From Candidatus Marinacidobacterales bacterium (GTDB lineage: Bacteria > Acidobacteriota > Vicinamibacteria > Marinacidobacterales > SMYC01), in contig CBDCYI010000011.1 in assembly GCA_965224085.1 (NCBI GenBank), positions 64,001 through 128,000 of the forward strand: 64,000 bases of DNA. Reading direction: 5' to 3'. The notes under the pieces were generated by a model that saw nothing but the letters and a program-made list of their open reading frames with translations, had not been told where the DNA came from and made no database searches. Position numbers and translations under genes: made by a program. This document shows positions 1-64,000 of the stretch, piece by piece; the stretch's first letter is position 1; every line of letters starts with the position of its first letter.

Positions 1-577
1 GCCGTCGGCTCGAGGGGAACGACGCTATCGATGCGCGAATGGATGGCGTAGAGCGGCAGCTTGGCGAAGACGCGGAGCTTGTCCTCAGGGACGTTGCGCG
101 GCGCTCCTGCCATCGGCACGGCGGCGGTGAAGCGGTCGGGATGTTTGCTCGCGATAGTCCACGTACCCATGCCGCCCATGCTGTAGCCGGTGAGCACGAT
201 CCGTTCTGGGTCGACGCGGTAGCTCTTGGTGAGAACGTCGAGAAGGTCGAGAAGGTCGAGAACCGCCCGCTCGCTATCCGGGCTGGTCCACCCCTGGCCC
301 GGACTGTCCGGGGCGGCGATGATGGCGCCGAGCTCGCGCAAGCCCGGTCGACGAGCTCGGTCAAGATCCCGCGGCCGAAATGCGCGCGATTCTCGCCGGC
401 AAAGTGGAGTGCTACAACGAGCGGCCGAGGCTCGTCCGGGTCGAAGCCCTCGGGAATGGAGAGAGAGTAAAGGACCGGAGCGCTTGTCCCGGCCTGTCCG
501 GGGGCTTTTTCTCGCTCCAGCGTGAGGTCGTAGATTCCGGGAGTCGTGGCGAGCTGCAGCGCCATCAAGAGGCACAT
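1..577 (-). CDS. Alpha/beta-hydrolase (esterase-like), frameshifted near 345, runs off the window start
   Basis: Manual minus-strand translation: MCLLMALQLATTPG..YSLSIPEGFDPDEPRPLVVALHFAG, then after a frame change ..YRVDPERIVLTGYSMGGMGTW..HPDRFTAAVPMAG (G-x-S-x-G nucleophile). The ATG overlaps the upstream stop (TAATG). Confidence 0.75.
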   Translation of the reverse strand, partial: MCLLMALQLATTPGIYDLTLEREKAPGQAGTSAPVLYSLSIPEGFDPDEPRPLVVALHFAGENRAHFGRGILTELVDRACASSAPSSPPRTVRARGGPARIASGRFSTFSTFSTFSPRATASTQNGSCSPATAWAAWVRGLSRANIPTASPPPCRWQERRATSLRTSSASSPSCRSTPSIRASIASFPSSRR

Positions 578-1065
578 TACTGCAAGCCGCCGCGAACCGA
601 CGTGATCCGATTCGTGTTGAATCCGAGCCAGTGCATCCGGCCGACATAGCGCGCGTGCTCGACCTTGATACAACGATCCATGATCACGGAAACACCGCCG
701 TCCTCGGCGATGCGCCCGCCTTCCTCGTTGATGACGGTGAACTGGCACCAGAGATTCTTCGCTTTCGCGGCCACGGTTTCTTCCGCGATAGCCGGAAGAG
801 CCGCCGGAGCGCGGAAGACGTTGACGACATCGATCGGGATGGGCACGTCCTTCAGGCTCGGATAGCTCGTCTCGCCGAGGATCTCCGACTCCCGCGGGTT
901 CACCGGGATGACTTTGTATCCGTGGCGCTTGAGATAAAAGCCGACGAAGAAGCTTGCGCGCAGCATGTTGGCCGAGAGCCCGACGACGGCCACCGTCTTT
1001 GAATTGTGGAGAACGTGCTGAATCGTTTCGGTGTTCTGGTAACGCGTGATGTCGAAGCCACTCAT
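577..1065 (-). CDS. CoA-binding protein (YccU-like)
   Basis: KTVAVVGLS, GYKVIPVNP, YPSLKDVP.PIDVVNVFR and MDRCIKVEH motifs; coupled to metY. Confidence 0.9.
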   Translation of the reverse strand: MSGFDITRYQNTETIQHVLHNSKTVAVVGLSANMLRASFFVGFYLKRHGYKVIPVNPRESEILGETSYPSLKDVPIPIDVVNVFRAPAALPAIAEETVAAKAKNLWCQFTVINEEGGRIAEDGGVSVIMDRCIKVEHARYVGRMHWLGFNTNRITSVRGGLQ

Positions 1066-2378
1066 GCGCCGACGACCTCCTTCGCTCGGGCTTTCTTAGC
1101 CGCCTCGAAGCCTTGGTCGAGATCCCAGAGCAAGTCGTCGAGGCTCTCGGTGCCCACCGAGAGCCTCACGGTGCCGGCGCGCACACCCGCGGCCTCGAGC
1201 TCTTCGTCGTTGAGCTGCCGGTGGGTCGTGCTCCCCGGGTGAATGATCAAGCTTTTGGAATCGCCGACATTAGCGAGGTGCGACCAGAGCGTGACGCCGC
1301 CGATGAAGCCTTGGCCCTCGACACGGCCGCCTTTCAAATCGAATGAGAAGACTGCGCCCGCGCCCTTCGGGAGATATTTGTCGACGAGCGGCTTGTAGCG
1401 GCTTCTCTCGAGCCCTGGAAAGGTGACGCGCTCGACCATTGGGTGAGCATCCAAATATTTCGCGATCGCGATCGCGTTCTCGACGTGCCGCTCCATCCGA
1501 AGGGACAAGGTCTCGAGACCTTGCAGGAACAAAAAGGCGTTGAAGGGGCTCATCGCCGCGCCGAGATCGCGCAGCGTTTCGGCACGGAGCTTCATGCAGT
1601 ATCCGTAGGTGCCGAAGGTCTCGTGAAAGGCGAGCCCGTGATAGGCGGGCGAAGGATCTGCGACGACGGGGTAGCGGCCGTTCGACCAGTTGAACTCGCC
1701 GGAATCCACGACAATGCCGCCAATGCTCGTGCCGTGGCCGCCGATGAACTTCGTTGCCGAGTGGACGACGATGTCGGCGCCCCATTCGATGGGGCAGCAT
1801 AGGTAGGGCGTTGCGAACGTGCTGTCCACCATGAGCGGCACGTCGTGCTCGTGAGCGATGGCCGCGATGGCTTCGATGTCGAGTACATTCCCGCCCGGGT
1901 TGCCGATCGTCTCGCCGTAGAGAAGCTTCGTGTTGTCCTTGACGGCGCCTTTCCACGCATCGAGATCATCGGGGTCGACCCAGCTGAGCTCGACGGACAT
2001 CTTGCGGAAATAGTGCTTGAGCTGATTGACGGTGCCGCCGTAGAGTGCTCTCGACGCGACGACGTGGTCGCCCGGCTCGAGCATCGTGAACAGCGCGGCC
2101 GCTTGAGCCGCGATGCCGCTAGCGAAGGCCACGGCACCACAGCCACCTTCGAGATTGGCGACGCGCTCTTCGAGAGCTGCGACCGTCGGGTTCATGATGC
2201 GGGAATAGGTGTTTCCGTATTCCTTGAGATTGAAATAAGCGGCCGCCGATTCCGGATCTTCGAAGACGTAGCTCGTCGTCTGAAAGATAGGGACGGCACG
2301 GGCGCCGGTATTGGGCTCTGGCCTTTGACCCGCATGGACTTGCCGGGTCTCGAAGCCGAAAGCGCGAGGTTCTTCCAT
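1062..2378 (-). CDS. metY: O-acetylhomoserine aminocarboxypropyltransferase (sulfhydrylase), PLP-dependent
   Basis: FETRQVHAGQ, YSRIMNPT, HSATKFIGGHG (PLP lysine), HLANVGD. Confidence 0.93.
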   Translation of the reverse strand: MEEPRAFGFETRQVHAGQRPEPNTGARAVPIFQTTSYVFEDPESAAAYFNLKEYGNTYSRIMNPTVAALEERVANLEGGCGAVAFASGIAAQAAALFTMLEPGDHVVASRALYGGTVNQLKHYFRKMSVELSWVDPDDLDAWKGAVKDNTKLLYGETIGNPGGNVLDIEAIAAIAHEHDVPLMVDSTFATPYLCCPIEWGADIVVHSATKFIGGHGTSIGGIVVDSGEFNWSNGRYPVVADPSPAYHGLAFHETFGTYGYCMKLRAETLRDLGAAMSPFNAFLFLQGLETLSLRMERHVENAIAIAKYLDAHPMVERVTFPGLERSRYKPLVDKYLPKGAGAVFSFDLKGGRVEGQGFIGGVTLWSHLANVGDSKSLIIHPGSTTHRQLNDEELEAAGVRAGTVRLSVGTESLDDLLWDLDQGFEAAKKARAKEVVGA

Positions 2379-2391
2379 GGTGATACGCCTC

Positions 2392-3624
2392 CTATTGGCG
2401 AGCGAGAAAATCTCGGATCATCGGCGTCTGCCGCGCCTCTTCGAGCAGGAAGCAATCGTGCCCGTACGGTGCGTCGATGACGTGCAGCTCGACGTCTTTG
2501 TCGTTTGCCGTGAGAGCGGTGGCGAGTGCCTCTGAGTTCTCTGGCGGGTAGAGCCAATCCGAGCTGAAGCAGATGAGAAGTGTCTTGGCCTGAACCCCGG
2601 CTACGGCACGTTCCAGGCTGCCTTCGCCGTATTGTCGTGCCAGATCGAAATAGGTCAGGGCTCGAGACGTGTAGACGTAGGTATTGGCGTCGAACCGCTT
2701 GACGAACTTGTCGGCTTGGTGGCGAAGATAGCTCTCCACCTCGAAATCGGGAGAGGTCAAGCTATAGGAAACCTCGTCCTTGTCCTGGAGGCGTCTCCCG
2801 AACTTCTCCTTCATGGAGGCAGCGGAGAGATAAGTAATGTGACCCACCATCCGCGCTAGAGCCATACCCGTTCGGGGCTCGCGGCCGGTCCTATAATAAT
2901 GACCGTCTTGCCAGTCGGGGTCGGTGACGATGGCGTTGCGAGCGATGGCGTTCCACGCGACACCTTGGGCGTTCAGCGCGTGCGTGCTCGCGATGGGTAT
3001 GATGGCTCGGACGGCATCGGGATACAGAATGGCCCACTCGAGGGCCTGCATCCCGCCAAGCGAGCCCCCGGAGACGGCAAAAAGCTCGTGGATATCGAGC
3101 TCTTTTAAAAGACCGCGCTGTGCGCGGACCATATCGGCGACGGTGATGACGGGAAAGTCGGATCCGTAGGGCTTGGCATTCTTAGTCTCAGTCCCAGTGG
3201 CAGTCTCAGTGGCCGGGTTTTTGGACGACGGTCCTGTAGAGCCGCGGCAGCCGCCGATGAGATTCGTGCTCACAACGTAGTACTTTTCGGTGTCGAAGGC
3301 TTTGCCGGGACCGATCATGCCGTCCCACCAACCCAGGCCTGCTTTTTTCGAAGCGTCCCGCTCATCGGCGCGGAAGCCGTCGCGAGTACTCTCGCCCGTC
3401 GGCCGCGCCGCGTAGCCAGCTGCGTGGGCGTCGCCGCTCAGAGCGTGGCAGACGAGGATGACGTTGTCTTTGCTCGGCGAAAGGGTGCCGTAGGTTTCAT
3501 AAGCGATCCGAACCGGGGAGAGCTCGCTCCCGCAATCCAGTGCGAGTGGTTCGCGTAGCTCGAGGTGCTGGGTCTCGACCATACCGACGGCACCGTCCTC
3601 CGGCCTCACCGTGGGTTTCGTCAT
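2392..3624 (-). CDS. metX: Homoserine O-acetyltransferase
   Basis: CHALSGDAH, GWWDGMIGPG, GGSLGGMQ, RFDAN, YGHDCFLLE. Start chosen at ATG 3624, 7 nt after a TATGAT -10 box (ORF track start is 3636). Confidence 0.93.
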   Translation of the reverse strand: MTKPTVRPEDGAVGMVETQHLELREPLALDCGSELSPVRIAYETYGTLSPSKDNVILVCHALSGDAHAAGYAARPTGESTRDGFRADERDASKKAGLGWWDGMIGPGKAFDTEKYYVVSTNLIGGCRGSTGPSSKNPATETATGTETKNAKPYGSDFPVITVADMVRAQRGLLKELDIHELFAVSGGSLGGMQALEWAILYPDAVRAIIPIASTHALNAQGVAWNAIARNAIVTDPDWQDGHYYRTGREPRTGMALARMVGHITYLSAASMKEKFGRRLQDKDEVSYSLTSPDFEVESYLRHQADKFVKRFDANTYVYTSRALTYFDLARQYGEGSLERAVAGVQAKTLLICFSSDWLYPPENSEALATALTANDKDVELHVIDAPYGHDCFLLEEARQTPMIRDFLARQ

Positions 3625-3637
3625 GGGTTGCATCATA
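3625..3637 (-). promoter_or_regulatory. Putative -10 box (TATGAT) of a leaderless metX transcript
   Basis: Minus strand reads TATGAT-gcaaccc-ATG with no Shine-Dalgarno. Confidence 0.5.
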
Positions 3638-3992
3638 CATCTATCTGGCCTCGTCAGAGGCCTTGAGGGATCTGTCTGAGATCTTATGCCTATCTACACG
3701 AAGCGTTAACTGCGTGGCGGAGGAGGAGCTCTTCCAACCATCTCGGGCGGTTGGCCCCTGATTAACCTCGCTTCCTGAGCGGAGAAAAAAGCTGCGCCGG
3801 GCAACGTTGACGCGGTGGGGCCAGTGCCGGTCGGCTCGGCATTCGGGCGGAAGAACGTCATTTCTCGCCTCTTTCTTTGGCAGCTCGAATTTTTCCGAAA
3901 AAATGGATTCCCCATGATCCATTTCGATTCCTGATTGCGGTTGTTTATTCGACGGTTGTTCTGGCTGTAACAACCGAAAAAGTCGTTATTAA

Positions 3993-4089
3993 TTAACCCT
4001 AATCGCAAAATCTTCGAAGCACGAAAACGCGAAACAGCCGCACTGGGCGCAGGCGAGAAGCTCGTGCTGGGGCACCCGCTCGCCGCCAC
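3993..4089 (+). repeat. 97-bp dispersed repeat, copy 1 (probable orphan IS end or MITE-like element)
   Basis: Identical by eye to the reverse complement of 45952-46048; begins TTAA-CCCTAATCGCAAAATC. Confidence 0.9.
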
Positions 4090-4755
4090 TATAGAGGCGC
4101 AGGAATCACACTGGGGTGTCACCATGAGTTTCGTGCCTCGGTGGAAGTCGACCCCGGAGCTCTACGAGCTCCTGTACGACGACGCGGATCTCGATGCGCA
4201 CGGCAAGGAGTTCCGCATTGGCGTGGCACGTGGGAGGGACCTCGGCGGTGACTGGAGCGTCACGTTCGTCCGAAACTGGTTCTCCTCAGACCAGGTGTTC
4301 GATGATACTTTCGAGCAGACCGTCTTCCTCCCACCAGACTTTATGACCTCTGAAACCGTCACTGAAGGCAGCATCTTCACTATCCCTGGCGACATCGAGG
4401 TCTTGGGTGTCAAGTATGAGAGGTTCACGCCGTTCGTGACCATCCGGGACCGCGTCCAGATCGGTATCACCTACGGTGCTGGTATCGGCTCACTGAGTGG
4501 CACCGTCATCGAGCAACGGTTCGAGGCTTTCGACCTGACACGGGAGAGCCGATTATCCCACCTACCGAGACGATCATCGAAAGAGACATCAAAGAGTTCT
4601 ATGCCCTTGACTTCGTGCCGATCGGCAGCGTCGAGGCAGCTGTGGCCTTTGTGCTTGCACCAGGATTGAAGGCGCGGGTAACGGGTGGCTTCAACTACCC
4701 GAACACCCAGGTCTTCTCCTTTACGGTCAACTACTTGTTCGGAGCCTCGCGATGA
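4090..4755 (+). pseudogene. Probable outer-membrane beta-barrel protein, 5'-truncated, frameshift near 4550
   Basis: Alternating beta-strand pattern; the shifted frame ends ..GLKARVTGGFNYPNTQVFSFTVNYLFGASR*; the signal-peptide region is replaced by the 97-bp repeat. Confidence 0.55.
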
Positions 4756-4864
4756 GACGACCAGCCCGAGCCACGGCGGGGCGACGCTTGTCGCGAAGGC
4801 GCCCCGGCGTGCGGGCTGCCAGCGTCGGAGCCGGACGTCAGCAAATGTCCAGATCTATCTTGCC

Positions 4865-5540
4865 CCGCCCGGAGGCCTGTTCTCGCGGAGGTTGTGCCGG
4901 GCCCCGAGAACGGCCGCGTGCAGGTGAACCCCGACGGCACCATGGACGTGACGTGGAAGCTTCGTGAGGGCATTCTGTGGCACGACGGCACGCCGCACAC
5001 TTCTGCGGACGTCTCCTTCACCGTCGCAGCCATCAACGATCCGAGCTACAACCCCGAATCGACCGAAGGCTTCGATCTCATCGACTCCGTCGCCCCCCTG
5101 ACGCGTTCACGGCCGTCGTCAAGTATCGCGAGATCTATGCCGCCTATCAGGATCAGTTCTGGCGCGGCACGCTTCCGAAGCACGTTCTCGCCGGGAAGGA
5201 CTTGAACGCGTTTCCCGAATATGACCGCAACCCGCTCGGAACAGGCCCATATCGTGCGAAAGAGTGGAAGACCGGAGAGTATTTGCTGCTCGAGCGTCAC
5301 GAAGATTATTGGCGCGGGCCGGCCGCGATCATCCACTTCGCCCCGCCGTTAGCCGCTATCGAGGCCGGCGGTCAATGGAATACCTACGAGATCACGGCTT
5401 TCGGCTCTCACATCGTCGTCCATCTGAACGACACGCTGGTAGTCGACCTCGAGGACGAGAGCTACTCCGCGAGGCCCATTGCTTTGCAGAACAACGGTGG
5501 TTTCATTCGATTTCGCAACGTGCAAGTGAAGCTGCTTTGA
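4865..5540 (+). pseudogene. Chimeric remnant: family-5 peptide ABC substrate-binding fragment joined to the C-terminus of a DUF1080 (3-keto-disaccharide hydrolase) protein
   Basis: WKLREGILWHDGTPHTSADV..PLGTGPY..YWRG, then AGGQWNTYEITA.GSHIVVHLND..IALQ..IRFRNVQVK*; frameshift near 5097. Confidence 0.7.
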
Positions 5541-7040
5541 CTATCCTCGCGAGCGCGGCTCGAGCAGGATCTCTCCGAGGATGAGCGCTTCGGCAAAGTT
5601 CTGACGTGTCCATCCCTTGGACGGCGTCGTTGGTTGAGCGGCGCGCTTGGCCCGCCGCTTCGGGACGCTCTTCTGACTCAGCGATTGGTAGAGGCTCGCG
5701 TGGATCGTGACGAGGGCGTCGGGAGACTCGAGGGCCGCGTCGATGGCGCCGGCGACGATGGCTCGCGCGGAGCCACGTGCTTGCTCTCCAGCCGAAAGCG
5801 CCACTTTGGCGTCGCCGGCGTCTTGCGCACGGATATTCCAATCGGAAAGTCCTGGCACATATTCGAGCCGTGTGCCTCCAAGAGATGGGAGCGACGCTTG
5901 GAACAATTGGTCGACGAGGTTCGCGGCTGCCTCGAGAACGGGCGCTGCCGGAAGCTGTGACGTGGAGCCCAAGAAGCCGAGCCTCGACGGTTCGCCGTGG
6001 CTCGCGTCCCACGCGTCGCGGACGTCCGTGGCTTCGTGGTCGTAGCCCATGCGCAAGACCCATTGCGCCGTCACGTGGACGCGAGCGTGCGGCGGAGGCT
6101 CGGCGTGGATGCTGCCATCTGTGTTGAGATGGATGGAGGTCACGCTGGCCGGCGCGTCGGGTCGAGCGTAGAGCCGCGCGAGGGCACGAAGATAGGCAGG
6201 GCCGAAGAAAAGAGCGCCGACCGCATCGGCGAGGATGCGATGGAGCCACGACGCGAAGAGAACCCCCGTGATGGCGGTGGCGTCGGCGCCGATGCGCGCT
6301 TCGTTCGAGCCGAGCCCAAGCGCATCGTAGATATCTTGGTGGAGCTCGGGAGCGCTCCTCTCGATGTAGCGCGTTAGAGGGTCGGCGAAGAGCGCCCAGT
6401 GAGAAGGGTCCGCCATCGCTGAGCGCGCCACGAACAGCGTGGACGGCGCGAGCGGGGAGGTGCGCAGCCGATCGTCTCCCGCGACGTCCCAGACGACCGC
6501 GACCGGGGGTGCGAGACTTCCGTCCGCTTTTTTGGCCTCGTAGAAATCTGCGACGAGACGATCGGCGATGAGGCCCGGCCCTTGAATCTCGCGCCGGGCC
6601 CGGATCGTCGAATGCATACGCCCTGCCCGCAGCAAGTCGCGATGGAACGCGACCGAAGCGTTCGCTTGCAGCAACGCGGCTGTTCGGTTCGCCGATGTCT
6701 CGTCACCGAGATCGCGCCGAAGCGCCGAGGCTTCGTTGCGAAAGCGCTCGTCGTAAAAAGCGACTTGCGCCCGGACTTTCTCGTCGAGCTCGGGGAGGGT
6801 AGCTTCGATCTCTTTCTCGAGCTGTCCGAGAGCTTCGCTCGCACGCTCGCTCGGGCTGGCGGCCCGCACCGGAAGCGGAGGTGGAGCCTTCGGGAGCTCG
6901 GTGCGCGCGCGCACGGGCTCGGGGGGCGGGTGTGGCGGCGGTGGTTGGGATTTCGCCTTCGTTTTCTTAGCGGCCGCTAGCGCTTGCGAGACGAGCCAAT
7001 AGAGGAAGAGCGCGACGTAGAAATAGTCTCCGGAATCCAT
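5541..7040 (-). CDS. Membrane-anchored protein of the floA operon (YqfB-like ends, central zincin-like segment)
   Basis: N-terminal TM plus K/P-rich linker; ILADAVGALFFGPAY and EPPPHARV in the middle; C-terminal AEALILGEIL..P. Confidence 0.6.
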   Translation of the reverse strand: MDSGDYFYVALFLYWLVSQALAAAKKTKAKSQPPPPHPPPEPVRARTELPKAPPPLPVRAASPSERASEALGQLEKEIEATLPELDEKVRAQVAFYDERFRNEASALRRDLGDETSANRTAALLQANASVAFHRDLLRAGRMHSTIRARREIQGPGLIADRLVADFYEAKKADGSLAPPVAVVWDVAGDDRLRTSPLAPSTLFVARSAMADPSHWALFADPLTRYIERSAPELHQDIYDALGLGSNEARIGADATAITGVLFASWLHRILADAVGALFFGPAYLRALARLYARPDAPASVTSIHLNTDGSIHAEPPPHARVHVTAQWVLRMGYDHEATDVRDAWDASHGEPSRLGFLGSTSQLPAAPVLEAAANLVDQLFQASLPSLGGTRLEYVPGLSDWNIRAQDAGDAKVALSAGEQARGSARAIVAGAIDAALESPDALVTIHASLYQSLSQKSVPKRRAKRAAQPTTPSKGWTRQNFAEALILGEILLEPRSRG

Positions 7041-7046
7041 CGGTAG

Positions 7047-7170
7047 CTACCTCTTCGATCGCGGCAAGCGCGGCGGCTTCCGTCCCTTCGGCGGAGCGAG
7101 TGCTACGGCGAGAACGAGCCGATCGCGGAGCCGCTTCGGTTTCCGAAACAGCTCCGCGAGGCGGAGCTTC
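7047..7170 (-). pseudogene. C-terminal remnant of a second YqfB-like gene
   Basis: [30 protein letters not shown] with no start codon, immediately after the floA stop. Confidence 0.4.
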
Positions 7171-8157
7171 TTACGTTTCGTCGCCACTCGAGCCCTCGTC
7201 TTCCGAATCAGCCGAGCGCGAGATAGAGTCGCGCATCTTGGTGTCGGAGACGACGTTCTTCATGTTGTAGTAATCCATGACCCCGAGATGACCGTCGCGA
7301 AACGCTTGCGACATCGCGAGCGGCACTTCTGCTTCGGCCTCGACGACTTTGGCGCGCATCTCGTGGACGCGCGCTCTCATTTCTTGTTCCTGAGCGACCG
7401 CCATCGCGCGACGGCCCTCGGCCTTGGCTTGCGCGATCTGTTTGTCGGCTTCGGCCTGCTCGGTCTGGAGCTTGGCGCCGATATTGGCGCCTACGTCGAC
7501 ATCGGCGATGTCGATGGAAAGGATCTCGAACGCGGTTCCGGCGTCGAGACCCTTCGACAACACGGTCTTCGAGATCGTGTCCGGGTTCTCGAGCACGGCT
7601 TTGTGAGACACCGACGAGCCGATGGTCGACACGACGCCTTCTCCGACGCGTGCGACGATGGTCTCTTCGCCAGCGCCGCCGACGAGGCGATCGATGTCGG
7701 CGCGCACGGTGACGCGGCTCAAAGCGACGAGCTGAATGCCGTCTTTCGCGACCGCGGCGACTTTGGGCGTCGTGATGACTTTCGGGTTGACGCTCATCTG
7801 AACGGCTTCGAGCACGTTACGTCCGGCGAGATCGATGGCGGTAGCTTGCGAGAACGTGAGCTTGATGTTGGCTTTGTCCGCGGAAATGAGGGCGTTCACG
7901 ACGCGATCGACATTGCCACCGGCGAGGAAGTGAGCTTCGAGCTGATCCACACTCAAGTCGAGGCCGGCTTTGACAGCGCTGATGCGCGGTTTGACGATCA
8001 TCGATGGAGACACGCGGCGCAGTCGCATCGCGATGAGTGTGCCGATGCCGACATAGGCGCCGGATGAAAAGGCCGCAATCCACAATCCGAGCGGTACGAA
8101 GTACAAGATGAATCCCATGCCGACGAGAATCAGCAGGGCAAGGGCAGTGAATCCCAT
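7171..8157 (-). CDS. floA: Flotillin-like protein FloA (YqfA)
   Basis: [62 protein letters not shown]. Confidence 0.95.
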
Positions 8158-8171
8158 GAACTAACCTCCTT

Positions 8172-8660
8172 TTAAGTAGGCAACGCGTTCTCCGACGCTG
8201 CCGCTTCGACTACGATGCGGGAGCCCCGGACCTCGGTTATGACGACACGCGTATGCGTGTCGATGAACTCGCCTTCGGTGACGACGCTTTGACGGTCTTC
8301 GCCAAATCGGGCTACGCCGGCGGGTCTCAGATCGGACTCAGTGACGCCAACGTCTCCGGGCTCGAGTGTCGTCTCGGCCGCTTTGGCAGTTGCCAGTGTC
8401 GACGAGTGTACGACATCCTTGCCAAAACGGGTTTTTGGAAGCCACCACATCGCGACGGTTACGGAGCTCAGTACGAGCACGATCGTGAACGTCCCCAAAG
8501 CGGCGTCGAACTGCTGATAGGCGAGATAGCAACCCGCCCCGAGACTGATGAGGCCGGCAATTCCCGGGACCCCGAAGCCAGGGATGACGAACGCCTCGAC
8601 GGCCAACAAGAGATAGCCGGTGACGAGAAGTGCGATGACGGTCAGAGTCGGATCGCTCAA
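8172..8660 (-). CDS. Short NfeD-family protein (TM plus OB-fold)
   Basis: EAFVIPGFGVPG, G..ESDLRPAG, VVTEGEFI; TTG start overlaps the upstream TGA. Confidence 0.85.
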   Translation of the reverse strand: MSDPTLTVIALLVTGYLLLAVEAFVIPGFGVPGIAGLISLGAGCYLAYQQFDAALGTFTIVLVLSSVTVAMWWLPKTRFGKDVVHSSTLATAKAAETTLEPGDVGVTESDLRPAGVARFGEDRQSVVTEGEFIDTHTRVVITEVRGSRIVVEAAASENALPT

Positions 8661-10039
8661 GCATCCTCGCGCACGACAGCATTTCCGGAGCGCCAAGCAA
8701 TGATCGTCACTCGGGCGCCGTTGCTGATGAAATCGCCTTCGGAGACGGCATCGATGCGCGCGCCGTCGATTTGGATCTTGCCCGCAGGGCGCAAGTCCGT
8801 AATGGCTTCGCCTGTGGTGCCGAGCGGAAAGCTTTCCTTCTCGTCTTCATCATGCGAGCTGAACCCGTCCTCGGCTTTGAGCGCTTTGTCTAACACCATG
8901 CGGCGCGCGGTACGCGTCGATGGCAGGAATCGCACGAGGAGAACGCCGGCGACTCCCGTGCCGACGATCGCTGTCGACACCGTGAAGAGTGCTTCATTGA
9001 GAAATCCCAGATCCCAGGACACGCGGAGATCGAGTGCTAAAAGCGACATGACGATGCCGGCGAACATCAAGGCAGCCCCGCTGATGCCGGCAATGCCGAA
9101 GCCGGGGATGACGAGAAGCTCGAGGAGCACGAGGACGCCGCCGAGCACGAAGAGAAGAAGCTCCTCCCAGCCAGCGAGCTGCGCGACGTGGTGGCCGAAG
9201 AAAAACGTGACGAGCGATAATGCGCCAAGAGCGCCGGGAAGCCCGAACCCCGGATGCTGGATCTCGACATAGATCCCGAGCATTCCGAGCATGAGCAAGA
9301 TCGAGGTCACTTGGGGGTCCGAGACGACGCGCGCCAGCGACTCGGCCCACGTGAGCGAGCGATCGAGAACGGTCGCGCCCGACAAGCCCAAAGCTTCGAG
9401 CGCGTCGTCCACCGTACCGGCTTCGTGGTCGGCGATCTCGAGCGCGAGTGCTTCTTCGGTGCTGAGAGTGAGCACTTTGCCTTTTTCGACGACCCCCTCG
9501 ATCTCGATCTCCCGATCCACCATGGCTTCGGCGACGTCGCCGCGACGCCCGCGCGTCTCGGCGGTGGTGCGCATCTCGGTGCGCATGTAGGACATCATCT
9601 TCTCGTCGACCGCGGTCGGCTCTTCCGTTTGGCCTCCGCTATAGATAGGTGTTGCGGCGCCGATGGAGCCTCCGGGAGCGATGACGATTTCTTCGCAAGC
9701 CAAGGAGATGAGAGCGCCAGCCGAGATCGCGCGCGGGTGGATGAACGCAACGGTGCGCACGGGCGATTCGAGAAGCGCGTCGCGGATGAGCACCGCCGCG
9801 TCCACGCGCCCGCCGAAAGTGTCGATGTCGAGGAGCACGACCGCGCCTTCGATCTCCAAGGCTTCGTCGACGACGCGCGAAACGAACGGTGCGAGCCCGT
9901 GATCGATCGTGCCTTCAACGGGGATCCGGAACACTGTCGGAGTTTCATCGCTTGGGACACCGAGGGCACGACCGAGCACAGCGTTGAGCACTAGAAGCAG
10001 CCAAACAGCTTCGAGGTGCGATCGAGGTTTCTTCGTCAC
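8657..10039 (-). CDS. Long NfeD/YqeZ-like ClpP-class membrane serine protease
   Basis: IDTFGGRVDAA, AISAGALISLA, IGAATP, EKMMSYMR, EIQHPGFG, TDLRPAGK; GTG start after AAAGGA. Confidence 0.9.
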   Translation of the reverse strand: MTKKPRSHLEAVWLLLVLNAVLGRALGVPSDETPTVFRIPVEGTIDHGLAPFVSRVVDEALEIEGAVVLLDIDTFGGRVDAAVLIRDALLESPVRTVAFIHPRAISAGALISLACEEIVIAPGGSIGAATPIYSGGQTEEPTAVDEKMMSYMRTEMRTTAETRGRRGDVAEAMVDREIEIEGVVEKGKVLTLSTEEALALEIADHEAGTVDDALEALGLSGATVLDRSLTWAESLARVVSDPQVTSILLMLGMLGIYVEIQHPGFGLPGALGALSLVTFFFGHHVAQLAGWEELLLFVLGGVLVLLELLVIPGFGIAGISGAALMFAGIVMSLLALDLRVSWDLGFLNEALFTVSTAIVGTGVAGVLLVRFLPSTRTARRMVLDKALKAEDGFSSHDEDEKESFPLGTTGEAITDLRPAGKIQIDGARIDAVSEGDFISNGARVTIIAWRSGNAVVREDA

Positions 10040-10344
10040 GTCATCCTTTCGGAGGGCCAAGGGATGTCGTTGTGGTGGCTCTGAAATCCGTTGTCCACAT
10101 TGTATAACAAGCGTCCGAGCCGTGGCGGCATGCGAGCGCATGGCTTGGGATCAGACGTTCTCAAAGAAAACGGGACGCGTCGAGTGATCGCCTAAAGTTA
10201 TAAAAATAAGTACTTTAGTACAGGTTGGCTACAAAGCTGAGTCCGGGTGCCGTTCCGGGTCCCCAAGGTGCCGCTCCGCGTGGCTTGGCGACCGTTCTTG
10301 CCGGTAAAGCTCGCCTGGCTAGTATGGATCCATAAACTGTGCGC

Positions 10345-10806
10345 ATGCTGATCTGGGCGCAGACCAAACAAGGCGCGTGGAGTGCCACGCGCATACCCGG
10401 CGAAAACGGCCTTTCCATCGCCTCGAGCGTGTTCGTCCTGTGCTTAAAAGGCCACCATGCGTGCGGCATCTTCGTTCATGGTGACGCGGATGTCAACGGT
10501 TGTGCGGCGCTCCCGTTTCACGTTCTCGATCATCGAGACGAGATCCGCGTCGACGGTAACCTTTATTACATAAGCGCCGCGTCGGCGCCGGAGCCTTACC
10601 CCTTCGTGCCCGCCGACAAACCGATCCTCTGCGCGCGATGCGGCGACGAGCCCAAGGCGGCGGAACTTGTCGTGCGCTGTCCTCTCTGTGACGCGCTGCA
10701 TCACCACATCGAGTGTTTCGACTACGACCCCGAGTGCGGTGCGTGCAAGCGGGTGACGTCGTGGATGCCGGATTCCCTCGAGGAGAACGAGCGATGGCAT
10801 CACTGA
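10345..10806 (+). CDS. Degenerate FHA-like domain plus prokaryotic RING finger (putative E3-like protein)
   Basis: VNG...L.H.DEIRV (FHA C-terminal strands), then CARC-x12-CPLC..HHH..C-x6-CGAC; TAAACT 6 nt before the ATG. Confidence 0.65.
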   Translation: MLIWAQTKQGAWSATRIPGENGLSIASSVFVLCLKGHHACGIFVHGDADVNGCAALPFHVLDHRDEIRVDGNLYYISAASAPEPYPFVPADKPILCARCGDEPKAAELVVRCPLCDALHHHIECFDYDPECGACKRVTSWMPDSLEENERWHH

Positions 10807-11042
10807 TGGACGACCGCTACAGCCGTATCGCCGAGATGCCTTTGGTTGGGCCAGATGGGCTGGCCAAGCTCCAACGCTCTTCGGTGGCCATCGTGGGCGT
10901 CGGAAACGTGGGAGGTCAGCTCGGGCCGCATTTTTCGATGATGGGCTGCGGTCTCACGCTCGTGGACCGTGACGTCGTCGCCCGGGTAAACCTCGGAACG
11001 CAAGGCTTCTCTTCGAAGGAAGAAGGGATAGACTTCGTATGA
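10794..11042 (+). pseudogene. Truncated ThiF/E1-like adenylyltransferase (about 80 N-terminal aa)
   Basis: DRYSR..G..KLQRSSVAIVGVGNVG..LTLVDRDVV...NLGTQ, then an abrupt stop; GAGGAG RBS; overlaps the RING gene. Confidence 0.85.
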
Positions 11043-11045
11043 GCG

Positions 11046-12032
11046 ATGTCGAGTGCGGAAATTCGCCGCTCTGTGAGCCATCTGAGGCAGCTCCTTCGTT
11101 CCGGTGGCTTCGAGAAGGCGGCCGAACAAGCGGAGGAGGCGATGGCGCGATACCCGGATAGCGTCGAGCTCCTTGCCGTGTCCGCGGATATCCACCGGCG
11201 TGAGAAAAAGCTCGATGAGGCGAAAGCGCTTCTCGAGCGAGCGCGCGCCATCGAGCCCATGCACCCGGCCGTCCTCGCTTCTTCCGCAGATCTCGCCTAC
11301 GACCGCGGGCGGTTCGAAGATGCGGCCTCCCTCTACTTGGAGCTCGTTGACCGGCGCCCGAGCAGCTATCACTACTCGCGTCTCGTGGCGGCCAAGAATC
11401 GACTCGGCGCGCACGAAGAGGCGGCTGCGATTGCCCGGCGCGCGCTCGAGCGCTTCCCCGGCGATCCGTGGAACCTCCGCGGCCTCGCCACCGCCGAGAG
11501 CAAGCTCGGACGAAGGGAAGAAGCCGTCGCCGTTTACGAGGCGCTTCTATCCGTAGCGCCCGATGACCGCTTCGCTTACAAAGAGCTCATGCGCCTCAAG
11601 ACCGACGAGAGCTCTCCCGAAGAAGCGGCTTCCGCCCTAAAAGGGCTCATGCGGAGCGGTGGTCGCAGCCGAAATCCCCACCTCAGGACATTGGCCGCCG
11701 AGAGGCTACGCAAAGCGGGGAAGCTCGAAGACGCGGTCTCCGAGTACGAAGACGCTCTCGGCCTCGATCCAGGGAGCCCCTACATCCTGGCCCAGCTCGG
11801 CTTCACCCAAAAAAAACTCGGCCGCGAGCAAGACGCGATCGAAAGTCTCTCTAAAGCGTTCCTGGCAAAGCCTTCCGACCCCTACGTTCGCAAGAGCCTC
11901 GAGTCTCTCTTGAAAAAGCGCGGCGAGATCGCGCGTTTCGTCGAGCTCGTCGACGAAGCGCTGCGGCTTCATCCCTCGGTGAAGCTCCTTCACGGCATTC
12001 GCAAGCGCGTCGCCCGCCTTGCGAGCTCGTAA
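11046..12032 (+). CDS. All-TPR repeat protein
   Basis: Repeated A...YE.AL...P helical units across 328 aa; no signal peptide or catalytic motif seen. Confidence 0.9.
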   Translation: MSSAEIRRSVSHLRQLLRSGGFEKAAEQAEEAMARYPDSVELLAVSADIHRREKKLDEAKALLERARAIEPMHPAVLASSADLAYDRGRFEDAASLYLELVDRRPSSYHYSRLVAAKNRLGAHEEAAAIARRALERFPGDPWNLRGLATAESKLGRREEAVAVYEALLSVAPDDRFAYKELMRLKTDESSPEEAASALKGLMRSGGRSRNPHLRTLAAERLRKAGKLEDAVSEYEDALGLDPGSPYILAQLGFTQKKLGREQDAIESLSKAFLAKPSDPYVRKSLESLLKKRGEIARFVELVDEALRLHPSVKLLHGIRKRVARLASS

Positions 12033-12047
12033 GGTACACTCCTCGCG

Positions 12048-15000
12048 ATGGCAACAGTCCGCATCGGCGAGCTCGTGGAGCTTCCACGCGTTCGCACTGT
12101 CATCCAGCTCGTGGACGTATCGGACGAGGCACTAGCCCGGGGGATCCTCGACGACTTCGTTCTCACGGCCGATTGCGACTTCGCTCTGAGCGCGCTGCTC
12201 GACGCGATGACGCATGACGAAGGCCAGGGTTTTTTCCTGCAAGGAAATTTCGGCTCGGGCAAGTCCCATCTTCTCGCGCTCGTGGAACTCTTGTTTCGAC
12301 CCGCTGCCGAACCGGACATTAATAAAGAGGACGGGTGGGGAGCGCTCATCCGGCAAAGCCGCCGCTATGAAACGCTACGAAAGAAGCTCTCACCCCATGC
12401 CGGAGCGAGCGTGGTCGGAGCGGTCTCCCTCGTCGCGCACGCCGGCTCGGAAAGACTCGAAGACATCTCTATCGCGGCGCTCGAAAAGACGTTCGAGGGG
12501 CCACTCGGCCTCGCTCCGAGCTTCACCGCGGAGACCGCAGCAGTAGGAGAAATCAGGGCCGCTCTCGAGTCGCGACATCGGGACGCGCTCGAGAGTTTCC
12601 AGAACCGGCGCTCTGTGACCGCCGAGCGTTTGTTCGACGCCGGCCGACCCGATCTGCTCGACGATCTCGTGCGTGAGCTCGACCTTCCGTTCCGCGTCCG
12701 TCGCCAGCGAGGCGCGTTCTTCGATGCCCTCGAGGCGCAGCTCGGAAAAGGCAGCGCGCCGAAACGCGCCCTCCTCATCGTCGACGAGCTCTCGGAGTTT
12801 CTGCGCTCGAAGCCCGATGCCCGCGCGTTCAACGAGGACATCCGCTTTCTCCAGTTCCTCGGTGAAGCGAGCCGACGCATGCCCTTCTTCATCGTCGCTT
12901 CGCTCCAGGAGCACATAGAGACGACGGGCGAGATCGATCAGTCGACGTTCGGCAAGATCAAAGACCGCTTCCCTTCGCGTCTCGCTCTTACCGGAAGCCA
13001 TCTCCGCGAGATTGCAAGCACGCGTCTCATCCTGCAAAAGCCCGGTGCCGAAGCGCAGATCGCAGAGATCTATCGGAAATTCCGCATTGCTTTCAAAGGC
13101 CTCGCCGTATCCGAGGCTGATTTCACCGCACTCTACCCGGTCCACCCGGCGACGGTGGATCTTCTCGACGACTTGTTGCCGCTGTTCAGTCGGCATCGGG
13201 GGGCGGTAGACTTTCTCCACTATCAACTCGCTGGCGATCCTCAGCGACACATCGCCGGGCTATTAGACGCGCCAGCCGAGTCTCTTCTCGGGCCCGATGC
13301 GATCCTCGACCACTTCCGGATTCGCATCCAAGAGACACTCGAGACGAGCCCCTACATCACCGTAGTGCTTGCTTTCTACGAAAAGGAGCTCTCGCGTCTG
13401 TTCGCCGAGCCTGAAGATCGAGAGACGGCGCTCCGTCTCGTCAAGTTGCTCATCCTTCTCGCGATCTCTCCCATCCCCCGGCGCCGCACTGTCGCCGAGC
13501 TCGCCGAGATGCTTCTCAAGAGCATCACCACGCTCGAATCCGAAGCCAACTACGATCACGTTCACGATCTCCTTGAAAAGATGCACCTCGAGGGCGCCTA
13601 TCTATCCCGCACTGAGGGCGAGGACGGCAAAGACCCGTACGAGAATGTGTACTCCCTCGACCTCGCCGCCGACGTCCAGCTCATCATCCAGAGACGGATG
13701 GAAACCCTGCTGAAGGATCCAGGCTTCACCGTCTCTCGAGCCGTGGGGAAACTTCTCCCATATTTCAAGAGTCCCGAACTTCCGCTTGCGTCGCTGGCTA
13801 AGTCGCCGGTCACCGAGCGGCGCGTCTCGTGGCAAAAGACCTACCGCGAAGGAAACCTGCTGTTTTTCCGCGACGCAGACGACCCCCTACTCTCCGATGA
13901 GCGCCTCGATGAGCTGGTGGAGAAGCTCTGGACCACGGAGCTCGACTTCTGTGTCCTACTCATGGCTCCGGGTGGAGGGGTCGAGCCAGCGACGCTAGAC
14001 CGGTTCATCGGACGACTCGACGAGCGAGCGCCCGAGCCCTTCCTTGTCTGGGTGCCGGCGCCGCTCGAAAAAGGCAAGGAGAAGCCCGGCCAGCTCATTC
14101 GCCGGGCGGCGGCTCGGCTCGCCGTCCGGGAGCACTTTCATCAGGAAGGCTCGGACGTAGCGAAGCGTGTGCTAGCGGCCCTCGAACCTCTGATCCGGGA
14201 AGATCTCGAGCTCAGCGAGAGTGTCGTTCAAAAAACCTATCGAGGCGGGCGCTTCATGGCGCCGTCGGGGAGCCCTACGTTGACGCCGGCTGAGCTTCCA
14301 TCCATCGGCTTCGATCGCATCGTGACCCGCCTGGCAGAGTTTCCCCTCGTACGGCGTTTTCCCAACCACTACGACATCGCGCCCTCGCTCGAAGCCTCAG
14401 CGACCGACCTGCCCGCACCGATTCTCCGCGAGTTTTTCCGGGCCGGAGAGGTCGCGCGACAAAACACCTCCGAGATGCTTCGCACGACGCTCGAGTCCAG
14501 GCTGCGCGCGCTCGGACTCGTCCGCCGCACCGCGACCGGTTATCGCTTGCAACCCGACCCCTCGGAGAGCGACCTCGTGCGCCGCGTGCTTACGCGTGTC
14601 GGAGAAAAGCGCGTTGTTTTGGAAGTGCTGTACCAGGAGCTTCGAAAGGGCGCGTTCGGTCTAACGCGGCCGTCCTTCGAGCTCGTCGTGCAGGCATTGT
14701 TGTATTCGGGCCAGCTGACGGCCTACGCTTCGGGCCGAAAGCTTTCTCTCGACGCGCTCGAGACCCGCTCCGTGAGCCGCATCCAGGAGCTGGGCGCAGG
14801 CGAGATGCTCTCAGGCGAGCTGCAAGCCGTGCTGGCTGGACTTCCTTTCGTGCCGCCCCGGCTTCAACAGGGAGCGTTCGGCTTTGCGCAACAACGTGAG
14901 CTCTGGGACTGCGTTGTTCAATGGAAGTCGGAGCTCGAGCGCGGCGTCGCCGATTTGAAGGCGGAGCTCGAGCGGTCGCGTGCCTACCGCTCGGCGGCCC

Positions 15001-17423
15001 ACCTCGATCTCGACGCGCTGAACTCGCGCATCGAGCGGCTCGAATCGCTGGGCAAAGAAGTCAAAGTCTCCTACGCGGCAAGAGAAGGACTCGAGCGCTT
15101 CGCGCGCCGCGCTCGCGAAGAGCCCGACCTCACCCAGGATTTCGAAGCTTTGGTCGAGCTCTCGCGCTTTTTTCGAGAAGACTGGGAGCGCTATCTCTTC
15201 GTTCATCGCTACTTGAGTGATGCCGCGATGGAGCTTCCTGTGCAGGACGAAGAGCACAAAGAGCTCGGCGCGAGACGTCATCGCCTTCGGGAGCTTGCTT
15301 CCCGTCCCGATTTGCCCTTTCTCCCCGCGTTGACGCGACGGCTCAACGATGAAATGCAGGCTTTCGTTTCCACCTACAGCGCTGTGTACGAGAGGGCGCA
15401 CCGCACGCAAAAATCCCGCGAGCGGGTGAAGCGTCTTCTCTCGCTCCGGGACGAGAAGAGCTATCGCGTACTCCAACGGCTCGCTGCGCTCGAGCTGATC
15501 TCGGTCGACGATGATCGGGTGAAGGCGGACCGTCTTTTGGACGAAGCGCTGGCAAAAACTTGCGATAGGCTCTCTCCGGAGCTTCTGCGCGCGAAGCCCG
15601 CATGCGACTGCGGCTTTAGGCTAGGAGACGTGCTCGAGCTTCCCGCACCGTCCGAGGTTCAGACCGTCATCGATCGCGGCATCGTCCAGTACTTGGAAAG
15701 ACTACGGGAGCCGACCTATCTAGAGCCCATCGAGAGCGCACTCCACGGGCTATCGGAAGTGGGCAAAGACTCTCTTGTGTCTAAAATCCGCAAGCTCGTA
15801 GAGCTCGACCTCGAAGCGCCCGATCTTCTGAAGCGCGTCGACAAGCTCGCCGCGAGCGAGGTCATCGACGCGGTGAACGATGCGCTCGCGGGGCACGCAG
15901 TTCTCGTCGAGAGAAGCCTCGAGGATCTCGCCGAGCGCATTGCGGAAAGGAGCTTCCCCCGCAAGGCGCTCCTCGACATCGTGGCACGATGGATCGACGG
16001 TGACGCGGCGCTCGCATCGGAGGACTACATCAAAGTGGTTTCTCAAGGAAAAATCGCGGCAGAGCAAAGTGTGCTTGCGTCTTTCGTCCGCGAACGTTTC
16101 TCGGAGCTGTGGCCGTGGTGGGAGAAGCTTGGTGAGCGCAAAGCTTGCCGGCTCATGGTTCTGGCCTTTCGCGCTCCCGCTCCGGTTGAAGAGGTCGAGC
16201 CACGGATTGCGGAGCGTCTTCATGACGCCTTTGACGCGTTTACCAGCGAGGCTCCCGACGAGGTCTTGTCGGTTTTCGAGCGTGTCGAGAGCGAGCTGAC
16301 GGATGACGAGCGGCGCGCGATTCTCTCACACAATGACGGCGACGACGCGGAGACGCTCGCTCGTCTCGCTTATGGGGAAAAGTCGTTTCGCTTCGCGGTT
16401 AGGGATCGAGCGAGAAAGCTCATCCGCATGGTCCTTGCGGGCTCGCTAACGAGTGTACCGGCCGGCGCGCGTAGTTCGGATCCAGACCAAGACGTTCAGC
16501 GCGAACGGCTCGGCCTCGAGGCACTCACCCGAGCGCTCGAGTCGGGCGTGAGCCTCTACCGCGGGATACACTACGTGGACGGGCTAGAAAAATCCCCCGA
16601 CACCCCAGAGGGCTGGGAGACGCTCTACCGTGAGCACATGGCGCCGATGCCCGTGGCGCTCTGCCATCTGCAGGAATCACTCGACGAGCTCAAGCTCGCG
16701 GATGCGATTGACCTAAAAGGCCCGACCCGAAACGCACGTCGCCTTCTCGAAGCGCGGGCGTCCGACTTCGAGACTTTTTTTCTCGCTCAGGCCCCCGCCG
16801 AGGGTGCGAGAACACTCCGATACCTTTTCGAAGAGTTCGCCGAAAAATACCGAAGAAAGCTCGAGCCCGCCAGCGAGAGGTTTGTGTTCCTCGACGGCAT
16901 GCGCTGGGACGTGTGGAGTCATTTACGAGCCACGCTCCTGCCTCGACTCCGGGCCGTGTACCGCGTCGTCGACGAAATTCCGCTCTGGTCCATCCATCCC
17001 ACGACGACCCAAGCTCAGCTCGAGGCCGCCGGGATCGGCGTTCCCCAGCTCGAGCTCGTCGCGGAGTCCCAACCGAGCTACGGCCAAAAGGCGGAGACTT
17101 CGGTACTGCCCGGTTTCAAGCGTCTCCATGGACCGGGCGGTGAGCCGATCGAGCGACTGAATCTCGTGGACGACAAGATCCACGAGTCGTCGATGCCCCT
17201 CTCCGATGTACTCCGCGAGATCGAGCTTCACGCGCGAAGGACGCTCGGGACTTTGCTGGAAGAAGCGCCGCGGCGAACGCTCGTGTTTCTTTTCTCCGAT
17301 CACGGCTTTCGCGAAGATCCCCGCTGGAGCGAAACCTCCCGGCATCGAAAGCCTCGTTACCGGCACGGCGGCGCGAGCCTGTGGGAGGTCATCACCCCGC
17401 TCGTGATCCTGTCTCGAAGCTGA
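12048..17423 (+). CDS. DUF6079/BrxC(PglY)-like P-loop ATPase fused to a C-terminal PglZ-like alkaline-phosphatase-superfamily domain
   Basis: Walker A GNFGSGKSH (12243), Walker B LLIVDE (12777), FLQFLGE, KDRF, YPVHP, Cys cluster (15561-15611); C-terminal FLDGMRWD (16893), PTTT, DDKIH, SDHGF (17295), HGGASLWE (17364). Confidence 0.85.
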   Translation: MATVRIGELVELPRVRTVIQLVDVSDEALARGILDDFVLTADCDFALSALLDAMTHDEGQGFFLQGNFGSGKSHLLALVELLFRPAAEPDINKEDGWGALIRQSRRYETLRKKLSPHAGASVVGAVSLVAHAGSERLEDISIAALEKTFEGPLGLAPSFTAETAAVGEIRAALESRHRDALESFQNRRSVTAERLFDAGRPDLLDDLVRELDLPFRVRRQRGAFFDALEAQLGKGSAPKRALLIVDELSEFLRSKPDARAFNEDIRFLQFLGEASRRMPFFIVASLQEHIETTGEIDQSTFGKIKDRFPSRLALTGSHLREIASTRLILQKPGAEAQIAEIYRKFRIAFKGLAVSEADFTALYPVHPATVDLLDDLLPLFSRHRGAVDFLHYQLAGDPQRHIAGLLDAPAESLLGPDAILDHFRIRIQETLETSPYITVVLAFYEKELSRLFAEPEDRETALRLVKLLILLAISPIPRRRTVAELAEMLLKSITTLESEANYDHVHDLLEKMHLEGAYLSRTEGEDGKDPYENVYSLDLAADVQLIIQRRMETLLKDPGFTVSRAVGKLLPYFKSPELPLASLAKSPVTERRVSWQKTYREGNLLFFRDADDPLLSDERLDELVEKLWTTELDFCVLLMAPGGGVEPATLDRFIGRLDERAPEPFLVWVPAPLEKGKEKPGQLIRRAAARLAVREHFHQEGSDVAKRVLAALEPLIREDLELSESVVQKTYRGGRFMAPSGSPTLTPAELPSIGFDRIVTRLAEFPLVRRFPNHYDIAPSLEASATDLPAPILREFFRAGEVARQNTSEMLRTTLESRLRALGLVRRTATGYRLQPDPSESDLVRRVLTRVGEKRVVLEVLYQELRKGAFGLTRPSFELVVQALLYSGQLTAYASGRKLSLDALETRSVSRIQELGAGEMLSGELQAVLAGLPFVPPRLQQGAFGFAQQRELWDCVVQWKSELERGVADLKAELERSRAYRSAAHLDLDALNSRIERLESLGKEVKVSYAAREGLERFARRAREEPDLTQDFEALVELSRFFREDWERYLFVHRYLSDAAMELPVQDEEHKELGARRHRLRELASRPDLPFLPALTRRLNDEMQAFVSTYSAVYERAHRTQKSRERVKRLLSLRDEKSYRVLQRLAALELISVDDDRVKADRLLDEALAKTCDRLSPELLRAKPACDCGFRLGDVLELPAPSEVQTVIDRGIVQYLERLREPTYLEPIESALHGLSEVGKDSLVSKIRKLVELDLEAPDLLKRVDKLAASEVIDAVNDALAGHAVLVERSLEDLAERIAERSFPRKALLDIVARWIDGDAALASEDYIKVVSQGKIAAEQSVLASFVRERFSELWPWWEKLGERKACRLMVLAFRAPAPVEEVEPRIAERLHDAFDAFTSEAPDEVLSVFERVESELTDDERRAILSHNDGDDAETLARLAYGEKSFRFAVRDRARKLIRMVLAGSLTSVPAGARSSDPDQDVQRERLGLEALTRALESGVSLYRGIHYVDGLEKSPDTPEGWETLYREHMAPMPVALCHLQESLDELKLADAIDLKGPTRNARRLLEARASDFETFFLAQAPAEGARTLRYLFEEFAEKYRRKLEPASERFVFLDGMRWDVWSHLRATLLPRLRAVYRVVDEIPLWSIHPTTTQAQLEAAGIGVPQLELVAESQPSYGQKAETSVLPGFKRLHGPGGEPIERLNLVDDKIHESSMPLSDVLREIELHARRTLGTLLEEAPRRTLVFLFSDHGFREDPRWSETSRHRKPRYRHGGASLWEVITPLVILSRS

Positions 17424-17464
17424 TCGCGGGCGCCAACGCATCATCGAAGTCCACCGCTCACGGT

Positions 17465-17664
17465 CCCGGACGAAGATCCAACTCGGCCGGGTCTTGCTCC
17501 CGGCGAAGGAGCGAGTCTCGTCGGCCTGGAGCTCCTCGGCAATAAATCCTGCGATCCTTGCCTGGTTGAAGCGCCGGCACGCGTCGGCGGCCATCTCGAC
17601 CCAGCGGGCCACGGTGTTCCAGGCAATACCTTCGATACGACCGATCGCCGACACGAAGCACCAG
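17465..17664 (-). mobile_element. IS1-like transposase remnant
   Basis: VSAIGRIEGIAWNTVARW (HTH), then EELQADETRSFAGSKTRPSWIFV (first DDE aspartate region); truncated at both ends. Confidence 0.6.
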
Positions 17665-19185
17665 TTACTGTGCATCGAAAACGCCGGGTGGCGCTTGTGT
17701 TTCTCTAGGGGGCGGGTACGCCAAATGTTTTTCCATCTGAAACCAGGGAACCATCCACGGTTCTTCACGCCATGTGCTATCCAACAGGGCAACGTATTGG
17801 TCAACCAATCCGCGAACCCGTGCGTCATGGCTGATCATGTCGTGGACAGGATCGAGTGGACCGACAATTTTCGCATAGACCTGGCCCGCGGAATCTACAT
17901 GATTGAAAACAGCGAATACGGTTGCGCCCGTCGAAAAGGCTAGCTCAGCGAAACTCGTCCGGAACGGTCGCCAGCGACCGTGAAAATCGTATCGGATGCC
18001 GGAGCTTCGGCCATGATGGCCGTCACCGGCGATGGTGACGACACCCCCTCGTTGAAGCGTCCGTCTTGCGGTGTTCAGCTGATGAGAGAAAAGCGAGTTT
18101 TCTAGAGTGCTGCTGGAAAGCTCGAGCCGCTTTAGGTAGATGTGGACGCCACCTACGTTGTAGCTGCCGAGCTGCAAAAGGCTGGACCAAGATTGAGCAT
18201 TGTCGTGACAGCACACCAGGACCACGCCGCGTTCTTGATCGAGGAATCGTTGCAGCTGCTCCTTACCCTCGATCGAGAAGCGATTCGCATACTCCTGCCG
18301 CCGGGCCTCATCCCTTGGCACTCGGCCCCACGGTCCGATCCTATAGTGGAAGAGGCTACCGAACAACAAACAGTCGTGCATCAATCGATTCTCGTCCGCA
18401 TCGATGTCGAGCACACCGAGAAAGCGGCGGATCAGTCGAATGTAGTATCGAAACAACGCGTCTTGCATCGACGGGTATTCGAGGGCAGTGCTCAGGAGTC
18501 GGTACGCCACGGGATAGGGCAGGGCATTCGCCACCGCACTCGCCCACCTCCGACGCCCATGCCACCCCTGTGAGATCGTCGCCTTGGGATCCGCACCAAG
18601 ACGTGGCTGCTCGATACGCTCGTAGAGCGCGTCCAGCGCTTCCGTCTTTTCCGGCTGAACGGCGAAATCAGGATGGACTCGGGTACCCGTACCGTCGGCG
18701 TCGTGCGCATGATCTCCCTTGGACGACCGATCGGGGCTGAGCATGGCGGCCAGTTCCGCCACGCTCGGATTGCGAAAGAACGACTTGAGCGGGATATCCA
18801 CCCCGAACTTTCGTTCCAGTTGCGCGGCGAGGCGTAGGGTCAGCAAGGAATGTCCGCCCAACTCGAAGAAATTATCGTGCACCCCGACTTGCTCCACGTC
18901 CAGTATGTCGGCCCAGATAGCTGCCACTTCTGCCTCGACCTCTGTGCGTGGACCCACGTAGGCGTGCTCGAGATCGGGCCGGGTTGGCTCGGGGGCGGGC
19001 AATTTTCGCCGGTCGACCTTGCCGGTGGGCGTTAGCGCCAGGTGATCCAACTGCACGAAGACGATTGGGATCATATAGTCGGGCAGTTTCTGGCGGAGGA
19101 AACGGCCCAGGTCGCGGCTATCGATCTTGCGGTTCACCACCACGTAGGCCACCAACCGCCTGTCCTGTGGCGTATCTTCTCGAGC
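17665..19185 (-). pseudogene. 5'-truncated NRPS: A-domain C-terminus, PCP, and a lipid A/lysophospholipid acyltransferase-like terminal domain
   Basis: RLVAYVV, LPDYMIP, LTPTGKVDRRKLP, DNFFELGGHSLL (Ppant serine); then GVVLVCCH, GGVVTIAGDG, F.G, LAFSTGA.V, EEPW..W. Confidence 0.85.
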
Positions 19186-19251
19186 GGTACTTTCGAGTGA
19201 ACGAACGATTTCGGTCACTCCCCGATGACCTCCGCCCACGCGGGCGGTGCC

Positions 19252-20057
19252 ATTGCTGTCAAATTGAGCTGGTGACTGACAGAATGGTCCAATGAAGACC
19301 GATGCGCCAAGCTACCACGGCTATCGATTTCCACCGGAAATCATCAGCCACGCCGTCTGGCTCTACCACCGATTCTGCGTGAGCTTTCGAAACGTCGAAG
19401 AGCTGCTTGCTCAGCGAGGCATCACGGTTTCCTACGAAGCGATCCGACTTTGGTGCATCAAGTTCGGGCCGGAATACGCTCGGCGACTGAAGCGTCGGCA
19501 GGGTCGCCTTGGTGACACGTGGCACCTGGACGAGGTCTTCATAAAGATACAAGGCGAACGCCAATACCTCTGGCGCGCGGTAGACCAAGATGGTGATGTG
19601 ATTGATATCCTCGTCCAGCCTCGCCGTGATCAGAAAGCCGCCAAACGATTCTTCCGCAAGCTGTTGAAAGGGCAAGGCCGTCCGCCCTGGCAGCTGGTCA
19701 CCGACAAACTGAGAAGCTACAGTGCCGCTCACCGCGAGGTCATGCCGTCCGTCGTCCACGACACTGACCAGTACAGAAACAACCTAGCCGAAGTCTCGCA
19801 CGAACCGACGCGACAACGGGAACGACAGATGCGGAAGTCTAAAGCTCCTGGGCAGGCGCAACGATTCTTGACCGTGCATGGACTCGTGCAAAACCTCTTT
19901 CGCGTCGGACGGCATTTGTTGCAAGCGCATCATCATCGGGAGCTACGAGACCGCGCTTTCATCGTCTGGCAGGAGGTAACCTGTGCCGTCCGATGAGAGC
20001 AAAGGAAGTCAGCTCGACGCAATAGGTTCGCTCGCTCAACGTCAACTTGACAATACC
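19252..20057 (+). mobile_element. IS6-family insertion sequence
   Basis: Transposase bounded by imperfect IRs (..TGTCAAATTGA at 19257; TCAACTTGACAATACC ending at 20057). Confidence 0.85.
19292..19996 (+). CDS. IS6-family DDE transposase
   Basis: YRFPPEII..AVWLY.RF..S.R.VEELLA.RG, WHLDEVF, YLWRAVD, VTDKLRSY, NN.AE.SH. Confidence 0.95.
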   Translation: MKTDAPSYHGYRFPPEIISHAVWLYHRFCVSFRNVEELLAQRGITVSYEAIRLWCIKFGPEYARRLKRRQGRLGDTWHLDEVFIKIQGERQYLWRAVDQDGDVIDILVQPRRDQKAAKRFFRKLLKGQGRPPWQLVTDKLRSYSAAHREVMPSVVHDTDQYRNNLAEVSHEPTRQRERQMRKSKAPGQAQRFLTVHGLVQNLFRVGRHLLQAHHHRELRDRAFIVWQEVTCAVR

Positions 20058-20284
20058 TTCTCGCCATCCCCTATGGCACGACGGTGGCCTATAGCGAGCT
20101 CGCGCGGCGACTTTCGAAACCTGCGGCGTTCCGGGCCGTGGGCGCGGCCAACGGCCAGAACCCCATCTCCGTCATCATCCCCTGCCATCGATTGATCGGA
20201 AAAAACGGTAGCTTGACCGATTATGGTGGAGGGCTCGATAGGAAGCGGAAGCTTCTCGAGCTCGAAGGTGCCATTTCGGAGTAA
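20058..20284 (+). pseudogene. ogt: C-terminal half of methylated-DNA-protein-cysteine methyltransferase, cut by IS6
   Basis: IPYGTT.AY.ELA..RAVGAANGQNP..IIPCHRLIG..YGGGLDRK..LL.LEG. Confidence 0.9.
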
Positions 20285-20321
20285 AGTGGTGGTCGACGAC
20301 GCGTTTTGGGTCACCATCATC

Positions 20322-20529
20322 CAGGAGGCGTCGTGACCCGACGCTGGCAGGAGGCGTCGTGACCCGACGCTGGCAGGAGGCGTCGTGACCCGACGCTGGC
20401 AGGAGGCGTCGTGACCCGACGCTGGCAGGAGGCGTCATGAGACGACGTTGGGAGGAGGCGTCATGAGACGACGTTGGGAGGAGGCGTCATGAGACGACGT
20501 TGGGAGGAGGCGTCATGAGACGACGCTGG
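20322..20529 (+). repeat. Tandem array of 8 x 26 bp, each unit carrying an SD and a start codon
   Basis: 4 x CAGGAGGCGTCGTGACCCGACGCTGG, then 4 x (C/G)AGGAGGCGTCATGAGACGACG(T/C)TGG; no spacers. Confidence 0.95.
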
Positions 20530-20997
20530 CTCCTCGTGCTGCCGCTCCTCGTCTTGACGGTCGCTTGCGATCAGACATCGAAACGGCTTGCGGCGGAGCT
20601 TCTTCACGGGCTCGGCCCGCACGTCTATATGGGAGGCTCCGTCACTCTTCTTTACTCGGAGAACGCGGGCGCCTTTCTCGGCCTCGGCGCCGCGCTCGAG
20701 GCGACCACGCGGTTTTGGCTCTTCACCGTGGGCGTGTCGCTCCTGCTCTTGCTCTTCGCGTTCAAGCTGCTCCGCGCCTCGAGCGTGACGGAGCTCGTCG
20801 GCTGGTCTCTTATCCTCGGAGGCGGTGTCGGAAATCTTTTAGACCGCCTGTTCCACGACGGGCACGTCATCGATTTTCTTCGCGTCGGTGTCGGCGGGCT
20901 CCGAACAGGCCTTTTCAACGTTGCCGATGCAGCTATCGTCCTCGGGCTCATCGGACTTCTGTTCGCCGCCGTCGCTCCGCAGGCGAAACCGCGCTAG
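20515..20997 (+). CDS. lspA: Lipoprotein signal peptidase II
   Basis: DQTSK, ENAGAFLG, GGGVGNLLDR, GHVIDF, FNVADAAI. Confidence 0.93.
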   Translation: MRRRWLLVLPLLVLTVACDQTSKRLAAELLHGLGPHVYMGGSVTLLYSENAGAFLGLGAALEATTRFWLFTVGVSLLLLLFAFKLLRASSVTELVGWSLILGGGVGNLLDRLFHDGHVIDFLRVGVGGLRTGLFNVADAAIVLGLIGLLFAAVAPQAKPR

Positions 20998-21143
20998 ATG
21001 GATGACAAAAACGCAAGGACTGTGGCAGAGCGACCAGGAAGCGGGTAGCTTTTAGGCAGTAGCAACTCGTATTACGGGAACTAGATGACGTAAAATGCGG
21101 GTGGCCTGCGGATCCCAACCGTGTGGCTTCGGATGCGAATGAG

Positions 21144-21548
21144 ATGATGAAGCGGAAATGGTTCTTTGGGGTCGTCCTGGCGGTGCTTCCCTTCGCGGTT
21201 TCTTGCCAGGATTTGAGCGATTACCCCTATTTGTTCCTCACCGGGTTTTCGGAGAGAGAGCTCGTCAAGATGTCGCGCATGTCCGTTCGCGAGCTCGAGG
21301 AGCGCATCGGGCTCAGTGAAGTTCCCGGTGGTTTCTGCGGCAACAACGCGGCTCGCGGACAAGCCGCTCACGCCATCGCGAGCTATCTCGGCACACGCCG
21401 CTGGGGGCCGGACATCACGCTGGCTTTCGGTTACTTGAGAGAGTATGGCCATTGGTTCCTTTACGATAACGAGGCCGATCCGATCGACCTTGCGGCGAAC
21501 TATGCCGGCATTGCTTTTGCGCTGCAGGAGGCGGAGCGACACGAATGA
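21144..21548 (+). CDS. Hypothetical lipoprotein
   Basis: MMKRKWFFGVVLAVLPFAVS-C lipobox-like signal; the stop overlaps the next ATG. Confidence 0.6.
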   Translation: MMKRKWFFGVVLAVLPFAVSCQDLSDYPYLFLTGFSERELVKMSRMSVRELEERIGLSEVPGGFCGNNAARGQAAHAIASYLGTRRWGPDITLAFGYLREYGHWFLYDNEADPIDLAANYAGIAFALQEAERHE

Positions 21549-23554
21549 GCTCGGGCACTCTACCGACGTCTTGCGTTCTCGATTGTCCCGACACGTGCTC
21601 GCTCGAAGTCACCGTGGAGGACGGCGTCATCACCAAGATCGAAGCGGCCCCTGATAGCGGCAATCCCGTCACGAACGCTTTCATCTGCTCCAAAGTGCGG
21701 CGCTTCGCGAAGCGCGTCTATCACGAGGACCGGCTGTTGCACCCCTTGCGTCGTGTGGGCGCCAAGGGAAGCGGTGCATTCGAGCCTATCTCATGGGACG
21801 AAGCGATTGAAGAGGTCGCGTCGCGCTTGGGCGCGATTAGAGACGAGCATGGCGGTGAGGCCATCCTGCCCTACTCCTATGGCGGCTCGAACGGCTTCAT
21901 GACGGACGAGCTCGTGGACAGCATCTTCTTCGCCCGGCTCGGGGCCTCGCGTCTCGCGAAGACGATTTGTGCGGCGCCGACGAGCGCCGTTGCCGAGGAG
22001 ATGTACGGCAAGATGGCGGGCGTCGCTTTTCCCGATTATGTCGAAGCGGAAGCGATCCTCATCTGGGGTGCCAACCCGAAGGCGTCGAACATCCACCTCA
22101 TTCCCTATTTGAGAGAAGCGAAGAGCCGCGGTGCGTTCATCGCCGTGGTGGACCCCGTTCGTCAGCTCTCGACAGACCTCGTGGACCTTCACCTGCCGGT
22201 GTTCCCCGGGGCCGATTTGCCGCTGGCGCTCGGGATGATCGACCATTGGTCCAAGGAAGGGAAGCTCGATCGCGGCTTCATCGAGCGCCACGCTGAGGGG
22301 CTCGAGCCGCTCTTGGACGCTGCATCCTCGTGGCCGCTCGAAAAAGCCGCCGTCGATGCTGGTGTGGACGAGGTAGAGTTCCGCGAGCTCGCCGAGCGCT
22401 TCGCGGGTGCGCCAAAAGCGCTACTCCGCTGCGGCTGGGGTCTCGAGCGCAATCAAAATGGTGGACAAGCCGTCGCGGCCGTTATGGCCATTCCCGCTCT
22501 CCTTGGAAAATTCGGCAAACGCGGATGCGGCTTCACGCTCAGCAATAGCGGCGCCGGCGAGATGGACGTTTCGCAGATTTGGGACCGGGCGTCTTGGAAC
22601 ACCCGCGTCGTCAACATGACGGAGCTCTCGCTCGTTTTGAATACGCCGCCCGATCCTCCGATTCGCGGCCTCTTCGTCTTCAACTGCAATCCAGTAGCGA
22701 CGGTTCCGGACCAGAACGGGATTATCCGAGGTTTGTCGCGCGATGATCTCTTTACTGTCGTTTCGGAGCAGGTGATGACGGACACGGCGCGCTACGCAGA
22801 CATCGTGCTCCCGGCGACGACCTTTCTCGAGCATCGCGAGCTCAGGCGCTCTTACGGGAACTATGTTGTCGGGGCTACTGAGCCCGTTATCGAGCCGAGA
22901 GGCGAGGCACGCACGAACCTAGCTCTTTTCCAAGCCCTCGGCCGCGCGATGGGTTTTACGGACGACGCGTTCCGATGGAGCGAGGACGAAACGCGCGAGA
23001 AAGTGATCGCCGCGATCCGCTTGAACGGCAAACTCGTTTCGGCCGAGCCTCTTCGCGCAGGGAAGTTTCACGGCTACGATTTCGATGGTCCTGCGCCCAT
23101 TCAATTCGAGAACGTGTTTCCGGAAACGCCCGGCGGCAAGATTCAGCTCACGCCCCGATGTCTCGGTGAGCGCCCGTATCATTATGATCCGGTTCGCTCC
23201 GAGGGCTTTCCCTTGGCGCTCATTTCTCCGGCAACGTCCAAGACAGTGAGCAGCACGCTCGGCGAGTTCAATCTGTCCGAGTTGCGCGCGACCCTTCATC
23301 CTCGTGATGCCGTGCCAAGAGGGATAAAAAGCGGGGACCGCGTACGTGTCTTCAACGAGCTCGGAGAAATCATGTGCCACGCGCGTGTCGGCGAGCACGT
23401 CCGGGCTGGGGTCGTTCACATCCCGAAAGGCGCGTGGATGAAATCCTCTCTCAATGAGCGCGTATCTACCGCTCTCACGCCGACCCACGTCAACGTGGTT
23501 GCCGGCGGCGCGTGCTTCAACGATGCGCGCGTCGAAGTCGAGCTCCTGAGCTGA
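21545..23554 (+). CDS. Molybdopterin-dependent oxidoreductase (DMSO reductase superfamily, uncharacterised subgroup)
   Basis: CVLDCPDTC...C Fe-S motif, RLLHPLRR, ISWDEA, MTDTARYADIVLPAT, C-terminal MGD-binding domain. Confidence 0.9.
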   Translation: MSSGTLPTSCVLDCPDTCSLEVTVEDGVITKIEAAPDSGNPVTNAFICSKVRRFAKRVYHEDRLLHPLRRVGAKGSGAFEPISWDEAIEEVASRLGAIRDEHGGEAILPYSYGGSNGFMTDELVDSIFFARLGASRLAKTICAAPTSAVAEEMYGKMAGVAFPDYVEAEAILIWGANPKASNIHLIPYLREAKSRGAFIAVVDPVRQLSTDLVDLHLPVFPGADLPLALGMIDHWSKEGKLDRGFIERHAEGLEPLLDAASSWPLEKAAVDAGVDEVEFRELAERFAGAPKALLRCGWGLERNQNGGQAVAAVMAIPALLGKFGKRGCGFTLSNSGAGEMDVSQIWDRASWNTRVVNMTELSLVLNTPPDPPIRGLFVFNCNPVATVPDQNGIIRGLSRDDLFTVVSEQVMTDTARYADIVLPATTFLEHRELRRSYGNYVVGATEPVIEPRGEARTNLALFQALGRAMGFTDDAFRWSEDETREKVIAAIRLNGKLVSAEPLRAGKFHGYDFDGPAPIQFENVFPETPGGKIQLTPRCLGERPYHYDPVRSEGFPLALISPATSKTVSSTLGEFNLSELRATLHPRDAVPRGIKSGDRVRVFNELGEIMCHARVGEHVRAGVVHIPKGAWMKSSLNERVSTALTPTHVNVVAGGACFNDARVEVELLS

Positions 23555-23641
23555 GCGGCCTTGACACGCATTGAAGCGCGTCGCCTGAAAAGCCGCTTTG
23601 CCACAAGCGAACGGCGTGGATTATCCGTCCTGGCTCCGCGG

Positions 23642-25080
23642 CTACTGGTCGGAGTCAGCCGTCGCCGTGGTGGAGCGTTTCCGTTCGCGAAACTCGAACT
23701 CGGGATAGTCGCGCTCGATGCGCACGACCTCGAAGAGCGTCGCGATGAGCTCGTCGTCGTCCCCGGCTCGTGCGGGGTTGTGTAATACGTCCACACCACG
23801 TCGAGATCCTCGGTCACTTCGAAGGCCCGGCCGCTCGTCGTCTCGGTGATCAGCGTATTCCCGTTCGGGAGTCGCTGGTTGGATCCACAGATTGGACTCG
23901 AGAAACCGTTGACTTCGTTGCCGCCAAAAAGCCACCGGATCTCCTGGGTGAGAGGGTCGAACTCCACGACCTTCGACATGCCGAAATGGCCTTCGTTGTC
24001 GAAGAGCAGCATGTTGCCGTTCGCCAGCAAAGTCGGTTGGTGCTGCGCGGCCCATAGTCCCGAGAGGGCCCAGACGACGGACTCTGTCTCCATGTCGACG
24101 ATCGCGATGGCGTTCGTCGTCGGCGAGGAGATGAGAGCGTTGCCTTTTGCGAGGACCGGAGATCGTGCGGCATGGGATCCGTCGAGGATCTCGATCGTGT
24201 TCGTGTGCAAAACGTCGCCGAACCTCTCCATCTTGGCAAGAAAAGACGCATAGGGCGATCGCTCGAAGGCCTCGAGCACGGATATCTTCTTGACGATATT
24301 GCCGTTAATGTCGAGCACGACGATGAAGTCCTTGAGCACGAGCTCAACGGGATGGAGCCTCGGGATGACTTTCGCTTCGCGCGATAGGGTGTGGATGAAG
24401 CCGTTCTCATCGACGAACAGATCGTGATGGATGCGGGCTGGATTGGCCCATATCAAATTCGAATCCATGTCGAGCTTGATGAGACCAAAACCGTCGAAGA
24501 TCGCGAGCAAATCGCCGTTCGGGTACATGTAGGCGCGGCGCCAGAATTCGAGATAGGAGACACCGCGTGGCTCTTTGGAGTCGGGAAAGGCCCGATGAAA
24601 CGGTTGCCGCCATTCGTGCAGCACCGTTCCGTCCATGTCGATGAGAACGGCCTTCTCGGAATCCCCGGAGGTGTAGAGGCTCAGGCCGTCATAGGCGCGC
24701 TCGCGGTCGTAGGCCGTCACGCCCTTTTTTTCGGGAGAGGCTTCGTAGCCGCTCAAATAACCCACGGCACGCAAGCGAGCCATTTGCTGTGCCTGTTCGG
24801 GGCTGAGATCCGAGGCGTCTGGCGGGGCCTGAGTCTTCTCCCAGAATCCTTTTCGCCGATCGGGGGCGAGGTAATTTTCTTGCAAGTAGTAGTACACGCT
24901 CCGCGTCAGCGGCCGCGTTCTCACCCAGAGGATGGCGCTCCGAATCGTTTGGTAGGGAGGGATTTGATGCGCGTGGACCATATAGCCGAAGGAGAAAGCA
25001 ACGGAGAGAAGCAGCGCTAGGACGAGACCGGTGCGCACAAAGCGTGGGGTCCTTGTGGCCGATGGGGTGTCGGTGGTCAA
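23642..25080 (-). CDS. Arylsulfotransferase (ASST)-family protein, frameshift near 23785
   Basis: HHD, LHTNTI, QHQP, LFDN, QRLPNGNTLITE..GRAFEV; the natural C-terminus (YNPARAG..LIATLFEVVR..*) is in the frame of ORF 23642-24055. Confidence 0.8.
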
Positions 25081-25184
25081 AAGAATGTGCCTTTTCTAGA
25101 TAGTGTGCGATCTCAGTGCTTTATTTGGGATTGGGTCGGATCTTTAGAAGCGTAGCATCGCCCTTTGGCAGCCACAACCGGGCG

Positions 25185-26678
25185 CTACGTTTCGACGGCA
25201 GCTTCCCGTGGCGGCAGCCGAAGCCACCGACCGAGACGCGCGCCTCCCGGAATACCTTGCATCGTGGCGGTAAGAACGCTCGGAAAGAGAACGCGGACAA
25301 CGAGAGCCGTGATGCATAGGTAGAGGGATCCGCGGCAAAGCAGCTGGACGATGAGCGGCAAGCTCTCGAGGCCTAGGGTTACATGCAACGCGAGGACGGC
25401 CACGGTGGCGCCGACGAGGGGTGGTGCGAGGACGGTTCGAGGCCAGCCTTGTTGAAGCCACCTCGTTGCCACCCCAATCGCTACGACCGCGGCCACGAAC
25501 TGCCCCGCGGCAAGCGCCCAGGCATAAGCGACCATGTTGCCGCCGAGCATGACGGTGAAGATGACGGGCGCTGTCGCGAGCGCGACCGTAACGTCGAGGA
25601 GCACACACCGCCTTAACTCGGTCTTTGCTAGAACAATGTTGTAGCCCGCGCCGAACACACAGACCGCGGCGCCGATGGCAGCGCCCGGAGCGATCAGAGG
25701 ATCCGCGGCGATCCAACGCTCGCCGTAGAGCACGCGGAGCACCGCTTTTCCTTGCCAGCCGACGAAAAAGGCTCCCGGCAAAACGATCCAGAACACCACT
25801 TGAAGAAAAAGGGTCGCCGTTCTCCTGTAGCGCTCGGGCTCCGCCGCGTGTTTCGGAAGAAGCGGGTACACCGTCTCGGCGAAGATGCTGTTCACTTGCC
25901 CGACGGTGCTGAGAAAAAGCGATTGCGCACGTTGCAGGAGTCCGAGCGCGGCAAAACCGAGCTGTAGAGGCAAGACCGCTGCCTCGAGCGCGCCGCGCGA
26001 GGATTGGAGCAATCCGGACCAGCTTTGCTGGAATCCGAAGAGTAAGGAAGACTTGTATCTCCGCCAATCGAGAAATTTGAACCAGCCTGGGGGGCGAAAG
26101 CGGTGCACGAGGAGAAGATCGACAGCACCCGGAATTGCGGGAACGACGTTCGCGCCCGCCACGATGGCAAGTGCGCCGAACCCAGCGACGCCCAAGCTCA
26201 ACATGGTCAGAATGCTAAAGGCTTTGCTGATGCCGTCGAGGATGCGGAGACGGGGAAAATCCAGTGCCCGCTGGAGCATGGTGCTGCGAAGAGCGCTCGG
26301 GCACTCGAAGACAGCGCCGAGCGACGCCAAGTGCAAGAGGAACGCGATAGAGCGGTGGCTCGGCAAGAACCAAAGGCCGCCGGCGATGGCGTTCGTCACG
26401 ACGAAAAGAGTAGCTTGAAGCCAGAAGCCAGCCCGCCAATGCATGGTCCAGTCCGGCTCTTCACCTTCGGGGAGCTGTAGCGCTTGGCTCACGAAGGCTC
26501 GGCAGCTCAAAACGTTCAGCATCGTGAGGACGCCGACGACCGCTCCCGCCCGTCCGTACTCCTCCGGCGGGATGATCCGCACGAGAACGAGCATGGCGCC
26601 GAACTGAGCGAGCATCGCGAAGACGCGATAGCCGGTCGTCCAGGCGATGCCTTTAAGAATGATGTCGTTGGTCGCCAT
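25185..26678 (-). CDS. Wzx-like oligosaccharide flippase
   Basis: About 12 TM segments; LVRIIPPEEYG, LQRALDF, LYGERW. Confidence 0.88.
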   Translation of the reverse strand: MATNDIILKGIAWTTGYRVFAMLAQFGAMLVLVRIIPPEEYGRAGAVVGVLTMLNVLSCRAFVSQALQLPEGEEPDWTMHWRAGFWLQATLFVVTNAIAGGLWFLPSHRSIAFLLHLASLGAVFECPSALRSTMLQRALDFPRLRILDGISKAFSILTMLSLGVAGFGALAIVAGANVVPAIPGAVDLLLVHRFRPPGWFKFLDWRRYKSSLLFGFQQSWSGLLQSSRGALEAAVLPLQLGFAALGLLQRAQSLFLSTVGQVNSIFAETVYPLLPKHAAEPERYRRTATLFLQVVFWIVLPGAFFVGWQGKAVLRVLYGERWIAADPLIAPGAAIGAAVCVFGAGYNIVLAKTELRRCVLLDVTVALATAPVIFTVMLGGNMVAYAWALAAGQFVAAVVAIGVATRWLQQGWPRTVLAPPLVGATVAVLALHVTLGLESLPLIVQLLCRGSLYLCITALVVRVLFPSVLTATMQGIPGGARLGRWLRLPPREAAVET

Positions 26679-26811
26679 GCGTCCGATTGGGAAGGGGAGT
26701 GAGGTCTTGAATCCAGACTAACATGTCGTGACGCGCAGTCAACGGATCGGGCGGGGACGCATATGAATTGGGGACAGGCATGACATAGAATCCCTGCCGG
26801 AGGTTGGAGCG

Positions 26812-28422
26812 ATGAATCGATTGGTGAGTGATTTTCGAAGCTTGATTCTTGCGGTGGGCTTTTTGACGATTGCGCTTTGTGCGACCGCGGCCGAGCCCCC
26901 GGATGCCCGGCTCGACGAGCTGAAACGCGAGGCTGTCGAGGAGGTCGAGTCGCTTCGAAAGCTTACCCAAGTGACCGTGGATATGATCTTCAGCTTCGGT
27001 GAGCTCGGCTTTCAGGAATTCGAGACCTCGGACTACGTTACGGGGCTCTTGCGAGACAACGGCTTCGAGGTCGAGATGGGAATGTCGGACATGCCCACGG
27101 CGTGGATGGCGCGCTGGGGATCGGGCCGCCCGGTGATTGCCTTTGGGAGCGACATCGACGGTATCCCCAAAGCGTCACAAAAACCCGGCGTCGCTTATCA
27201 CGACCCCATCATCGAGGGGGCGCCCGGCCACGGCGAAGGCCACAATTCCGGGCAAGCGGTCAACGTGACGGCCGCGATCGTGCTGAAGAAGATCATGGAG
27301 CGCGAAGGCATTCCCGGAACGCTCGTGCTTTGGCCGGGGGTCGCGGAAGAGCAGCTCGGCTCCAAAGCGTGGTTCGTGCGCGACGGCTATTTCCAGAACA
27401 TCGACGCGTGTGTGTTCACCCATGTGAGCCGAAACCTCAACACGAGCTGGGGGCAGCGAAGCGGCAACGGGCTCGTCTCCGTCGAGTACACCTTCCGCGG
27501 CGAATCGGCGCACTCGGCGGGATCGCCGTGGCGCGGACGCAGTGCGCTCGACGCGGTGGAGCTCATGAACAGCGCGATGAATGCTCGTCGCGAGCACCTG
27601 CGGCTCTCGCAGCGCACGCATTACGTCATCACGAATGGCGGGGATCAGCCGAACGTCGTGCCCTCGGTGGCTTCCGTTTGGTACTACTTCCGCGAGCTCG
27701 ACCAGCCGAACATCAAGCGGCTGTTCGACATCGGCAACAAGACCGCCGAAGCGGCCGCGATGATGACCGACACCGAAGTCGAGTGGCGCATCCTGGGGAC
27801 GGCCTATCCAGGTCATTTCAACAAACCGATTGCCGAGGCGATGACGAAGAACATCCAGGTTGTGGGTCTTCCGGAATGGAGCGAAGCTGACCAAGCTCTC
27901 GCCAAGGCGCTCCAAAAAGAGATGGGCACCGAGCCGACCGGTCTCACGACCGAGCTCGCCGAGCTTCAAGGACCGGCTGAAGAGCCGCGCACGGGCGGCG
28001 GCTCGGACGATATCGGAGACATCTCGTGGAACGTTCCCACGCTCACGCTTCGTTTTCCTTCGAACTTCAGCACAGGCGGCGGCGGGCATCACTGGTCGAG
28101 CGCCGTCGCGATGGCCACCCCTATCGCTCACAAAGGCGCGACGGCGGGCGCCAAGGTCATGGCGATGACCGGGCTCGATCTCTTTCTCGACCCGGAGCTT
28201 CTCGAGGAAGCGCACAAATACCTCAACGAAGTGCAGAAGAAAGACCACGAGTACACGCCGTTCATCTCGGATGCCGATCCACCGGCGACGCACCTCAACG
28301 AGGAGATCATGAACCGGTATCGGGATGAGATGAAGAAGTACTACTTCGACCCCGAGAAATACGACACCTATATGGAGCAGCTCGGGATCGAGTACCCGAC
28401 GGTACGGGAGGAGAATCAATAG
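26812..28422 (+). CDS. M20 amidohydrolase, AbgB-like, with signal peptide
   Basis: ELGFQEFET, GHGEGHN, AEE, GRSALDAVELM, GGDQPNVVP, GSDDIGDISW. Confidence 0.88.
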   Translation: MNRLVSDFRSLILAVGFLTIALCATAAEPPDARLDELKREAVEEVESLRKLTQVTVDMIFSFGELGFQEFETSDYVTGLLRDNGFEVEMGMSDMPTAWMARWGSGRPVIAFGSDIDGIPKASQKPGVAYHDPIIEGAPGHGEGHNSGQAVNVTAAIVLKKIMEREGIPGTLVLWPGVAEEQLGSKAWFVRDGYFQNIDACVFTHVSRNLNTSWGQRSGNGLVSVEYTFRGESAHSAGSPWRGRSALDAVELMNSAMNARREHLRLSQRTHYVITNGGDQPNVVPSVASVWYYFRELDQPNIKRLFDIGNKTAEAAAMMTDTEVEWRILGTAYPGHFNKPIAEAMTKNIQVVGLPEWSEADQALAKALQKEMGTEPTGLTTELAELQGPAEEPRTGGGSDDIGDISWNVPTLTLRFPSNFSTGGGGHHWSSAVAMATPIAHKGATAGAKVMAMTGLDLFLDPELLEEAHKYLNEVQKKDHEYTPFISDADPPATHLNEEIMNRYRDEMKKYYFDPEKYDTYMEQLGIEYPTVREENQ

Positions 28423-28458
28423 CGAGTCACGTACTAGCTAAAAAAAAAGAGTGACCGT

Positions 28459-29904
28459 TTGATCGGCTTCGAAGGATTGGACCTGGCCGTCCTCGTCGGA
28501 TACTTGACGGCGACGACGGCCTGGGGCGCCTGGCTCGGTCGAGGGCAGACCGGTGGGACCGACTACTTTCTGGGAAACCGGGAGCTCCCCTGGGGGGCGG
28601 TCATGCTGTCCGTGGTGGCCACGGAGACCAGCACGCTCACTTTCCTGAGCATTCCTGGTGTTGCCTATCTCGGCACACTGGTTTTTCTGCAGCTGACGTT
28701 CGGCTACCTCACCGGGCGGACTGTGGTCTCTGCGATCCTTCTGCCGGCTTACTACCGGGGAAAGATCACGACGGCCTACGCCTTGCTCGAGACCCGCTTC
28801 GGCATACGCGCCCGGCACTTTACTTCCGGAGTCTTCATGATCACACGCCTGCTCGCGGACTCGGTGCGTCTGTTCGCGACGTCCATCCCCCTAGCCCTCA
28901 TCACGGGGTGGCCCTACGCATTATCCATCGTGGTCATCGGTTTACTCACGGTGGTGTACACCTATTTCGGCGGCATCAAAGCCGTCATCTGGGTAGATGC
29001 GTTGCAGATGTTCCTTTACCTCGTGGGTGCGGTGGCGGCCGCGGTGGCTCTCTCAGGCCTCGTGGAAGGCGGGTGGGCTGCGATGCTTGCGCAAGCTTCC
29101 GCGGCAGGCAAATTGCAGGTTCTGGATTTCGGGCTCGTTGTGTCGCGTCCCTACACTTTCTGGGCAGGACTCGTCGGGGGCGCCTTCCTCACCATGGGCT
29201 CCCACGGAGTGGATCAGATCATCGTGCAGCGCCTGCTCACTTGCAAGGATCTGCGCGCGAGTCAGAAGGCTCTCGTGGGCAGCGGCATCATGGTCATGGC
29301 CCAGTTCGTCATCTTCCTCATGGTCGGCATGGGTTTATGGGCTTTCTATCAGGGTCGAAGCTTCGAGCGCAGCGACGAGATATTCGCGCGCTTCATCGTC
29401 GAGCAAATGCCAGCGGGGCTCTCGGGACTGTTGATCGCCGGTGTCTTCGCCGCGGCCATGTCGTCCCTCTCCTCTTCCATTAATTCGCTGGCTTCCGCCA
29501 CAGCCTATGACTTCTGGGCCCCGGCAACGGGTCGCGAGAAGGACGAGCGAGCCGTATTGCGCATGGGCAAGCTCTTCACGCTCGCGTGGGCGACTCTGCT
29601 CATCGCTGGGGCCATCGTCTTCATCCCTTTGAGTCAAGGGAACGCGGCGGTCGAGGTGTCACTGGCGATCCAGTCGCTCGTCTATGGAGGTCTTCTCGGA
29701 GGGTTCGCGCTGGGAGTGCTCGTTCCTCGAGCGGACGAGCGCAGCGTAATGATTGGAATGGCTGTTGGGATCGGTACGGTCACCGTAATTTGGTTGACCG
29801 CCCGCTCCGCCGTCGCCTGGCCTTGGTTCGTGCTGGTCGGCGCCGCGGTTACAGTCGCCGTCGGGAGTGTCTTGGGTCGAGGACGCACTGAAGCCGCGAG
29901 ATGA
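28459..29904 (+). CDS. Sodium:solute symporter
   Basis: DYFLGNR.LPW, SVVATETS, GGIKAVIWVD, DQIIVQRLL, AAAMSSLSSSINS. Confidence 0.93.
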   Translation: MIGFEGLDLAVLVGYLTATTAWGAWLGRGQTGGTDYFLGNRELPWGAVMLSVVATETSTLTFLSIPGVAYLGTLVFLQLTFGYLTGRTVVSAILLPAYYRGKITTAYALLETRFGIRARHFTSGVFMITRLLADSVRLFATSIPLALITGWPYALSIVVIGLLTVVYTYFGGIKAVIWVDALQMFLYLVGAVAAAVALSGLVEGGWAAMLAQASAAGKLQVLDFGLVVSRPYTFWAGLVGGAFLTMGSHGVDQIIVQRLLTCKDLRASQKALVGSGIMVMAQFVIFLMVGMGLWAFYQGRSFERSDEIFARFIVEQMPAGLSGLLIAGVFAAAMSSLSSSINSLASATAYDFWAPATGREKDERAVLRMGKLFTLAWATLLIAGAIVFIPLSQGNAAVEVSLAIQSLVYGGLLGGFALGVLVPRADERSVMIGMAVGIGTVTVIWLTARSAVAWPWFVLVGAAVTVAVGSVLGRGRTEAAR

Positions 29905-29974
29905 CAAAGTCGACCGCGACCCGAGCACGTTGACATCCTAGTGTTCTGAGAATACTTTCACGTAGATTTGCACG

Positions 29975-30030
29975 GGTCGATAAGCCGGCCGAAGCCGCCC
30001 CCGACAATGACGACGTGGGGAAGCAAGGAC
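29975..30030 (-). pseudogene. Tiny N-terminal remnant of an FAD-dependent (NDH-2-like) oxidoreductase
   Basis: PHVVIVGGGFG Rossmann start, then the coding signal is lost. Confidence 0.45.
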
Positions 30031-30033
30031 GGG

Positions 30034-30300
30034 CTAGCTCTTCTTGTCGAAGGCCTCGAAGGGGATGGCCTCGTCTTCGAGCATGATGGGGATCGCGTCC
30101 CGGATCGGGTAGAGAAACTTGCGGTCTTCTCTCAAGAGCCCGGCGTCGATCTTTTCCTCGACCGCTTGGCCGCCCCGGTTCGAAACACCGCCCGCCGCGA
30201 TCTGCTCGTTGACGCGGTCGATCGCCTCGCCTTCGAGAAGTGTGACGGGCTGCTTGGTATCTGGGCAACAGAGAATTTCGAGTAGCTCCGAGTCAATCAT
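30034..30300 (-). CDS. Trm112-family protein
   Basis: MIDSELLEILCCP..K..V, YPIRDAIPIML.DEA. Confidence 0.9.
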   Translation of the reverse strand: MIDSELLEILCCPDTKQPVTLLEGEAIDRVNEQIAAGGVSNRGGQAVEEKIDAGLLREDRKFLYPIRDAIPIMLEDEAIPFEAFDKKS

Positions 30301-30445
30301 GGTGCTGTAAAGCTAGCACAAAGCACTAAGCGAAGACGAATGCTGCGTGATAGGTGTCGTACCGCTCCTTGTCGATTTCGCGTGAAGTGCTTCATGGCGG
30401 TGCGGGGTACGAAACGACTAGGATGCACTTGAAGGAGGAACGACA

Positions 30446-31534
30446 TTGCGAGTCCTTCTGTGTGTGGCTGTCCTACTCTCGGCGCCTGTTGCTGACGCGC
30501 AAGAGCACGCGGCACCAAAAGTTCGCCAGATCCCGAGCTATCTCGAAGGCAGAGAACGAAACGCCGCCGAGCTCTACGAGCAGGTCGTACCCACGGTCGT
30601 CACGATCTTTACCAGCCAGCAAGTTTTTACGAAGGCGGGCGAGGAAGCTCAACGCGGCATGGGAAGCGGCGTTTTGATCTCTACAGACGGTCACGTTCTG
30701 ACGGCGGCCCATGTCGTGGACGGCTCGGATGCCATCGTCGTCAAGGTGCACGACGGCTCGATGCTCGAAGTCGAGCTGCTATTCAGCGAGGCGAGCGCGG
30801 ACATCGCCCTGCTTCGACTGAAGGCGCCCGCGCCCGACCTCCCGCACGCCGCGCTCGGCGATTCCGACCTGCTCGCTGTCGGACAGGCCGTCTATGTCAT
30901 TGGTGCACCCTATGGCCTCGAGAACTCTTACTCGCTCGGCAATATCAGCGGGTTTCGCGAGTTCAACCGGCTCTACGACGGCACGATCCTCGCGGAGTTC
31001 ATCCAGACCGACGCGGCCATCAACTCGGGCAATAGCGGCGGACCGATGTTCAACTCGAAGGGCGAAGTGATTGGGATCTCGTCACGCATCCTTACGGAGT
31101 CGGGAGGATTTCAGGGCCTTGGATTCGTCGTCACGATCAACACGGCCAAACAACTCTTGGCCCTCGAAGAACGTGCGTGGACCGGCCTCGATTCCATCTT
31201 TCTCGATCGCGACCGCCTCGCGACCATTCTCAATCTGGATTACGAGGGTGGTTTACTCGTCCAGCGCGTCGCCCGAGGAAGCCCGGCGGACAAAGCCGGG
31301 ATTCGAGGCGGGACCATACCCGCCGAGATCGCGGGGCGCGAGCTTCTGCTCGGCGGCGATCTGATACTCGAGATGGAGGGTCAAGAGGCCTGCCACGCCG
31401 CGTGCCTCGTTCGATCCGCGTCTCGGATCCGCCAACAAGACCGAATCCGCGTCAAGCTTCTGCGCGGCGGCACGGTCATGGAAGTCGTTCTCGACGTTTC
31501 CGACACGCGTCGAAATTTTCTCGATGCGAGCTAG
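30446..31534 (+). CDS. HtrA/DegP-like trypsin serine protease with a PDZ domain
   Basis: TAAHVV, DIALL, IQTDAAINSGNSGGP triad; GSPADKAG PDZ; signal peptide; AAGGAGG RBS. Confidence 0.92.
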   Translation: MRVLLCVAVLLSAPVADAQEHAAPKVRQIPSYLEGRERNAAELYEQVVPTVVTIFTSQQVFTKAGEEAQRGMGSGVLISTDGHVLTAAHVVDGSDAIVVKVHDGSMLEVELLFSEASADIALLRLKAPAPDLPHAALGDSDLLAVGQAVYVIGAPYGLENSYSLGNISGFREFNRLYDGTILAEFIQTDAAINSGNSGGPMFNSKGEVIGISSRILTESGGFQGLGFVVTINTAKQLLALEERAWTGLDSIFLDRDRLATILNLDYEGGLLVQRVARGSPADKAGIRGGTIPAEIAGRELLLGGDLILEMEGQEACHAACLVRSASRIRQQDRIRVKLLRGGTVMEVVLDVSDTRRNFLDAS

Positions 31535-31573
31535 CGGGGCCCGGGCCTCGATTCGGGTTGAGCTCTACCTCTC

Positions 31574-32095
31574 CTATTCTGGAAGGAGCTCTTCGAGCGC
31601 CAAGCGCGTTTTGGGATGGAGCTCGTTCTCATCGAAGTAGCGGGCCACGATGGCTAGCGCCTCTTTCGCGCTCGAGATATCGAGGTGTCGAAGCAAGTAA
31701 CGAACGTCGTCGAGATCGTGGAACTCTTCGCCGAGTCGCATCGCCGCGCATTTCATGGCGAGGAGATAGTGGGGCTCGGCGACATAGACCCGAAGATGCG
31801 ACCGCTCGAGATAGGGGGCGAACTCTCCGCGAGGGCTGAGAAAGCTTTTGACGGCGTCGTTGAGCCAGGTCCTCGGCACGTTCGCCCGGGCCGCGACCCG
31901 GGCCGCCGACTCGCGAATCAGCTTCGTGGGCTTGAAAAAAGCGTCCACGTCGCGTGTCGCGTCACGCGCCTCCAGAACGAGACACATGACCGCGCCGCCG
32001 ACGACATAGACTTCCCCCAAGCTGTTCTCTTTTGCGAGCTCGGAGTCGAGAAGGTCGAACAGACGAACGATGTCCGATTTCGTTAGTCGCGTCAC
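31574..32095 (-). CDS. DUF6036-like nucleotidyltransferase (putative toxin)
   Basis: VVGGAVM..ATRDVD (GG and DxD), WLNDAV, LLAMK..R, DLDD. Confidence 0.8.
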   Translation of the reverse strand: MTRLTKSDIVRLFDLLDSELAKENSLGEVYVVGGAVMCLVLEARDATRDVDAFFKPTKLIRESAARVAARANVPRTWLNDAVKSFLSPRGEFAPYLERSHLRVYVAEPHYLLAMKCAAMRLGEEFHDLDDVRYLLRHLDISSAKEALAIVARYFDENELHPKTRLALEELLPE

Positions 32096-32107
32096 AGCTT
32101 TTTCCGA

Positions 32108-32605
32108 TCAAATGCGGTCGCCAACCCCGGAGTCGACGAAGATGTTGCGCCGTCGGAACGGCACCGGCGAGGCACGCAATAGGTGCCGACGCAAACTCAA
32201 CAGGGGCGCGGCGTAATGAGGCTCCGTCAGAGGCTCGATGTCGCCGAGCCACCTCGGCGGCGAGACACCCTTTTGCTGCGCAGCCTGCTCCACCATCGCG
32301 GCAACGTAGTTCTGCCAGTAGGGTGCTAGAGCTCCGACCGGGGCCTCGCTCAACGCGTCCAGGAATTCGGCTCGCGTCAAGTCGGTGAGCATGTCGTTCA
32401 ACGCAGCGAGCGCGTAACGGCGCTCGCTGCGCTCGCTCTCGCCTGAAAGAGACCGCCACAGCTCGGCGAAACGGAGTTTGACCTTCGGCAAGGCGCGCGA
32501 AAGGACGTAGGCCGAAATTCCCAGTCCTCCGCGTCGCGCCAAGCGTCTCAGCGCTGCTTTCTCGGCGGACGTGACGCGAATCTGGAGCTGCTGTGTCCTG
32601 CTCAT
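32108..32605 (-). CDS. Putative antitoxin with an N-terminal ribbon-helix-helix domain
   Basis: QLQIRVT..EK..L...A...G..ISAYV (RHH); C-terminal P.W..EPL..P..SP.PFRRRNIF. Confidence 0.7.
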   Translation of the reverse strand: MSRTQQLQIRVTSAEKAALRRLARRGGLGISAYVLSRALPKVKLRFAELWRSLSGESERSERRYALAALNDMLTDLTRAEFLDALSEAPVGALAPYWQNYVAAMVEQAAQQKGVSPPRWLGDIEPLTEPHYAAPLLSLRRHLLRASPVPFRRRNIFVDSGVGDRI

Positions 32606-32611
32606 GGATCG

Positions 32612-32656
32612 AGAATAGCGGCACGTAGCCATATTGTCAATACATAAGTATTGACA
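32612..32656 (-). promoter_or_regulatory. Sigma70 promoter TTGACA-17-TATTCT with an overlapping palindromic operator
   Basis: -35 at 32635-32640; -10 at 32612-32617; ATG 6 nt downstream; perfect IR TGTCAATAC-ataa-GTATTGACA at 32635-32656. Confidence 0.8.
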
Positions 32657-32991
32657 CAATGAGCTCGTGCGTCGGGACGATCATCACCGTTTGACCACCG
32701 GCACCGGACATGTAAAAGGCGCTTCGGGGAATGCTCCATCGTCCGCTGCCATTGACCCAGAACAAGCCCCCCGTAAACATATCCCGTCATAAGAAAATTG
32801 CCGTAAGGGTCGGACCCCAGTTGCGGGCGTGCCCACTAACGCCCGAGGGAGGTGGAGCGCCAAGCTGATGTCAGGTTCTAGTGAAAGAGAATGCCCTCGC
32901 GGCGATATTGGCGAACGACGAGTGCTAAGAGAGCGAGCCCGGCGGCGAGGGTCACGGCAGAGGAAAGAGCGACGTTCGCCGCGGTCAACGG

Positions 32992-33400
32992 CTAGCCGCG
33001 TAGGACTTGATTGATGAATAGCTGTTGGCCCACCGTCGGCAGAAGCACGACCCAGAGTGATTCTTTGATGGGCAAGACCGCCATGATGAGCGCGGGGAGC
33101 GCGGGGACGAGGAGCATGAGCGAGATGTAGTTTTGGGCTTCCTTGAAGCTTTTCGTGTAGCTTGCGATCATCAGCTGAAGCGCGACGACGAAAACCATCA
33201 GCGGCAGGCACAGCAGCAAGATCGACAAAAGCGCTTCGGGAGTGAGCTGCATCCGCACCCCGATATAGCGCTCCATCGGCACGTAGTTGAGGATGATCGC
33301 GAAGCCCAAGAGCGTTTCGACGAGCGCTACGGCCGTGAAGAGCAATACCGCGGCGGCTTTTCCGGCTACGAGCTGCGAGCGGCTCACGGGGTTGATGAAG
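32992..33400 (-). pseudogene. Internal fragment of a NatB-like ABC permease
   Basis: PVSRSQLVAGK, ASYTKSFKEAQNY; ends at a CTAG before the last TM segment. Confidence 0.75.
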
Positions 33401-33654
33401 CTTCAAAGCCGAGGACGGAAAGATCACCGGTCCCTTCAACGGCGCCGGCGACACCGCGACGCCCACATGGATCAATTTTTTCTGCTTCTGGCTCTTTCAA
33501 ATCCCCTTGGCCTGGCTGCTCGCCATGCCCCTCGATATCGGCCCAACTGGCGTTTTTGTCGCGATCGCGCTTTCTTACTCTCTCTCGGCGGTCGTCGGCA
33601 TCCTCCTGTTCCGTCGAGGCAAGTGGAAAGAAAAGAAGGTGTAAACTCTGTCGG

Positions 33655-34826
33655 GTGAAGCGCTCGACGTTCCTCCTGACCTTTCTACTGCTTGCCCATT
33701 TTGCCGAGGCACAAGAGCGACGGCTGGTTGCTCATCCTATGGCTCGGCTGGGTGCCGAGGCGAACCTCACCGCTTCGATCAGCTTGGGAGACGTGGACGG
33801 TGACGGCGATCTCGACGCCGTCGTTGCCAATGGCCGGCACTGGGCGCAGCAGAATTACGTGTTCTTGAACGGCGGCGACGGGTTCTTCCGTACGGCCAGG
33901 CGGCTTGGCGAAGAGCTTGCCACGAGCTACCGCGCGGCGCTCGGCGATTTCGACGGCGACGGCTATCCCGACGTCGTTGTCGCGAACTCGGGTTCCGCGA
34001 ACGACATTTATTTCAATGTGCCCGCCGAGGGCTCCACGCGAAATTGGCCGGGCTTTCGAGGTCCGAATGCTTCGGGTCTCGCCGACGGGCTCGATCTTCC
34101 CGATGCATGGGACGGCGAAAGCTTGACCCATATCGAGTGGAAAACACCCATTCCGGGCCTTGGACATTCGAGCCCGATCTTTTGGGCCGATCGCGTTTTC
34201 TTGACGACGGCGGTCAGCGATGACCCGGACTCGATCTTCGTTCATGGGCTCGACGGCCGTATCGACCGCCGTACGGACCTGTCGCGTCACAGCTTCCGAG
34301 TCTATTGTCTCGATCGGCGAAGCGGCGCGATTGTGGGAGCGTGAAGCGTCGAGGCGCCTTTTTGGAAGCTCGAAAAACACGACGCCGACGCCGGTTGTTC
34401 GCGCGATCGCGTATACATCACGAGCGGCTACCGCATCAAGCCAATCTTCGCTCTGCGCCACGGTGGAGAGATCGCGTGGCGCACGGAGCGCGACGGCTCT
34501 TACGTGACGACGCCGATCGTCTATCGCGACTATCTCTACACGTGCCAGAACAACGGTGTCATCTCCTGCTACCGAGCGGCGAGCGGGTTTATCAGAAGCG
34601 CGTCGCGTCGGGAGCGTTCAGCGCGTCACCGATCGCCTCCGACGGCAAGCTCTATCTCACGAGCGAGGACGGGGAGATCTACGTCGTGCGCGCGGGTCCT
34701 GAGTTCGAGCTTCTGCAGACGAACCGCATGGGCGAGATCACGATGGCGACTCCTGCCGCTGCGAAAAGCCAACTACTCGTTCGCACGCAGCACCATCTCT
34801 TTTCGATCCGCGAAACAAACCCGTAG
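33655..34826 (+). pseudogene. FG-GAP repeat / PQQ-binding beta-propeller gene with internal deletions and frameshifts
   Basis: GDVDGDGDLD, GDFDGDGYPD, NWPGFRGPN, PGLGHSSP, then YVTTP and FSASPIASDGKLY in other frames. Confidence 0.75.
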
Positions 34827-34839
34827 ACAACGTGATTCC

Positions 34840-35120
34840 CTAGCGCCTCCTCTGTTCTTTCCAGGGGTCGCCCACTTTGTGGGTAGCCGAGCCTCTCCCA
34901 GAAACCGGCTCGATCCTCTTCGACAAGCTCGAGCTTCGAGCCGCCAATCGGCAGTCGATATCGAAGGCGGACCGTGGGCATCGAGCACGGGCCATTTCTT
35001 CGTGCGCGCCTGACGCGGCGGCAAGCGTTCCTTGCGGCGTGTATCGGAGCTTACGAAGACGCCCTTCGGCAGATTCTCTGGAGCCGGGACCGCCTCTCCC
35101 TGAAGCTTGCTATCCGTCAC
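34840..35120 (-). pseudogene. Sulfite-oxidase-like molybdoenzyme remnant (N- and C-termini only)
   Basis: RLPPRQ..TKKWPVLD..WRL joined to ELVEEDRAGFWERLGY..GDPW. Confidence 0.7.
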
Positions 35121-35330
35121 GGTTCTGCCTTTCTCGCGAACTGCGAGTTGATCTTACCCTCTGAGACCGAGGCTTTGCTGCACACGTGTATGTGGCGCGC
35201 GGCCGATCGCAAATGTGTCGTCTCGACTGGAGAGCGGGGACACGAAGCCGTATGGGGGCCGACCGGGAGCGAGCTGTTCTATCGTGACAAGGAGTGGGTT
35301 TCGACCGAGGCTCTCGGGCTGCGATGCCGG

Positions 35331-38246
35331 TCAGTCAAGCTTTCGCTCGACTTCGCGGATGCGCTCGCGATCCATCTCGCCGTCTTTCCAAAATTCGAAG
35401 AAGCGTTCGTAGGCGTCCAGAGCGTCTTCTTCGTAGCCCCTTTCCTCGCGAAGCTTGCCGAGGAAATAAAAACTCCGAACGTAGCGAGTCGGCTCGAAGA
35501 TACGTTCTTCGGTCGAGTTGACGATGCGCTCGTACCACATCGTCGCTTCTCCGATATTGCCGGCCTCGCGATGAGCGTTGGCGATCGCATACCAGATGAC
35601 GGTGTGGAGACCTTCGACGCCGCGCGGAGGCAACATCGATTCCGCTTCGTTCAAATGGGCGATCGCCGACGCGAAGTCACCGAGCGCGAGCGCGAGCTCG
35701 CCTTCGAGAAGTTGGCGCATGCGTTCGCGTCCGGGCCCAAACGTTGGTTTCACCCGTTCGCGGAAGGCTTCCGCGAGCTCGCGCGCCCGCGTCTCGTCAC
35801 CCAGACGTGCCGAGGCGACGGCGGCGATGAAACGACTCTGTGGGCCCGAGTCGTACCGGTCGTCTGGCCCTTCGATCGTGAGCGCAGCCTCTCGCGCGCC
35901 TTCGTTGTCGCCGACGTCGAGCAGAACCCTCGCTTTGTACAACGTAGGCTGGTTTTTGAAACGTCCTTCTCCGGCCGCGATCAACGCGTCAATACCGTTG
36001 ATCACGGGCGTATAGCACCCTTTGTAGAGCTCGGTGATCGCGACGAGACGGCCACCGTAGAACTTCTCAATCATCTCTTCCGCCTCGAGCATGCTGGCAG
36101 CGATCTTTGCGGCGTCGTCCCACTCTTCTTCGAGAATATGCGCTTCCCAGAGGACGGGAGCCGTGCGGAATTTGCTCGCGCCCAACTCTTCGGCGCGCTC
36201 GAGCTCATTGAGACCACGTTCGATCTCGCCGCTCTCGATCGATAGCTGAGCTATCGAGACCAGTGTCATCCAGTCATCTGGGTTGCGTTCGTTGAACTCC
36301 TCGAGAACCGCTCGGGCGCGGGCATCATCGCCGCGCGCCTGGTAGGCCCTCGCGAGGTTCTCGTAGGTGGCGGGAAAGACCATGCCGCGGCTTTCGAGCT
36401 CTTCGAACTGCTCGATGGCCGCGTCGTAATCTTCGAGGTCGACGAGCAAGTTTCCGAGGTTGTGTCGTGCCGATCCGTGGTCGGGATAGAGCTTAATCGC
36501 CATGCGATAGGCTTCAAGCGCTCGATCGAGAGTTTCGGGATTTCGGGAGTAGTGCCAACCTTCGATGTAGTGTCGCTCCCTAGCGGAGAGCCGCTCGATA
36601 TGCTGGAGGGCGGCTACCGCAAATTCATCGGCTTCTTCCTGCCGGCCGAGGTTGTTATGGACGACGCCCAACTTCGCGAGGGCCATCGCGAATCCCGGGT
36701 CGAGCTCCACTGCGCGCCTGAAGTGCGGCAGAGCCTCCTCTTCGCGATAGCGTTCGTGTAGACGGATGCCTTCGGCGTAATGTCGATAGGCTTCGACGGA
36801 AGCGGTCGTCACGTCGCGCAGGTCACGGTCGAGCTCGCCTTCGAGCGCGACGACGGAGAAGTTGGCTTTGATGCGGCCGCTAATCTCGTCGACTAGATGA
36901 AAGACGCTCTCCTCACCCGTCCCTTCGGCCTTCTCCGAGAGCAAGACCCTGCCAGTATGCGCGTCTTCGAGGCGCGCCGAGATGCGGATCGAATCGCCTG
37001 CTTTCGCGAAGCTTCCACGAAGAACAGTATTCACGGAAGCGCGCCGCGCGAGCTCTTCGATGGCCTCCGAAGGCGTGGGTCCGCCGTGAATGCGGCCCAT
37101 CTCGTCGAGAATCTGATAGAGGCGGTCGGTGCCAAGAACCTCGAGCTCGGGCGATTGCGAGAGATCCGTCACCAGCATGTCGGTGAGTCCCATCCGCAGC
37201 CACTCGAGCTCTGGATCGCCGGACAGATTCTCGAAATGCAACACTGCGAGCGATGGCGTCTCGCTCGTTGGCGTAGGGTCGGGTGGCGTCAGGAGTAAGG
37301 CCATGATGGCGGCTACCGCAAAGACGCTTATTCCCGCCGCAACGGCGAGGCGTTTCAAGCGCGTCGCCTTCCCGCCGGAAGCGAGGCGCAGTCGCGCGAG
37401 CTTCAAATCCGCGAGCACCTCAGACATGTGCTGGTAGCGTTTGTCCGGCTCTTTTTCGAGACATCGGTCGATGATTGGTTGGAGAACCTGCCGCTCTTCC
37501 CCGTTCAAGCCCGGGATCTTCGGAGTCGGGTCGCGCAGGATGGCGTAGAGCGTGTCGATGCGGCTTTTGCCTTCGAACGGTGGCTGTCCGCCCAGCACGT
37601 GGAAGAGCAACAAGCCGAAGCTGAAGATGTCGCTTCGCGGGTCGACTTTCCCCCCGCGCGCCTGCTCAGGCGACATGTACGACACCGTCCCTTCGATGAC
37701 GCTCTCGCCCGTGACGCTCTTCTGGGCCGATTCGTCGGGGCGTGTCTCGCTGAGAAACGGATTTTTGTCCGCGTCGACGAGCCTCGCTAAACCGAAATCG
37801 ATCAGCTTCGGGTGGCCTTCGCTCGTCAGCATGACGTTCGCGGGTTTGACGTCACGATGCACGATGCCATGTGCATGCGCGTAGGTGAGCCCATGAGCGA
37901 CGCCACTTGCGAGCTCCAATCCTTCGCGCGGCGGGAGCCGCTCCGGCGATTTCAAGCGATCGGCTAGGCTTTTCCCGCGGAGAAGCTCCATGGCGATGAA
38001 GATAACGTCATCCGATTCGTCGATCTCGTGGATGACAGCGATGTGAGGGTGCTCGAGCGCCGCGGCTGCGGTGGCCTCCTGCACGAAGCGTTGGCGTCGG
38101 TCACTCTCCTTCACGAGTTCCGGCGGCAGGACTTTTAGCGCGACCTCGCGGAGAAGCTTTTCGTCGCGGGCGCGGTAGACGGTCTGGAGCTCGCCTCGAG
38201 TGATCTCCTCGAGGACCGTGTAATGTGAGAGCTTCTTGCCAATCAT
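35331..38246 (-). CDS. Hanks-type Ser/Thr kinase, TM, TolB-N-like domain and TPR repeats
   Basis: VALK, HRDVKPAN, DFGLA, GTVSYMSPEQ, SDIFS; SLAVLHFENLSGD; TPRs. Confidence 0.93.
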   Translation of the reverse strand: MIGKKLSHYTVLEEITRGELQTVYRARDEKLLREVALKVLPPELVKESDRRQRFVQEATAAAALEHPHIAVIHEIDESDDVIFIAMELLRGKSLADRLKSPERLPPREGLELASGVAHGLTYAHAHGIVHRDVKPANVMLTSEGHPKLIDFGLARLVDADKNPFLSETRPDESAQKSVTGESVIEGTVSYMSPEQARGGKVDPRSDIFSFGLLLFHVLGGQPPFEGKSRIDTLYAILRDPTPKIPGLNGEERQVLQPIIDRCLEKEPDKRYQHMSEVLADLKLARLRLASGGKATRLKRLAVAAGISVFAVAAIMALLLTPPDPTPTSETPSLAVLHFENLSGDPELEWLRMGLTDMLVTDLSQSPELEVLGTDRLYQILDEMGRIHGGPTPSEAIEELARRASVNTVLRGSFAKAGDSIRISARLEDAHTGRVLLSEKAEGTGEESVFHLVDEISGRIKANFSVVALEGELDRDLRDVTTASVEAYRHYAEGIRLHERYREEEALPHFRRAVELDPGFAMALAKLGVVHNNLGRQEEADEFAVAALQHIERLSARERHYIEGWHYSRNPETLDRALEAYRMAIKLYPDHGSARHNLGNLLVDLEDYDAAIEQFEELESRGMVFPATYENLARAYQARGDDARARAVLEEFNERNPDDWMTLVSIAQLSIESGEIERGLNELERAEELGASKFRTAPVLWEAHILEEEWDDAAKIAASMLEAEEMIEKFYGGRLVAITELYKGCYTPVINGIDALIAAGEGRFKNQPTLYKARVLLDVGDNEGAREAALTIEGPDDRYDSGPQSRFIAAVASARLGDETRARELAEAFRERVKPTFGPGRERMRQLLEGELALALGDFASAIAHLNEAESMLPPRGVEGLHTVIWYAIANAHREAGNIGEATMWYERIVNSTEERIFEPTRYVRSFYFLGKLREERGYEEDALDAYERFFEFWKDGEMDRERIREVERKLD

Positions 38247-38444
38247 TTCGTCTAATTAACACAAATGTCCACAGACATTCCCCAACAGGAGATTACGGGC
38301 GTCGGCCAGTAGAAGTTCCGCGGGCCCCGAGGTCTCTGAACGACGCGAACAGCTCCGGTAAGCTGTGCCCTGTCATATAGATAGGGACTGTGTCCCGCGA
38401 ACACCTACCGGAGGGGTCTGTGTGCGGGACCCGCGGGGCGATCG

Positions 38445-38500
38445 TGGTGCCGGAGGAGGGACTCGAATCCTCGCAGCAGCCAGGACCGCGGGATTTTGAA
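38445..38500 (-). repeat. Displaced 3' half of tRNA-Leu (att site)
   Basis: Near-identical to the 3' part of the tRNA at 40249-40336, from CCA up to the anticodon loop, with several mismatches. Confidence 0.88.
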
Positions 38501-38965
38501 AGCCGAGAGAGGCCCGTCGCCACCAGCACGCTTCCGGCTCGATCTTTTCCTTTCAATAACTTAGCGCCTCTCCTGGACACGCTCCAACACGTTGGAAAGC
38601 GGTCGGGACACATCATAGCGTACAAGCGAGCGTACAATTGGGGTGTTGTAGCGCGCGTTTTCGGGATGCTGGGACGAGCTCCAGAAGCGCTATCACGCGT
38701 AGGAAGGATTGCTTCCTCTGCGCGCGACGTCGAAGAGTGCATCCGGTGCCGGATAAGGTGGCGTGTTCACGTGAGGGCCGCCGCATGACCTGGCGTTGCC
38801 CTTATCGTTGCCGCCTTTATCGTCGGCTTCCTCCTGGGCAGCGCGGGCATGATGTCGAACGTCTGCCGTTCGGCCGAGCTTCGGCAAATTCCCCCGCCGT
38901 CGACAAAAACGCGTGCGCCAGTGCAAACTGTCGGCTTCCTCAGACGTACCGGGCACTAGACAGAC

Positions 38966-39049
38966 TAGAGCGTCGATACAGAACGGGAGAATGTTGCTGC
39001 GGTTGTAGGTAGCCATGATGACGGAGACCAAGGGTGACGTATCCTTCAT
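38966..39049 (-). pseudogene. N-terminal remnant of a GT2 glycosyltransferase
   Basis: PLVSVIMATYNRSNILPFCI, cut at CTAG-ACAGA-CTAG. Confidence 0.7.
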
Positions 39050-39306
39050 GTCGATCAGCGGGGGCGTTGGGGATGGGATATAGGATAGGCTGGCTCCATT
39101 CACCAGTTTTGGCTAATTCGGTAACCCGGACGGGCCGACTTGGCTGGGATGTTCGGCGCCTGAAGGACTTTCGGGCTCGCAGCGCTTCAAACGCCGTTTG
39201 AAGCTTGATAAGATCGAATGGCCCATCGGCTGATAACAACGTAGTCGGTAAAAGACCTGATGTCGCAACCGCGTCCACTGAACGAAAGCCGCCAGCGAGA
39301 CCCGTC

Positions 39307-39867
39307 ATGAAGGACTACGTCTTCTCTCTGAAGCCGGTTCTCACCGTCTTCGACCTTTTGCCAGGAAAACTGAAACGGAAGCTGATCAGCGTATTGAGAT
39401 TGAACGCGCGTCCATGCGACCGTCCAATCCAAGGCGCGGTGATCGTCCCCATTCAAAACCACGCCTATCTGGCGGTGTATTGGAAGGCCGTGGATTTAGG
39501 CCGAGGGCCGGGCGCCTCGTTGTACGTGCACGAGAACGAGGTTCTTCGTTTCGACTGTTTTGGAGAGGGTACCGGCCACTACCACATGAACGTCAATCAG
39601 ACCGCCCATTTTCGTGGGCGTGGTGTGGATCGGATGGTTTTTCGTGAGCGGACCGTTCAGGAGCAAATCGAACGGTCGTACTTCGAGCTGACGGTCAATT
39701 CTCGATACTTCCTAAAGCGGAACCGAAGTCGCAGGATACGACGCTTCGAGCTGGACTCGGAGAAACTCCGGGCGGCGGCCGAGCAAATGAAAGCAAAGAT
39801 GACCGAATATGGCGGAGACGGATCCCTGGGGCTGAAACCGCGAGAGCCGGAGCGGATCGAGGCCTAG
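39307..39867 (+). CDS. Hypothetical protein with an EVLRFDCF..HYH motif
   Basis: Open 186-aa frame with globular composition; the only intact ORF inside the island. Confidence 0.65.
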   Translation: MKDYVFSLKPVLTVFDLLPGKLKRKLISVLRLNARPCDRPIQGAVIVPIQNHAYLAVYWKAVDLGRGPGASLYVHENEVLRFDCFGEGTGHYHMNVNQTAHFRGRGVDRMVFRERTVQEQIERSYFELTVNSRYFLKRNRSRRIRRFELDSEKLRAAAEQMKAKMTEYGGDGSLGLKPREPERIEA

Positions 39868-40248
39868 CGCTCGCACTTCGACCTGCTAGCCTGGATACGC
39901 CATCGATTCCCGCTGCCATCAGTGGCCTCGCGCTGCAGGCACCGCTATCGTTGAGCGTCGTGCTCCCGTGCGTGAACCGCCGCGCGAACTGATCTGACTC
40001 TCGAGAACTCTCCGTCGTCGCGATGGCGTAGGCAGAACGCTCGGTCGTCTCGCATGGATCTATAAGACGATGGGCAGGGTCATCAAGACGGACGAGATCT
40101 TCGAGCGATACAACAACCAGGACGATGGGCGCCTCGCGCAAGGCGTCGAGAAGTTGGCCCGGCTTCCACGAGAACGAGACCGTACAAGTCGGGAAGGGCC
40201 AGGTTAGACTGATGAAAAGAGGATTCCGCGAATGATTTGCTACGAATG

Positions 40249-40336
40249 TGGTGCCGGAGGAGGGACTCGAACCCTCACAGCCGCGAGGACCGCGGGATTT
40301 TGAATCCCGTGCGTCTACCAATTCCGCCACTCCGGC
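40249..40336 (-). tRNA. tRNA-Leu(CAA)
   Basis: GCCGGAG acceptor stem, GGTAGACGC D-arm, CGGGA-TTCAAAA-TCCCG anticodon arm, long variable arm, GGTTCGAGTCC, encoded CCA. Confidence 0.97.
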
Positions 40337-40681
40337 AAGTTAGGCACGTGCCTGAGCGGGCAGGCTCGTTGCCGAAACGAAATCGCAGTGTAACATGGGG
40401 GAGCGCGGCCGAAGGCCCTTTCCGCTTCTTGTGCCGGAAACCGTGTATATGTAACGCGTTGGCGTGATCGTCGGCGAATGGCAGAATCGTAGCTGGGGTG
40501 CGGTTCGCCCCCGATACCGTTCTACCTCCTTTAATAAGGGCCTCGTGGAGTTGAAATCGCGGCTTGTTAGGCGCTCACTCGTATGGGCTAATATACATCG
40601 AGTTAACGACGTTTGGCATCGAAACGATCGCCCCCTAAACTCCTGTCGGTTCATTATTTAATAGCTTTGTCCCTCAAATCA

Positions 40682-40690
40682 TGGTATAAT
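40682..40690 (+). promoter_or_regulatory. Extended -10 promoter (TGgTATAAT) of the carD-like gene
   Basis: Consensus extended -10 in an AT-rich patch 36 nt before the ATG; GAGGTG RBS. Confidence 0.6.
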
Positions 40691-40726
40691 TTTTAGTGCT
40701 CATTTATTTTGGAAAGCGAGGTGTAA

Positions 40727-41401
40727 ATGGCCTTTCAAGTTGGGGATAAAGTCGTTTATCCCAATCATGGCATTGGAGTTGTCGAGGATATTCAGTCGGA
40801 TCGGGTCGAGCTGTCCGAGCACCGGTTTTATAAGTTACGCATCCTGGCGAACTCCACCGTCGTGAAGGTTCCCATCGCGAACGTCGACGGGGTCGGCGTA
40901 CGCCGGGTAATCTCGAACAAAGACGTTGCGCGGATCTTCGACCTTCTCGAGAATCGGAAGATCGAGACCCACGCGAACTGGAAGGGACGTTATAAGGATA
41001 ATTCAGATAAGATGCGCAGCGGCTCGATTTATGACGTCGCTGGCGTACTCAAAGACCTTTCCTTCTTGAGCAAAAAGAAAAGCCTCTCTTTCCGTGAGAA
41101 ACGCATGCTCGACCGGGCGCGGTTTCTCATCGTGAGTGAGGTCGCGGAAGTTGCTGCCGAGCCCAATGACCTTGTCGAGCAGAAGATCGACATCGCTCTC
41201 TCACGAGGCATGGAGACCAAAAAGAAAGGCCGTACGAGCCTCAAAACGCTCCTCAAGAAGACCACTATGGCCGCGATGGCAGATAATGGCCGTAGTGAGG
41301 GCGTTGCTCGCAAGCCTCGTTCCCGCGCCTCCACAAAAATCAAGCAAGGCAAAGGACGAAAACAGCCGATCTCTATTTCGATCAACCGCTACTGCTGCTA
41401 G
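40727..41401 (+). CDS. carD: CarD/CdnL-family RNA polymerase-binding regulator with a basic C-terminal tail
   Basis: FQVGDKVVYPNHGIG, VGVRRVI, NWKGRY, LSFREKRMLDRAR. Confidence 0.92.
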   Translation: MAFQVGDKVVYPNHGIGVVEDIQSDRVELSEHRFYKLRILANSTVVKVPIANVDGVGVRRVISNKDVARIFDLLENRKIETHANWKGRYKDNSDKMRSGSIYDVAGVLKDLSFLSKKKSLSFREKRMLDRARFLIVSEVAEVAAEPNDLVEQKIDIALSRGMETKKKGRTSLKTLLKKTTMAAMADNGRSEGVARKPRSRASTKIKQGKGRKQPISISINRYCC

Positions 41402-41467
41402 AAGCCACGGCTGGTTCTGATACCATCGTAGCCCCTCCCGCCTTTGGGCTGGAGGGGCTTTCCTTTT

Positions 41468-42187
41468 ATGCTGACGAGTCTTTTGCTTCTGGTGGTGTTG
41501 CCCGTCTATACGTTTCTCGCTGGGCTCGTCGGCATCCCGTACACGTTGCTCACCCGCGACTCCCGTCCACTCTACTGGCTCGGGCGGTTTGGCGTACGCA
41601 TCGGGTTCCTCCTCGCGCGCATCCGCATCGTGGTGCATGGCCGCGAGCGGCTAGGAGATGCACCGCACTTCATCTACATGATGAACCACAATTCCAATCT
41701 CGATGCGCCGGCTGTATGGCTGTGCCTGCCGGGGGAAGTACGGGCTCTCGGGAAGATGGAGTTGTTCAAGCTCCCTGTGCTCGCGGCGGCGATGCGTCTC
41801 GGAGGCTTCGTGCCGGTGGACCGCACCAATCGAGAGCGCGCCATCGCGAGCGTGCGCCATGCAGGTCGTCTCGCGGCCGAAGGCGCTTCGTTTCTCATCG
41901 CGCCTGAGGGGACGCGCAGCCGCACTGGGAAGCTTCTACCCTTCAAGAAGGGAGGCTTCCATATGGCGACGGAGTCAGGCGTGTCGATACTCCCGATTAC
42001 CGTGGTGGGCGCTTTCGAGCTCATGCCTCCGGGAAGCAGCCGGATCCGGTCCGGAACGATAGAGATCTTTTTCCAGGAGCCGATCGAGACCGACGGGCTC
42101 GGCGCGAGCGATCGCGCGCGTTTGATGAAGCGCGTTCGCGCGTCCATGGAAGAGCGGCTCGCGCTCGAAGCTCCGGAGCTACCCTAG
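41468..42187 (+). CDS. plsC: 1-acyl-sn-glycerol-3-phosphate acyltransferase (PlsC family)
   Basis: NHNSNLD (HX4D), VDR, PEGTRS, PFKKG. Confidence 0.88.
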   Translation: MLTSLLLLVVLPVYTFLAGLVGIPYTLLTRDSRPLYWLGRFGVRIGFLLARIRIVVHGRERLGDAPHFIYMMNHNSNLDAPAVWLCLPGEVRALGKMELFKLPVLAAAMRLGGFVPVDRTNRERAIASVRHAGRLAAEGASFLIAPEGTRSRTGKLLPFKKGGFHMATESGVSILPITVVGAFELMPPGSSRIRSGTIEIFFQEPIETDGLGASDRARLMKRVRASMEERLALEAPELP

Positions 42188-42343
42188 CTTTCCCGCGAAC
42201 CAAGTGGCTACCGGCTTGAAGCTACCCGCGTCCCTATGCCTCTGCTGCAGCTTCCGTGAAGTTGACGGATTAGAGGCTAAGCCGTTTTGTGTCAACGTCA
42301 TAGCCCCGGTGCCCGTTGACAGGCTACACTTGGAGTTGCTAGC

Positions 42344-43065
42344 ATGGATCGACGTATATCTGTCGCCAAAACACGAAGAGTTCGCATCGATCTTGAAAGA
42401 AACACAGCTTCGAAGCGCTTTGTCGCGGGCCGGCCGATACAGAGTTTCGCAGCCCGCTAGCTCTTTTCGATGTTGCCCGAAAGGCTGACCTTCTTTTCGA
42501 ACTCGATCATCTGTGCCGCCGCAAGGCCCTCGAGGGCGCGGGCGGAAGGGCGCAGCTCTCGCGCGACTACAAGCTGTTCATCAACACGCTGCCTTTTTCG
42601 ATCCGAGACCCGCGCTTCCAGGGAAAGGACCTCATCGATCTCTTCGACGGGATCAATCTCGCGCCCGAACAAATCGTGCTCGAGGTCACCGAGTCCGACG
42701 CCATCGACAATTTCCCGCTCTTCGTGAACGCGATGAAAGACTTCATGGATCTCCGATGTCTCGTCGCTATCGACGATATGGGAGCAGGCTATTCGGGGCT
42801 CGATAAGATCGTCCATTTACGGCCCAACTACGTGAAGCTCGATATGGGCCTCGTGCGCGACATCCACACGAGCTTCGTGAAACAGTAGCTCGTGCAGACG
42901 TTCAAAACACTCGCGGACAAAATCGACGCCAAGCTTGTCGCTGAGGGTATCGAGCAACCCCGAGAGCTCGAAGTCGTCCGCCAACTGGGTGTGAACTTCA
43001 TCCAAGGCAACTTGCTCGCCAAGCCGTCCCAGGCTTTCCAGACCACCCCCAATTTCAAGCTGTGA
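42344..43065 (+). pseudogene. EAL-domain phosphodiesterase pseudogene
   Basis: LFIN, IVLEVTE, AIDDMGAGYS, VKLD, VAEGIE, QG.LLAKP; in-frame TAG at 42886, frameshifts and deletions. Confidence 0.85.
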
Positions 43066-43281
43066 AAGGCGTTCCGCGCCGCTAAGGTTCCGAGATCTAG
43101 TATATTCGTGTTTTATTCGTCTGACATGGCTGTTAGCTATAGTCGCTAAAATTGGACCATAGATTGCCGATGTACACGTCTGTTTCGACTAACTGTAAGT
43201 CGAGATTAACCGATCTGGCGCGATTGTCTTGACACTACGGCGTTTCTTCTTTATCCTTGATCGTATTGGAAAGGAGAACAC

Positions 43282-44670
43282 ATGGCGACGACCCTTGATG
43301 CAAGACTTGGCTATGAACCGAAAAGGACGTGGACACAATCCGAGATCCTGAGCGCCACGAAGGAACAGGACATCCGATTCCTTCGACTCCAGTTCACGGA
43401 CATCGTGGGCGTGAACAAAAACGTCGAGGTCCCCGCGCACCAGTTCGAAAAGGCGCTGGACGGGCAAATTATGTTCGACGGATCGTCCATCGACGGATTC
43501 GTCCGCATCGAGGAATCCGACATGGTCCTCGTGCCCGATTTGAACACGTTCCGCGTGATGCCGTTCACGCAGTCCAATGGACACGGCAGCGAGCCCGACA
43601 AGGTCGCTCGGATCATCTGCGACATCTATCATCCTGACGGAAGAGCGTTCGAGGGATGCCCGCGCCTCGCGCTCAAACGTGTAACAGCCGAGGCCAATGA
43701 GCTCGGTTACACCTTGATGGCCGGCCCCGAAGCCGAGTTCTTCCTGTTTCAACAAGGTCCCGATGGCCGCCCATCGACGGGCTCAGCGGACCGAGGCGGC
43801 TATTTCGACCTCACGCCGGTGGATCACGGCGAGGTGGCGCGGCGCGACATCGTGAACGCGCTCGAAGCAATGGGATTCGAGGTCGAAGCGGCGCATCACG
43901 AAGTCGCGCCGGCGCAGCACGAGATCGACTTCCGCTACGAGGATGCGGTCACGACGGCGGACAACGTCGCGACGTTCCGCTTCATCGTGCGCCACGTGGC
44001 GATGCAGCACGGACTCCACGCGACCTTCATGCCAAAGCCTGTTTTCGGTATCAACGGCTCGGGGATGCACACGCATCAGTCGCTGTTCGAGGGCGACGAG
44101 AACGCGTTCTTCGATCCGGATGCCGAATATCAGCTTTCAGAGGTGGCGCTTCACTATATCGGTGGCATCCTGCGTCACGCGCGGGGCTTTTGCGCCATCA
44201 CGAACCCGCTCGTCAACTCCTACAAGCGGCTCGTTCCCGGCTATGAAGCGCCGACCAACGTCGCCTGGTCGATGAAGAACCGGAGCCCGCTCGTACGTGT
44301 CCCCGATAGACGCGGCAAGGGCACGCGATGCGAAGTTCGGATGCCGGATCCGTCGGCTAACGCTTACCTCGCGCTCGCGGTGATGTTGAAGGCAGGTCTC
44401 GCTGGGATCAAAGAACGCATCGACCCGGGCCCTCCCGTCAACAAGAACATCTACTCGATGAGCCAACGCGAGAAGAGTCGTCTCAAAATCGCCGAGCTCC
44501 CTGGCGACCTCCGTGAAGCCGTCGACGCTCTTCAGAAGGACAAGGTGGTGCAATCCGCGCTCACGCCGCACATCCTGTCCCACTTCATCGAAGCGAAACG
44601 CGCCGAATGGCACGACTACATCGCCCAAGTTCACCAGTGGGAAGTGGATAGATATCTTTCCGTCTATTGA
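43282..44670 (+). CDS. glnA: Glutamine synthetase type I
   Basis: LQFTD, FDGSSI, HHEVAPAQHEIDF, ATFMPKP..GINGSGMH, NSYKRLVPGYEAP. Confidence 0.96.
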   Translation: MATTLDARLGYEPKRTWTQSEILSATKEQDIRFLRLQFTDIVGVNKNVEVPAHQFEKALDGQIMFDGSSIDGFVRIEESDMVLVPDLNTFRVMPFTQSNGHGSEPDKVARIICDIYHPDGRAFEGCPRLALKRVTAEANELGYTLMAGPEAEFFLFQQGPDGRPSTGSADRGGYFDLTPVDHGEVARRDIVNALEAMGFEVEAAHHEVAPAQHEIDFRYEDAVTTADNVATFRFIVRHVAMQHGLHATFMPKPVFGINGSGMHTHQSLFEGDENAFFDPDAEYQLSEVALHYIGGILRHARGFCAITNPLVNSYKRLVPGYEAPTNVAWSMKNRSPLVRVPDRRGKGTRCEVRMPDPSANAYLALAVMLKAGLAGIKERIDPGPPVNKNIYSMSQREKSRLKIAELPGDLREAVDALQKDKVVQSALTPHILSHFIEAKRAEWHDYIAQVHQWEVDRYLSVY

Positions 44671-44715
44671 CGGTTCCGGCATTCAGGCTCGGGTGCCACA
44701 TCCTGAATCGAGAAA

Positions 44716-44779
44716 TCAATCCATTTCCGCCGTTACAAATCGCAGCTCGCCGTTGCGCTCGACCAGGAGCACCAGTGGG
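44716..44779 (-). pseudogene. Possible C-terminal PDZ remnant of a DegP-like gene cut by the IS
   Basis: PLVLLVERNGELRFVTAEMD*. Confidence 0.35.
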
Positions 44780-45868
44780 TTGCCTTGGTGCACAACTCCG
44801 ATAGAGGCCGAGAGCTCGCTTGGCCCCGACTCCCATCATCCGATCATCTCGCTATCAGGCATCCCGAGCGCCGTCATGGTGTTGAGAATCTTGCACCCGA
44901 TCCTTGCCTCGACTCTCTGTGCCGCCAACCCTCTCGCTCGCATCGCTGAGCCCACGATAGCCTTGTAGCGATGGAACGTTGTCTCGACTTTGCTCCGTTT
45001 GCTGTAGCCCGATTCTGTGTGCCACTTTCGTTTGCCGAGCCGAGCTTGTGCTGCAATGTTGCGATTGCGCTGTCGGCTGCTCGCCGGCCCCGATGCGAGC
45101 AGGGCGCCCTTGCGCGGCGGTATCAGCACCCTCGGCGAGCGATGAGCGCTGTGATTCTCGATTGCCTCATAGACGCCGCTGGCGTCGTATGCGGTGTCAG
45201 CTCTGGCCGATGAGATGGGACTGTCGCTCTGTCTGACAAGCGATGCAACCCGCGATGAATCGCGGGCTCTTTTGCTCGTCAGCTCGCAGGCGACGACTTC
45301 GCCAGTCTGCTCGTCGACACACAGATGGAGCTTGCGATAGTCCCTGCTATTTGGTGCTCTGCGCAGCTGGCCGGCGTGGACAGCGAGACCGCTGCTGTCG
45401 ATCAAGATGTGCAACGGCGTCTTCTGCTTGTCTTGGTAGAAGGGGACCTTACCCAGCTTCGCCTTGCGCCTCGAGATCGTGGTGTGATCGGGCACATCAT
45501 TGTCTAGCTTCATCAGAGCGAACAACGATCGCAGCAATCCCTCGCTCTGTCTAGATGACAGATGAAACACCATGCCCAGGGTGACAGCCGTCTCGATGGC
45601 GTGGTTCGAGTACTTGCGTTGACGGCCCGGTTTCCTCCTCCTTGGCCGGGGCGCGTCCCAGTTCACAAGCTTGCCGGCGGTGAGCGAGATCCAGACGGTC
45701 AGGCTCCCGCGGTTGCGTAGACCCGCCTCATATTCACGCCAATTCCTCACGCGATAGGCCTTCTTCACATACTTCCGCTGAGTGCGTTTGAAAATGCTCA
45801 TGGGGAACCTCGAATCCGTGAGTAAAGGACAATTGTGGACCGAGATCGCGAGTTGTGCACCAAGGCAA
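44780..45868 (-). mobile_element. IS5-family (IS903 group) element
   Basis: Perfect 19-bp IR TTGCCTTGGTGCACAACTC (44780-44798 and 45850-45868); no target duplication. Confidence 0.9.
44836..45801 (-). CDS. IS5/IS903-group transposase
   Basis: YRVRNWREYEAGLRNRGSLTVW, PDHTTISRR, IDSSG, RKLHL, ADTAYD, GYSKRSKVET. Confidence 0.93.
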   Translation of the reverse strand: MSIFKRTQRKYVKKAYRVRNWREYEAGLRNRGSLTVWISLTAGKLVNWDAPRPRRRKPGRQRKYSNHAIETAVTLGMVFHLSSRQSEGLLRSLFALMKLDNDVPDHTTISRRKAKLGKVPFYQDKQKTPLHILIDSSGLAVHAGQLRRAPNSRDYRKLHLCVDEQTGEVVACELTSKRARDSSRVASLVRQSDSPISSARADTAYDASGVYEAIENHSAHRSPRVLIPPRKGALLASGPASSRQRNRNIAAQARLGKRKWHTESGYSKRSKVETTFHRYKAIVGSAMRARGLAAQRVEARIGCKILNTMTALGMPDSEMIG

Positions 45869-45951
45869 ATAAACGTCACCGTGTCTGAGGTCTTTGGCCC
45901 CGTGAATAGCACCTTTTCCAGGTTCTGCATACACCGTGCAGAATCACCTAT

Positions 45952-46048
45952 GTGGCGGCGAGCGGGTGCCCCAGCACGAGCTTCTCGCCTGCGCCCAGTG
46001 CGGCTGTTTCGCGTTTTCGTGCTTCGAAGATTTTGCGATTAGGGTTAA
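45952..46048 (-). repeat. 97-bp dispersed repeat, copy 2
   Basis: Reverse complement of 3993-4089. Confidence 0.9.
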
Positions 46049-46170
46049 CTTAATCGATATAAGCAACAGCTATGCCAGTGGTCAATGCGAAAAAATTATC
46101 GGGCAAGCGCTTGCCCAAAACGGTCGTCGGAATGAGGTAATAATTTCCACCAAAGTCCATTATCCTACTA
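46045..46170 (+). pseudogene. Aldo/keto reductase internal remnant
   Basis: NLIDISNSYASGQCEKIIGQAL..RRNEVIISTKV. Confidence 0.7.
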
Positions 46171-46194
46171 AGATCGTACGCTTAAGGGATAGAT

Positions 46195-48378
46195 ATGCAG
46201 AAACTCAGGAGTTGGTCTAGTGAATATTCACATATATTGCTGATCAGCATTTTTATTCTTTTTACTGAACTGTTTCTGATCCGCTGGATCTCAACTGAAA
46301 TAAGAATTTTTGCCTACGTTAACAATCTCGTACTATTGGCCTGTTTTGTGGGACTGGGATTGGGTTCCTTGTTGGACAAAAGGTTTGGAAACCTGCTTTG
46401 TTCGGTTATCTCCATTTTTCTGCTGGCTCTGGCAAGCACGTCAAACCACTTTCTCAACATAACAGAACAGATCGGTAGCTTTTCGGATCAGCTGATTTGG
46501 TACCTGGACGATCAACCCATCAATTGGATCCAGCCTGTGCGTGGAATACTTTCAACATTGCTGCTTTTTGCATTTATCGTTGCTGTGTTCATACCTCCGG
46601 GGCAGATTCTGGCCCGACTCCTTTCAAGTGCAAAAAATATTACACTCGGATATTCAGTCAATATCTTTGGAAGTATTGTGGGTATCTGGCTGTTTTCAAC
46701 GATTTCCTTTTTGTTCCTGCCACCGGCAGTCTGGCTGGCACTTTCCCTGATATTGTCCTGGAAGTTTATCCAACCCATCAAGTGGGAACGGACTGTGTTT
46801 TTCTGCTCCTCTTTGATTACTGTTTTTTTATTGCTGCCCCATACTTCTTCACTTCAGATCTGGTCTCCTTATCAAAAGCTGGATATGCAGCCCGCACAGA
46901 TCAGAAATACAAATATTACTAACGGATATATTATTAATGTTAACAATGTCGGATACCAGAAACTGATTGATTTATCGGATCGATTTTTTGAAAAGTATGC
47001 AACTCCAGAAATCAATTCTGTAAAACATCTTAACCAGTATGAGCTTCCTTATCTGATCAAAGGGGACGTAAAAGATGCCTTGATTGTGGGAGCAGGTGCC
47101 GGCAATGGTCCTGCAGGTGCCATTCGTCAGGGAGTGGAAAGAATTGACGCAGTGGAGATTGACCCCGGCATATACGAACTGGGAACCCGCTATCACCCGG
47201 AAAGTCCCTACGATAGTGAACGAGTTAGAGTTCACATCGACGATGCAAGATCCTTTTTCAAGAAAAGCAGGCAAAAGTATGACGTGGTAAGTTTTGGACT
47301 TCTCGATGCACATTCCACCGCTTCCAGTTTTAACAACATCCGACTTGATCATTATGTCTACACGGAGGAAAGCATTCAGGATGCAAGAAAACTGCTGAAA
47401 CCCGACGGGATCTTAACCTTGATTTTTGCCCCTCATGGGAGGGGGTGGCTGATCGGCCGGCTTCATAACATCATCGAGAAGGTTTTTGGGCACTCTCCCC
47501 TGGTGTTTGAGGTCCCAACGGTTCCCTATTCGGGTTGGGGCGGGAGCATGTTTGTTGTAAGCAATGATGGCACAGACCCCAGGCTCCTGATTGAAAAAAG
47601 GCCTGACGTTAAGAGTTACATCTCACCTAAAATCTTCTCTGCTAAGCAAGAAAGTGACATAAGAAACGCTACTGATGACTGGCCTTATTTGTATCTGGTG
47701 AAAAACAGAATTCCTAAAATGCACCTATTGATCACTTTTTGCCTTCTGATCTTACTGGTGCCAACCAGGAAAATTCTCACAATCACCAAAAAATCCTTTG
47801 ATTTTCATTTTTTCTTTTTGGGAGCAGGGTTCTTGCTTTTGGAGTTCCAGAACATAAGCAAAGCCTCATTGTTTTTTGGTTCCACTTGGCTGGTGAATGC
47901 CTATATGTTTAGTGCCATCTTAGGTTTAATTTTGCTTGCCAATTGGGCCAGTTATTTGGGATTGAGCAAACATATTGGAATAGTTTACTGCCTTCAGTGG
48001 ATTTGTATACTCGCGCTCTTTCTGCTTCCTCTCGATACTTTTAGAGGTATGGGGCACCTTTTTAATGCGACCGTGCTTTCAACCCTGTTAAATATACCCG
48101 TTTTTTTTGCGGGGCTTATATTTATGCACTCTTTTGTCAGAGTGAAGGATAAGCCGCTCGCGCTAGGTTCCAATCTTCTGGGAGCTTGTGTTGGTGGATT
48201 GCTTGAATCGGCTTCTTTTGTGGTGGGAATCAAGGCTCTGTTGCTATTTGTACTGGCCTTTTATGTTCTCGCTTATTTCAGTTTTAATAGATCAGGACTT
48301 GCCCGGGCCCCGGTGCGTCAAGCCTCAATTTTCCTGTCAAATCTCTGCATGGTTCCCCGAACTCGGTTAGGCTGCTGA
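46195..48378 (+). CDS. Polytopic membrane protein with a central spermidine-synthase-like SAM-binding domain; low GC
   Basis: N- and C-terminal TM bundles; WSPYQK, LIVGAGAGN, AVEID, DDARSF, KYDVV, ATDDWPYLY. Confidence 0.82.
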   Translation: MQKLRSWSSEYSHILLISIFILFTELFLIRWISTEIRIFAYVNNLVLLACFVGLGLGSLLDKRFGNLLCSVISIFLLALASTSNHFLNITEQIGSFSDQLIWYLDDQPINWIQPVRGILSTLLLFAFIVAVFIPPGQILARLLSSAKNITLGYSVNIFGSIVGIWLFSTISFLFLPPAVWLALSLILSWKFIQPIKWERTVFFCSSLITVFLLLPHTSSLQIWSPYQKLDMQPAQIRNTNITNGYIINVNNVGYQKLIDLSDRFFEKYATPEINSVKHLNQYELPYLIKGDVKDALIVGAGAGNGPAGAIRQGVERIDAVEIDPGIYELGTRYHPESPYDSERVRVHIDDARSFFKKSRQKYDVVSFGLLDAHSTASSFNNIRLDHYVYTEESIQDARKLLKPDGILTLIFAPHGRGWLIGRLHNIIEKVFGHSPLVFEVPTVPYSGWGGSMFVVSNDGTDPRLLIEKRPDVKSYISPKIFSAKQESDIRNATDDWPYLYLVKNRIPKMHLLITFCLLILLVPTRKILTITKKSFDFHFFFLGAGFLLLEFQNISKASLFFGSTWLVNAYMFSAILGLILLANWASYLGLSKHIGIVYCLQWICILALFLLPLDTFRGMGHLFNATVLSTLLNIPVFFAGLIFMHSFVRVKDKPLALGSNLLGACVGGLLESASFVVGIKALLLFVLAFYVLAYFSFNRSGLARAPVRQASIFLSNLCMVPRTRLGC

Positions 48379-48500
48379 CTCCGAGGGCCACCATCTACTA
48401 CTACCTGGGGACGCAGTAACCGTCCCGGCGCGCCACTTGTATCCACGGGCCTATCCGCGCCCTCGCGACGAACCGTGGTAAGAAATGCGGGCTAACGGCC

Positions 48501-50501
48501 CTAGGGCTTCAGGTGTCGGTTCAAGAAGGAGAGGATGCGCCGGTAGGAATCGAGCTGGTGGGCCGGGTCAGCCAGACCGTGCCCCTCGCCGGGATAGATC
48601 ACCACCTCGTGGGCCTTGTGCTGGCGCTCGAGCTCGTCGACCAGGTTGTAGGTCATCCCCGGGGCCACATCGAGGTCCCGATCGCTGTGGATGATGAGCA
48701 GCGGCGCCCGCAGATGCTCCACCCAGGCAACCGGCGAAACCCTTCTGTACAGCTCCGGATCCTCCTGCTCGGTGACCCCCGCCCCTATGTGGAATTCCAT
48801 CCACCCCCGGGGAAGAAGCTTGTGGTTGATGAAGGGGCTGCGGCGATCGGCAGGGCCCATCAGGTCTATGCCGGCGCGAAACAGGTCCGGCTCCTTGGTC
48901 AGCGCCAGCAGGCTGAGCCAGCCGCCTTGGCTCAGCCCCATGACGCCGACCCTCTCGGGATCGACGAAGGGCTGTGACTTGAGGAATGCCGCCATGGCCT
49001 TCACGTCCTGAAGCGTTTTCGTGCCCCACGCCCCGATGGACGTTTCCCGAAAGGCCCGCCCGTAGCCAGCGCTGCCCCGCTGGTCGCCCATCAATATCAC
49101 GTACCCGGACTGCACCAGGTAGTGAGCGAAGGGGTTCCAGTGGTCGTAAAACTGCCCGTAGCTGTTGGGGTGCAAGTTCAGGATCGCCGGCAAACGCTGG
49201 CCAGGCCGAAATCCCCCCGGCGTGAGCAGGAACCCCCCGAGCTCCATCCCATCGAAGGACCGTACGGACACCCGCCGCACCTCCGCGAAGTGCTCCTTCC
49301 GGAAGGCAGCGTTGGAGGAAAAGGTGAGCTGACGAGCCTGGGCCGCACCGGCTGCCTTCACGAAGAGATCCGGCGGTGACCAGGCGTTCTCGTAGGCGTA
49401 GACCACCGATCCATCCTTCTTCCACCCCACCTCGCGATACTGCCCACCCCCGGTGCCCACCGTCCAGACCTGACCGGTGGCCACGTCGATGACCACCAGG
49501 TCGAAGCTCCCGTGGCGGTTCACGGACAGGAGAATGCGCCGACCGTCGTGGTCCCACACGGGCTGGACCACAAAGTGGGGCGAGAACGAATCGTAGGGAC
49601 CGGTGTCGAATTCCCGCATTTCCTTTCCTTCGAGCGTCATGGTCCATACGTGAACGTAGCCGGAGCGATCCGAGAGGAAGGCCAGGCGCCGGCCGGCCGG
49701 CGACCAGCGGGGGCTGAGGTTGGTGGCCGCATCGACAGGGGTCAGGCGGGTCACCGGGCCGCCGGCCGAAGGAACGCTGAAGATGGCCGACGCATAGAGG
49801 TGGTCGTCCGGGTGGCGGCCGGAGAAGACGATGGTGCGGCCATCCGGAGACCACTGCGGGTCCTTCTTGTTAACGGCATCGTCGGTCAGTCGCACCAGGC
49901 CGTGGCGCTCACCAGCCGCTGAAACGACCCACAGGTCCGTCTTCCCGCCTCGGATCGAGACAAAGGCCAGCTTTTTTCCATCGGGAGACCACGCCGCGTC
50001 CCGGTCGTCCTCCAGATGCACGGTCACTCGCCTCGCCGCGCCCGTGGCCACCTCCACCACCCAGATGTCGCCGTCCCGCTCGAAGGCGATCCGGTCGCCG
50101 GACGGCGAGAAGCGGGGCTTGGTCTTGGCCACGCCGCCGGACGTCATCCGTCGGATCTCCCCTGTCTCCAGCCACACCACCCGAACGTTGTCGTCCTCGC
50201 CAAAGCGCGGGATCACCGGCCAGCCGAAGTAGTAGCCCACCAGCGTGTAGGCCACCTTCGTTCCGTCCGGGGAGATGGAGAACTGTCCCAGCGTCCGGAG
50301 TTGGGTGATCTGCTCCAAGGTGAACTTCGGAACATAGCGGTTGTGCTGTAGCTTCAGCCCACTCGCGGCGACGAACGCTGGGTCTGCGGGGTCAGGAGCG
50401 TAGAACAGAGCCTCCTGGTCCGGCAACGGCTTGGCCTGGTGGTTGCCGACGAACAGAAACGCAAGGGCGATGACGACGGTCGATACCCGTGGATATCGCA
50501 T
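48501..50501 (-). CDS. S9 (prolyl oligopeptidase family) peptidase with a PD40 beta-propeller
   Basis: WSPDG repeats; GLSQGG, D and EGH triad; signal peptide; GGAGG RBS. Confidence 0.9.
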   Translation of the reverse strand: MRYPRVSTVVIALAFLFVGNHQAKPLPDQEALFYAPDPADPAFVAASGLKLQHNRYVPKFTLEQITQLRTLGQFSISPDGTKVAYTLVGYYFGWPVIPRFGEDDNVRVVWLETGEIRRMTSGGVAKTKPRFSPSGDRIAFERDGDIWVVEVATGAARRVTVHLEDDRDAAWSPDGKKLAFVSIRGGKTDLWVVSAAGERHGLVRLTDDAVNKKDPQWSPDGRTIVFSGRHPDDHLYASAIFSVPSAGGPVTRLTPVDAATNLSPRWSPAGRRLAFLSDRSGYVHVWTMTLEGKEMREFDTGPYDSFSPHFVVQPVWDHDGRRILLSVNRHGSFDLVVIDVATGQVWTVGTGGGQYREVGWKKDGSVVYAYENAWSPPDLFVKAAGAAQARQLTFSSNAAFRKEHFAEVRRVSVRSFDGMELGGFLLTPGGFRPGQRLPAILNLHPNSYGQFYDHWNPFAHYLVQSGYVILMGDQRGSAGYGRAFRETSIGAWGTKTLQDVKAMAAFLKSQPFVDPERVGVMGLSQGGWLSLLALTKEPDLFRAGIDLMGPADRRSPFINHKLLPRGWMEFHIGAGVTEQEDPELYRRVSPVAWVEHLRAPLLIIHSDRDLDVAPGMTYNLVDELERQHKAHEVVIYPGEGHGLADPAHQLDSYRRILSFLNRHLKP

Positions 50502-50597
50502 CGGACCTCCAATCCTTGTAGCTCTTCCTCGAACGGATCTGCCTGCCACTCAGATCTTCCACACGGGCTGGCGGCGACGCACCATCGGATCCAGCAC

Positions 50598-52289
50598 TTA
50601 CGGAAACGGAAGCGTCAGCATGAGGGCGTAGAGCTCGATGCCTTCCCATACGTTCCCGATGCGCACGTTTTCATTTGGCGAGTGCTGGTTGTTGTCGTGG
50701 TTGACGGTGGGCATGACGATGATCGGCACCCCCACGACGTCGGGGAAAACGTACAGGGAGTTACTGCCGCCCTCCGTGGGGAAGGCCACCGGCTCCAGAC
50801 CGAAGGCGGCCCGCAGCCGATGGCGCACGGCTTGACCGATGGGCAAGTCCATGGGGGTGCGGACTCCGGGGTATCCCTCCTCCTTCGAGGTCACCCTGGC
50901 GATACGCGGGTAGCGGGCCCGCACCTCGGCGTCGGGCTCTTCGCTGACCACGTGGTAGCCCTGGCGCCGGATGTGCTCGATCAGCCGCTGGAACTGAGGC
51001 TGAGCTTGGATGTTCGGCACAAGCCGCAAGTCGAGCTCGGCAATGGCCCGGTCCGGAATCACGCTGCGGGCCTGCTCGTTCACCCAGGCGCTAGCCAGTC
51101 CCGTGACGTTCAGGCCCGGGTAGGTAACGGCCTCGAGGCGGCGCTCCCAGGGCCCCTCCGGGGCGGCGAAACCCAGCCCCGCCGGCGAGTCGGCCGCGTC
51201 ATCGGGGATGGTGTCCAAGGCGGCCAGCTCGGTCTCCGAAAGTGGTACGTGGTCTTCGGACCAGCCTTCGATCAGCACTTTGCCGGTCTCGGGATCCTTC
51301 ATGCTGGCTAACAAGTGAGCCAGACGCATGGCCGGGTTCGGGGCCCAGCCGCCGTAGTGGCCGCTGTGCAGAGGTCGCTTCGGGCCGTACACCGTGATTT
51401 GGACCTTCCTGATCCCCCGCATCCCGAAGCTGAGGGTGGGTCGCCCCGAGGGATGCTTGGGGCCGTCGCCGATGACGGCCAGGTCGGCGGCCCAGCGCTG
51501 GCGGTACTGGTACGCCGCAACCTCCATGTAAGGCGAGCCGATTTCCTCGTCGCCCTGAAAGAGGAACTTGAGGTTGGCCTGGGACTCCAAGCCGGCAGCC
51601 TCAAGGGCGTCGAGGGCGGCCAGGATCATGATGATCGGCGAACGATCGTCGGCAGCCGCACGGGCGTAGACCCGCCAGTCCGGATCAACGCCGCTTTCCG
51701 GCAGGGACACGATCGCCGCACCGTCCGCCAACCTACCGTTCCGTACCACCGGGTCCCAGGGGTCGTGGCCCACCCACAGGGAGACGTCCACCGGCTGGCC
51801 GTCGTAGTGGCAGTAGAAGAGCAGGGTGCGACGGGCCCCGGCGACGCGACGCCGGCCGAAGACGTAGGGGGCGCCGCCGGTCTCCAGTAACTCGGCCTCG
51901 ATGCCCCGCCTCTCCAGGGCGGCGACAAGCCACTCGGCATTGCGCCGAATACCCTCGGGGTCGGAGAAAACGTTGGGGATGGCAAGAAACTCCATCAGCT
52001 CCCCGAGGATCCTGACTTCGCTGGCCTGCCAATACCTGCGAGCCGCGGCCACCACGGCGGCGGCGGGGCTTGAATCCTGGACCGCGGGCCCTTCCGCCTC
52101 CACCAACCGGACCACCGGACCGGCTCCCAGGAACCGAACCGGCCCGGCGGTGGTGTAGGAGGCAAGAGAAGAAGAAGCGAAGGCGGTCAGGACGGAGCTT
52201 GCAGCAGCTCCACCGACCACCATCAGCCCGGCCAGAGCAATCACGAATGGCGCTAGGCCCCCTCGGCGAAAACAAGCTCTGACGTTCAT
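50598..52289 (-). CDS. M20/M25/M40 metallopeptidase
   Basis: YCHYDGQP, ARAAADD, DEEIGSP, LHSGHYG, NQHSPNEN. Confidence 0.9.
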   Translation of the reverse strand: MNVRACFRRGGLAPFVIALAGLMVVGGAAASSVLTAFASSSLASYTTAGPVRFLGAGPVVRLVEAEGPAVQDSSPAAAVVAAARRYWQASEVRILGELMEFLAIPNVFSDPEGIRRNAEWLVAALERRGIEAELLETGGAPYVFGRRRVAGARRTLLFYCHYDGQPVDVSLWVGHDPWDPVVRNGRLADGAAIVSLPESGVDPDWRVYARAAADDRSPIIMILAALDALEAAGLESQANLKFLFQGDEEIGSPYMEVAAYQYRQRWAADLAVIGDGPKHPSGRPTLSFGMRGIRKVQITVYGPKRPLHSGHYGGWAPNPAMRLAHLLASMKDPETGKVLIEGWSEDHVPLSETELAALDTIPDDAADSPAGLGFAAPEGPWERRLEAVTYPGLNVTGLASAWVNEQARSVIPDRAIAELDLRLVPNIQAQPQFQRLIEHIRRQGYHVVSEEPDAEVRARYPRIARVTSKEEGYPGVRTPMDLPIGQAVRHRLRAAFGLEPVAFPTEGGSNSLYVFPDVVGVPIIVMPTVNHDNNQHSPNENVRIGNVWEGIELYALMLTLPFP

Positions 52290-52575
52290 CGTGACCTTCC
52301 CCACTGAAGGGCAATCGACTCGCGGGCAGCCCGACAGGAGAGACTCAACGGTAGAGTCGCAGCGACGCAAGGTCGCAAGTCAGTGCTCCAGTGCTTCATA
52401 AACACTCTCGATCAAGCCGAGCCCCACGAGGGTGGGGTGTACCTTCGTCGCGCCATCCACAACCATGCTGCTTATTTCGTTCTGGGTCACGACCCATCTC
52501 TCTGCGCCTTTGCGTTGGTTCCACGGACCTTTCTGCGCTGTTCTTGAATGCATCACCGCAATTTACGGCTCGGAG

Positions 52576-53511
52576 TTAACTTTCGCTCAGCAACGCCAGG
52601 CAGCGGAGCTCGTCGAGGAAACGCCCGTCGAGGACCGGGTGAAAAAGCCGGATCCGAGCCGGATCGACGCGGTTCCTCACAAGGGGCAGAGCGGTAAGGT
52701 GAGTCCAGACCTGATCCGTACGTCGAATCTCGTTCACATTCTGAAGCCACGTTGCCGCTGGCGCCACCGTGTAACGGTCGGTGGGCACTTCTGGATAGGC
52801 GTTGGCGAGGAAGACCTTCGTACACTCGGCGTTGTCGGCGTCCCGAGTGAGAAAATGCCGGTGCTGGTCCGCCGGGATGCTCATCGCTTTGTCCAAGAGC
52901 TTCTCGTTGAAATGCATGTAGAGCAGGGAACAGTCGAGGGCTTCGGCGATCTTCTCCGCCTTCGATCTCATGTAGTAGCTGGTGAGAACATAGTGTGCCT
53001 TTTGCGGTATCCTTAGACCGCTACCGTCAGGCGGCAAGTGGCAGATTCTGGCTGGGAACCCCTCGGTAAGGCTGGCCCGCACGCATTCGTAGAAGTCACG
53101 CGTCGCCACCACTGGAAAAAGAGGGCATTGACGGCCGATACTGGGCTCGCCGAGGTCACCGAGGAGCTTCAGCAATCGGGCTCGATCGAGGCCCAGCCGC
53201 TCGGCACGCTCCACGGTCTGCTTGAGGAACTCGCTCACGGCGTGCACGGATTCCTGCATCTCTACCGAATCGATATCGTGGGCGACGAAGATGCCGCTTC
53301 GCGGGCGTACGTCGGCGAGCATGGAATCACAGAGAGCTTCGTGAATCCGCTCTGAGGTACTACGTGAGATACCGAGCTCGCGGGCGAGCCTTCGCACCGA
53401 AGGGAGGCGATCCCCGGGGTGAAGCCGACCGGCGACCAGCTGAGCTGCCGCCTGCCGCACTACTTGAAGAGCATACGACGCTGTGCTCTCGCGGTTGAGC
53501 AAGAATCCCAT
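52576..53511 (-). CDS. GntR-family transcriptional regulator with a long C-terminal domain
   Basis: L.PGDRLPSVRRLARELGISRST..RSGIFV winged HTH. Confidence 0.85.
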   Translation of the reverse strand: MGFLLNRESTASYALQVVRQAAAQLVAGRLHPGDRLPSVRRLARELGISRSTSERIHEALCDSMLADVRPRSGIFVAHDIDSVEMQESVHAVSEFLKQTVERAERLGLDRARLLKLLGDLGEPSIGRQCPLFPVVATRDFYECVRASLTEGFPARICHLPPDGSGLRIPQKAHYVLTSYYMRSKAEKIAEALDCSLLYMHFNEKLLDKAMSIPADQHRHFLTRDADNAECTKVFLANAYPEVPTDRYTVAPAATWLQNVNEIRRTDQVWTHLTALPLVRNRVDPARIRLFHPVLDGRFLDELRCLALLSES

Positions 53512-53730
53512 TGCCCCCTCCGGCCGATGCTGTCGAACCGGCTCGATGCCAACTACTTATAGCACATCGGCATGGGAACTCCACGGCAGTTCGTTCAGGG
53601 TCTCGAACGTAGGGTGACGACGTAGTCAATATCTGGATATTTCGAGGAGAAGCAACGAAGTCAGCGCGCAAAAGGGCCCGAGATTTATGTGACGAACTAC
53701 TGATACAGCGCACTAGCCTCTAACTTATAA

Positions 53731-55437
53731 CTAGAGCTCCCTCGCATGCACGGTCTCGTAGCGCGTGGTGGGCGCGTACACTTCGCGGGAGATGACCACA
53801 TCGACGACCGCCGGCTTTCCCGACGCCTCGGCCCGGCGCAGAGCGGGCTCGAGCGCGTCAGGCTCGATGACCCGCTCCCCGTGTGCACCGAAGGCCCGCG
53901 CCACCGCGGCGAAGTCGATATCGAGGAAATCGCTCGCTTCGGGGCAGAGCTCTTTGTGAATGTACTTCTGGACGTGATACTCGAAAGCGAGCGAGGCGTT
54001 GTTCATGACGACGGTGACGACAGGAAGCTTCCACCGGAGCGCGGTCTCCAGATCGGCGAGGTGATAGCCGAGCCCTCCGTCACCGATAAGGCAGACGACG
54101 CGCCGTTTATCCCCCACCGCGAGCTTCGCACCCAAGGCGCCCGGGAACGCCCAACCGAGTGAGCCCGCCGCGCGCAGACTGGATCGCCCGGGCACTTTCT
54201 GGTCGATCAGAGTCGACGCCCAGGACGCCATGTACCCGGTGTCGGCCACGACGATATCGTCACCCTCAACGTGCGCATCGAGCGTTTGCATAACGAATCT
54301 CGGATCGAGACGTCCGTCTTGCAAGGTGTTTCCGGCAAGCTCGCGAAACGTGGCTCGCCACTCGGCGACCTTACCGCGAACCTCCTCCGTCCACGCCTGC
54401 CACCGGAGCGGCCTTCCGGAGAAAGGTCCATCCTCGACCGCTTCCAGAAGCATTCTCAGGGCCGTTCTCGCGTCGCCCACCATCGAGATCTCTTCCCGGT
54501 AGTTGCAGCCCAGCGTCATCGCATCGAGATCAACGTGGATAATCCGGCTCTCCGGCCGCGGATACTTGAAGCCGTCCGTTGCCAGAGAGCCCAGTCGCGA
54601 GCCGATGACCAGACAGATATCGCACATCCCGAGAACGTCGTTGGCCACTTTCCGCGAGTAGCGCCCGGCGACGCCAACGGCGAGCGGATGGGTGTCGGCA
54701 ATCGAGCCCTTGCCAGCGAGAGAGGTGACGACGGGCAGCGAAAGTTTCTCGGCGAAGCATGTGAGCTCCTCCCACGCTTTCGAGAGCAGGATTCCGCCGC
54801 CGGCGAAGAGCACCGGGCGCTCCGCCTCGGCCAGCAGCGTGAGCGCCGCTTCAATCTCGGAGGCACCGGGGGACACTCGCCGGGCCGGAACCTCGAGAAG
54901 AGACTCGTCGCATGCAATGCGCCGCGGCTCGCCCAGCGACACATCGAAAAAGTCGTACGGGATACCGAGATACACCGGGCCGGGAACACCGCTCACGGCG
55001 GCCCGAACGGCGGTCGACAGAAGATCGACGATGCGGTCGGGAGCGGGAAGCTCACCGCTCCACTTGGTGAAGGGCGCGAACATCGGCAACTGATCGACTT
55101 CCTGATAATCGAGTCGATGCCTCATTCGCGTGCTCGCCGATGCGCTGATGGCGATGAGCGGGCTATTGGCCCAGAAGGCGTCGATGAGCGACGGAGGTAG
55201 ATAGGTCGCCCCCGGCCCGAACTGTACGACTCCAAAGGTGGGCTTGCCGGTCAGCCGCGCGTAGGCGTCGGCCATGCAGAAAGCCGAGCGCTCACTTCGA
55301 GCGAGAACGACCCGGATTCCTTCCCGATTTTGCATTTGGATTAACGGATCCTGCGGTGCGCCGGTCAGTGTAAAGACGTACTCCGCCCCGTAGGCCTTCA
55401 TGCCCCGCGCCAGCGCTTGTGCCACCGTCATGTGCAT
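53731..55437 (-). CDS. Thiamine-pyrophosphate-dependent enzyme (acetolactate synthase superfamily)
   Basis: RSERSA..MADAYAR, GPG, PGPVYL, GDGG..NN. Confidence 0.9.
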   Translation of the reverse strand: MHMTVAQALARGMKAYGAEYVFTLTGAPQDPLIQMQNREGIRVVLARSERSAFCMADAYARLTGKPTFGVVQFGPGATYLPPSLIDAFWANSPLIAISASASTRMRHRLDYQEVDQLPMFAPFTKWSGELPAPDRIVDLLSTAVRAAVSGVPGPVYLGIPYDFFDVSLGEPRRIACDESLLEVPARRVSPGASEIEAALTLLAEAERPVLFAGGGILLSKAWEELTCFAEKLSLPVVTSLAGKGSIADTHPLAVGVAGRYSRKVANDVLGMCDICLVIGSRLGSLATDGFKYPRPESRIIHVDLDAMTLGCNYREEISMVGDARTALRMLLEAVEDGPFSGRPLRWQAWTEEVRGKVAEWRATFRELAGNTLQDGRLDPRFVMQTLDAHVEGDDIVVADTGYMASWASTLIDQKVPGRSSLRAAGSLGWAFPGALGAKLAVGDKRRVVCLIGDGGLGYHLADLETALRWKLPVVTVVMNNASLAFEYHVQKYIHKELCPEASDFLDIDFAAVARAFGAHGERVIEPDALEPALRRAEASGKPAVVDVVISREVYAPTTRYETVHAREL

Positions 55438-55440
55438 GTT

Positions 55441-56727
55441 CTACTCCTTGATCGTCGCCGCGCCGGACCAATGGAAACGATCGGGAGCGAACGGCGTGAT
55501 GTCGACAGAAGTTGGACGCCTGGAAGCCAGCTCGGCAACGAGCTTTGCGGTAATGGCGGCCAGCGCCAGTCCCACGTGTCCGTGTCCGAAAGCGAAATAG
55601 ACGTTGCAGTAGCGGGGCGAACGGCCGACGACTGGGAGGGAATCCGGCGTCGCCGGGCGATGGCCCATCCAGTAGGTCGCTCCTTCGATGGACAGGCCGG
55701 GAACGAGACTCTCGGCGACCGACACGAGCCTGTCTGCACAGGAATAGTCGGCTGGTTTCGTAACCCCCGCGAGCTCTCGAACACCTGCGATCCGCAGGCC
55801 GGCTTCCATCGGGGTCAGGACCACCCCACGTCCTCCCGCCTTGATCGGTATTCGCACCGACACGCCGGGTCTTGGCAACATGGTGTGGTAGCCGCGCTCG
55901 GATTCGAGGGGCACCTTCGTTCCGAGCTCGGCCGCCAAGGGGCGCGACCAGGCGCCGGCAGCGATGACCAACGTTTCCACATCCATACCGCCGCTCTCGG
56001 TCACGAGCCGACAGGGACCATTGCTGCCAAGCTCGAAAGCCTTCACCGTTGCTCGCACCAGACGCCCTCCAGTGCGTCGGAAATGCCCTACTAGAGTTTG
56101 GACCAGGCGAAAGGGATCGATGCAGTGTGCCACCTGAGGAAAGTAAGCAGCGTTCGTCACACCTGGCGCGAGCGCCGGCTCGAGCTCGCGAGCCTGCTCA
56201 CCGGTGAGCTCTCGAACCTCCGCGCCGTTGCGCCTCTGGATGTCTCGTTCCAAGTCATCTCGCTCGAACGCCTGGCGGCTTTCGTACACGTGGAGCTTGC
56301 CCGAGCGCTGGACCATCGCTTCGGCACCCGCGTCCTCTAGAAGCGGTGCGTAGGCATCAAAGAGAGATCGCTGCAGCGAGCGCAGAGATCGGGCGATCGC
56401 CTCCGCGCGGCGGCGACGACTGCTCACAAGGAAACGGAGCAGCCACGGAGCCGCCTTGGGGAGATGGTGCAGCCGCACCGACAGCGAGGAACAAGAGGAA
56501 AGGAGCGTGCGGGGCAATCGGCGTGCGGCTCCCGGCAGGGCGAGCGGCACGCACGAAGCAGCGCCGAAGATTCCCGCGTTTCCCTTCGAGCAGCCTTCTC
56601 CGGGAGCCTCCCGATCGACGACGGTGACGGCGAAGCCTTCTCGCTGTAGATAGAGAGCGCAGCAAACGCCTACAATCCCGGCCCCGATGACGGTGACCTC
56701 GCGGGAAGCGTCCCCCTGTGGAACCAC
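55441..56727 (-). CDS. FAD-dependent D-amino acid dehydrogenase-like oxidoreductase (start uncertain)
   Basis: IGAGIVG, SKGNAG, AAGAWS, ERGYH, WMGHRPATPDSLPVVG, FGHGHVG. Confidence 0.88.
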   Translation of the reverse strand: MVPQGDASREVTVIGAGIVGVCCALYLQREGFAVTVVDREAPGEGCSKGNAGIFGAASCVPLALPGAARRLPRTLLSSCSSLSVRLHHLPKAAPWLLRFLVSSRRRRAEAIARSLRSLQRSLFDAYAPLLEDAGAEAMVQRSGKLHVYESRQAFERDDLERDIQRRNGAEVRELTGEQARELEPALAPGVTNAAYFPQVAHCIDPFRLVQTLVGHFRRTGGRLVRATVKAFELGSNGPCRLVTESGGMDVETLVIAAGAWSRPLAAELGTKVPLESERGYHTMLPRPGVSVRIPIKAGGRGVVLTPMEAGLRIAGVRELAGVTKPADYSCADRLVSVAESLVPGLSIEGATYWMGHRPATPDSLPVVGRSPRYCNVYFAFGHGHVGLALAAITAKLVAELASRRPTSVDITPFAPDRFHWSGAATIKE

Positions 56728-56939
56728 GGCGTTTCTCAATTCTCCTGCAACCGATGCATCATACGCAATTCGGTTGTCTTTGGCCCGCGTGAGCTCGAAA
56801 AGCCACGCCGCTCTCAAAGAAGGTGGTATAACACGTCCGGAATGCTTTGGAGTGCTTCGGGTCGACGCCGGGAATGACGCCTGATAGCGGGCTCGTTCGT
56901 TGCGCCGCCGGCCGGTGCGTCCAATGGCTGGAGGTGCCC

Positions 56940-58697
56940 ATGATTCGCCGACTCCTCATCGCGTTTCTGCCTTTCGCCCTGGCCACTCTGGCTGTGGGCG
57001 CTGCCGCGCAAGGGCAAGAGCCGTCCCACCCTCCCGAGTTCGTGGCCCTTGCCACCGAGCTCCGCCAATGGCAACGCGATCAGCCTGCCGGGGTGCCCGA
57101 CTTCGCCGAGCAGGCGGAGAAACGAAAACGAGAGCTTCCCGAGTTTCGCCAACGTCTTCACCGCTTGAATCCTCGAAACTGGCCCGTGCACGCCCAGGTG
57201 GACTACTTGATGCTTCAGGCGGAGCTGGACGCTCTCGACTTCCGGCTGAATGTGATCCGAGAGACTTCGAAGAACCCGGATTTCTACCTGAGCCAGGCGG
57301 TGAGCAGGGTGACGAGGCACATCGGCGGCCGGTTCCAGAGGGCACCGGGAGTCACCGTGCCCTACGACGCCGACCGAGCAGCCGCTATCGTTCAGGCTTT
57401 AACGGAGATCGAAGCGATCGTTTCTCAGGCGCCCCGGGCGCTCGGCGGGGCGGTTCCCGAGCTGGCCGATGTGGCGATCGAGAGAACGAACGGCGTTCGC
57501 GAGAACTGCGCCGAACTTGCCCGGGTGGTCGGCCAACACCTGCCCGAGCCCTACGCCTCGCAAATCGGCCCCGCTGCGAAGCGGGCGGCCGAGGCCCTCT
57601 TTCAGTATCGCGAGTGGCTTCGGGAGAACCGTTCGAGGATGACGGGAAGCTACGTCGTCGGCCGGCCGGCCTTCGAGTGGTACGTACAACGGGTGATGAT
57701 GTTTCCCTACGACAGCGACCAGCTGCTGATGCAGGCGGAAATGGAGCGGAGCCGTAACTGGGCTTTCCTGCAGTTCGAAAGGCAGAAGAACCGTCACTTG
57801 CCTCATCCGGGCAAGATGTTCACCGTCGCTCCACTGAGACCGGCGGCGACGAATCAGGAGTACTCGGAGTGGAAGGATGCCACAGACGTCGGGAGTCGCC
57901 TCTGGGCGGAGAAGCAGGACCTCTTCACTCACCCGGACGAGCTGGGGCCCATGCGGCACGGGCAAGGCGGAATCTGGATCGAGCCATTCGGCCTCATGGC
58001 CTTTCCCGAGAAGCCGCTTCCTCCGGGCTCCTATGCCCAGTTCGTCGTGGAGCCCGATCACTGGTGGGCCCACTCGTACTGGATAATGGGACACCGCCGC
58101 GACCCGGGGGACAATCATCTTCACAACGAGTATCCCGGCCACCGGTTCGAGACCACCGTGAGCCAGAAGAACACCTGCTCCCTGCGCCGCGGACACCGCA
58201 CCCGCGGGGACTCCTGGTGTTTCTACGTCGAGGAGATGCAGCTCCAGCTCGACTATCCCTTCGTTCGGGGAGCCAGGGCACGGGAGCTCATGTACGGTCT
58301 CGCCATCATGCGCGCCGAGCGGGTTCACGTAGCGGTGAACATGGCCCGCGGATCCATGGCCCCCGAGCAGGTGGAGGAGTACATGATGGCGTCGGTGCCG
58401 TGGATGGAGCCTTACGTGGCCAAGAAGCACGAAGTGTGGCGCAAGCTCGTTCGGCCGGCCGGCGTGCTCTACTACCAGGTGGGAAAGTACGAGATCTACA
58501 AGCTTCTGAGAGATCGAATGAGACAGCTCGGTGACGATTTCGACGTCAGGGCTTTCCACGACGCACTTCTGGCAACCGGACAGATTCCCGTCTCTCTGGC
58601 TCGCCTGGATATGACGGGCACGAACGAGGAGATCGACTACCTGTGGGACTGGAAGCCGATCCCCGAGCTGCCGGAGCGGCGATCGGCAGGAAGGTGA
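56940..58697 (+). CDS. DUF885-family secreted protein
   Basis: Signal peptide; NEYPGH, W.FY.E, YQVGK..I..LR, FDVRAFHDALL..G..P. Confidence 0.8.
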   Translation: MIRRLLIAFLPFALATLAVGAAAQGQEPSHPPEFVALATELRQWQRDQPAGVPDFAEQAEKRKRELPEFRQRLHRLNPRNWPVHAQVDYLMLQAELDALDFRLNVIRETSKNPDFYLSQAVSRVTRHIGGRFQRAPGVTVPYDADRAAAIVQALTEIEAIVSQAPRALGGAVPELADVAIERTNGVRENCAELARVVGQHLPEPYASQIGPAAKRAAEALFQYREWLRENRSRMTGSYVVGRPAFEWYVQRVMMFPYDSDQLLMQAEMERSRNWAFLQFERQKNRHLPHPGKMFTVAPLRPAATNQEYSEWKDATDVGSRLWAEKQDLFTHPDELGPMRHGQGGIWIEPFGLMAFPEKPLPPGSYAQFVVEPDHWWAHSYWIMGHRRDPGDNHLHNEYPGHRFETTVSQKNTCSLRRGHRTRGDSWCFYVEEMQLQLDYPFVRGARARELMYGLAIMRAERVHVAVNMARGSMAPEQVEEYMMASVPWMEPYVAKKHEVWRKLVRPAGVLYYQVGKYEIYKLLRDRMRQLGDDFDVRAFHDALLATGQIPVSLARLDMTGTNEEIDYLWDWKPIPELPERRSAGR

Positions 58698-58730
58698 GAA
58701 GCGTGCGTGGTCGTCAGCTAGGCAGGCTAG

Positions 58731-60660
58731 TCAGAAGTTCCCCTAACAGAAACACCTAGAACGGGGTGTAATTCATTGATTCTAAGTGGGAAACGAGAAA
58801 ACGTGGCCCCACAAGTTTTCCCATGTATTGATCTGTTTTATATTGATATTAAGCTTTTTATGTGTATTATTGTTGCCATGTATGTCGACATCGTTCCCAA
58901 CCGGAACTCCCGGCCAGCCATCTTGTTGCGCGAGGGTTGGCGAGAGGGAAAGCGCATCCGAAAACGCACCATCGCCAATCTGACGGAGTGGCCCAAGGCC
59001 AAGGTCGAAGCCCTGCGACGCTTACTGAGAGACGAGCCCTTGATGGCTCCGTCGGATGTGTTCGTCGTGCAGCGGACACTGCCCCACGGCCATGTCGAGG
59101 CAGTGCTCGGCACCATCCACCAACTGGAACTCGATAGACTCATCGCGTCGAAACGATGTCGCGAACGCGATCTGGTTATCGCCATGATTGCCGAGCAACT
59201 CATTCATCCCAGCTCGAAGTTGGGCACGACACGACTGTGGCACACGACAACGCTGGCGCAAGAGCTCGGCGTGGTCGATGCGGACGAAGATGATCTCTAT
59301 GCGGCAATGGATTGGTTGATCCAGCGCCAGTCTCGGATCGAAAAGAAGCTGGCGAGTCGACACCTTTCCGAGGGTGCACAGGTGCTTTACGATGTGAGCA
59401 GTAGCTACTATGAAGGATGCACCTGTCCACTGGCTCTTTTCGGCTACGGCCGAGATGGTAAAAAGGGCAAACCCATCGTTGTCTATGGAGTGTTAACGGA
59501 CCACGAAGGACGTCCCGTGGCCGTGGAGGTCTACCCGGGGAACACAGGGGATCCGACGACACTGCCGGATCAAGTACAAAAGCTTCGTGAGCGTTTTGAG
59601 CTTCAACAGGTGGTGCTGGTTGGTGACCGGGGCTTGCTCACTCAGACTCAGATTAAGGCTCTAAGGCAATACCCAGGACTTGGCTGGATCTCAGCCTTGC
59701 GTTCGACAGCGATTCGCAAACTACTGGACACGGAGTGTTTGCAGCTGTCGCTGTTCGACCAAAAAAACCTGGCGGAGATCACTTCTATTGATTTTCCCGG
59801 TGAGCGACTGATTGCTTGCTACAACCCTCTGCTGGCCGAAGAGAGGCGAAGGAAGCGCCAGGCCCTGCTTGAAGCGACCGAGGCCAAGTTCGACAAGATC
59901 CGCCGACAGGTTGCCCGGCGAACGAAAACTCCTTTGGACAAAGCTGAAATTGGCAAGAAGGTCGGAAAGGTGCTCAACTATTACAAAGTGGGCAAGCACT
60001 TCACACTGAAGATCGAAGATAGCCTTTTTAGCTACAGCAGACGCGAGGAAAGCATTCGCCGAGAATCGGAACGCGACGGCATCTACGTAATCCGCACCAG
60101 CGAGCCGCTTGAGCATCTCTCGGCCGAGGACACCGTGCGCAGCTACAAGCGGCTCTCTCAGGTTGAACAAGCCTTTCGTTGTTTGAAGGGCATCGACCTG
60201 TTAGTACGACCCATCCGCCATCGCGATGCCCAACGCGTGCGGGCACACATCTTCTTGTGCTTGCTCGCCTACTATGTGCAATGGCACATGAAAAAGGCCC
60301 TTGCTCCACTACTTTTCGTCGACGAGCAACTTGACGCCGACCGCGAGACCCGAGACCCCGTCTTGCCAGCTCTGCCCTCGACTTCGGCCAAAAACAAAAA
60401 GAGCGTCCGTCGCACATCTGACGGATTACCTATTCACAGTTTCCCCACGCTTCTTGCCGAGCTTGCTACCCGCAGTCTCAACCTTTGCCAACTCAAAGCC
60501 GACCCGACCGCTCCACCATTCCAGATGGTGACCGAAGCCAACTCAACACAACAACGCGCAATGCAACTGCTCGGTTTGTTCCCAGTGCCGGGAAACCTTC
60601 CCTGATGAAAAACTCCACGCGTTCAATACATTACGTCTGGCCTAAGCCGGGAACTTCCGG
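58731..60660 (+). mobile_element. IS1634-family element 1
   Basis: IRs TCAGAAGTTCCC / GGGAACTTCCGG (10 of 12 match), flanked by CTAG and CTTAG. Confidence 0.8.
58878..60605 (+). CDS. IS1634-family transposase
   Basis: YDVSSSYYEG, GYGRDGK, VGDRG, Y..LSQVEQAFR..K..L.VRPI.H. Confidence 0.93.
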   Translation: MYVDIVPNRNSRPAILLREGWREGKRIRKRTIANLTEWPKAKVEALRRLLRDEPLMAPSDVFVVQRTLPHGHVEAVLGTIHQLELDRLIASKRCRERDLVIAMIAEQLIHPSSKLGTTRLWHTTTLAQELGVVDADEDDLYAAMDWLIQRQSRIEKKLASRHLSEGAQVLYDVSSSYYEGCTCPLALFGYGRDGKKGKPIVVYGVLTDHEGRPVAVEVYPGNTGDPTTLPDQVQKLRERFELQQVVLVGDRGLLTQTQIKALRQYPGLGWISALRSTAIRKLLDTECLQLSLFDQKNLAEITSIDFPGERLIACYNPLLAEERRRKRQALLEATEAKFDKIRRQVARRTKTPLDKAEIGKKVGKVLNYYKVGKHFTLKIEDSLFSYSRREESIRRESERDGIYVIRTSEPLEHLSAEDTVRSYKRLSQVEQAFRCLKGIDLLVRPIRHRDAQRVRAHIFLCLLAYYVQWHMKKALAPLLFVDEQLDADRETRDPVLPALPSTSAKNKKSVRRTSDGLPIHSFPTLLAELATRSLNLCQLKADPTAPPFQMVTEANSTQQRAMQLLGLFPVPGNLP

Positions 60661-60665
60661 CTTAG

Positions 60666-62644
60666 CCCATGTTTACCCTTTATGGGCACCCTAACGCTCG
60701 TAAGTGACTGAATTCAAAGGAACGGGGGTTGAATTTGCCCAAAACGTAGAGACAGATATTGTGCTTTGAGCGCCATTAATACGTTGTAATCGTGGACAAT
60801 GATATGTAGTATGCGTGAGGACAGGTTATGTTCTTCCGCATCGTTCGGGCCGCAGGCGGCAAAGGGGTTCAACATGAGTATGTCCGCCTGGTCGAGTCGT
60901 ATCGGGAGCACGGCAAGCCGAAGCAACGCGTAGTGTGCAACTTGGGGCGCAAGGATCTCCTAGTTGCCAATCTCGACTCCCTCAATCGGTTGCTTGGGGC
61001 CGGTGAACCGGCCGACACCGAGCGAGCAGCCGAGCAGATCGCGGGGGCAGACGCGTGGGATTGGGGTCCGATGGTGGTGACGGCGACGCTGTGGCGCGAG
61101 CTCGGACTGGAGCAGATTCTCGACCGGCTCGGAGGCCGCGGCAAGCGCGACGGAGTGGCGCTAAGCGAGCGAGCTTTGGTGCTGGTCGCCAACCGGCTAT
61201 GTGCTCCGTCAAGCGAGCACGGTCTGGCGCGCTGGCTCGAGACCGACTTCGTCTGCGACCGGCAGGGGCGGCGGTGGGTGCCGCAGTGGCGCGATGATGG
61301 GGAGCGGCGAGCGAGTCGCTCCCCGCGGGTTCGCGTGGAGTTTTGCCAACTCAAGCAATGGTACCGAACGCTCGACCAGCTGCATGCCCGCAAAGAACAG
61401 ATCGAGAAAGAGCTGTTTTTGCGCTTGCGGGATCTGTTTTCGCTTGAGGTTGACATGGTGTTTTACGACCTGACGTCGACGTACTTCGAAGGTCAAGGCC
61501 CTCCGGGGCTCGGCGCCCACGGCTACAGTCGCGACCGCAGACCGCGTAACCGGCAAGTGCTTGTCGGTCTGGTGATGGTGGACGGTTGGCCGATCGCCCA
61601 CCATGTTTTCGCCGGCAACTGGCGTGACGCGAAAACGGTGCCGCAGGTGCTCAACGATCTCAACGAACGATTCGGTTTGCACCGCGTGGTTTTTGTCGGC
61701 GACCGAGGGATGGTAACGAGCGACAGCCTGGCGGTGGTGCGCTCGCGCAAGCAGGGCTATCTCGTCGGGCTGCAAAGACGACGGCGCGAGGAGGTCTATC
61801 GTTACATCGAGCGCGCCAGCGGAGAGTGGATCGACTGCCCTGGTGGCATCACGGTGAGCGAAAAAGCCGAGCCACCTAAGACTCGTGTGCAAGAAGTCCG
61901 CTCCGAGCAGTCTGGCGTGCGCATCTTCGTCGTTCACAGCGACGAAAGGCTCGCCTACGAGCGCGGGCAGAGGCTGCGGGCCATGGGACGTGCCCGTGCG
62001 GCATTCGAGGCCCTTGAGCGCCGCGTGCGCGAGGGACGATTGAAAGCCCCCGAGAAAATCGGTGCCGCCGCCGCGCGCATACAGGCACGCCACCACGGTC
62101 ACCGTTACTACGACTGGGAGTACAAAAACGCTCGCTTCCGCTTCTTCGAGCACCCGGTCAACCTCAAGCGCGAGCAAGCCTACGAGGGTAAGTACGTTAT
62201 TCAAACCGAGGAGCAAAACCTCTCTCCGGTCGACGCCGTGCGCCTTTACAAGGACCTAAACGAGGTCGAGCGAGCCTTCTCATGCCTTAAGGATGTCATT
62301 GAGATGCGTCCCGTTTACCACCAGACCGATGAGCGTGTGGGGGCACATCTTTTCGTAGCTACGCTGGCCTTCCTTGTGCATCGGGCTCTTGAGAAAAAGC
62401 TCAAGGTCGCCGAACTCGACCTGTCCGCAACCGAGGCACTACAAGCGCTACGCTCGGTCCGGCTCGTCGACTTACAGCTGGGTTCTGGGCGGACCAAGCG
62501 CGTCGTCACGCGCGGCACCGCTCGCGCCAACTCGATCCTGACTGCACTCGGAATCGTTGAACGCGACCCGCCAGCCTTCTCCGAGGAGGTGCTGTCAGCG
62601 TAGAGACAAACCGCGGATCTCAGTCCTTTGTTTATGATGACTTA
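60666..62644 (+). mobile_element. IS1634-family element 2 (right end interrupted by element 3)
   Basis: Starts CCCATGTTTACC right after CTTAG; subterminal imperfect IR 60701-60721 vs 62624-62644; no matching outer end before element 3. Confidence 0.7.
60828..62603 (+). CDS. IS1634-family transposase (divergent subgroup)
   Basis: YDLTSTYFEG, GYSRD.R, VGDRGM, YK.L.EVERAF..LK..MRPVYH. Confidence 0.93.
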   Translation: MFFRIVRAAGGKGVQHEYVRLVESYREHGKPKQRVVCNLGRKDLLVANLDSLNRLLGAGEPADTERAAEQIAGADAWDWGPMVVTATLWRELGLEQILDRLGGRGKRDGVALSERALVLVANRLCAPSSEHGLARWLETDFVCDRQGRRWVPQWRDDGERRASRSPRVRVEFCQLKQWYRTLDQLHARKEQIEKELFLRLRDLFSLEVDMVFYDLTSTYFEGQGPPGLGAHGYSRDRRPRNRQVLVGLVMVDGWPIAHHVFAGNWRDAKTVPQVLNDLNERFGLHRVVFVGDRGMVTSDSLAVVRSRKQGYLVGLQRRRREEVYRYIERASGEWIDCPGGITVSEKAEPPKTRVQEVRSEQSGVRIFVVHSDERLAYERGQRLRAMGRARAAFEALERRVREGRLKAPEKIGAAAARIQARHHGHRYYDWEYKNARFRFFEHPVNLKREQAYEGKYVIQTEEQNLSPVDAVRLYKDLNEVERAFSCLKDVIEMRPVYHQTDERVGAHLFVATLAFLVHRALEKKLKVAELDLSATEALQALRSVRLVDLQLGSGRTKRVVTRGTARANSILTALGIVERDPPAFSEEVLSA

Positions 62645-62645
62645 G

Positions 62646-64000
62646 ACGGAGCTTCCGCCGGCTAGACGCATGTAAACCCGTACGTTTAAAGCAGATGTGG
62701 CCGTTCTAAGTGTAATCAGTACGCATGTAATAATAACGGTATGGTTGATAATGCTGATTAGATCCTGTATAGTCGGCGCATGTACATCGCCAAGGTGCCG
62801 AACCGTAACTCGCCCCCAGCGATTCTCATTCGCGAAAGCTACCGCGAAGGCGGTAAGCCCAAAACGAGGACCGTCGCCAACATCTCGAAGTGGAAGCCCG
62901 CTCGAATTGAAGCTCTTCGCCAGTTGCTGAAGGGCAACGTGGATTTGGGTGAGGCTCAGCAATTCGAGATCACCAGAAGCAAACCTCACGGACATGTTGC
63001 GGCCGTGCTGGGAACGCTGCGCAAAGTTGGCCTCGAGCGAATCATCCATAGCCGCCAGCGCCGAGAGCGTGACCTCGTGGTGGCGATGATTGTGGCGCGA
63101 ATCGTAGAGCCGGGCTCCAAGTTGGCCACGGCCCGTGGTCTATCGAAACAGACCTTGACTTCGTCTTTGGGTGAGTGTGTTGGAGTTGAAGACTCCAACG
63201 AGGATGAGTTGTATGAGGCCCTGGATTGGCTTTTGAGCCGCCAAGCTGCCATAGAGAAGAAACTGGCGAAACGCCATCTGCAGCAGGGCAGCTTGGTTCT
63301 CTACGACTTGACGTCGACTTGGGTGGAAGGTCGGTCGTGCCCTCTGGCGAAGCTCGGTTACTCGAGAGACGGCAAGAAAAACAAACTGCAGATCGTGTTC
63401 GGCTTACTGTGTGAGCGTAATGGTCGGCCGGTCGGGGTAGAGGTGTTCGAAGGCAACACCGGAGATCCCGCAACACTGGGGAGCCAAATTCGCAAAGTCC
63501 GAGAACGTTTTGAGCTTGACAATATCGTCTTCGTAGGTGACCGAGGGATGATCACCGAAGCTCGGATTCGCGAGGAACTTCGACCAGAGGAAGGTCTCGA
63601 GTGGATCAGCTCACTTCGTGCCCCGCAGATTCAGCGACTTGCAAAAGACGGAATGCTACAGCCTTCTCTGTTCGATGAGGTCGACCTAGCGGAGATCCAT
63701 CATCCTAACTTTCCTGGTGAGCGACTCATTGCTTGTCGCAACCCTCTTCTTGCTGCCGAGCGGGCACGGAAACGGGAAGAGATGCTTGTGTCGACGGAGT
63801 CGAAGCTAGAAGTGATTCGCAAAGCGACGAAGCGAGACCAGCGTCCTTTGCGAGGCAAAGATACCATCGGCATACGATTGGGTCGAGTGTTCGCTCGGAG
63901 CAAGATGGGCAAGCACTTTCGCTACACCATTACGGACGACAGCTTCGACTTCGAGCGCGACAACGATAACATCGAGCGTGAGGCGACCCTCGACGGTATC
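62646..64000 (+). mobile_element. IS1634-family element 3 (partial)
   Basis: Left end ACGGAGCTTCC after TTAG resembles the element 1 ends. Confidence 0.75.
62780..64000 (+). CDS. IS1634-family transposase, runs off the window end (absent from the ORF track)
   Basis: MYIAKVPNRNSPPAILIRESYREGGK..PHGHVAAVLG..YDLTSTWVEG..GYSRDGK..VGDRGM. Confidence 0.92.
   Translation, partial: MYIAKVPNRNSPPAILIRESYREGGKPKTRTVANISKWKPARIEALRQLLKGNVDLGEAQQFEITRSKPHGHVAAVLGTLRKVGLERIIHSRQRRERDLVVAMIVARIVEPGSKLATARGLSKQTLTSSLGECVGVEDSNEDELYEALDWLLSRQAAIEKKLAKRHLQQGSLVLYDLTSTWVEGRSCPLAKLGYSRDGKKNKLQIVFGLLCERNGRPVGVEVFEGNTGDPATLGSQIRKVRERFELDNIVFVGDRGMITEARIREELRPEEGLEWISSLRAPQIQRLAKDGMLQPSLFDEVDLAEIHHPNFPGERLIACRNPLLAAERARKREEMLVSTESKLEVIRKATKRDQRPLRGKDTIGIRLGRVFARSKMGKHFRYTITDDSFDFERDNDNIEREATLDGI

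Follow-up and report, generated by a model that had tools for sequence, protein, structure and literature searches.

A conserved two-gene module pairing a TPR protein with a BrxC-PglZ fusion protein, putatively derived from BREX

Within a stretch of 64,000 nucleotides from a Candidatus Marinacidobacterales bacterium (hereafter the window), two neighbouring genes encode a tetratricopeptide (TPR) protein and a protein in which a BrxC-like ATPase is fused to a PglZ-like domain. This raises the question whether two such genes can form a BREX-derived system by themselves, and what such a system would do. In BREX, BrxC multimerises under the control of ATP, and PglZ has been reported to nick and cut DNA. 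A preliminary description of the locus had proposed a defence system in which the TPR protein, acting as a phage-protein sensor, licenses PglZ.

Organization of the locus and its two proteins

As described before, both genes are intact and co-oriented. They start with ATG and contain no internal stop codon; the TAA of the TPR gene ends at position 12032, and the ATG of the fusion gene is found at 12048. The features of the locus are as follows.

11024..11045, plus strand: left edge of the block common to module-carrying genomes of the same genus (homology breakpoints)
11046..12032, plus strand: TPR partner gene, 328 aa, 19 helices (ORF, Pfam, model, orthologues)
11589..11666, plus strand: TPR residues 182-207, central helix pair H175-185 and H191-204, predicted contact with the fusion protein (complex model)
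12033..12047, plus strand: intergenic spacer of 15 bases (ORF coordinates)
12048..17423, plus strand: BrxC-PglZ fusion gene, 1791 aa (ORF, Pfam, PADLOC, profile)
12243..12269, plus strand: Walker A, residues 66-74, GNFGSGKSH (invariance, alignment with the BrxC P-loop)
12783..12788, plus strand: Walker B, D246 E247 (invariance, BrxC alignment)
13407..13568, plus strand: residues 454-507, segment after the AAA+ core, predicted TPR docking site (complex model, conservation)
16038..16871, plus strand: helical linker, residues about 1331-1608 (conservation profile, model)
16872..17420, plus strand: compact PglZ/alkaline-phosphatase-fold domain, residues about 1609-1791 (invariant residues, PorX profile matches, fold)

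The truncated E1 gene noted upstream is a real ThiF/E1 fragment (10713-11042, Pfam profile positions 1-65 of 238). The downstream element, previously taken for an IS1 remnant, is instead an IS6/IS240-type DDE ORF (19292-19996), with a convergent acyl-carrier/acyltransferase gene lying between it and the fusion gene. Compared with G003, a module-carrying genome of the same genus, the flanking region is inverted. Homology to the window begins at 11024 in G003 and at 11028 in G001, which belongs to the same genus and carries the module as well, and it ends at 11023 in G002, a member of the genus without the module. The boundaries of the conserved block in these three genomes are thus no more than about 25 bases away from the two genes. 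A promoter scan found no promoter-like site in 11024..11045.

The first protein is composed of TPR along its whole length, as had been claimed. It is matched by 28 Pfam TPR-type families (best TPR_19, 8.4e-29), and its model has 19 helices with a mean pLDDT of 95.6. Orthologues at 24 other loci are collinear over their full length. The sole sensor-type match, to the Pfam family TPR-S, stays under the cut-off (24.6 versus 27.6 bits).

The second gene does encode an ATPase/phosphodiesterase-type fusion in one ORF. Its residues 1 to about 1330 are BrxC-like. DUF6079 (Pfam PF19557) passes the gathering score (1.4e-40, 139 bits versus a cut-off of 23), with the profile matched from 2 to 1204 (positions 2-88, 168-322 and 739-1204), and the PADLOC BrxC model PDLC02482 matches at 8e-31; NCBIfam BrxC NF033441 scores 90.1 bits, under its curated cut-off of 400. 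A profile of 20 fusion proteins matches the solved BrxC chains 9zn5, 9zll and 9zdx. In all 20 proteins the Walker A residues G66, G69, G71, K72, S73 and H74 are invariant, in a stretch that aligns with the BrxC P-loop of 9zn5 and 9zll. Equally invariant are D246 and E247 of Walker B, located within the stretch aligned to BrxC 249-371; the counterpart in BrxC-Aci is probably E269, judging from this alignment and from PMC13326643.

The linker that follows is the least conserved stretch of the fusion protein. The C-terminal domain of about 180 aa is reduced to the catalytic domain. The Pfam model of PglZ (PF08665) does not match the protein even at E <= 1, and a search of the own genome at E <= 0.001 was likewise without a match; 11 of 120 listed homologues have a precomputed match. 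Hence the assignment rests on profile and fold. The profile of the 20 fusion proteins matches the PglZ domains of PorX (8ted, 8p6f, 7pv7) at 8e-12 to 4e-9, and Foldseek places the C-terminal model closest to PorX (1e-7), followed by Acinetobacter BREX PglZ (9zn5_B, 4e-6), both with probability 1.00. D1616, T1654, D1708, H1712, D1751, H1752 and H1773 are invariant in the 20 proteins, and T1654 aligns with the threonine of the P-x-x-T-Q motif of PorX (T271 in the null mutant 8thp). By sequence, the set of alkaline-phosphatase-type metal and nucleophile residues is thus complete, and the domain is a putative phosphoesterase. PorX is a phosphodiesterase acting on small oligonucleotides. As the domain is nearer to PorX than to BREX PglZ in both sequence profile and fold, DNA is not the sole candidate substrate.

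Modelling of the pair, which had been suggested as a check, predicts a contact near the ATPase core. For the TPR protein and residues 1-620 of the fusion protein, ipSAE values of 0.68, 0.68 and 0.67 were obtained (best control 0.00), with a partner pLDDT of 88 and at least 97% of contacts common to the runs. Of 80 solved complexes, 58 attain the ipSAE mark, as do 2 of 110 mismatched pairs; these counts are approximate because own alignments were used. The modelled interface involves TPR residues 182, 185-186, 197-198, 200-201 and 203-207, in a central helix pair with a conserved hydrophobic pattern and a conserved P-E-E motif, and fusion residues 454, 457, 493-497, 500-501, 503-504 and 506-507. 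The latter coincide with a motif T-x-L-D-P-x-x-N-Y, including the invariant N501 (20/20 fusion proteins; Y502 18/20, L496 17/20, T494 16/20), that is absent from 18 canonical and outgroup BrxC rows. According to the model, the central helix pair may dock on this clade-specific motif beside the ATPase core.

Conservation of the pair

The adjacent TPR gene was found to be conserved among homologues, as the preliminary description had asked to be checked. An orthologous TPR gene is present at 33 of 35 related fusion loci with upstream DNA, versus 0 of 47 canonical BrxC loci. Judging from coordinates, the TPR gene directly adjoins or overlaps the fusion gene in 27 of these 33 loci, whichever strand it is on. 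Apart from the window, 14 loci have a same-strand TPR ORF that overlaps the start of the fusion ORF by at least 3 bases. Pairwise identities of the two proteins correlate with r 0.93 over 25 loci, a value that 0 of 2000 permutations reach; the two genes were inherited together. With a dN/dS of 0.13-0.20 for the TPR gene and 0.12-0.23 for the fusion gene, both are under purifying selection, and the dN/dS analysis gave no sign of diversifying selection on the TPR gene. The idea of a phage-protein sensor licensing PglZ thus found no support: since the TPR protein is as constrained as the fusion protein and is modelled in fixed association with the ATPase, an adaptor or regulator fits at least as well as a sensor.

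Searches with the fusion protein gave 190 homologues at E <= 0.001 among 8000 candidates scored, and most of the 120 listed homologues measure 1650-1870 aa. With the C-terminal module alone as query, 183 clusters (50% identity) were obtained at E <= 1e-30, a number that rises to 637 at E <= 1e-10. In the tree, a long supported branch (SH-aLRT 99, length 2.12) separates the fusion clade from canonical BrxC. We propose to define the module by an orthologous TPR gene beside a fusion gene that carries T-x-L-D-P-x-x-N-Y, as found here. Across 37 loci only these two genes are conserved, with no third gene. Because of this, and because the block edges hug the two genes, lost partner genes, about which a caveat had been raised, do not explain the layout. 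By these comparisons, the two genes form a module that is conserved and self-contained across many bacterial phyla, and not a local remnant.

Relation to BREX and other known systems

The nearest unfused BrxC relatives recovered lie in BREX operons of type-3-like layout, so that a derivation from BREX, as had been proposed, fits the ATPase moiety. Compared with the features of BREX types 1-6, a BrxC/PglY ATPase is present, and PglZ is present as a fused minimal domain; a linked DNA-modifying enzyme as well as BrxB/iSTAND and BrxA-type accessories are lacking. The window holds no PglX, BrxA/B/F/L or PAPS reductase as judged by Pfam (43 ORFs) and PADLOC (65 ORFs of at least 150 aa), in line with the earlier observation. 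PADLOC also found no BrxA/B/F/L in 131 neighbour ORFs. The Pfam search for BrxA carries no weight, as it was silent in every control genome. In the own genome, which is 95% complete, no second DUF6079 locus, no PglZ by Pfam and no BrxB (PF08747) was found. No DNA-modification methyltransferase family matched any of 130 neighbour ORFs at 18 fusion loci or any of 32 ORFs surrounding the module in four close relatives, whereas a similar scan, serving as positive control, found PF01555 at 18 of 26 canonical BrxC loci. The absence of methylases expected of homologues was thus borne out, and an embedding of the homologues in BREX-3 operons with pglX, which would have spoken against the proposal, was not seen.

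BREX type 3 consists of BrxC/DUF6079, the N6_N4 methyltransferase PglXI, the SNF2 helicase BrxHII, and PglZ. The module lacks PglXI (0/18 loci), its ATPase forms a distinct clade, and an SNF2 helicase adjoins it at 3 of 37 loci. In type 1 BREX, BrxB bridges BrxC and PglZ, and BrxC binds DNA (PMC13326643); PglZ is a nuclease (PMC12205998). The module resembles the Acinetobacter BrxC:BrxB:PglZ complex (9zll, 9zdx, 9zn5; PMC13326643) in its AAA+ Walker A, Walker B and K-I-K-D-R region, in its PglZ-fold phosphoesterase, and in having ATPase and PglZ as one physical unit. It differs in that this unit is a single polypeptide with a PglZ cut down to its catalytic domain, in that the window (and the genome, where searched) yielded no BrxB, BrxA, PglX or BrxL, and in that its sole partner is a TPR protein, unknown in BREX.

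A BrxC-like ATPase and/or PglZ also occur outside canonical BREX, in BREX-related (BR) systems and in a HerA/FtsK-centred system with BrxC and PglZ (PMC12839542). In BR systems, DUF499 ATPases are accompanied by a methyltransferase and a helicase, and the HerA system has seven components, namely STAND, DUF4007, HerA, GNAT, TGT, PglZ and DUF6079 (PMC12839542). In contrast to BR types 1-3, the ATPase of the module is of DUF6079 and not DUF499 type, without a methyltransferase at the 18 loci and with SNF2 only at the few loci mentioned; the accessory components of the HerA system do not accompany it at the 18 and 37 loci. Neither "TPR" nor "tetratricopeptide" occurs in the main text of PMC12839542, and text searches, which covered the articles themselves, found no published description of a TPR protein paired with BrxC-PglZ. 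The module thus appears to be an undescribed BREX-derived variant.

With PorX, the best match to its C-terminal domain (7pv7, 8ted, 8p6f), the module shares metal and nucleophile motifs and a compact PglZ domain preceded by helices. In the module, the fusion partner of this domain is a 1300-aa DNA-type AAA+ protein and not a two-component module, and no Response_reg receiver domain was matched at E <= 1 on the fusion protein.

Defence systems of the Avs/STAND type, which the module brings to mind, combine a TPR array, an NTPase and a nuclease-type effector. The TPR part of the module is, however, a separate, slowly evolving protein with a TPR-S match below the cut-off, and the NTPase is an ORC/Cdc6-like BrxC and not a STAND protein.

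Distribution and possible function

The explanation that we favour, to which we would give an even chance, is a self-contained BREX-derived module, in which a TPR-regulated ATPase-PglZ most likely restricts incoming DNA independently of modification. In this scheme, the covalent joining of a BrxC-type ORC/Cdc6-like AAA+ ATPase to a minimal, metal-dependent PglZ phosphoesterase would do away with the need for the BrxB bridge. The TPR protein, bound by its central helix pair to the clade-specific motif just past the ATPase core, would serve ATPase assembly as an obligate regulator or adaptor, and ATP-gated cleavage by PglZ would restrict incoming phage or plasmid DNA. Since methyltransferase, BrxA, BrxB and BrxL are lacking, any target discrimination could not use a cognate epigenetic mark. 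DNA as the substrate, a role in defence and the triggering of the module are what we infer.

On the other hand, the module may serve the cell outside defence, either as a machine for DNA maintenance or repair or as a PorX-like hydrolase of oligonucleotide or cyclic-nucleotide signals, with the TPR protein as a tether to a host partner. We consider this less likely, but the following observations would fit it. The neighbours are largely metabolic and housekeeping genes. PADLOC matches among the 131 neighbour ORFs (E <= 1e-8) are generic domains only (SNF2, RecQ, TnpB, ABC ATPases and others, including a group II intron reverse transcriptase and one chemotaxis receptor matching the JetC model), with a minimal nucleotidyltransferase (PDC-S09) beside locus L029. 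A defence-island context was not seen, and no result obtained here supports the claim of a defence system. A RecQ or SNF2 helicase adjoins 5 of 37 loci, and the adjoining SNF2 resembles BrxHII in the generic helicase core only. Searches by tblastn of 72,556 plasmids (at E 1e-10) and of 50,697 phages (at E 1e-5) gave no match; both collections are thin in the uncultured lineages carrying the family. Within the genus, the module is found near the same floA-nfeD anchor and has diverged (91% aa) much like its neighbours (86-95%), so that its recent history looks vertical. The low dN/dS, equal for both genes, and the proximity of the PglZ domain to PorX would suit a cellular role as well.

Against such a role stands the sparse distribution. 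In the sample of the phylum, 7 of 401 genomes carry the module, and of the other genomes, 2 of 4 in the genus and 4 of 18 in the family have a full-length match. The module is accessory, and not the fixed syntenic core genome that had been named as a refutation of the defence proposal. The gene tree is at odds with host phyla, its Acidobacteriota rows being split among three separate subclades, and flanking genes vary between related hosts. As judged from these sequence comparisons, the module is rare and patchy and has crossed phyla. In addition, the characterised relatives in which both domains are so paired are all defence proteins, as far as covered by PMC13326643 and PMC12839542.

It is improbable that the module restricts unmarked DNA as an epigenetic, BREX-like system, its self-mark coming in trans from a host methyltransferase encoded elsewhere or from some other modification of the DNA. 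BrxC and PglZ do act together with PglX in BREX (PMC13326643), and other contigs of the own genome do carry DNA methyltransferase genes (PF02384 and PF07669 on C9 and C5, and a PF01555 ORF on C4). However, these are unlinked to the module, the PF01555 ORF of 238 aa is below PglXI size, and no methyltransferase travels with the module at the 18 diverse loci and in the four close relatives despite its movement across phyla; a restriction module transferred without its cognate mark would be toxic. That the locus is the decayed remainder of a once complete BREX operon, its partners lost in the rearranged flanks (ThiF fragment, inversion relative to G003, IS6-type ORF downstream), is extremely improbable and already contradicted by the comparative data, namely the same partnerless layout at 33 of 35 loci in many phyla, two intact genes under purifying selection, and the well-separated fusion clade.

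Returning to modification-independent restriction, we tentatively hypothesize, at somewhat less than an even chance, a minimal methylation-independent BREX, in which the TPR protein gates the assembly of BrxC on DNA and the tethered PglZ cuts foreign DNA without a self-mark. If true, this would be the BREX restriction engine in its simplest natural form, and it would give direct access to the unsolved problem of what BrxC and PglZ do in concert.

Domains of the two proteins

The module consists of two genes on the forward strand, with an insertion element further downstream (residue numbers without a protein name refer to the fusion protein):

11046..12032 (+), TPR gene, 328 aa, ATG start, no internal stop
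12048..17423 (+), BrxC-PglZ fusion gene, 1791 aa, ATG start, no internal stop
19292-19996, IS6/IS240-type transposase ORF (DDE_Tnp_IS240, 2.6e-36)

The preliminary description had placed two co-oriented, apparently intact ORFs 15 bp apart, and both are found exactly there, with a spacing of 15 bases. The 328-aa protein, described at that stage as consisting of TPR only, matches 28 TPR-type Pfam families (best TPR_19, 8.4e-29) along its entire length, and its AlphaFold2 model displays 19 helices at a mean pLDDT of 95.6. The reading of the second protein as an ATPase/phosphodiesterase fusion also holds. Its N-terminal part is of the BrxC type, matching Pfam DUF6079, the full-length BrxC profile (1.4e-40; profile positions 2-1204 covered), and ten BrxC models of PADLOC (best 8e-31); with 90 bits the NCBIfam BrxC cut-off of 400 is not reached. 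Walker A (G66..G-K72-S-H74) and Walker B (D246 E247) are invariant in our alignment of 20 full-length fusion homologues (A1), and align with the N-terminal domain of solved BrxC.

The Pfam PglZ model has no match at E <= 0.001 genome-wide and none at E <= 1 on the fusion protein. Since this model misses the fusion gene, the PglZ identity is drawn from profile and fold. A search of the PDB with the A1 profile matched PglZ domains of PorX (8ted at 8e-12, then 8p6f and 7pv7), and the alignment spans the motifs 'lDGlRwD..W', 'lPT.T' and 'Y.HGG.S.eE.i.P'. Residues D1616, T1654, D1708, H1712, D1751, H1752 and H1773 are invariant in A1 and make up a complete alkaline-phosphatase-type set, in which T1654 aligns to the threonine of PorX P-x-x-T-Q (T271 in entry 8thp, a null mutant). 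Residues 1190-1791, modelled at a mean pLDDT of 83.8, form a helical linker and, C-terminal to it, an alpha/beta domain. With this model Foldseek ranks PorX first (1e-7) and Acinetobacter BREX PglZ second (9zn5_B, 4e-6), both at probability 1.00, followed by Salmonella PglZ (9nv3_C, 0.019) and other alkaline-phosphatase-superfamily enzymes. By profile and predicted fold, the C-terminus of the fusion is thus a compact PglZ domain of about 180 residues, which has PorX as its nearest relative in both searches and, unlike BREX PglZ, lacks N-terminal and C-terminal extras.

A word-indexed search (8000 candidates scored) returned 190 proteins at E <= 0.001; among the 120 matches listed, most are 1650-1870 aa long and align over their full length at 27-36% identity, and the phyla represented include Bacillota, Eremiobacterota and Myxococcota; homologues from Moorella, a cultured carrier, are among those listed. 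The profile of the C-terminal 600 residues matches 1334, 637 and 183 clusters (50% identity) at E <= 1e-3, 1e-10 and 1e-30, respectively, and in most full-length matches the C-terminal module ends a protein of 1600-1850 aa. The family amounts to hundreds of 50%-identity clusters in more than ten phyla. Within our phylum sample the module occurs in 7 of 401 genomes, this genome counted, and tblastn of the fusion against plasmid and phage collections gave no match.

The TPR partner and other neighbours of the fusion gene

A conserved adjacent TPR gene had been named beforehand as supporting evidence to look for. Using an HMM built from 12 TPR orthologues on 80 loci, kept from one genome per species, together with the four close relatives, a match at E <= 1e-18 is found in 33 of the 37 loci closest to the query (L001-L033 and these relatives), compared to none of the 47 loci with canonical unfused BrxC (about 1240 aa; L034-L080), a clean split between the two types. 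Upstream DNA is missing at two of the loci without a match (L010 and L016; the others are L014 and L031), leaving 33 of 35 where it exists. Read from coordinates, the TPR gene abuts or overlaps the fusion gene in 27 of the 33, while the remaining six matches lie 0.4-7 kb away; the farthest, at L022, may be an unrelated TPR gene. The orthologues are collinear over their full length and have the non-generic motifs P-x-D-x-F-A-Y-K-E, P-E-E and N-x-H-L..L-L-A in common; PADLOC-DB v2 contains no model for this partner. All-against-all clustering of ORFs at the 37 loci yields the fusion (37 loci) and the TPR protein (32 loci) as the only conserved families, besides shadow ORFs, generic ABC ATPases and an SNF2 helicase (3 loci).

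Several variants of this layout were observed. The TPR gene is divergent in 5 of the 27 adjoining cases: L007, where the contig end truncates the fusion ORF at 1530 aa, and the short fusions of about 1430 aa (L017, L021, L024, L033). The latter, about 1400-1440 aa and collinear, have a smaller ATPase insert and a shorter linker, and their TPR genes are not in an operon with the fusion. Two relatives from the same clade (L006, 7907-11953; L031, 9980-14020) are about 1350 aa long and end before the PglZ domain; a TPR gene is kept at L006 and absent at L031, and no separate PglZ ORF was found near either.

A consistent absence of methylases had been named likewise. At 18 fusion loci, not one of 130 neighbour ORFs (>= 90 aa, within 6 kb) belongs to a DNA-modification methyltransferase family at E <= 1e-5; the only neighbours with 'methyltransferase' in their names are a dimethylamine methyltransferase and an O6-methylguanine repair protein. 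As control, downstream ORFs of at least 450 aa were scanned at 26 canonical loci (29 with at least 17 kb of DNA, three of them dropped). A PF01555 methyltransferase of about 900 aa is present in 18 of these 26, so the scan does detect the BREX methyltransferase PglXI where it is present; it is usually accompanied by an SNF2 helicase, PglZ and Schlafen-, SIR2- or OLD-type extras. The closest unfused BrxC relatives recovered sit in BREX operons of a type-3-like layout. In such operons an ORF with Schlafen/AlbA_2, HATPase_c_4 and Fic-like_C domains is often located directly 3' of brxC; loci with this ORF type (L038, L046, L050, L051, L053, L054, L058, L064, L067) are consistent with the published survey.

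At 5 of 37 loci the module has a helicase gene beside it, in varied arrangements (SNF2 at L007, L009 and L027; RecQ-type at L011 and L029). Retention of BrxHII, the SNF2 helicase of BREX type 3, was considered and rejected, as the L009 neighbour displays only generic helicase-core similarity to BrxHII of L037. PADLOC on 131 neighbour ORFs returned generic matches only (SNF2, RecQ, intron reverse transcriptase, TnpB, ABC ATPases, a minimal nucleotidyltransferase and one chemotaxis receptor) and Pfam a few toxin-antitoxin genes; these neighbourhoods are not defence islands.

Genomic setting, inheritance and predicted contact

The module is the sole DUF6079 locus in this genome (95% complete), in which PglZ and BrxB profile searches gave no match; the BrxA search had no match even in control genomes and is therefore uninformative. 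Pfam on 43 other ORFs and PADLOC on 65 ORFs of at least 150 aa list housekeeping and metabolic genes and several transposases in the window, and no DNA methyltransferase, PAPS reductase, BrxA/B/F/L or helicase, in line with the preliminary description. Its truncated E1 is confirmed as a ThiF fragment of 109 aa (profile positions 1-65 of 238; within 10339-11042) directly upstream of the module. Downstream, a convergent acyl-carrier/acyltransferase gene precedes the IS6/IS240-type ORF, an element that had been mistaken for an IS1 remnant. A promoter/terminator scan of 10100-18000 gave counts no higher than in shuffled sequence, and none of the 21 matching sequencing runs is listed as RNA.

Elsewhere in the window, a low-GC island (44836-48378; GC 0.43 versus about 0.61 elsewhere) carries a 727-aa ORF with a spermine/spermidine-synthase-like domain adjoining a DDE transposase and looks like a recent insertion. 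A 971-aa Ser/Thr kinase with a long TPR array (35331-38246, minus strand) matches PADLOC PD-T4-6 kinase models (2e-80), probably due to its generic kinase domain. At 58776-62603 lie two neighbouring DDE_Tnp_1 transposase-like ORFs, each about 600 aa long.

Full-length orthologues are carried by 2 of the genus's 4 other genomes and by 4 of 18 in the family; the overall tally of 9 of 61 genomes includes weak canonical-BrxC matches, one of them in the comparison genome G027, on which no conclusion here depends. The TPR gene adjoins the fusion gene in all four carriers (amino acid identity 64-92% for TPR, 59-91% for the fusion), the flanking genes vary, and no methyltransferase is among them. The block common to the congeneric carriers G001 and G003 extends from 11024/11028 to 17426/17470, and homology with the module-less G002 ends at 11023. 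With edges this tight, the pair acts as a single discrete unit within a variable region next to floA-nfeD. Segment 10624-11023 is collinear with G002 and inverted with respect to G003; G003 has about 4 kb between the ThiF fragment and the TPR gene that are missing here. Measured against the four relatives, the TPR gene has a dN/dS of 0.13-0.20, with no sign of diversifying selection, and the fusion one of 0.12-0.23. Within the genus the module looks vertically inherited.

A quick IQ-TREE run on 65 rows of the N-terminal 620 residues, with SH-aLRT as the only support measure, groups 29 canonical BrxC rows in a single clade (support 99, branch length 2.12). All TPR-linked rows lie opposite to it, where the unlabelled rows are L016 and L031; a long branch of its own holds two actinobacterial rows. 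Rows from Acidobacteriota are spread over three separate subclades, beside Dormibacterota, Actinomycetota or Gammaproteobacteria, which indicates transfer between phyla. Pairwise identities of TPR protein and fusion N-terminus correlate with r 0.93 over 25 loci (0 of 2000 permutations as high) and with r 0.74 among distant pairs; on these sequence comparisons, the two genes have travelled together.

Complex prediction of fusion residues 1-620 (A1) with the TPR protein (TPR-protein alignment A3), run as one job, gave ipSAE values of 0.68, 0.68 and 0.67 versus 0.00 for the best control, with a partner pLDDT of 88 and at least 97% of contacts common to the runs. In calibration of the tool, 58 of 80 solved complexes attained the ipSAE mark, as did 2 of 110 mismatched pairs; with own alignments these counts are only rough. 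The model suggests that the TPR protein docks on fusion residues 454-507, beside the ATPase core, through its residues 182-207 in the central helix pair H175-185 and H191-204. On the fusion side of this predicted interface N501 is invariant (20/20), and 16-18 of 20 homologues retain T494, L496 and Y502. The motif T-x-L-D-P-x-x-N-Y occurs in TPR-linked rows, and also in the PglZ-less L031 without a nearby TPR gene; canonical BrxC has unrelated sequence in its place. Searches found no solved complex resembling the predicted one.

Possible roles of the module

In type 1 BREX, according to PMC13326643, BrxC binds DNA, its multimerisation is controlled by ATP, and BrxB serves as the bridge between PglZ and the AAA+ domain of BrxC. 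The module has a covalent link instead of this bridge and is without BrxA, BrxB, PglX and BrxL, while its TPR partner, in the model, adjoins the ATPase core, the place where BREX regulators act. PglZ is reported as a metal-dependent nuclease (PMC12205998), and known substrates of PorX are given as small oligonucleotides (PMC12839542). Based on this dataset, we hypothesize that the module may act as an ATP-gated DNA-binding machine with a tethered phosphoesterase, that the TPR protein may be an obligate regulator or adaptor, and that the module might work without a cognate epigenetic mark. Restriction of foreign DNA appears to be its most likely role. For defence as such we see roughly an even chance, because of generic neighbours, the lack of plasmid or phage copies, the vertical look, the non-diversifying TPR gene and the PorX-like PglZ.

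A cellular, non-defence role seems rather unlikely, yet would agree with the generic neighbours, the PorX-nearest PglZ and the missing plasmid and phage matches. That an epigenetic mark is set in trans and the module restricts unmarked DNA we regard as quite improbable; the DNA methyltransferase matches of this genome are all on other contigs. The reading as a remnant of a full BREX operon is essentially excluded by the recurrent TPR pairing, dN/dS in the purifying range and the separate, supported clade.

Searches by term, title or abstract found no description of a TPR plus BrxC-PglZ pairing. The main text of a broad BREX survey (preprint and PMC12839542) does not contain 'TPR', 'tetratricopeptide' or 'BrxC-PglZ', and its supplementary tables may list the architecture. 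The other BrxC and PglZ contexts described there, type 3 BR systems and a HerA-centred seven-gene system, differ from the module in layout.

Should the module restrict foreign DNA, this two-gene version, which keeps only the ATPase and PglZ, as a single chain, and adds one new partner, would separate the restriction half of BREX from its methylation half. Known BREX systems need four to eight proteins and, to our knowledge, how BREX stops phages is still unresolved. Residues K72, E247, N501, T1654 and D1751/H1752 may offer handles on the mechanism. If the role is not defence, a BrxC-PglZ pairing would for the first time have a cellular function; for a defence role, the module raises the question of how self may be discriminated from non-self without a mark.

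Follow-up and report, generated by a model that had tools for sequence, protein, structure and literature searches.

A TPR gene and a BrxC-type ATPase fused to a PglZ/PorX-type domain: a two-gene locus related to the BREX core

Introduction

BrxC and PglZ are the pair of proteins that every BREX type shares. According to passages of PMC13326643, ATP controls both the DNA binding of BrxC and its self-association, and BrxC forms a core complex with BrxB:PglZ. The same passages report that the BrxC:BrxB:PglZ complex has been solved (PDB 9zll, 9zn5) and that linkage in BREX runs via BrxB and the AAA+ domain, not via the BrxC C-terminus. PglZ is described in part of PMC12205998 as a metal-dependent nuclease, and the PglZ domain of the response regulator PorX, in the account given by passages of PMC12839542, cleaves cyclic and linear oligonucleotides.

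Here, we analysed a locus that appears to hold both BREX core families in one polypeptide. It lies in the window, by which we mean the whole 64,000-nucleotide stretch of DNA under study. A sequence-only reading had noted in it a single frame joining a DUF6079-type ATPase to a compact PglZ domain. We examined the frame, its domains, its relatives and its neighbours, and compared the locus with BREX, with PorX and with other systems that carry these domains.

Results

The fusion is encoded by one intact frame and is the normal state of its family

The locus consists of two genes on the same strand, with the stop codon of the first lying 15 nt upstream of the ATG of the second:

11046..12032, + strand: TPR partner gene, 328 aa, all-TPR, no signal peptide (Pfam, e.g. 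TPR_19 at E 8.4e-29)
12048..17423, + strand: fusion gene, ATG start, a single open frame (1,791 codons and a stop)

Translation of the second gene yielded 1,791 aa and was stop-free until the end. The ORF list, the translation and the motif positions all bear out the earlier description of an uninterrupted frame carrying every named motif: GNFGSGKSH starts at residue 66, LLIVDE at 242, KDRF at 305, YPVHP at 363 and CDRLSPELLRAKPACDCGF at 1172, followed in the C-terminal part by DGMR at 1616, PTTT at 1651, DDKIH at 1708, SDHG at 1750 and HGG at 1773. Contigs from public sequencing runs agreed with the window. One spanning 10994-17500 showed 0 differences, one spanning 11868-16913 also showed 0 differences, and one spanning 10994-16913 differed by 2 substitutions. 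Contigs of runs from three studies thus cover the frame with 0 gaps, and none of the 4 runs compared, one of which may itself be the sample behind the window assembly, showed an insertion or deletion. The 22 public runs listed included none of RNA. Full-length orthologues with 60–92% identity were present in 4 other related genomes. Taken together with the DUF6079 score given below, the full-length orthologues and the gap-free contigs from three studies show that the frame is neither a chance ORF nor an assembly artefact.

Of 70 related loci from about nine phyla, 47 contain a single frame of at least 1,600 codons. The other 23 comprise 13 that are cut by contig ends only, 6 with multiple frames and 4 with short single frames. 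DUF6079 was present in 25 of 25 proteins (1,563–1,833 aa) found with the C-terminal part, and the homologues are therefore fused rather than split. Fusion is the normal state of this family.

Full-length copies are patchy, occurring in 5 of 41 related genomes including the host genome, and in two genus-mates the flanking NfeD gene is present while the module is absent within 17–19 kb; such patchy presence fits an accessory system. Mapping phyla onto the family tree required 11 label changes (minimum 9, shuffled mean 26.3), so that the phylogeny largely follows phyla. Between genomes G000 and G003 the fusion shares 90.8% identity, which places it between NfeD (86.9%) and FloA (94.9%). The fusion thus evolves as slowly as its neighbours, and we see no sign of arms-race diversification.

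The N-terminal part resembles the BrxC ATPase

We divided the N-terminal part of the fusion as follows:

12048..13667, + strand: residues 1-540, BrxC-type (ORC/Cdc6-clade) AAA+ module, lid and first helical/wHTH part (model pLDDT 84.5)
12243..12269, + strand: Walker A GNFGSGKSH, residues 66-74 (G..GSGKS in 50 of 53 full-length relatives)
12771..12788, + strand: Walker B LLIVDE, residues 242-247 (D246 and E247 invariant in 25 sequences)
12960..12971, + strand: KDRF, residues 305-308 (D306 and R307 invariant in 25 sequences), aligning with 'GRF' of Acinetobacter BrxC

The best Foldseek match of the head model was BrxC (9zdx_C, E 5.9e-11). By VIA, the model aligned with BrxC 9zll_D over 458 residues (Z 22.1, rmsd 6.6; model 4-538 against BrxC 1-551), and the next-best matches were ORC/Cdc6 proteins at Z 12–14. 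A profile search against the PDB likewise matched BrxC (E 6.5e-12), and PF19557 (DUF6079) matched in 3 stretches with 139.2 bits (E 1.4e-40; gathering cut-off 23), most strongly at 237-392. E247 aligns with the BrxC residue mutated in the E269Q structures, HMMER placing its DE against the DQ of the mutant chains. R307 is the probable arginine finger and would correspond to the published BrxC R330, the chain numbering being offset. The structural model and the profiles identify the head computationally as a BrxC-type AAA+ ATPase with intact Walker A and Walker B motifs and a probable arginine finger.

The fusion reached 90.1 bits with the NCBIfam equivalog NF033441 (BREX_BrxC), under its cut-off of 400, and neither PF25791 nor PF25792, the Pfam models of the BrxC wHTH and helical parts, matched it at E≤1. 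Both models match the canonical BrxC of genus-mate G003, to which the fusion shows 28% similarity over 170 residues only.

A helical body with an invariant Cys triad leads to the C-terminal domain

Between the head and the C-terminal domain lie three segments:

13668..15557, + strand: residues 541-1170, mixed helical, beta and wHTH-like modules, then long helices (model secondary structure)
15561..15611, + strand: Cys triad C1172-x13-C1186-x-C1188, invariant in 25 sequences, candidate metal site
15612..16508, + strand: helical connector, residues 1189-1487, aligned by VIA over its later part with the helical region of BREX PglZ

The body appears to follow the body/tail arrangement of BrxC, of which the PDB chains resolve only ~550 residues. 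For comparison with the C-terminal coiled coil and small apex subdomain of BrxC, the model offers long helices over 946-1170 and, after them, the Cys triad and two short strands. A C-x13/14-C-x-C pattern occurs in 53 of 53 full-length relatives, and the triad may bind metal. This conserved pattern had gone unnoticed in the sequence-only reading.

The C-terminal part is a trimmed PglZ/PorX-type domain with a complete active site

The C-terminal unit and its predicted catalytic residues are the following, with invariance counted among 46 relatives from about nine phyla:

16509..17420, + strand: residues 1488-1791, PorX/PglZ-type unit, helical bundle plus compact alkaline-phosphatase-fold core (VIA, profiles)
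16893..16895, + strand: D1616 of DGMR, predicted metal ligand, invariant 46/46, aligns with PorX 'LIDNFRQD'
17007..17009, + strand: T1654, third T of PTTT, predicted nucleophile, invariant 46/46, aligns with PorX T272
17169..17183, + strand: DDKIH with D1708 and H1712, predicted metal ligands, invariant 46/46, aligns with PorX 'VDMMSH'
17298..17303, + strand: D1751 and H1752 of SDHG, predicted metal ligands, invariant 46/46
17364..17366, + strand: H1773 of HGG, predicted metal ligand, invariant 46/46, aligns with PorX 'FQHGG'

The C-terminus models as an alkaline-phosphatase/NPP-type fold with PorX and BREX PglZ as its best structural matches. Neither of the two refuting outcomes named in the sequence-only reading, a C-terminus lacking this fold or homologues split over two genes, was therefore borne out. 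By VIA, the C-terminal model aligned with PorX 8p6f_A over 257 residues (Z 21.6, rmsd 3.1; model 315-618 against chain 118-517) and with BREX PglZ at Z 15.3 (9zn5_B; model 248-618 against chain 292-750) and Z 13.9 (9nv3_C; model 161-618 against chain 183-740), so that up to ~450 fusion residues align with BREX PglZ. NPP and autotaxin followed at Z about 9. A profile built from 46 C-termini gave the same order, with PorX at E 3.4e-14 and BREX PglZ at 1.5e-7 (Salmonella) and 1.4e-5. At the position of T1654, wild-type PorX reads T and its T272A mutant chain reads A, which agrees with the placing of the putative nucleophile in PTTT. The ligands do lie in order within the last 176 residues, close to the ~180 residues that had been ascribed to them, but the homology to PorX and PglZ is wider, at ~300 residues (1488-1791).

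The Pfam prediction of the sequence-only reading held for DUF6079 (PF19557, 139 bits against a cut-off of 23) but not for PglZ, PF08665 giving no match to the fusion at E≤1. In distant fused relatives PF08665 scored 16.1 and 13.8 bits, under the cut-off of 25. In the reverse direction, the family profile reached proteins carrying PF08665: of 14 matched proteins (573–953 aa) in which the match is internal, 10 carry a PF08665 match at E≤0.001 and 8 reach its cut-off of 25 bits.

The description of this part as a stripped-down PglZ fits well: the chain ends 18 residues past HGG, and the 257 aligned residues compare with a PorX span of ~400. With so short an ending, the Ig-like beta-sandwich domain that closes BREX PglZ cannot be accommodated, and the PglZ alignments stop at chain residues 740-750 of 866-879. 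The PglZ/PorX-type domain sits at the extreme C-terminus in all relatives, with tails of 0–31 residues. In the structural alignments of the C-terminal model, nothing aligned with the N-terminal, BrxB-binding part of PglZ, the alignments starting at 183 (9nv3_C) and 292 (9zn5_B). Computation thus points to a trimmed PglZ/PorX-type metal-dependent phosphoesterase whose predicted active site is complete.

A TPR protein is the constant partner of the fusion

The upstream TPR gene, which was absent from the earlier account of the locus, recurs throughout the family. Upstream of the fusion and in its orientation, a homologue of ~330 residues is present in 47 of the 51 loci with enough upstream DNA (45 of 49 after removal of two duplicate records), directly adjacent in 36 and within about 3.5 kb in 11 more. 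Complex prediction for the TPR protein and fusion residues 1-575 gave 0.68 against 0.01 for the best control. The mark thereby passed is one that 58 of 80 solved complexes attained, compared with 2 of 110 mismatched pairs, counts that apply only roughly here, our own alignments having been used. Three runs agreed (0.68, 0.68 and 0.66), with contact agreement of at least 100% and a partner pLDDT of at least 88. The predicted contacts define one surface:

13407..13568, + strand: residues 454-507, predicted TPR docking surface (contacts 454, 457, 493-497, 500-501, 503-504 and 506-507)

N501 of this interface is invariant in 47 of 47 sequences. Conservation was not enriched at the interface as a whole, neither in the fusion (0.55 against 0.50 for residues 1-575) nor in the TPR protein (0.43 against 0.45). 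None of 24 representative matches of the profile carried TPR, giving no case of TPR fused to PglZ elsewhere. Ten proteins of 472–640 aa in which the match is C-terminal carried no Pfam family and may be fragments.

The locus is not a canonical BREX operon

The host genome (95.3% complete) contained 0 matches to PF08665, and the PglX model NF033452 gave just two matches, whose 23 and 18 bits fall short of its cut-off of 500. No methylase, BrxA or BrxB was found among the 22 window ORFs scanned. Among the 176 ORFs of 280 aa or more that lie within 7 kb in 52 loci, a single DNA methylase appeared (PF01555, beside an integrase), and none was PglX-like or a PAPS reductase. With no PglZ family match in the host genome, PglX below its cut-off and non-BREX neighbours, we rejected a canonical BREX operon. 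Since no methyltransferase or other BREX gene accompanies it, the locus is a BREX relative and not a BREX system. The sequence-only reading had overlooked that these genes are missing.

Clustering of neighbouring ORFs of at least 90 aa, in which small ORFs outside the window were covered without a Pfam scan, returned only three recurrent partners, namely TPR (39 loci), RecQ (7) and SWIM-SNF2 (5), with none of the BREX accessory genes BrxA, BrxB, BrxL or BrxH among them. In 6 loci, a RecQ helicase with RQC and HRDC domains separates the TPR gene from the fusion, and in a seventh it stands beside a C-terminal piece. Four loci have a SWIM+SNF2 helicase next to the fusion. Across the 70 loci, no signalling gene was conserved, whether for a receiver domain, a cyclase or another function.

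In the window, the module sits among FloA/NfeD, an acyl-carrier/acyltransferase gene and an IS transposase, and the downstream gene (17665-19239) had no match in 5 relatives. PADLOC reported no defence system among 17 window neighbours, giving generic matches only (a PLP enzyme and an HtrA protease). In other genomes the neighbours are mostly housekeeping genes (tRNA synthetases, MreB, glutamate synthase, complex I), and repair genes occur beside single loci (PolX and MutS2/Smr in L013; UvrD-like and RecC-like genes in L030). The genomic context lends no support to a defence role.

Discussion

We read the module as a methylase-less BREX-related variant. Our preferred explanation, which we judge to have about an even chance of being right, is that the TPR gene and the fusion belong together as one module of two genes, akin to the BREX core but working without a methyltransferase, that likely acts against foreign or aberrant DNA. 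ATP binding would drive self-association of the head and its binding to DNA, as in BrxC, and the covalent fusion would take over the role of the BrxB adaptor in linking PglZ to BrxC. The ATPase would bring its own PglZ nuclease/phosphodiesterase to the bound DNA, and PglZ would nick or cut there. The TPR protein may dock on the helical/wHTH module after the AAA+ domain (454-507) and serve as a regulator or sensor of the ATPase, and a RecQ or SNF2/SWIM helicase from the same locus could assist in some lineages. The most likely role would be independent of methylation. Without a methylase, an evident means of self/non-self discrimination is missing. A point against this proposal is that PorX, an oligonucleotide-cleaving protein, matches the PglZ part more closely than BREX PglZ does.

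The largely phylum-wise phylogeny, a divergence resembling that of housekeeping neighbours, ordinary chromosomal contexts free of a defence-island signal and the absent methylase would also suit a cellular DNA-maintenance machine, in which the ATPase loads on stalled forks, ends or R-loops, PglZ processes phosphodiester or phosphomonoester ends, RecQ or SNF2 cooperates in some lineages and TPR acts as an assembly factor. RecQ inside the operon in 6 loci and the repair genes near single loci (L013, L030) point the same way, although the latter are anecdotal, at one locus each. A patchy distribution among close relatives (5 of 41, with the module absent beside NfeD in two genus-mates) is unusual for core repair, however, and elsewhere the two domains belong to defence systems or, in the case of PorX, to signalling. 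We regard DNA maintenance as somewhat unlikely. A further reading seems unlikely to us: TPR and the BrxC::PglZ fusion would be an ancient, mostly vertically inherited, methylation-independent DNA-surveillance engine from which BREX was built by adding a methyltransferase and adaptors, with the Cys triad as a Zn-hook-like dimerisation point at the tips of the helical arms and TPR as the switch of the ATPase.

The closeness of PorX, which outscored BREX PglZ in both structure (Z 21.6 against 15.3 and 13.9) and profile (E 3.4e-14 against 1.5e-7 and 1.4e-5), raises the question of a nucleotide-signal enzyme, that is, a PorX-like domain that, governed by the ATPase and TPR parts, breaks down cyclic or linear oligonucleotides and not DNA; the PglZ domain of PorX does cleave such oligonucleotides, going by passages of PMC12839542. 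Its higher score may merely reflect two trimmed versions of the fold, however, and none of the 70 loci points to a conserved receiver, cyclase or signalling gene. The N-terminal 1,200 residues, moreover, form an ORC/Cdc6-clade ATPase of the DNA-binding type with wHTH-like modules, and the helicase partners indicate DNA, so that we consider a signalling enzyme quite improbable. Far less probable still is that the fusion is an assembly artefact, a private two-gene deletion or a decaying pseudogene. The 6 multi-frame loci and 4 short single frames could be taken in this sense, as could two gene calls of 857–878 aa with 88–89% identity on contigs of >300 kb, but 47 of 70 loci in about nine phyla are uninterrupted, the catalytic and ATPase residues are invariant, and the frame is free of indels in contigs of three studies. 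The frame survey and the run contigs rule out the split-gene or artefact reading for practical purposes.

In this family the BREX core comes in one polypeptide, accompanied by one small protein but by no modification enzyme, and its predicted active site is intact across ~nine phyla. This makes the fusion a tractable object for biochemistry and cryo-EM on ATP-gated DNA binding, activation of the PglZ nuclease and the role of TPR, for which the predicted docking site (454-507) and the universal Cys triad are concrete mutant targets. It also raises the question of whether BrxC and PglZ have roles beyond epigenetic self/non-self defence. Should the surveillance-engine account prove true, the module would show in its simplest natural form how BrxC and PglZ act on DNA.

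Comparison with known systems

Titles, abstracts and passages of the literature on PglZ, BrxC and DUF6079 yielded no description of this fusion. The main text of PMC12839542 contains 0 occurrences of 'TPR', 'RecQ', 'tetratricopeptide' or 'BrxC-PglZ', though its supplementary tables may list such proteins, and the PglZ passages of PMC3632139 mention no fusion. The sequence-only reading had seen in the fusion Rosetta-stone support for direct BrxC-PglZ coupling. That reading of the domains is supported, but the Rosetta-stone inference adds little, the complex being already published and linked via BrxB (passages of PMC13326643).

Compared with the type 1 BREX core of Acinetobacter, E. fergusonii and Salmonella (9zdx, 9zll, 9zn5, 9nv3), the locus uses the same BrxC and PglZ families, joins both parts in one physical unit and has identical PglZ catalytic residues. 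The fusion is one polypeptide joined at the BrxC C-terminus, whereas in BREX residues 1-98 of PglZ bind BrxB, which in turn binds the AAA+ domain. Unlike BREX, the fusion locus has no BrxB, BrxA, BrxL or PglX, and the TPR protein is its sole constant partner. Its PglZ part differs from that of BREX in having no C-terminal Ig-like domain and no detected counterpart of the N-terminal BrxB-binding part.

Residues 1488-1791 find their best match, by structure and by profile, in PorX, the response regulator of type IX secretion (7pv7, 8p6f, 8ted). The two share a helical bundle with a compact PglZ domain, in which the Thr nucleophile (T272) and metal ligands align, the fusion core being the shorter of the two. 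PorX, of about 520 aa, begins with a CheY-like receiver, whereas the fusion has a 1,480-residue BrxC-like ATPase instead and gave no Pfam match to Response_reg.

The HerA/FtsK 'capture' system, as presented in passages of PMC12839542, likewise places a DUF6079/BrxC-like ATPase and a reduced PglZ outside canonical BREX. It differs in that its genes are separate, with seven components (including a STAND NTPase, DUF4007, HerA/FtsK, GNAT and TGT) in 45 taxa, and in that its PglZ retains an N-terminal inactive helicase domain; those passages do not mention a TPR partner. Type 4 BREX, in the same source's passages, differs from our locus in that the fused module is small, inactive and BrxB-like, BrxC is separate and a PAPS reductase serves phosphorothioation, yet its PglZ with an N-terminal BrxB-like iSTAND provides a precedent for the fusion of PglZ to a regulating P-loop protein.

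A BrxC-type ATPase and a trimmed PglZ/PorX-type domain in one frame

The fusion and its upstream partner occupy adjacent positions of the window:

11046-12032 (+), TPR gene
12048-17423 (+), fusion of a BrxC-type AAA+ ATPase head and a C-terminal PglZ/PorX-type domain

The latter is one open reading frame of 1,791 codons with no internal stop, and each motif listed in the sequence-only reading was located in its translation.

Motifs of the fusion and their residue positions
Walker A GNFGSGKSH, 66
Walker B LLIVDE, 242
KDRF, 305
YPVHP, 363
Cys cluster CDRLSPELLRAKPACDCGF, 1172
DGMR, 1616
PTTT, 1651
DDKIH, 1708
SDHG, 1750
HGG, 1773

The same reading had called the frame uninterrupted, and contigs beyond the assembly carry it without indels. 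At least 70% of the words sampled from 10900-17500 were present in nine public sequencing runs from three studies, among which the sample of origin may be included. Contigs from runs X1 (10994-17500) and X3 (11868-16913) showed 0 differences from the window and one from run X4 (10994-16913) showed 2 substitutions; no indels were listed in the four runs compared over the fusion region.

The N-terminal part is a distant BrxC clade, because its fold and its Pfam and PADLOC matches are BrxC-like, yet more specific models did not recognise it and BLASTP similarity was low. Pfam found PF19557 (DUF6079) at 139 bits against a cut-off of 23, and PADLOC BrxC models matched with a best E of 8.2e-31, whereas the fusion scored 90 bits against the NCBIfam BREX_BrxC equivalog cut-off of 400 and did not match Pfam's wHTH and helical models for BrxC. 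By BLASTP it shared only 28% identity, over 170 residues, with a genus-mate's canonical BrxC (G003). With an AlphaFold2 model of residues 1-1193 (pLDDT 84.5, pTM 0.46; 25 homologues in the alignment), Foldseek ranked the solved Acinetobacter BrxC first (9zdx_C, E 5.9e-11), followed by ORC/Cdc6 proteins. VIA-align superposed model residues 4-538 on BrxC 1-551 (Z 22.1, rmsd 6.6, 458 residues aligned), compared with Z 12-14 for ORC/Cdc6 structures. In the model, residues past 540 form wHTH-like and α+β modules and then long helices, a domain order that agrees with that published for BrxC in a BREX diversity survey (PMC12839542). In HMMER alignments, E247 falls on the residue replaced by Q in the BrxC Walker-B mutant structures and R307 of KDRF on the 'GRF' arginine of BrxC; R307 would be the arginine finger.

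C1172, C1186 and C1188 were invariant in a 25-sequence alignment, and the pattern C-x13/14-C-x-C was present in all 53 full-length frames (50 distinct records). Because this triad lies where the long helices end, and the BrxC coiled coil bears at its tip a small subdomain likened by the survey's authors to a Zn-hook or hinge (PMC12839542), a metal-mediated dimerisation point is a reasonable hypothesis by analogy.

For the C-terminus, where a PglZ domain had been proposed, the fold check returned PorX, a type IX secretion response regulator, and BREX PglZ as the nearest structures. A model of residues 1174-1791 (pLDDT 83.3, pTM 0.65) gave PorX (E 1.8e-7) and PglZ (9zn5_B, E 8.8e-6; 9nv3_C) as best Foldseek matches. 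With model numbers counted from fusion residue 1174, VIA-align paired 315-618 with PorX 8p6f_A 118-517 (Z 21.6, rmsd 3.1, 257 residues aligned), 248-618 with Acinetobacter PglZ 292-750 (Z 15.3) and 161-618 with Salmonella PglZ 183-740 (Z 13.9); NPP and autotaxin enzymes reached Z about 9 over the last 185 residues of the fusion only. The description of a stripped-down PglZ also held, there being no space for the C-terminal Ig-like domain found in BREX PglZ, and the domain at the PglZ N-terminus that binds BrxB had no aligned counterpart.

Pfam found no PF08665 (PglZ) match in the fusion, and distant fused relatives scored under its cut-off. A profile of 46 C-termini matched PorX (E 3.4e-14), Salmonella PglZ (1.5e-7) and Acinetobacter PglZ (1.4e-5). 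Against 1.84 billion representatives it matched 2,492 proteins at E≤1e-3, of which 116 reached E≤1e-30, and PF08665 was present at E≤0.001 in 10 of 14 scanned profile matches (573-953 aa, match internal to the protein). Since the catalytic residues are invariant (D1616, T1654, D1708, H1712, D1751, H1752 and H1773 in 46/46 sequences) and T1654 aligns with the position distinguishing wild-type PorX from the T272A mutant, the PglZ-type enzyme looks active, judging from sequence.

Ten proteins of 472-640 aa (P0144, P0145, P0148, P0153, P0155, P0159, P0161, P0162, P0165 and P0166) match the profile within the C-terminal part, which in nine of them means close to the end, at E about 1e-28 to 1e-30. 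No Pfam families were found in them; they may be pieces of fusions or form a shorter family that has no name.

Distribution and evolution

The fused state proposed for this protein recurs in its homologues: DUF6079 was present in all 25 proteins of 1,563-1,833 aa found with residues 1300-1791, and 47 of the 70 loci found by scanning a single genome for each species hold one frame of 1,600 codons or more. The remaining loci are cut by a contig end (13), in several frames (6) or short single frames (4). The 70 are spread over Acidobacteriota, Thermodesulfobacteriota and 'Deltaproteobacteria', Actinomycetota, Bacillota, Dormibacterota, Spirochaetota, Wallbacteria, Cloacimonadota and Calditrichota. 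On contigs of >300 kb, two shorter gene calls (857-878 aa, 88-89% identity) are probably broken copies. Stand-alone frames of 324-328 codons with the PglZ-like end alone were seen at two loci (L043, 9791-10774; L070, 9320-10291); the former directly follows a RecQ gene, and TPR and BrxC parts are both absent there.

Among 41 related genomes, including the source, 8 had some match (a tally that takes in a weak BrxC-like match in G027, the one figure to which that genome contributes) and 5 the full-length fusion, at 60-100% identity. Identity between the source genome and G003 was 90.8% for the fusion, 91.7% for TPR, 86.9% for NfeD and 94.9% for FloA. The module lies on the same side of NfeD in G001 and G003; G002 and G004 have NfeD, and the module was absent from the 17-19 kb fetched. 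Rows cluster by phylum in a FastTree built from 51 full-length proteins, a quick reconstruction in which several branches are long. It requires 11 label changes where 9 is the minimum; label shuffles averaged 26.3 changes, and 0 of 200 were as low as 11. Actinomycetota form one clade and Acidobacteriota stand at two places. The picture is of an old accessory unit, often lost, and looks unlike that of a defence island gene that moves and evolves fast.

The TPR partner and the surrounding window

The TPR protein (328 aa, all TPR) ends 15 nt ahead of the fusion start codon. Across 51 loci with at least 1,100 nt upstream, an HMM found a TPR homologue directly adjacent in 36 and up to about 3.5 kb upstream, on the same strand, in 11 more, giving 47/51, or 45/49 without two duplicate records; none was found upstream in L021, L022, L033 and L040. 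A RecQ helicase intervenes in 6 of the 11 non-adjacent cases, a small reverse-strand ORF in 2 records duplicating each other, and an over-long start call of our own accounts for 3.

Complex prediction of the TPR protein with fusion residues 1-575, using a separate alignment for each, scored 0.68, 0.68 and 0.66 in three runs, against 0.01 for the best of three controls. All contacts (100%) agreed between runs, with partner pLDDT at least 88. The benchmark, in which 58 of 80 solved complexes and 2 of 110 mismatched pairs reach the mark, is approximate here because our own alignments were used. Predicted contacts involve fusion residues 454, 457, 493-497, 500-501, 503-504 and 506-507 and TPR residues 182, 185-186, 197-198, 200-201 and 203-207. 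N501 is invariant (47/47 sequences), yet conservation across the predicted interface as a whole does not exceed that of the remainder of each protein. The prediction supports, short of proof, binding of the TPR protein to the fusion head.

Other features of the window
10339-10806 (+), ORF with a weak prokaryotic RING-finger match (E 0.0096), ahead of the next
10713-11042 (+), 109-aa ThiF/E1-like fragment (PF00899 positions 1-65 of 238, E 2.7e-11), immediately ahead of the TPR gene
17665-19239, PP-binding plus lipid A acyltransferase-like gene between fusion and transposase, no match in five relatives
19292-19996 (+), IS240/IS6-type DDE transposase (PF13610, E 2.6e-36), 1.9 kb downstream of the fusion
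35331-38246 (-), 971-aa Ser/Thr protein kinase joined to a long TPR array
46195-48378 (+), GC 0.43 against about 0.61 for the remainder, with a 727-aa ORF carrying a spermine/spermidine synthase-like domain; may be a horizontal acquisition

The ThiF and RING pieces may be a decayed ubiquitin-like conjugation module; the equivalent place in G003 also holds a ThiF piece, along with unannotated ORFs over about 4 kb. Contigs of runs X3, X4 and X9 agree with the window to 11023 and then continue with 158 letters of other sequence, so the samples hold a variant differing just left of the TPR gene, which fits the longer NfeD-TPR spacer of G001 and G003.

Neighbours, possible roles and known systems

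The molecular architecture of the fusion is well supported; its mechanism we infer by analogy with BREX biochemistry. BrxC shows ATP-controlled DNA binding and self-association and forms a core complex with BrxB:PglZ (PMC13326643), and PglZ is reported to be a metal-dependent nuclease (PMC12205998). The BrxC-PglZ fusion would bypass BrxB, its ATPase would take the attached PglZ along to DNA, regulation of the head would fall to the TPR protein, and the role would be to counter foreign or aberrant DNA without epigenetic marks.

A serious rival to this role is one in cellular DNA maintenance. Besides TPR, the only recurrent neighbours are RecQ (DEAD, Helicase_C, RecQ_Zn_bind, RQC, HRDC) and a SWIM+SNF2 helicase. 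Among 176 other ORFs of at least 280 aa within 7 kb at 52 loci, the majority are housekeeping genes, one is a DNA methylase (PF01555, L022, next to an integrase), and none is PglX-like or a PAPS reductase. PADLOC found no defence systems among 17 window neighbours, and the source genome (95.3% complete) had no PF08665 match and only two, far sub-threshold, PglX matches. A nucleotide-signal role is a weaker rival than DNA maintenance.

Single loci add further neighbours: the module adjoins PolX (thumb plus PHP) and MutS2/Smr at L013, and UvrD-like and RecC-like genes at L030. A separate locus of G003 (L087, G003:C1:8094000-8113900) holds a canonical 1,194-aa BrxC with neighbouring BrxB, a C5 methylase, Vsr, a PLD-HerA protein, an IS91 transposase and a resolvase; because PglZ and PglX were absent from the 20 kb fetched, it appears to be a disrupted BREX within a mobile or defence region.

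A full-text literature search found no description of a BrxC-PglZ fusion, and the main text of the BREX diversity survey, the most complete one, mentions neither such a fusion nor TPR or RecQ (PMC12839542). The survey does describe BrxB-like fusions to PglZ. Its HerA/FtsK system comprises seven genes, with DUF6079 and a reduced PglZ on separate genes, whereas here the two are joined in one polypeptide (PMC12839542).
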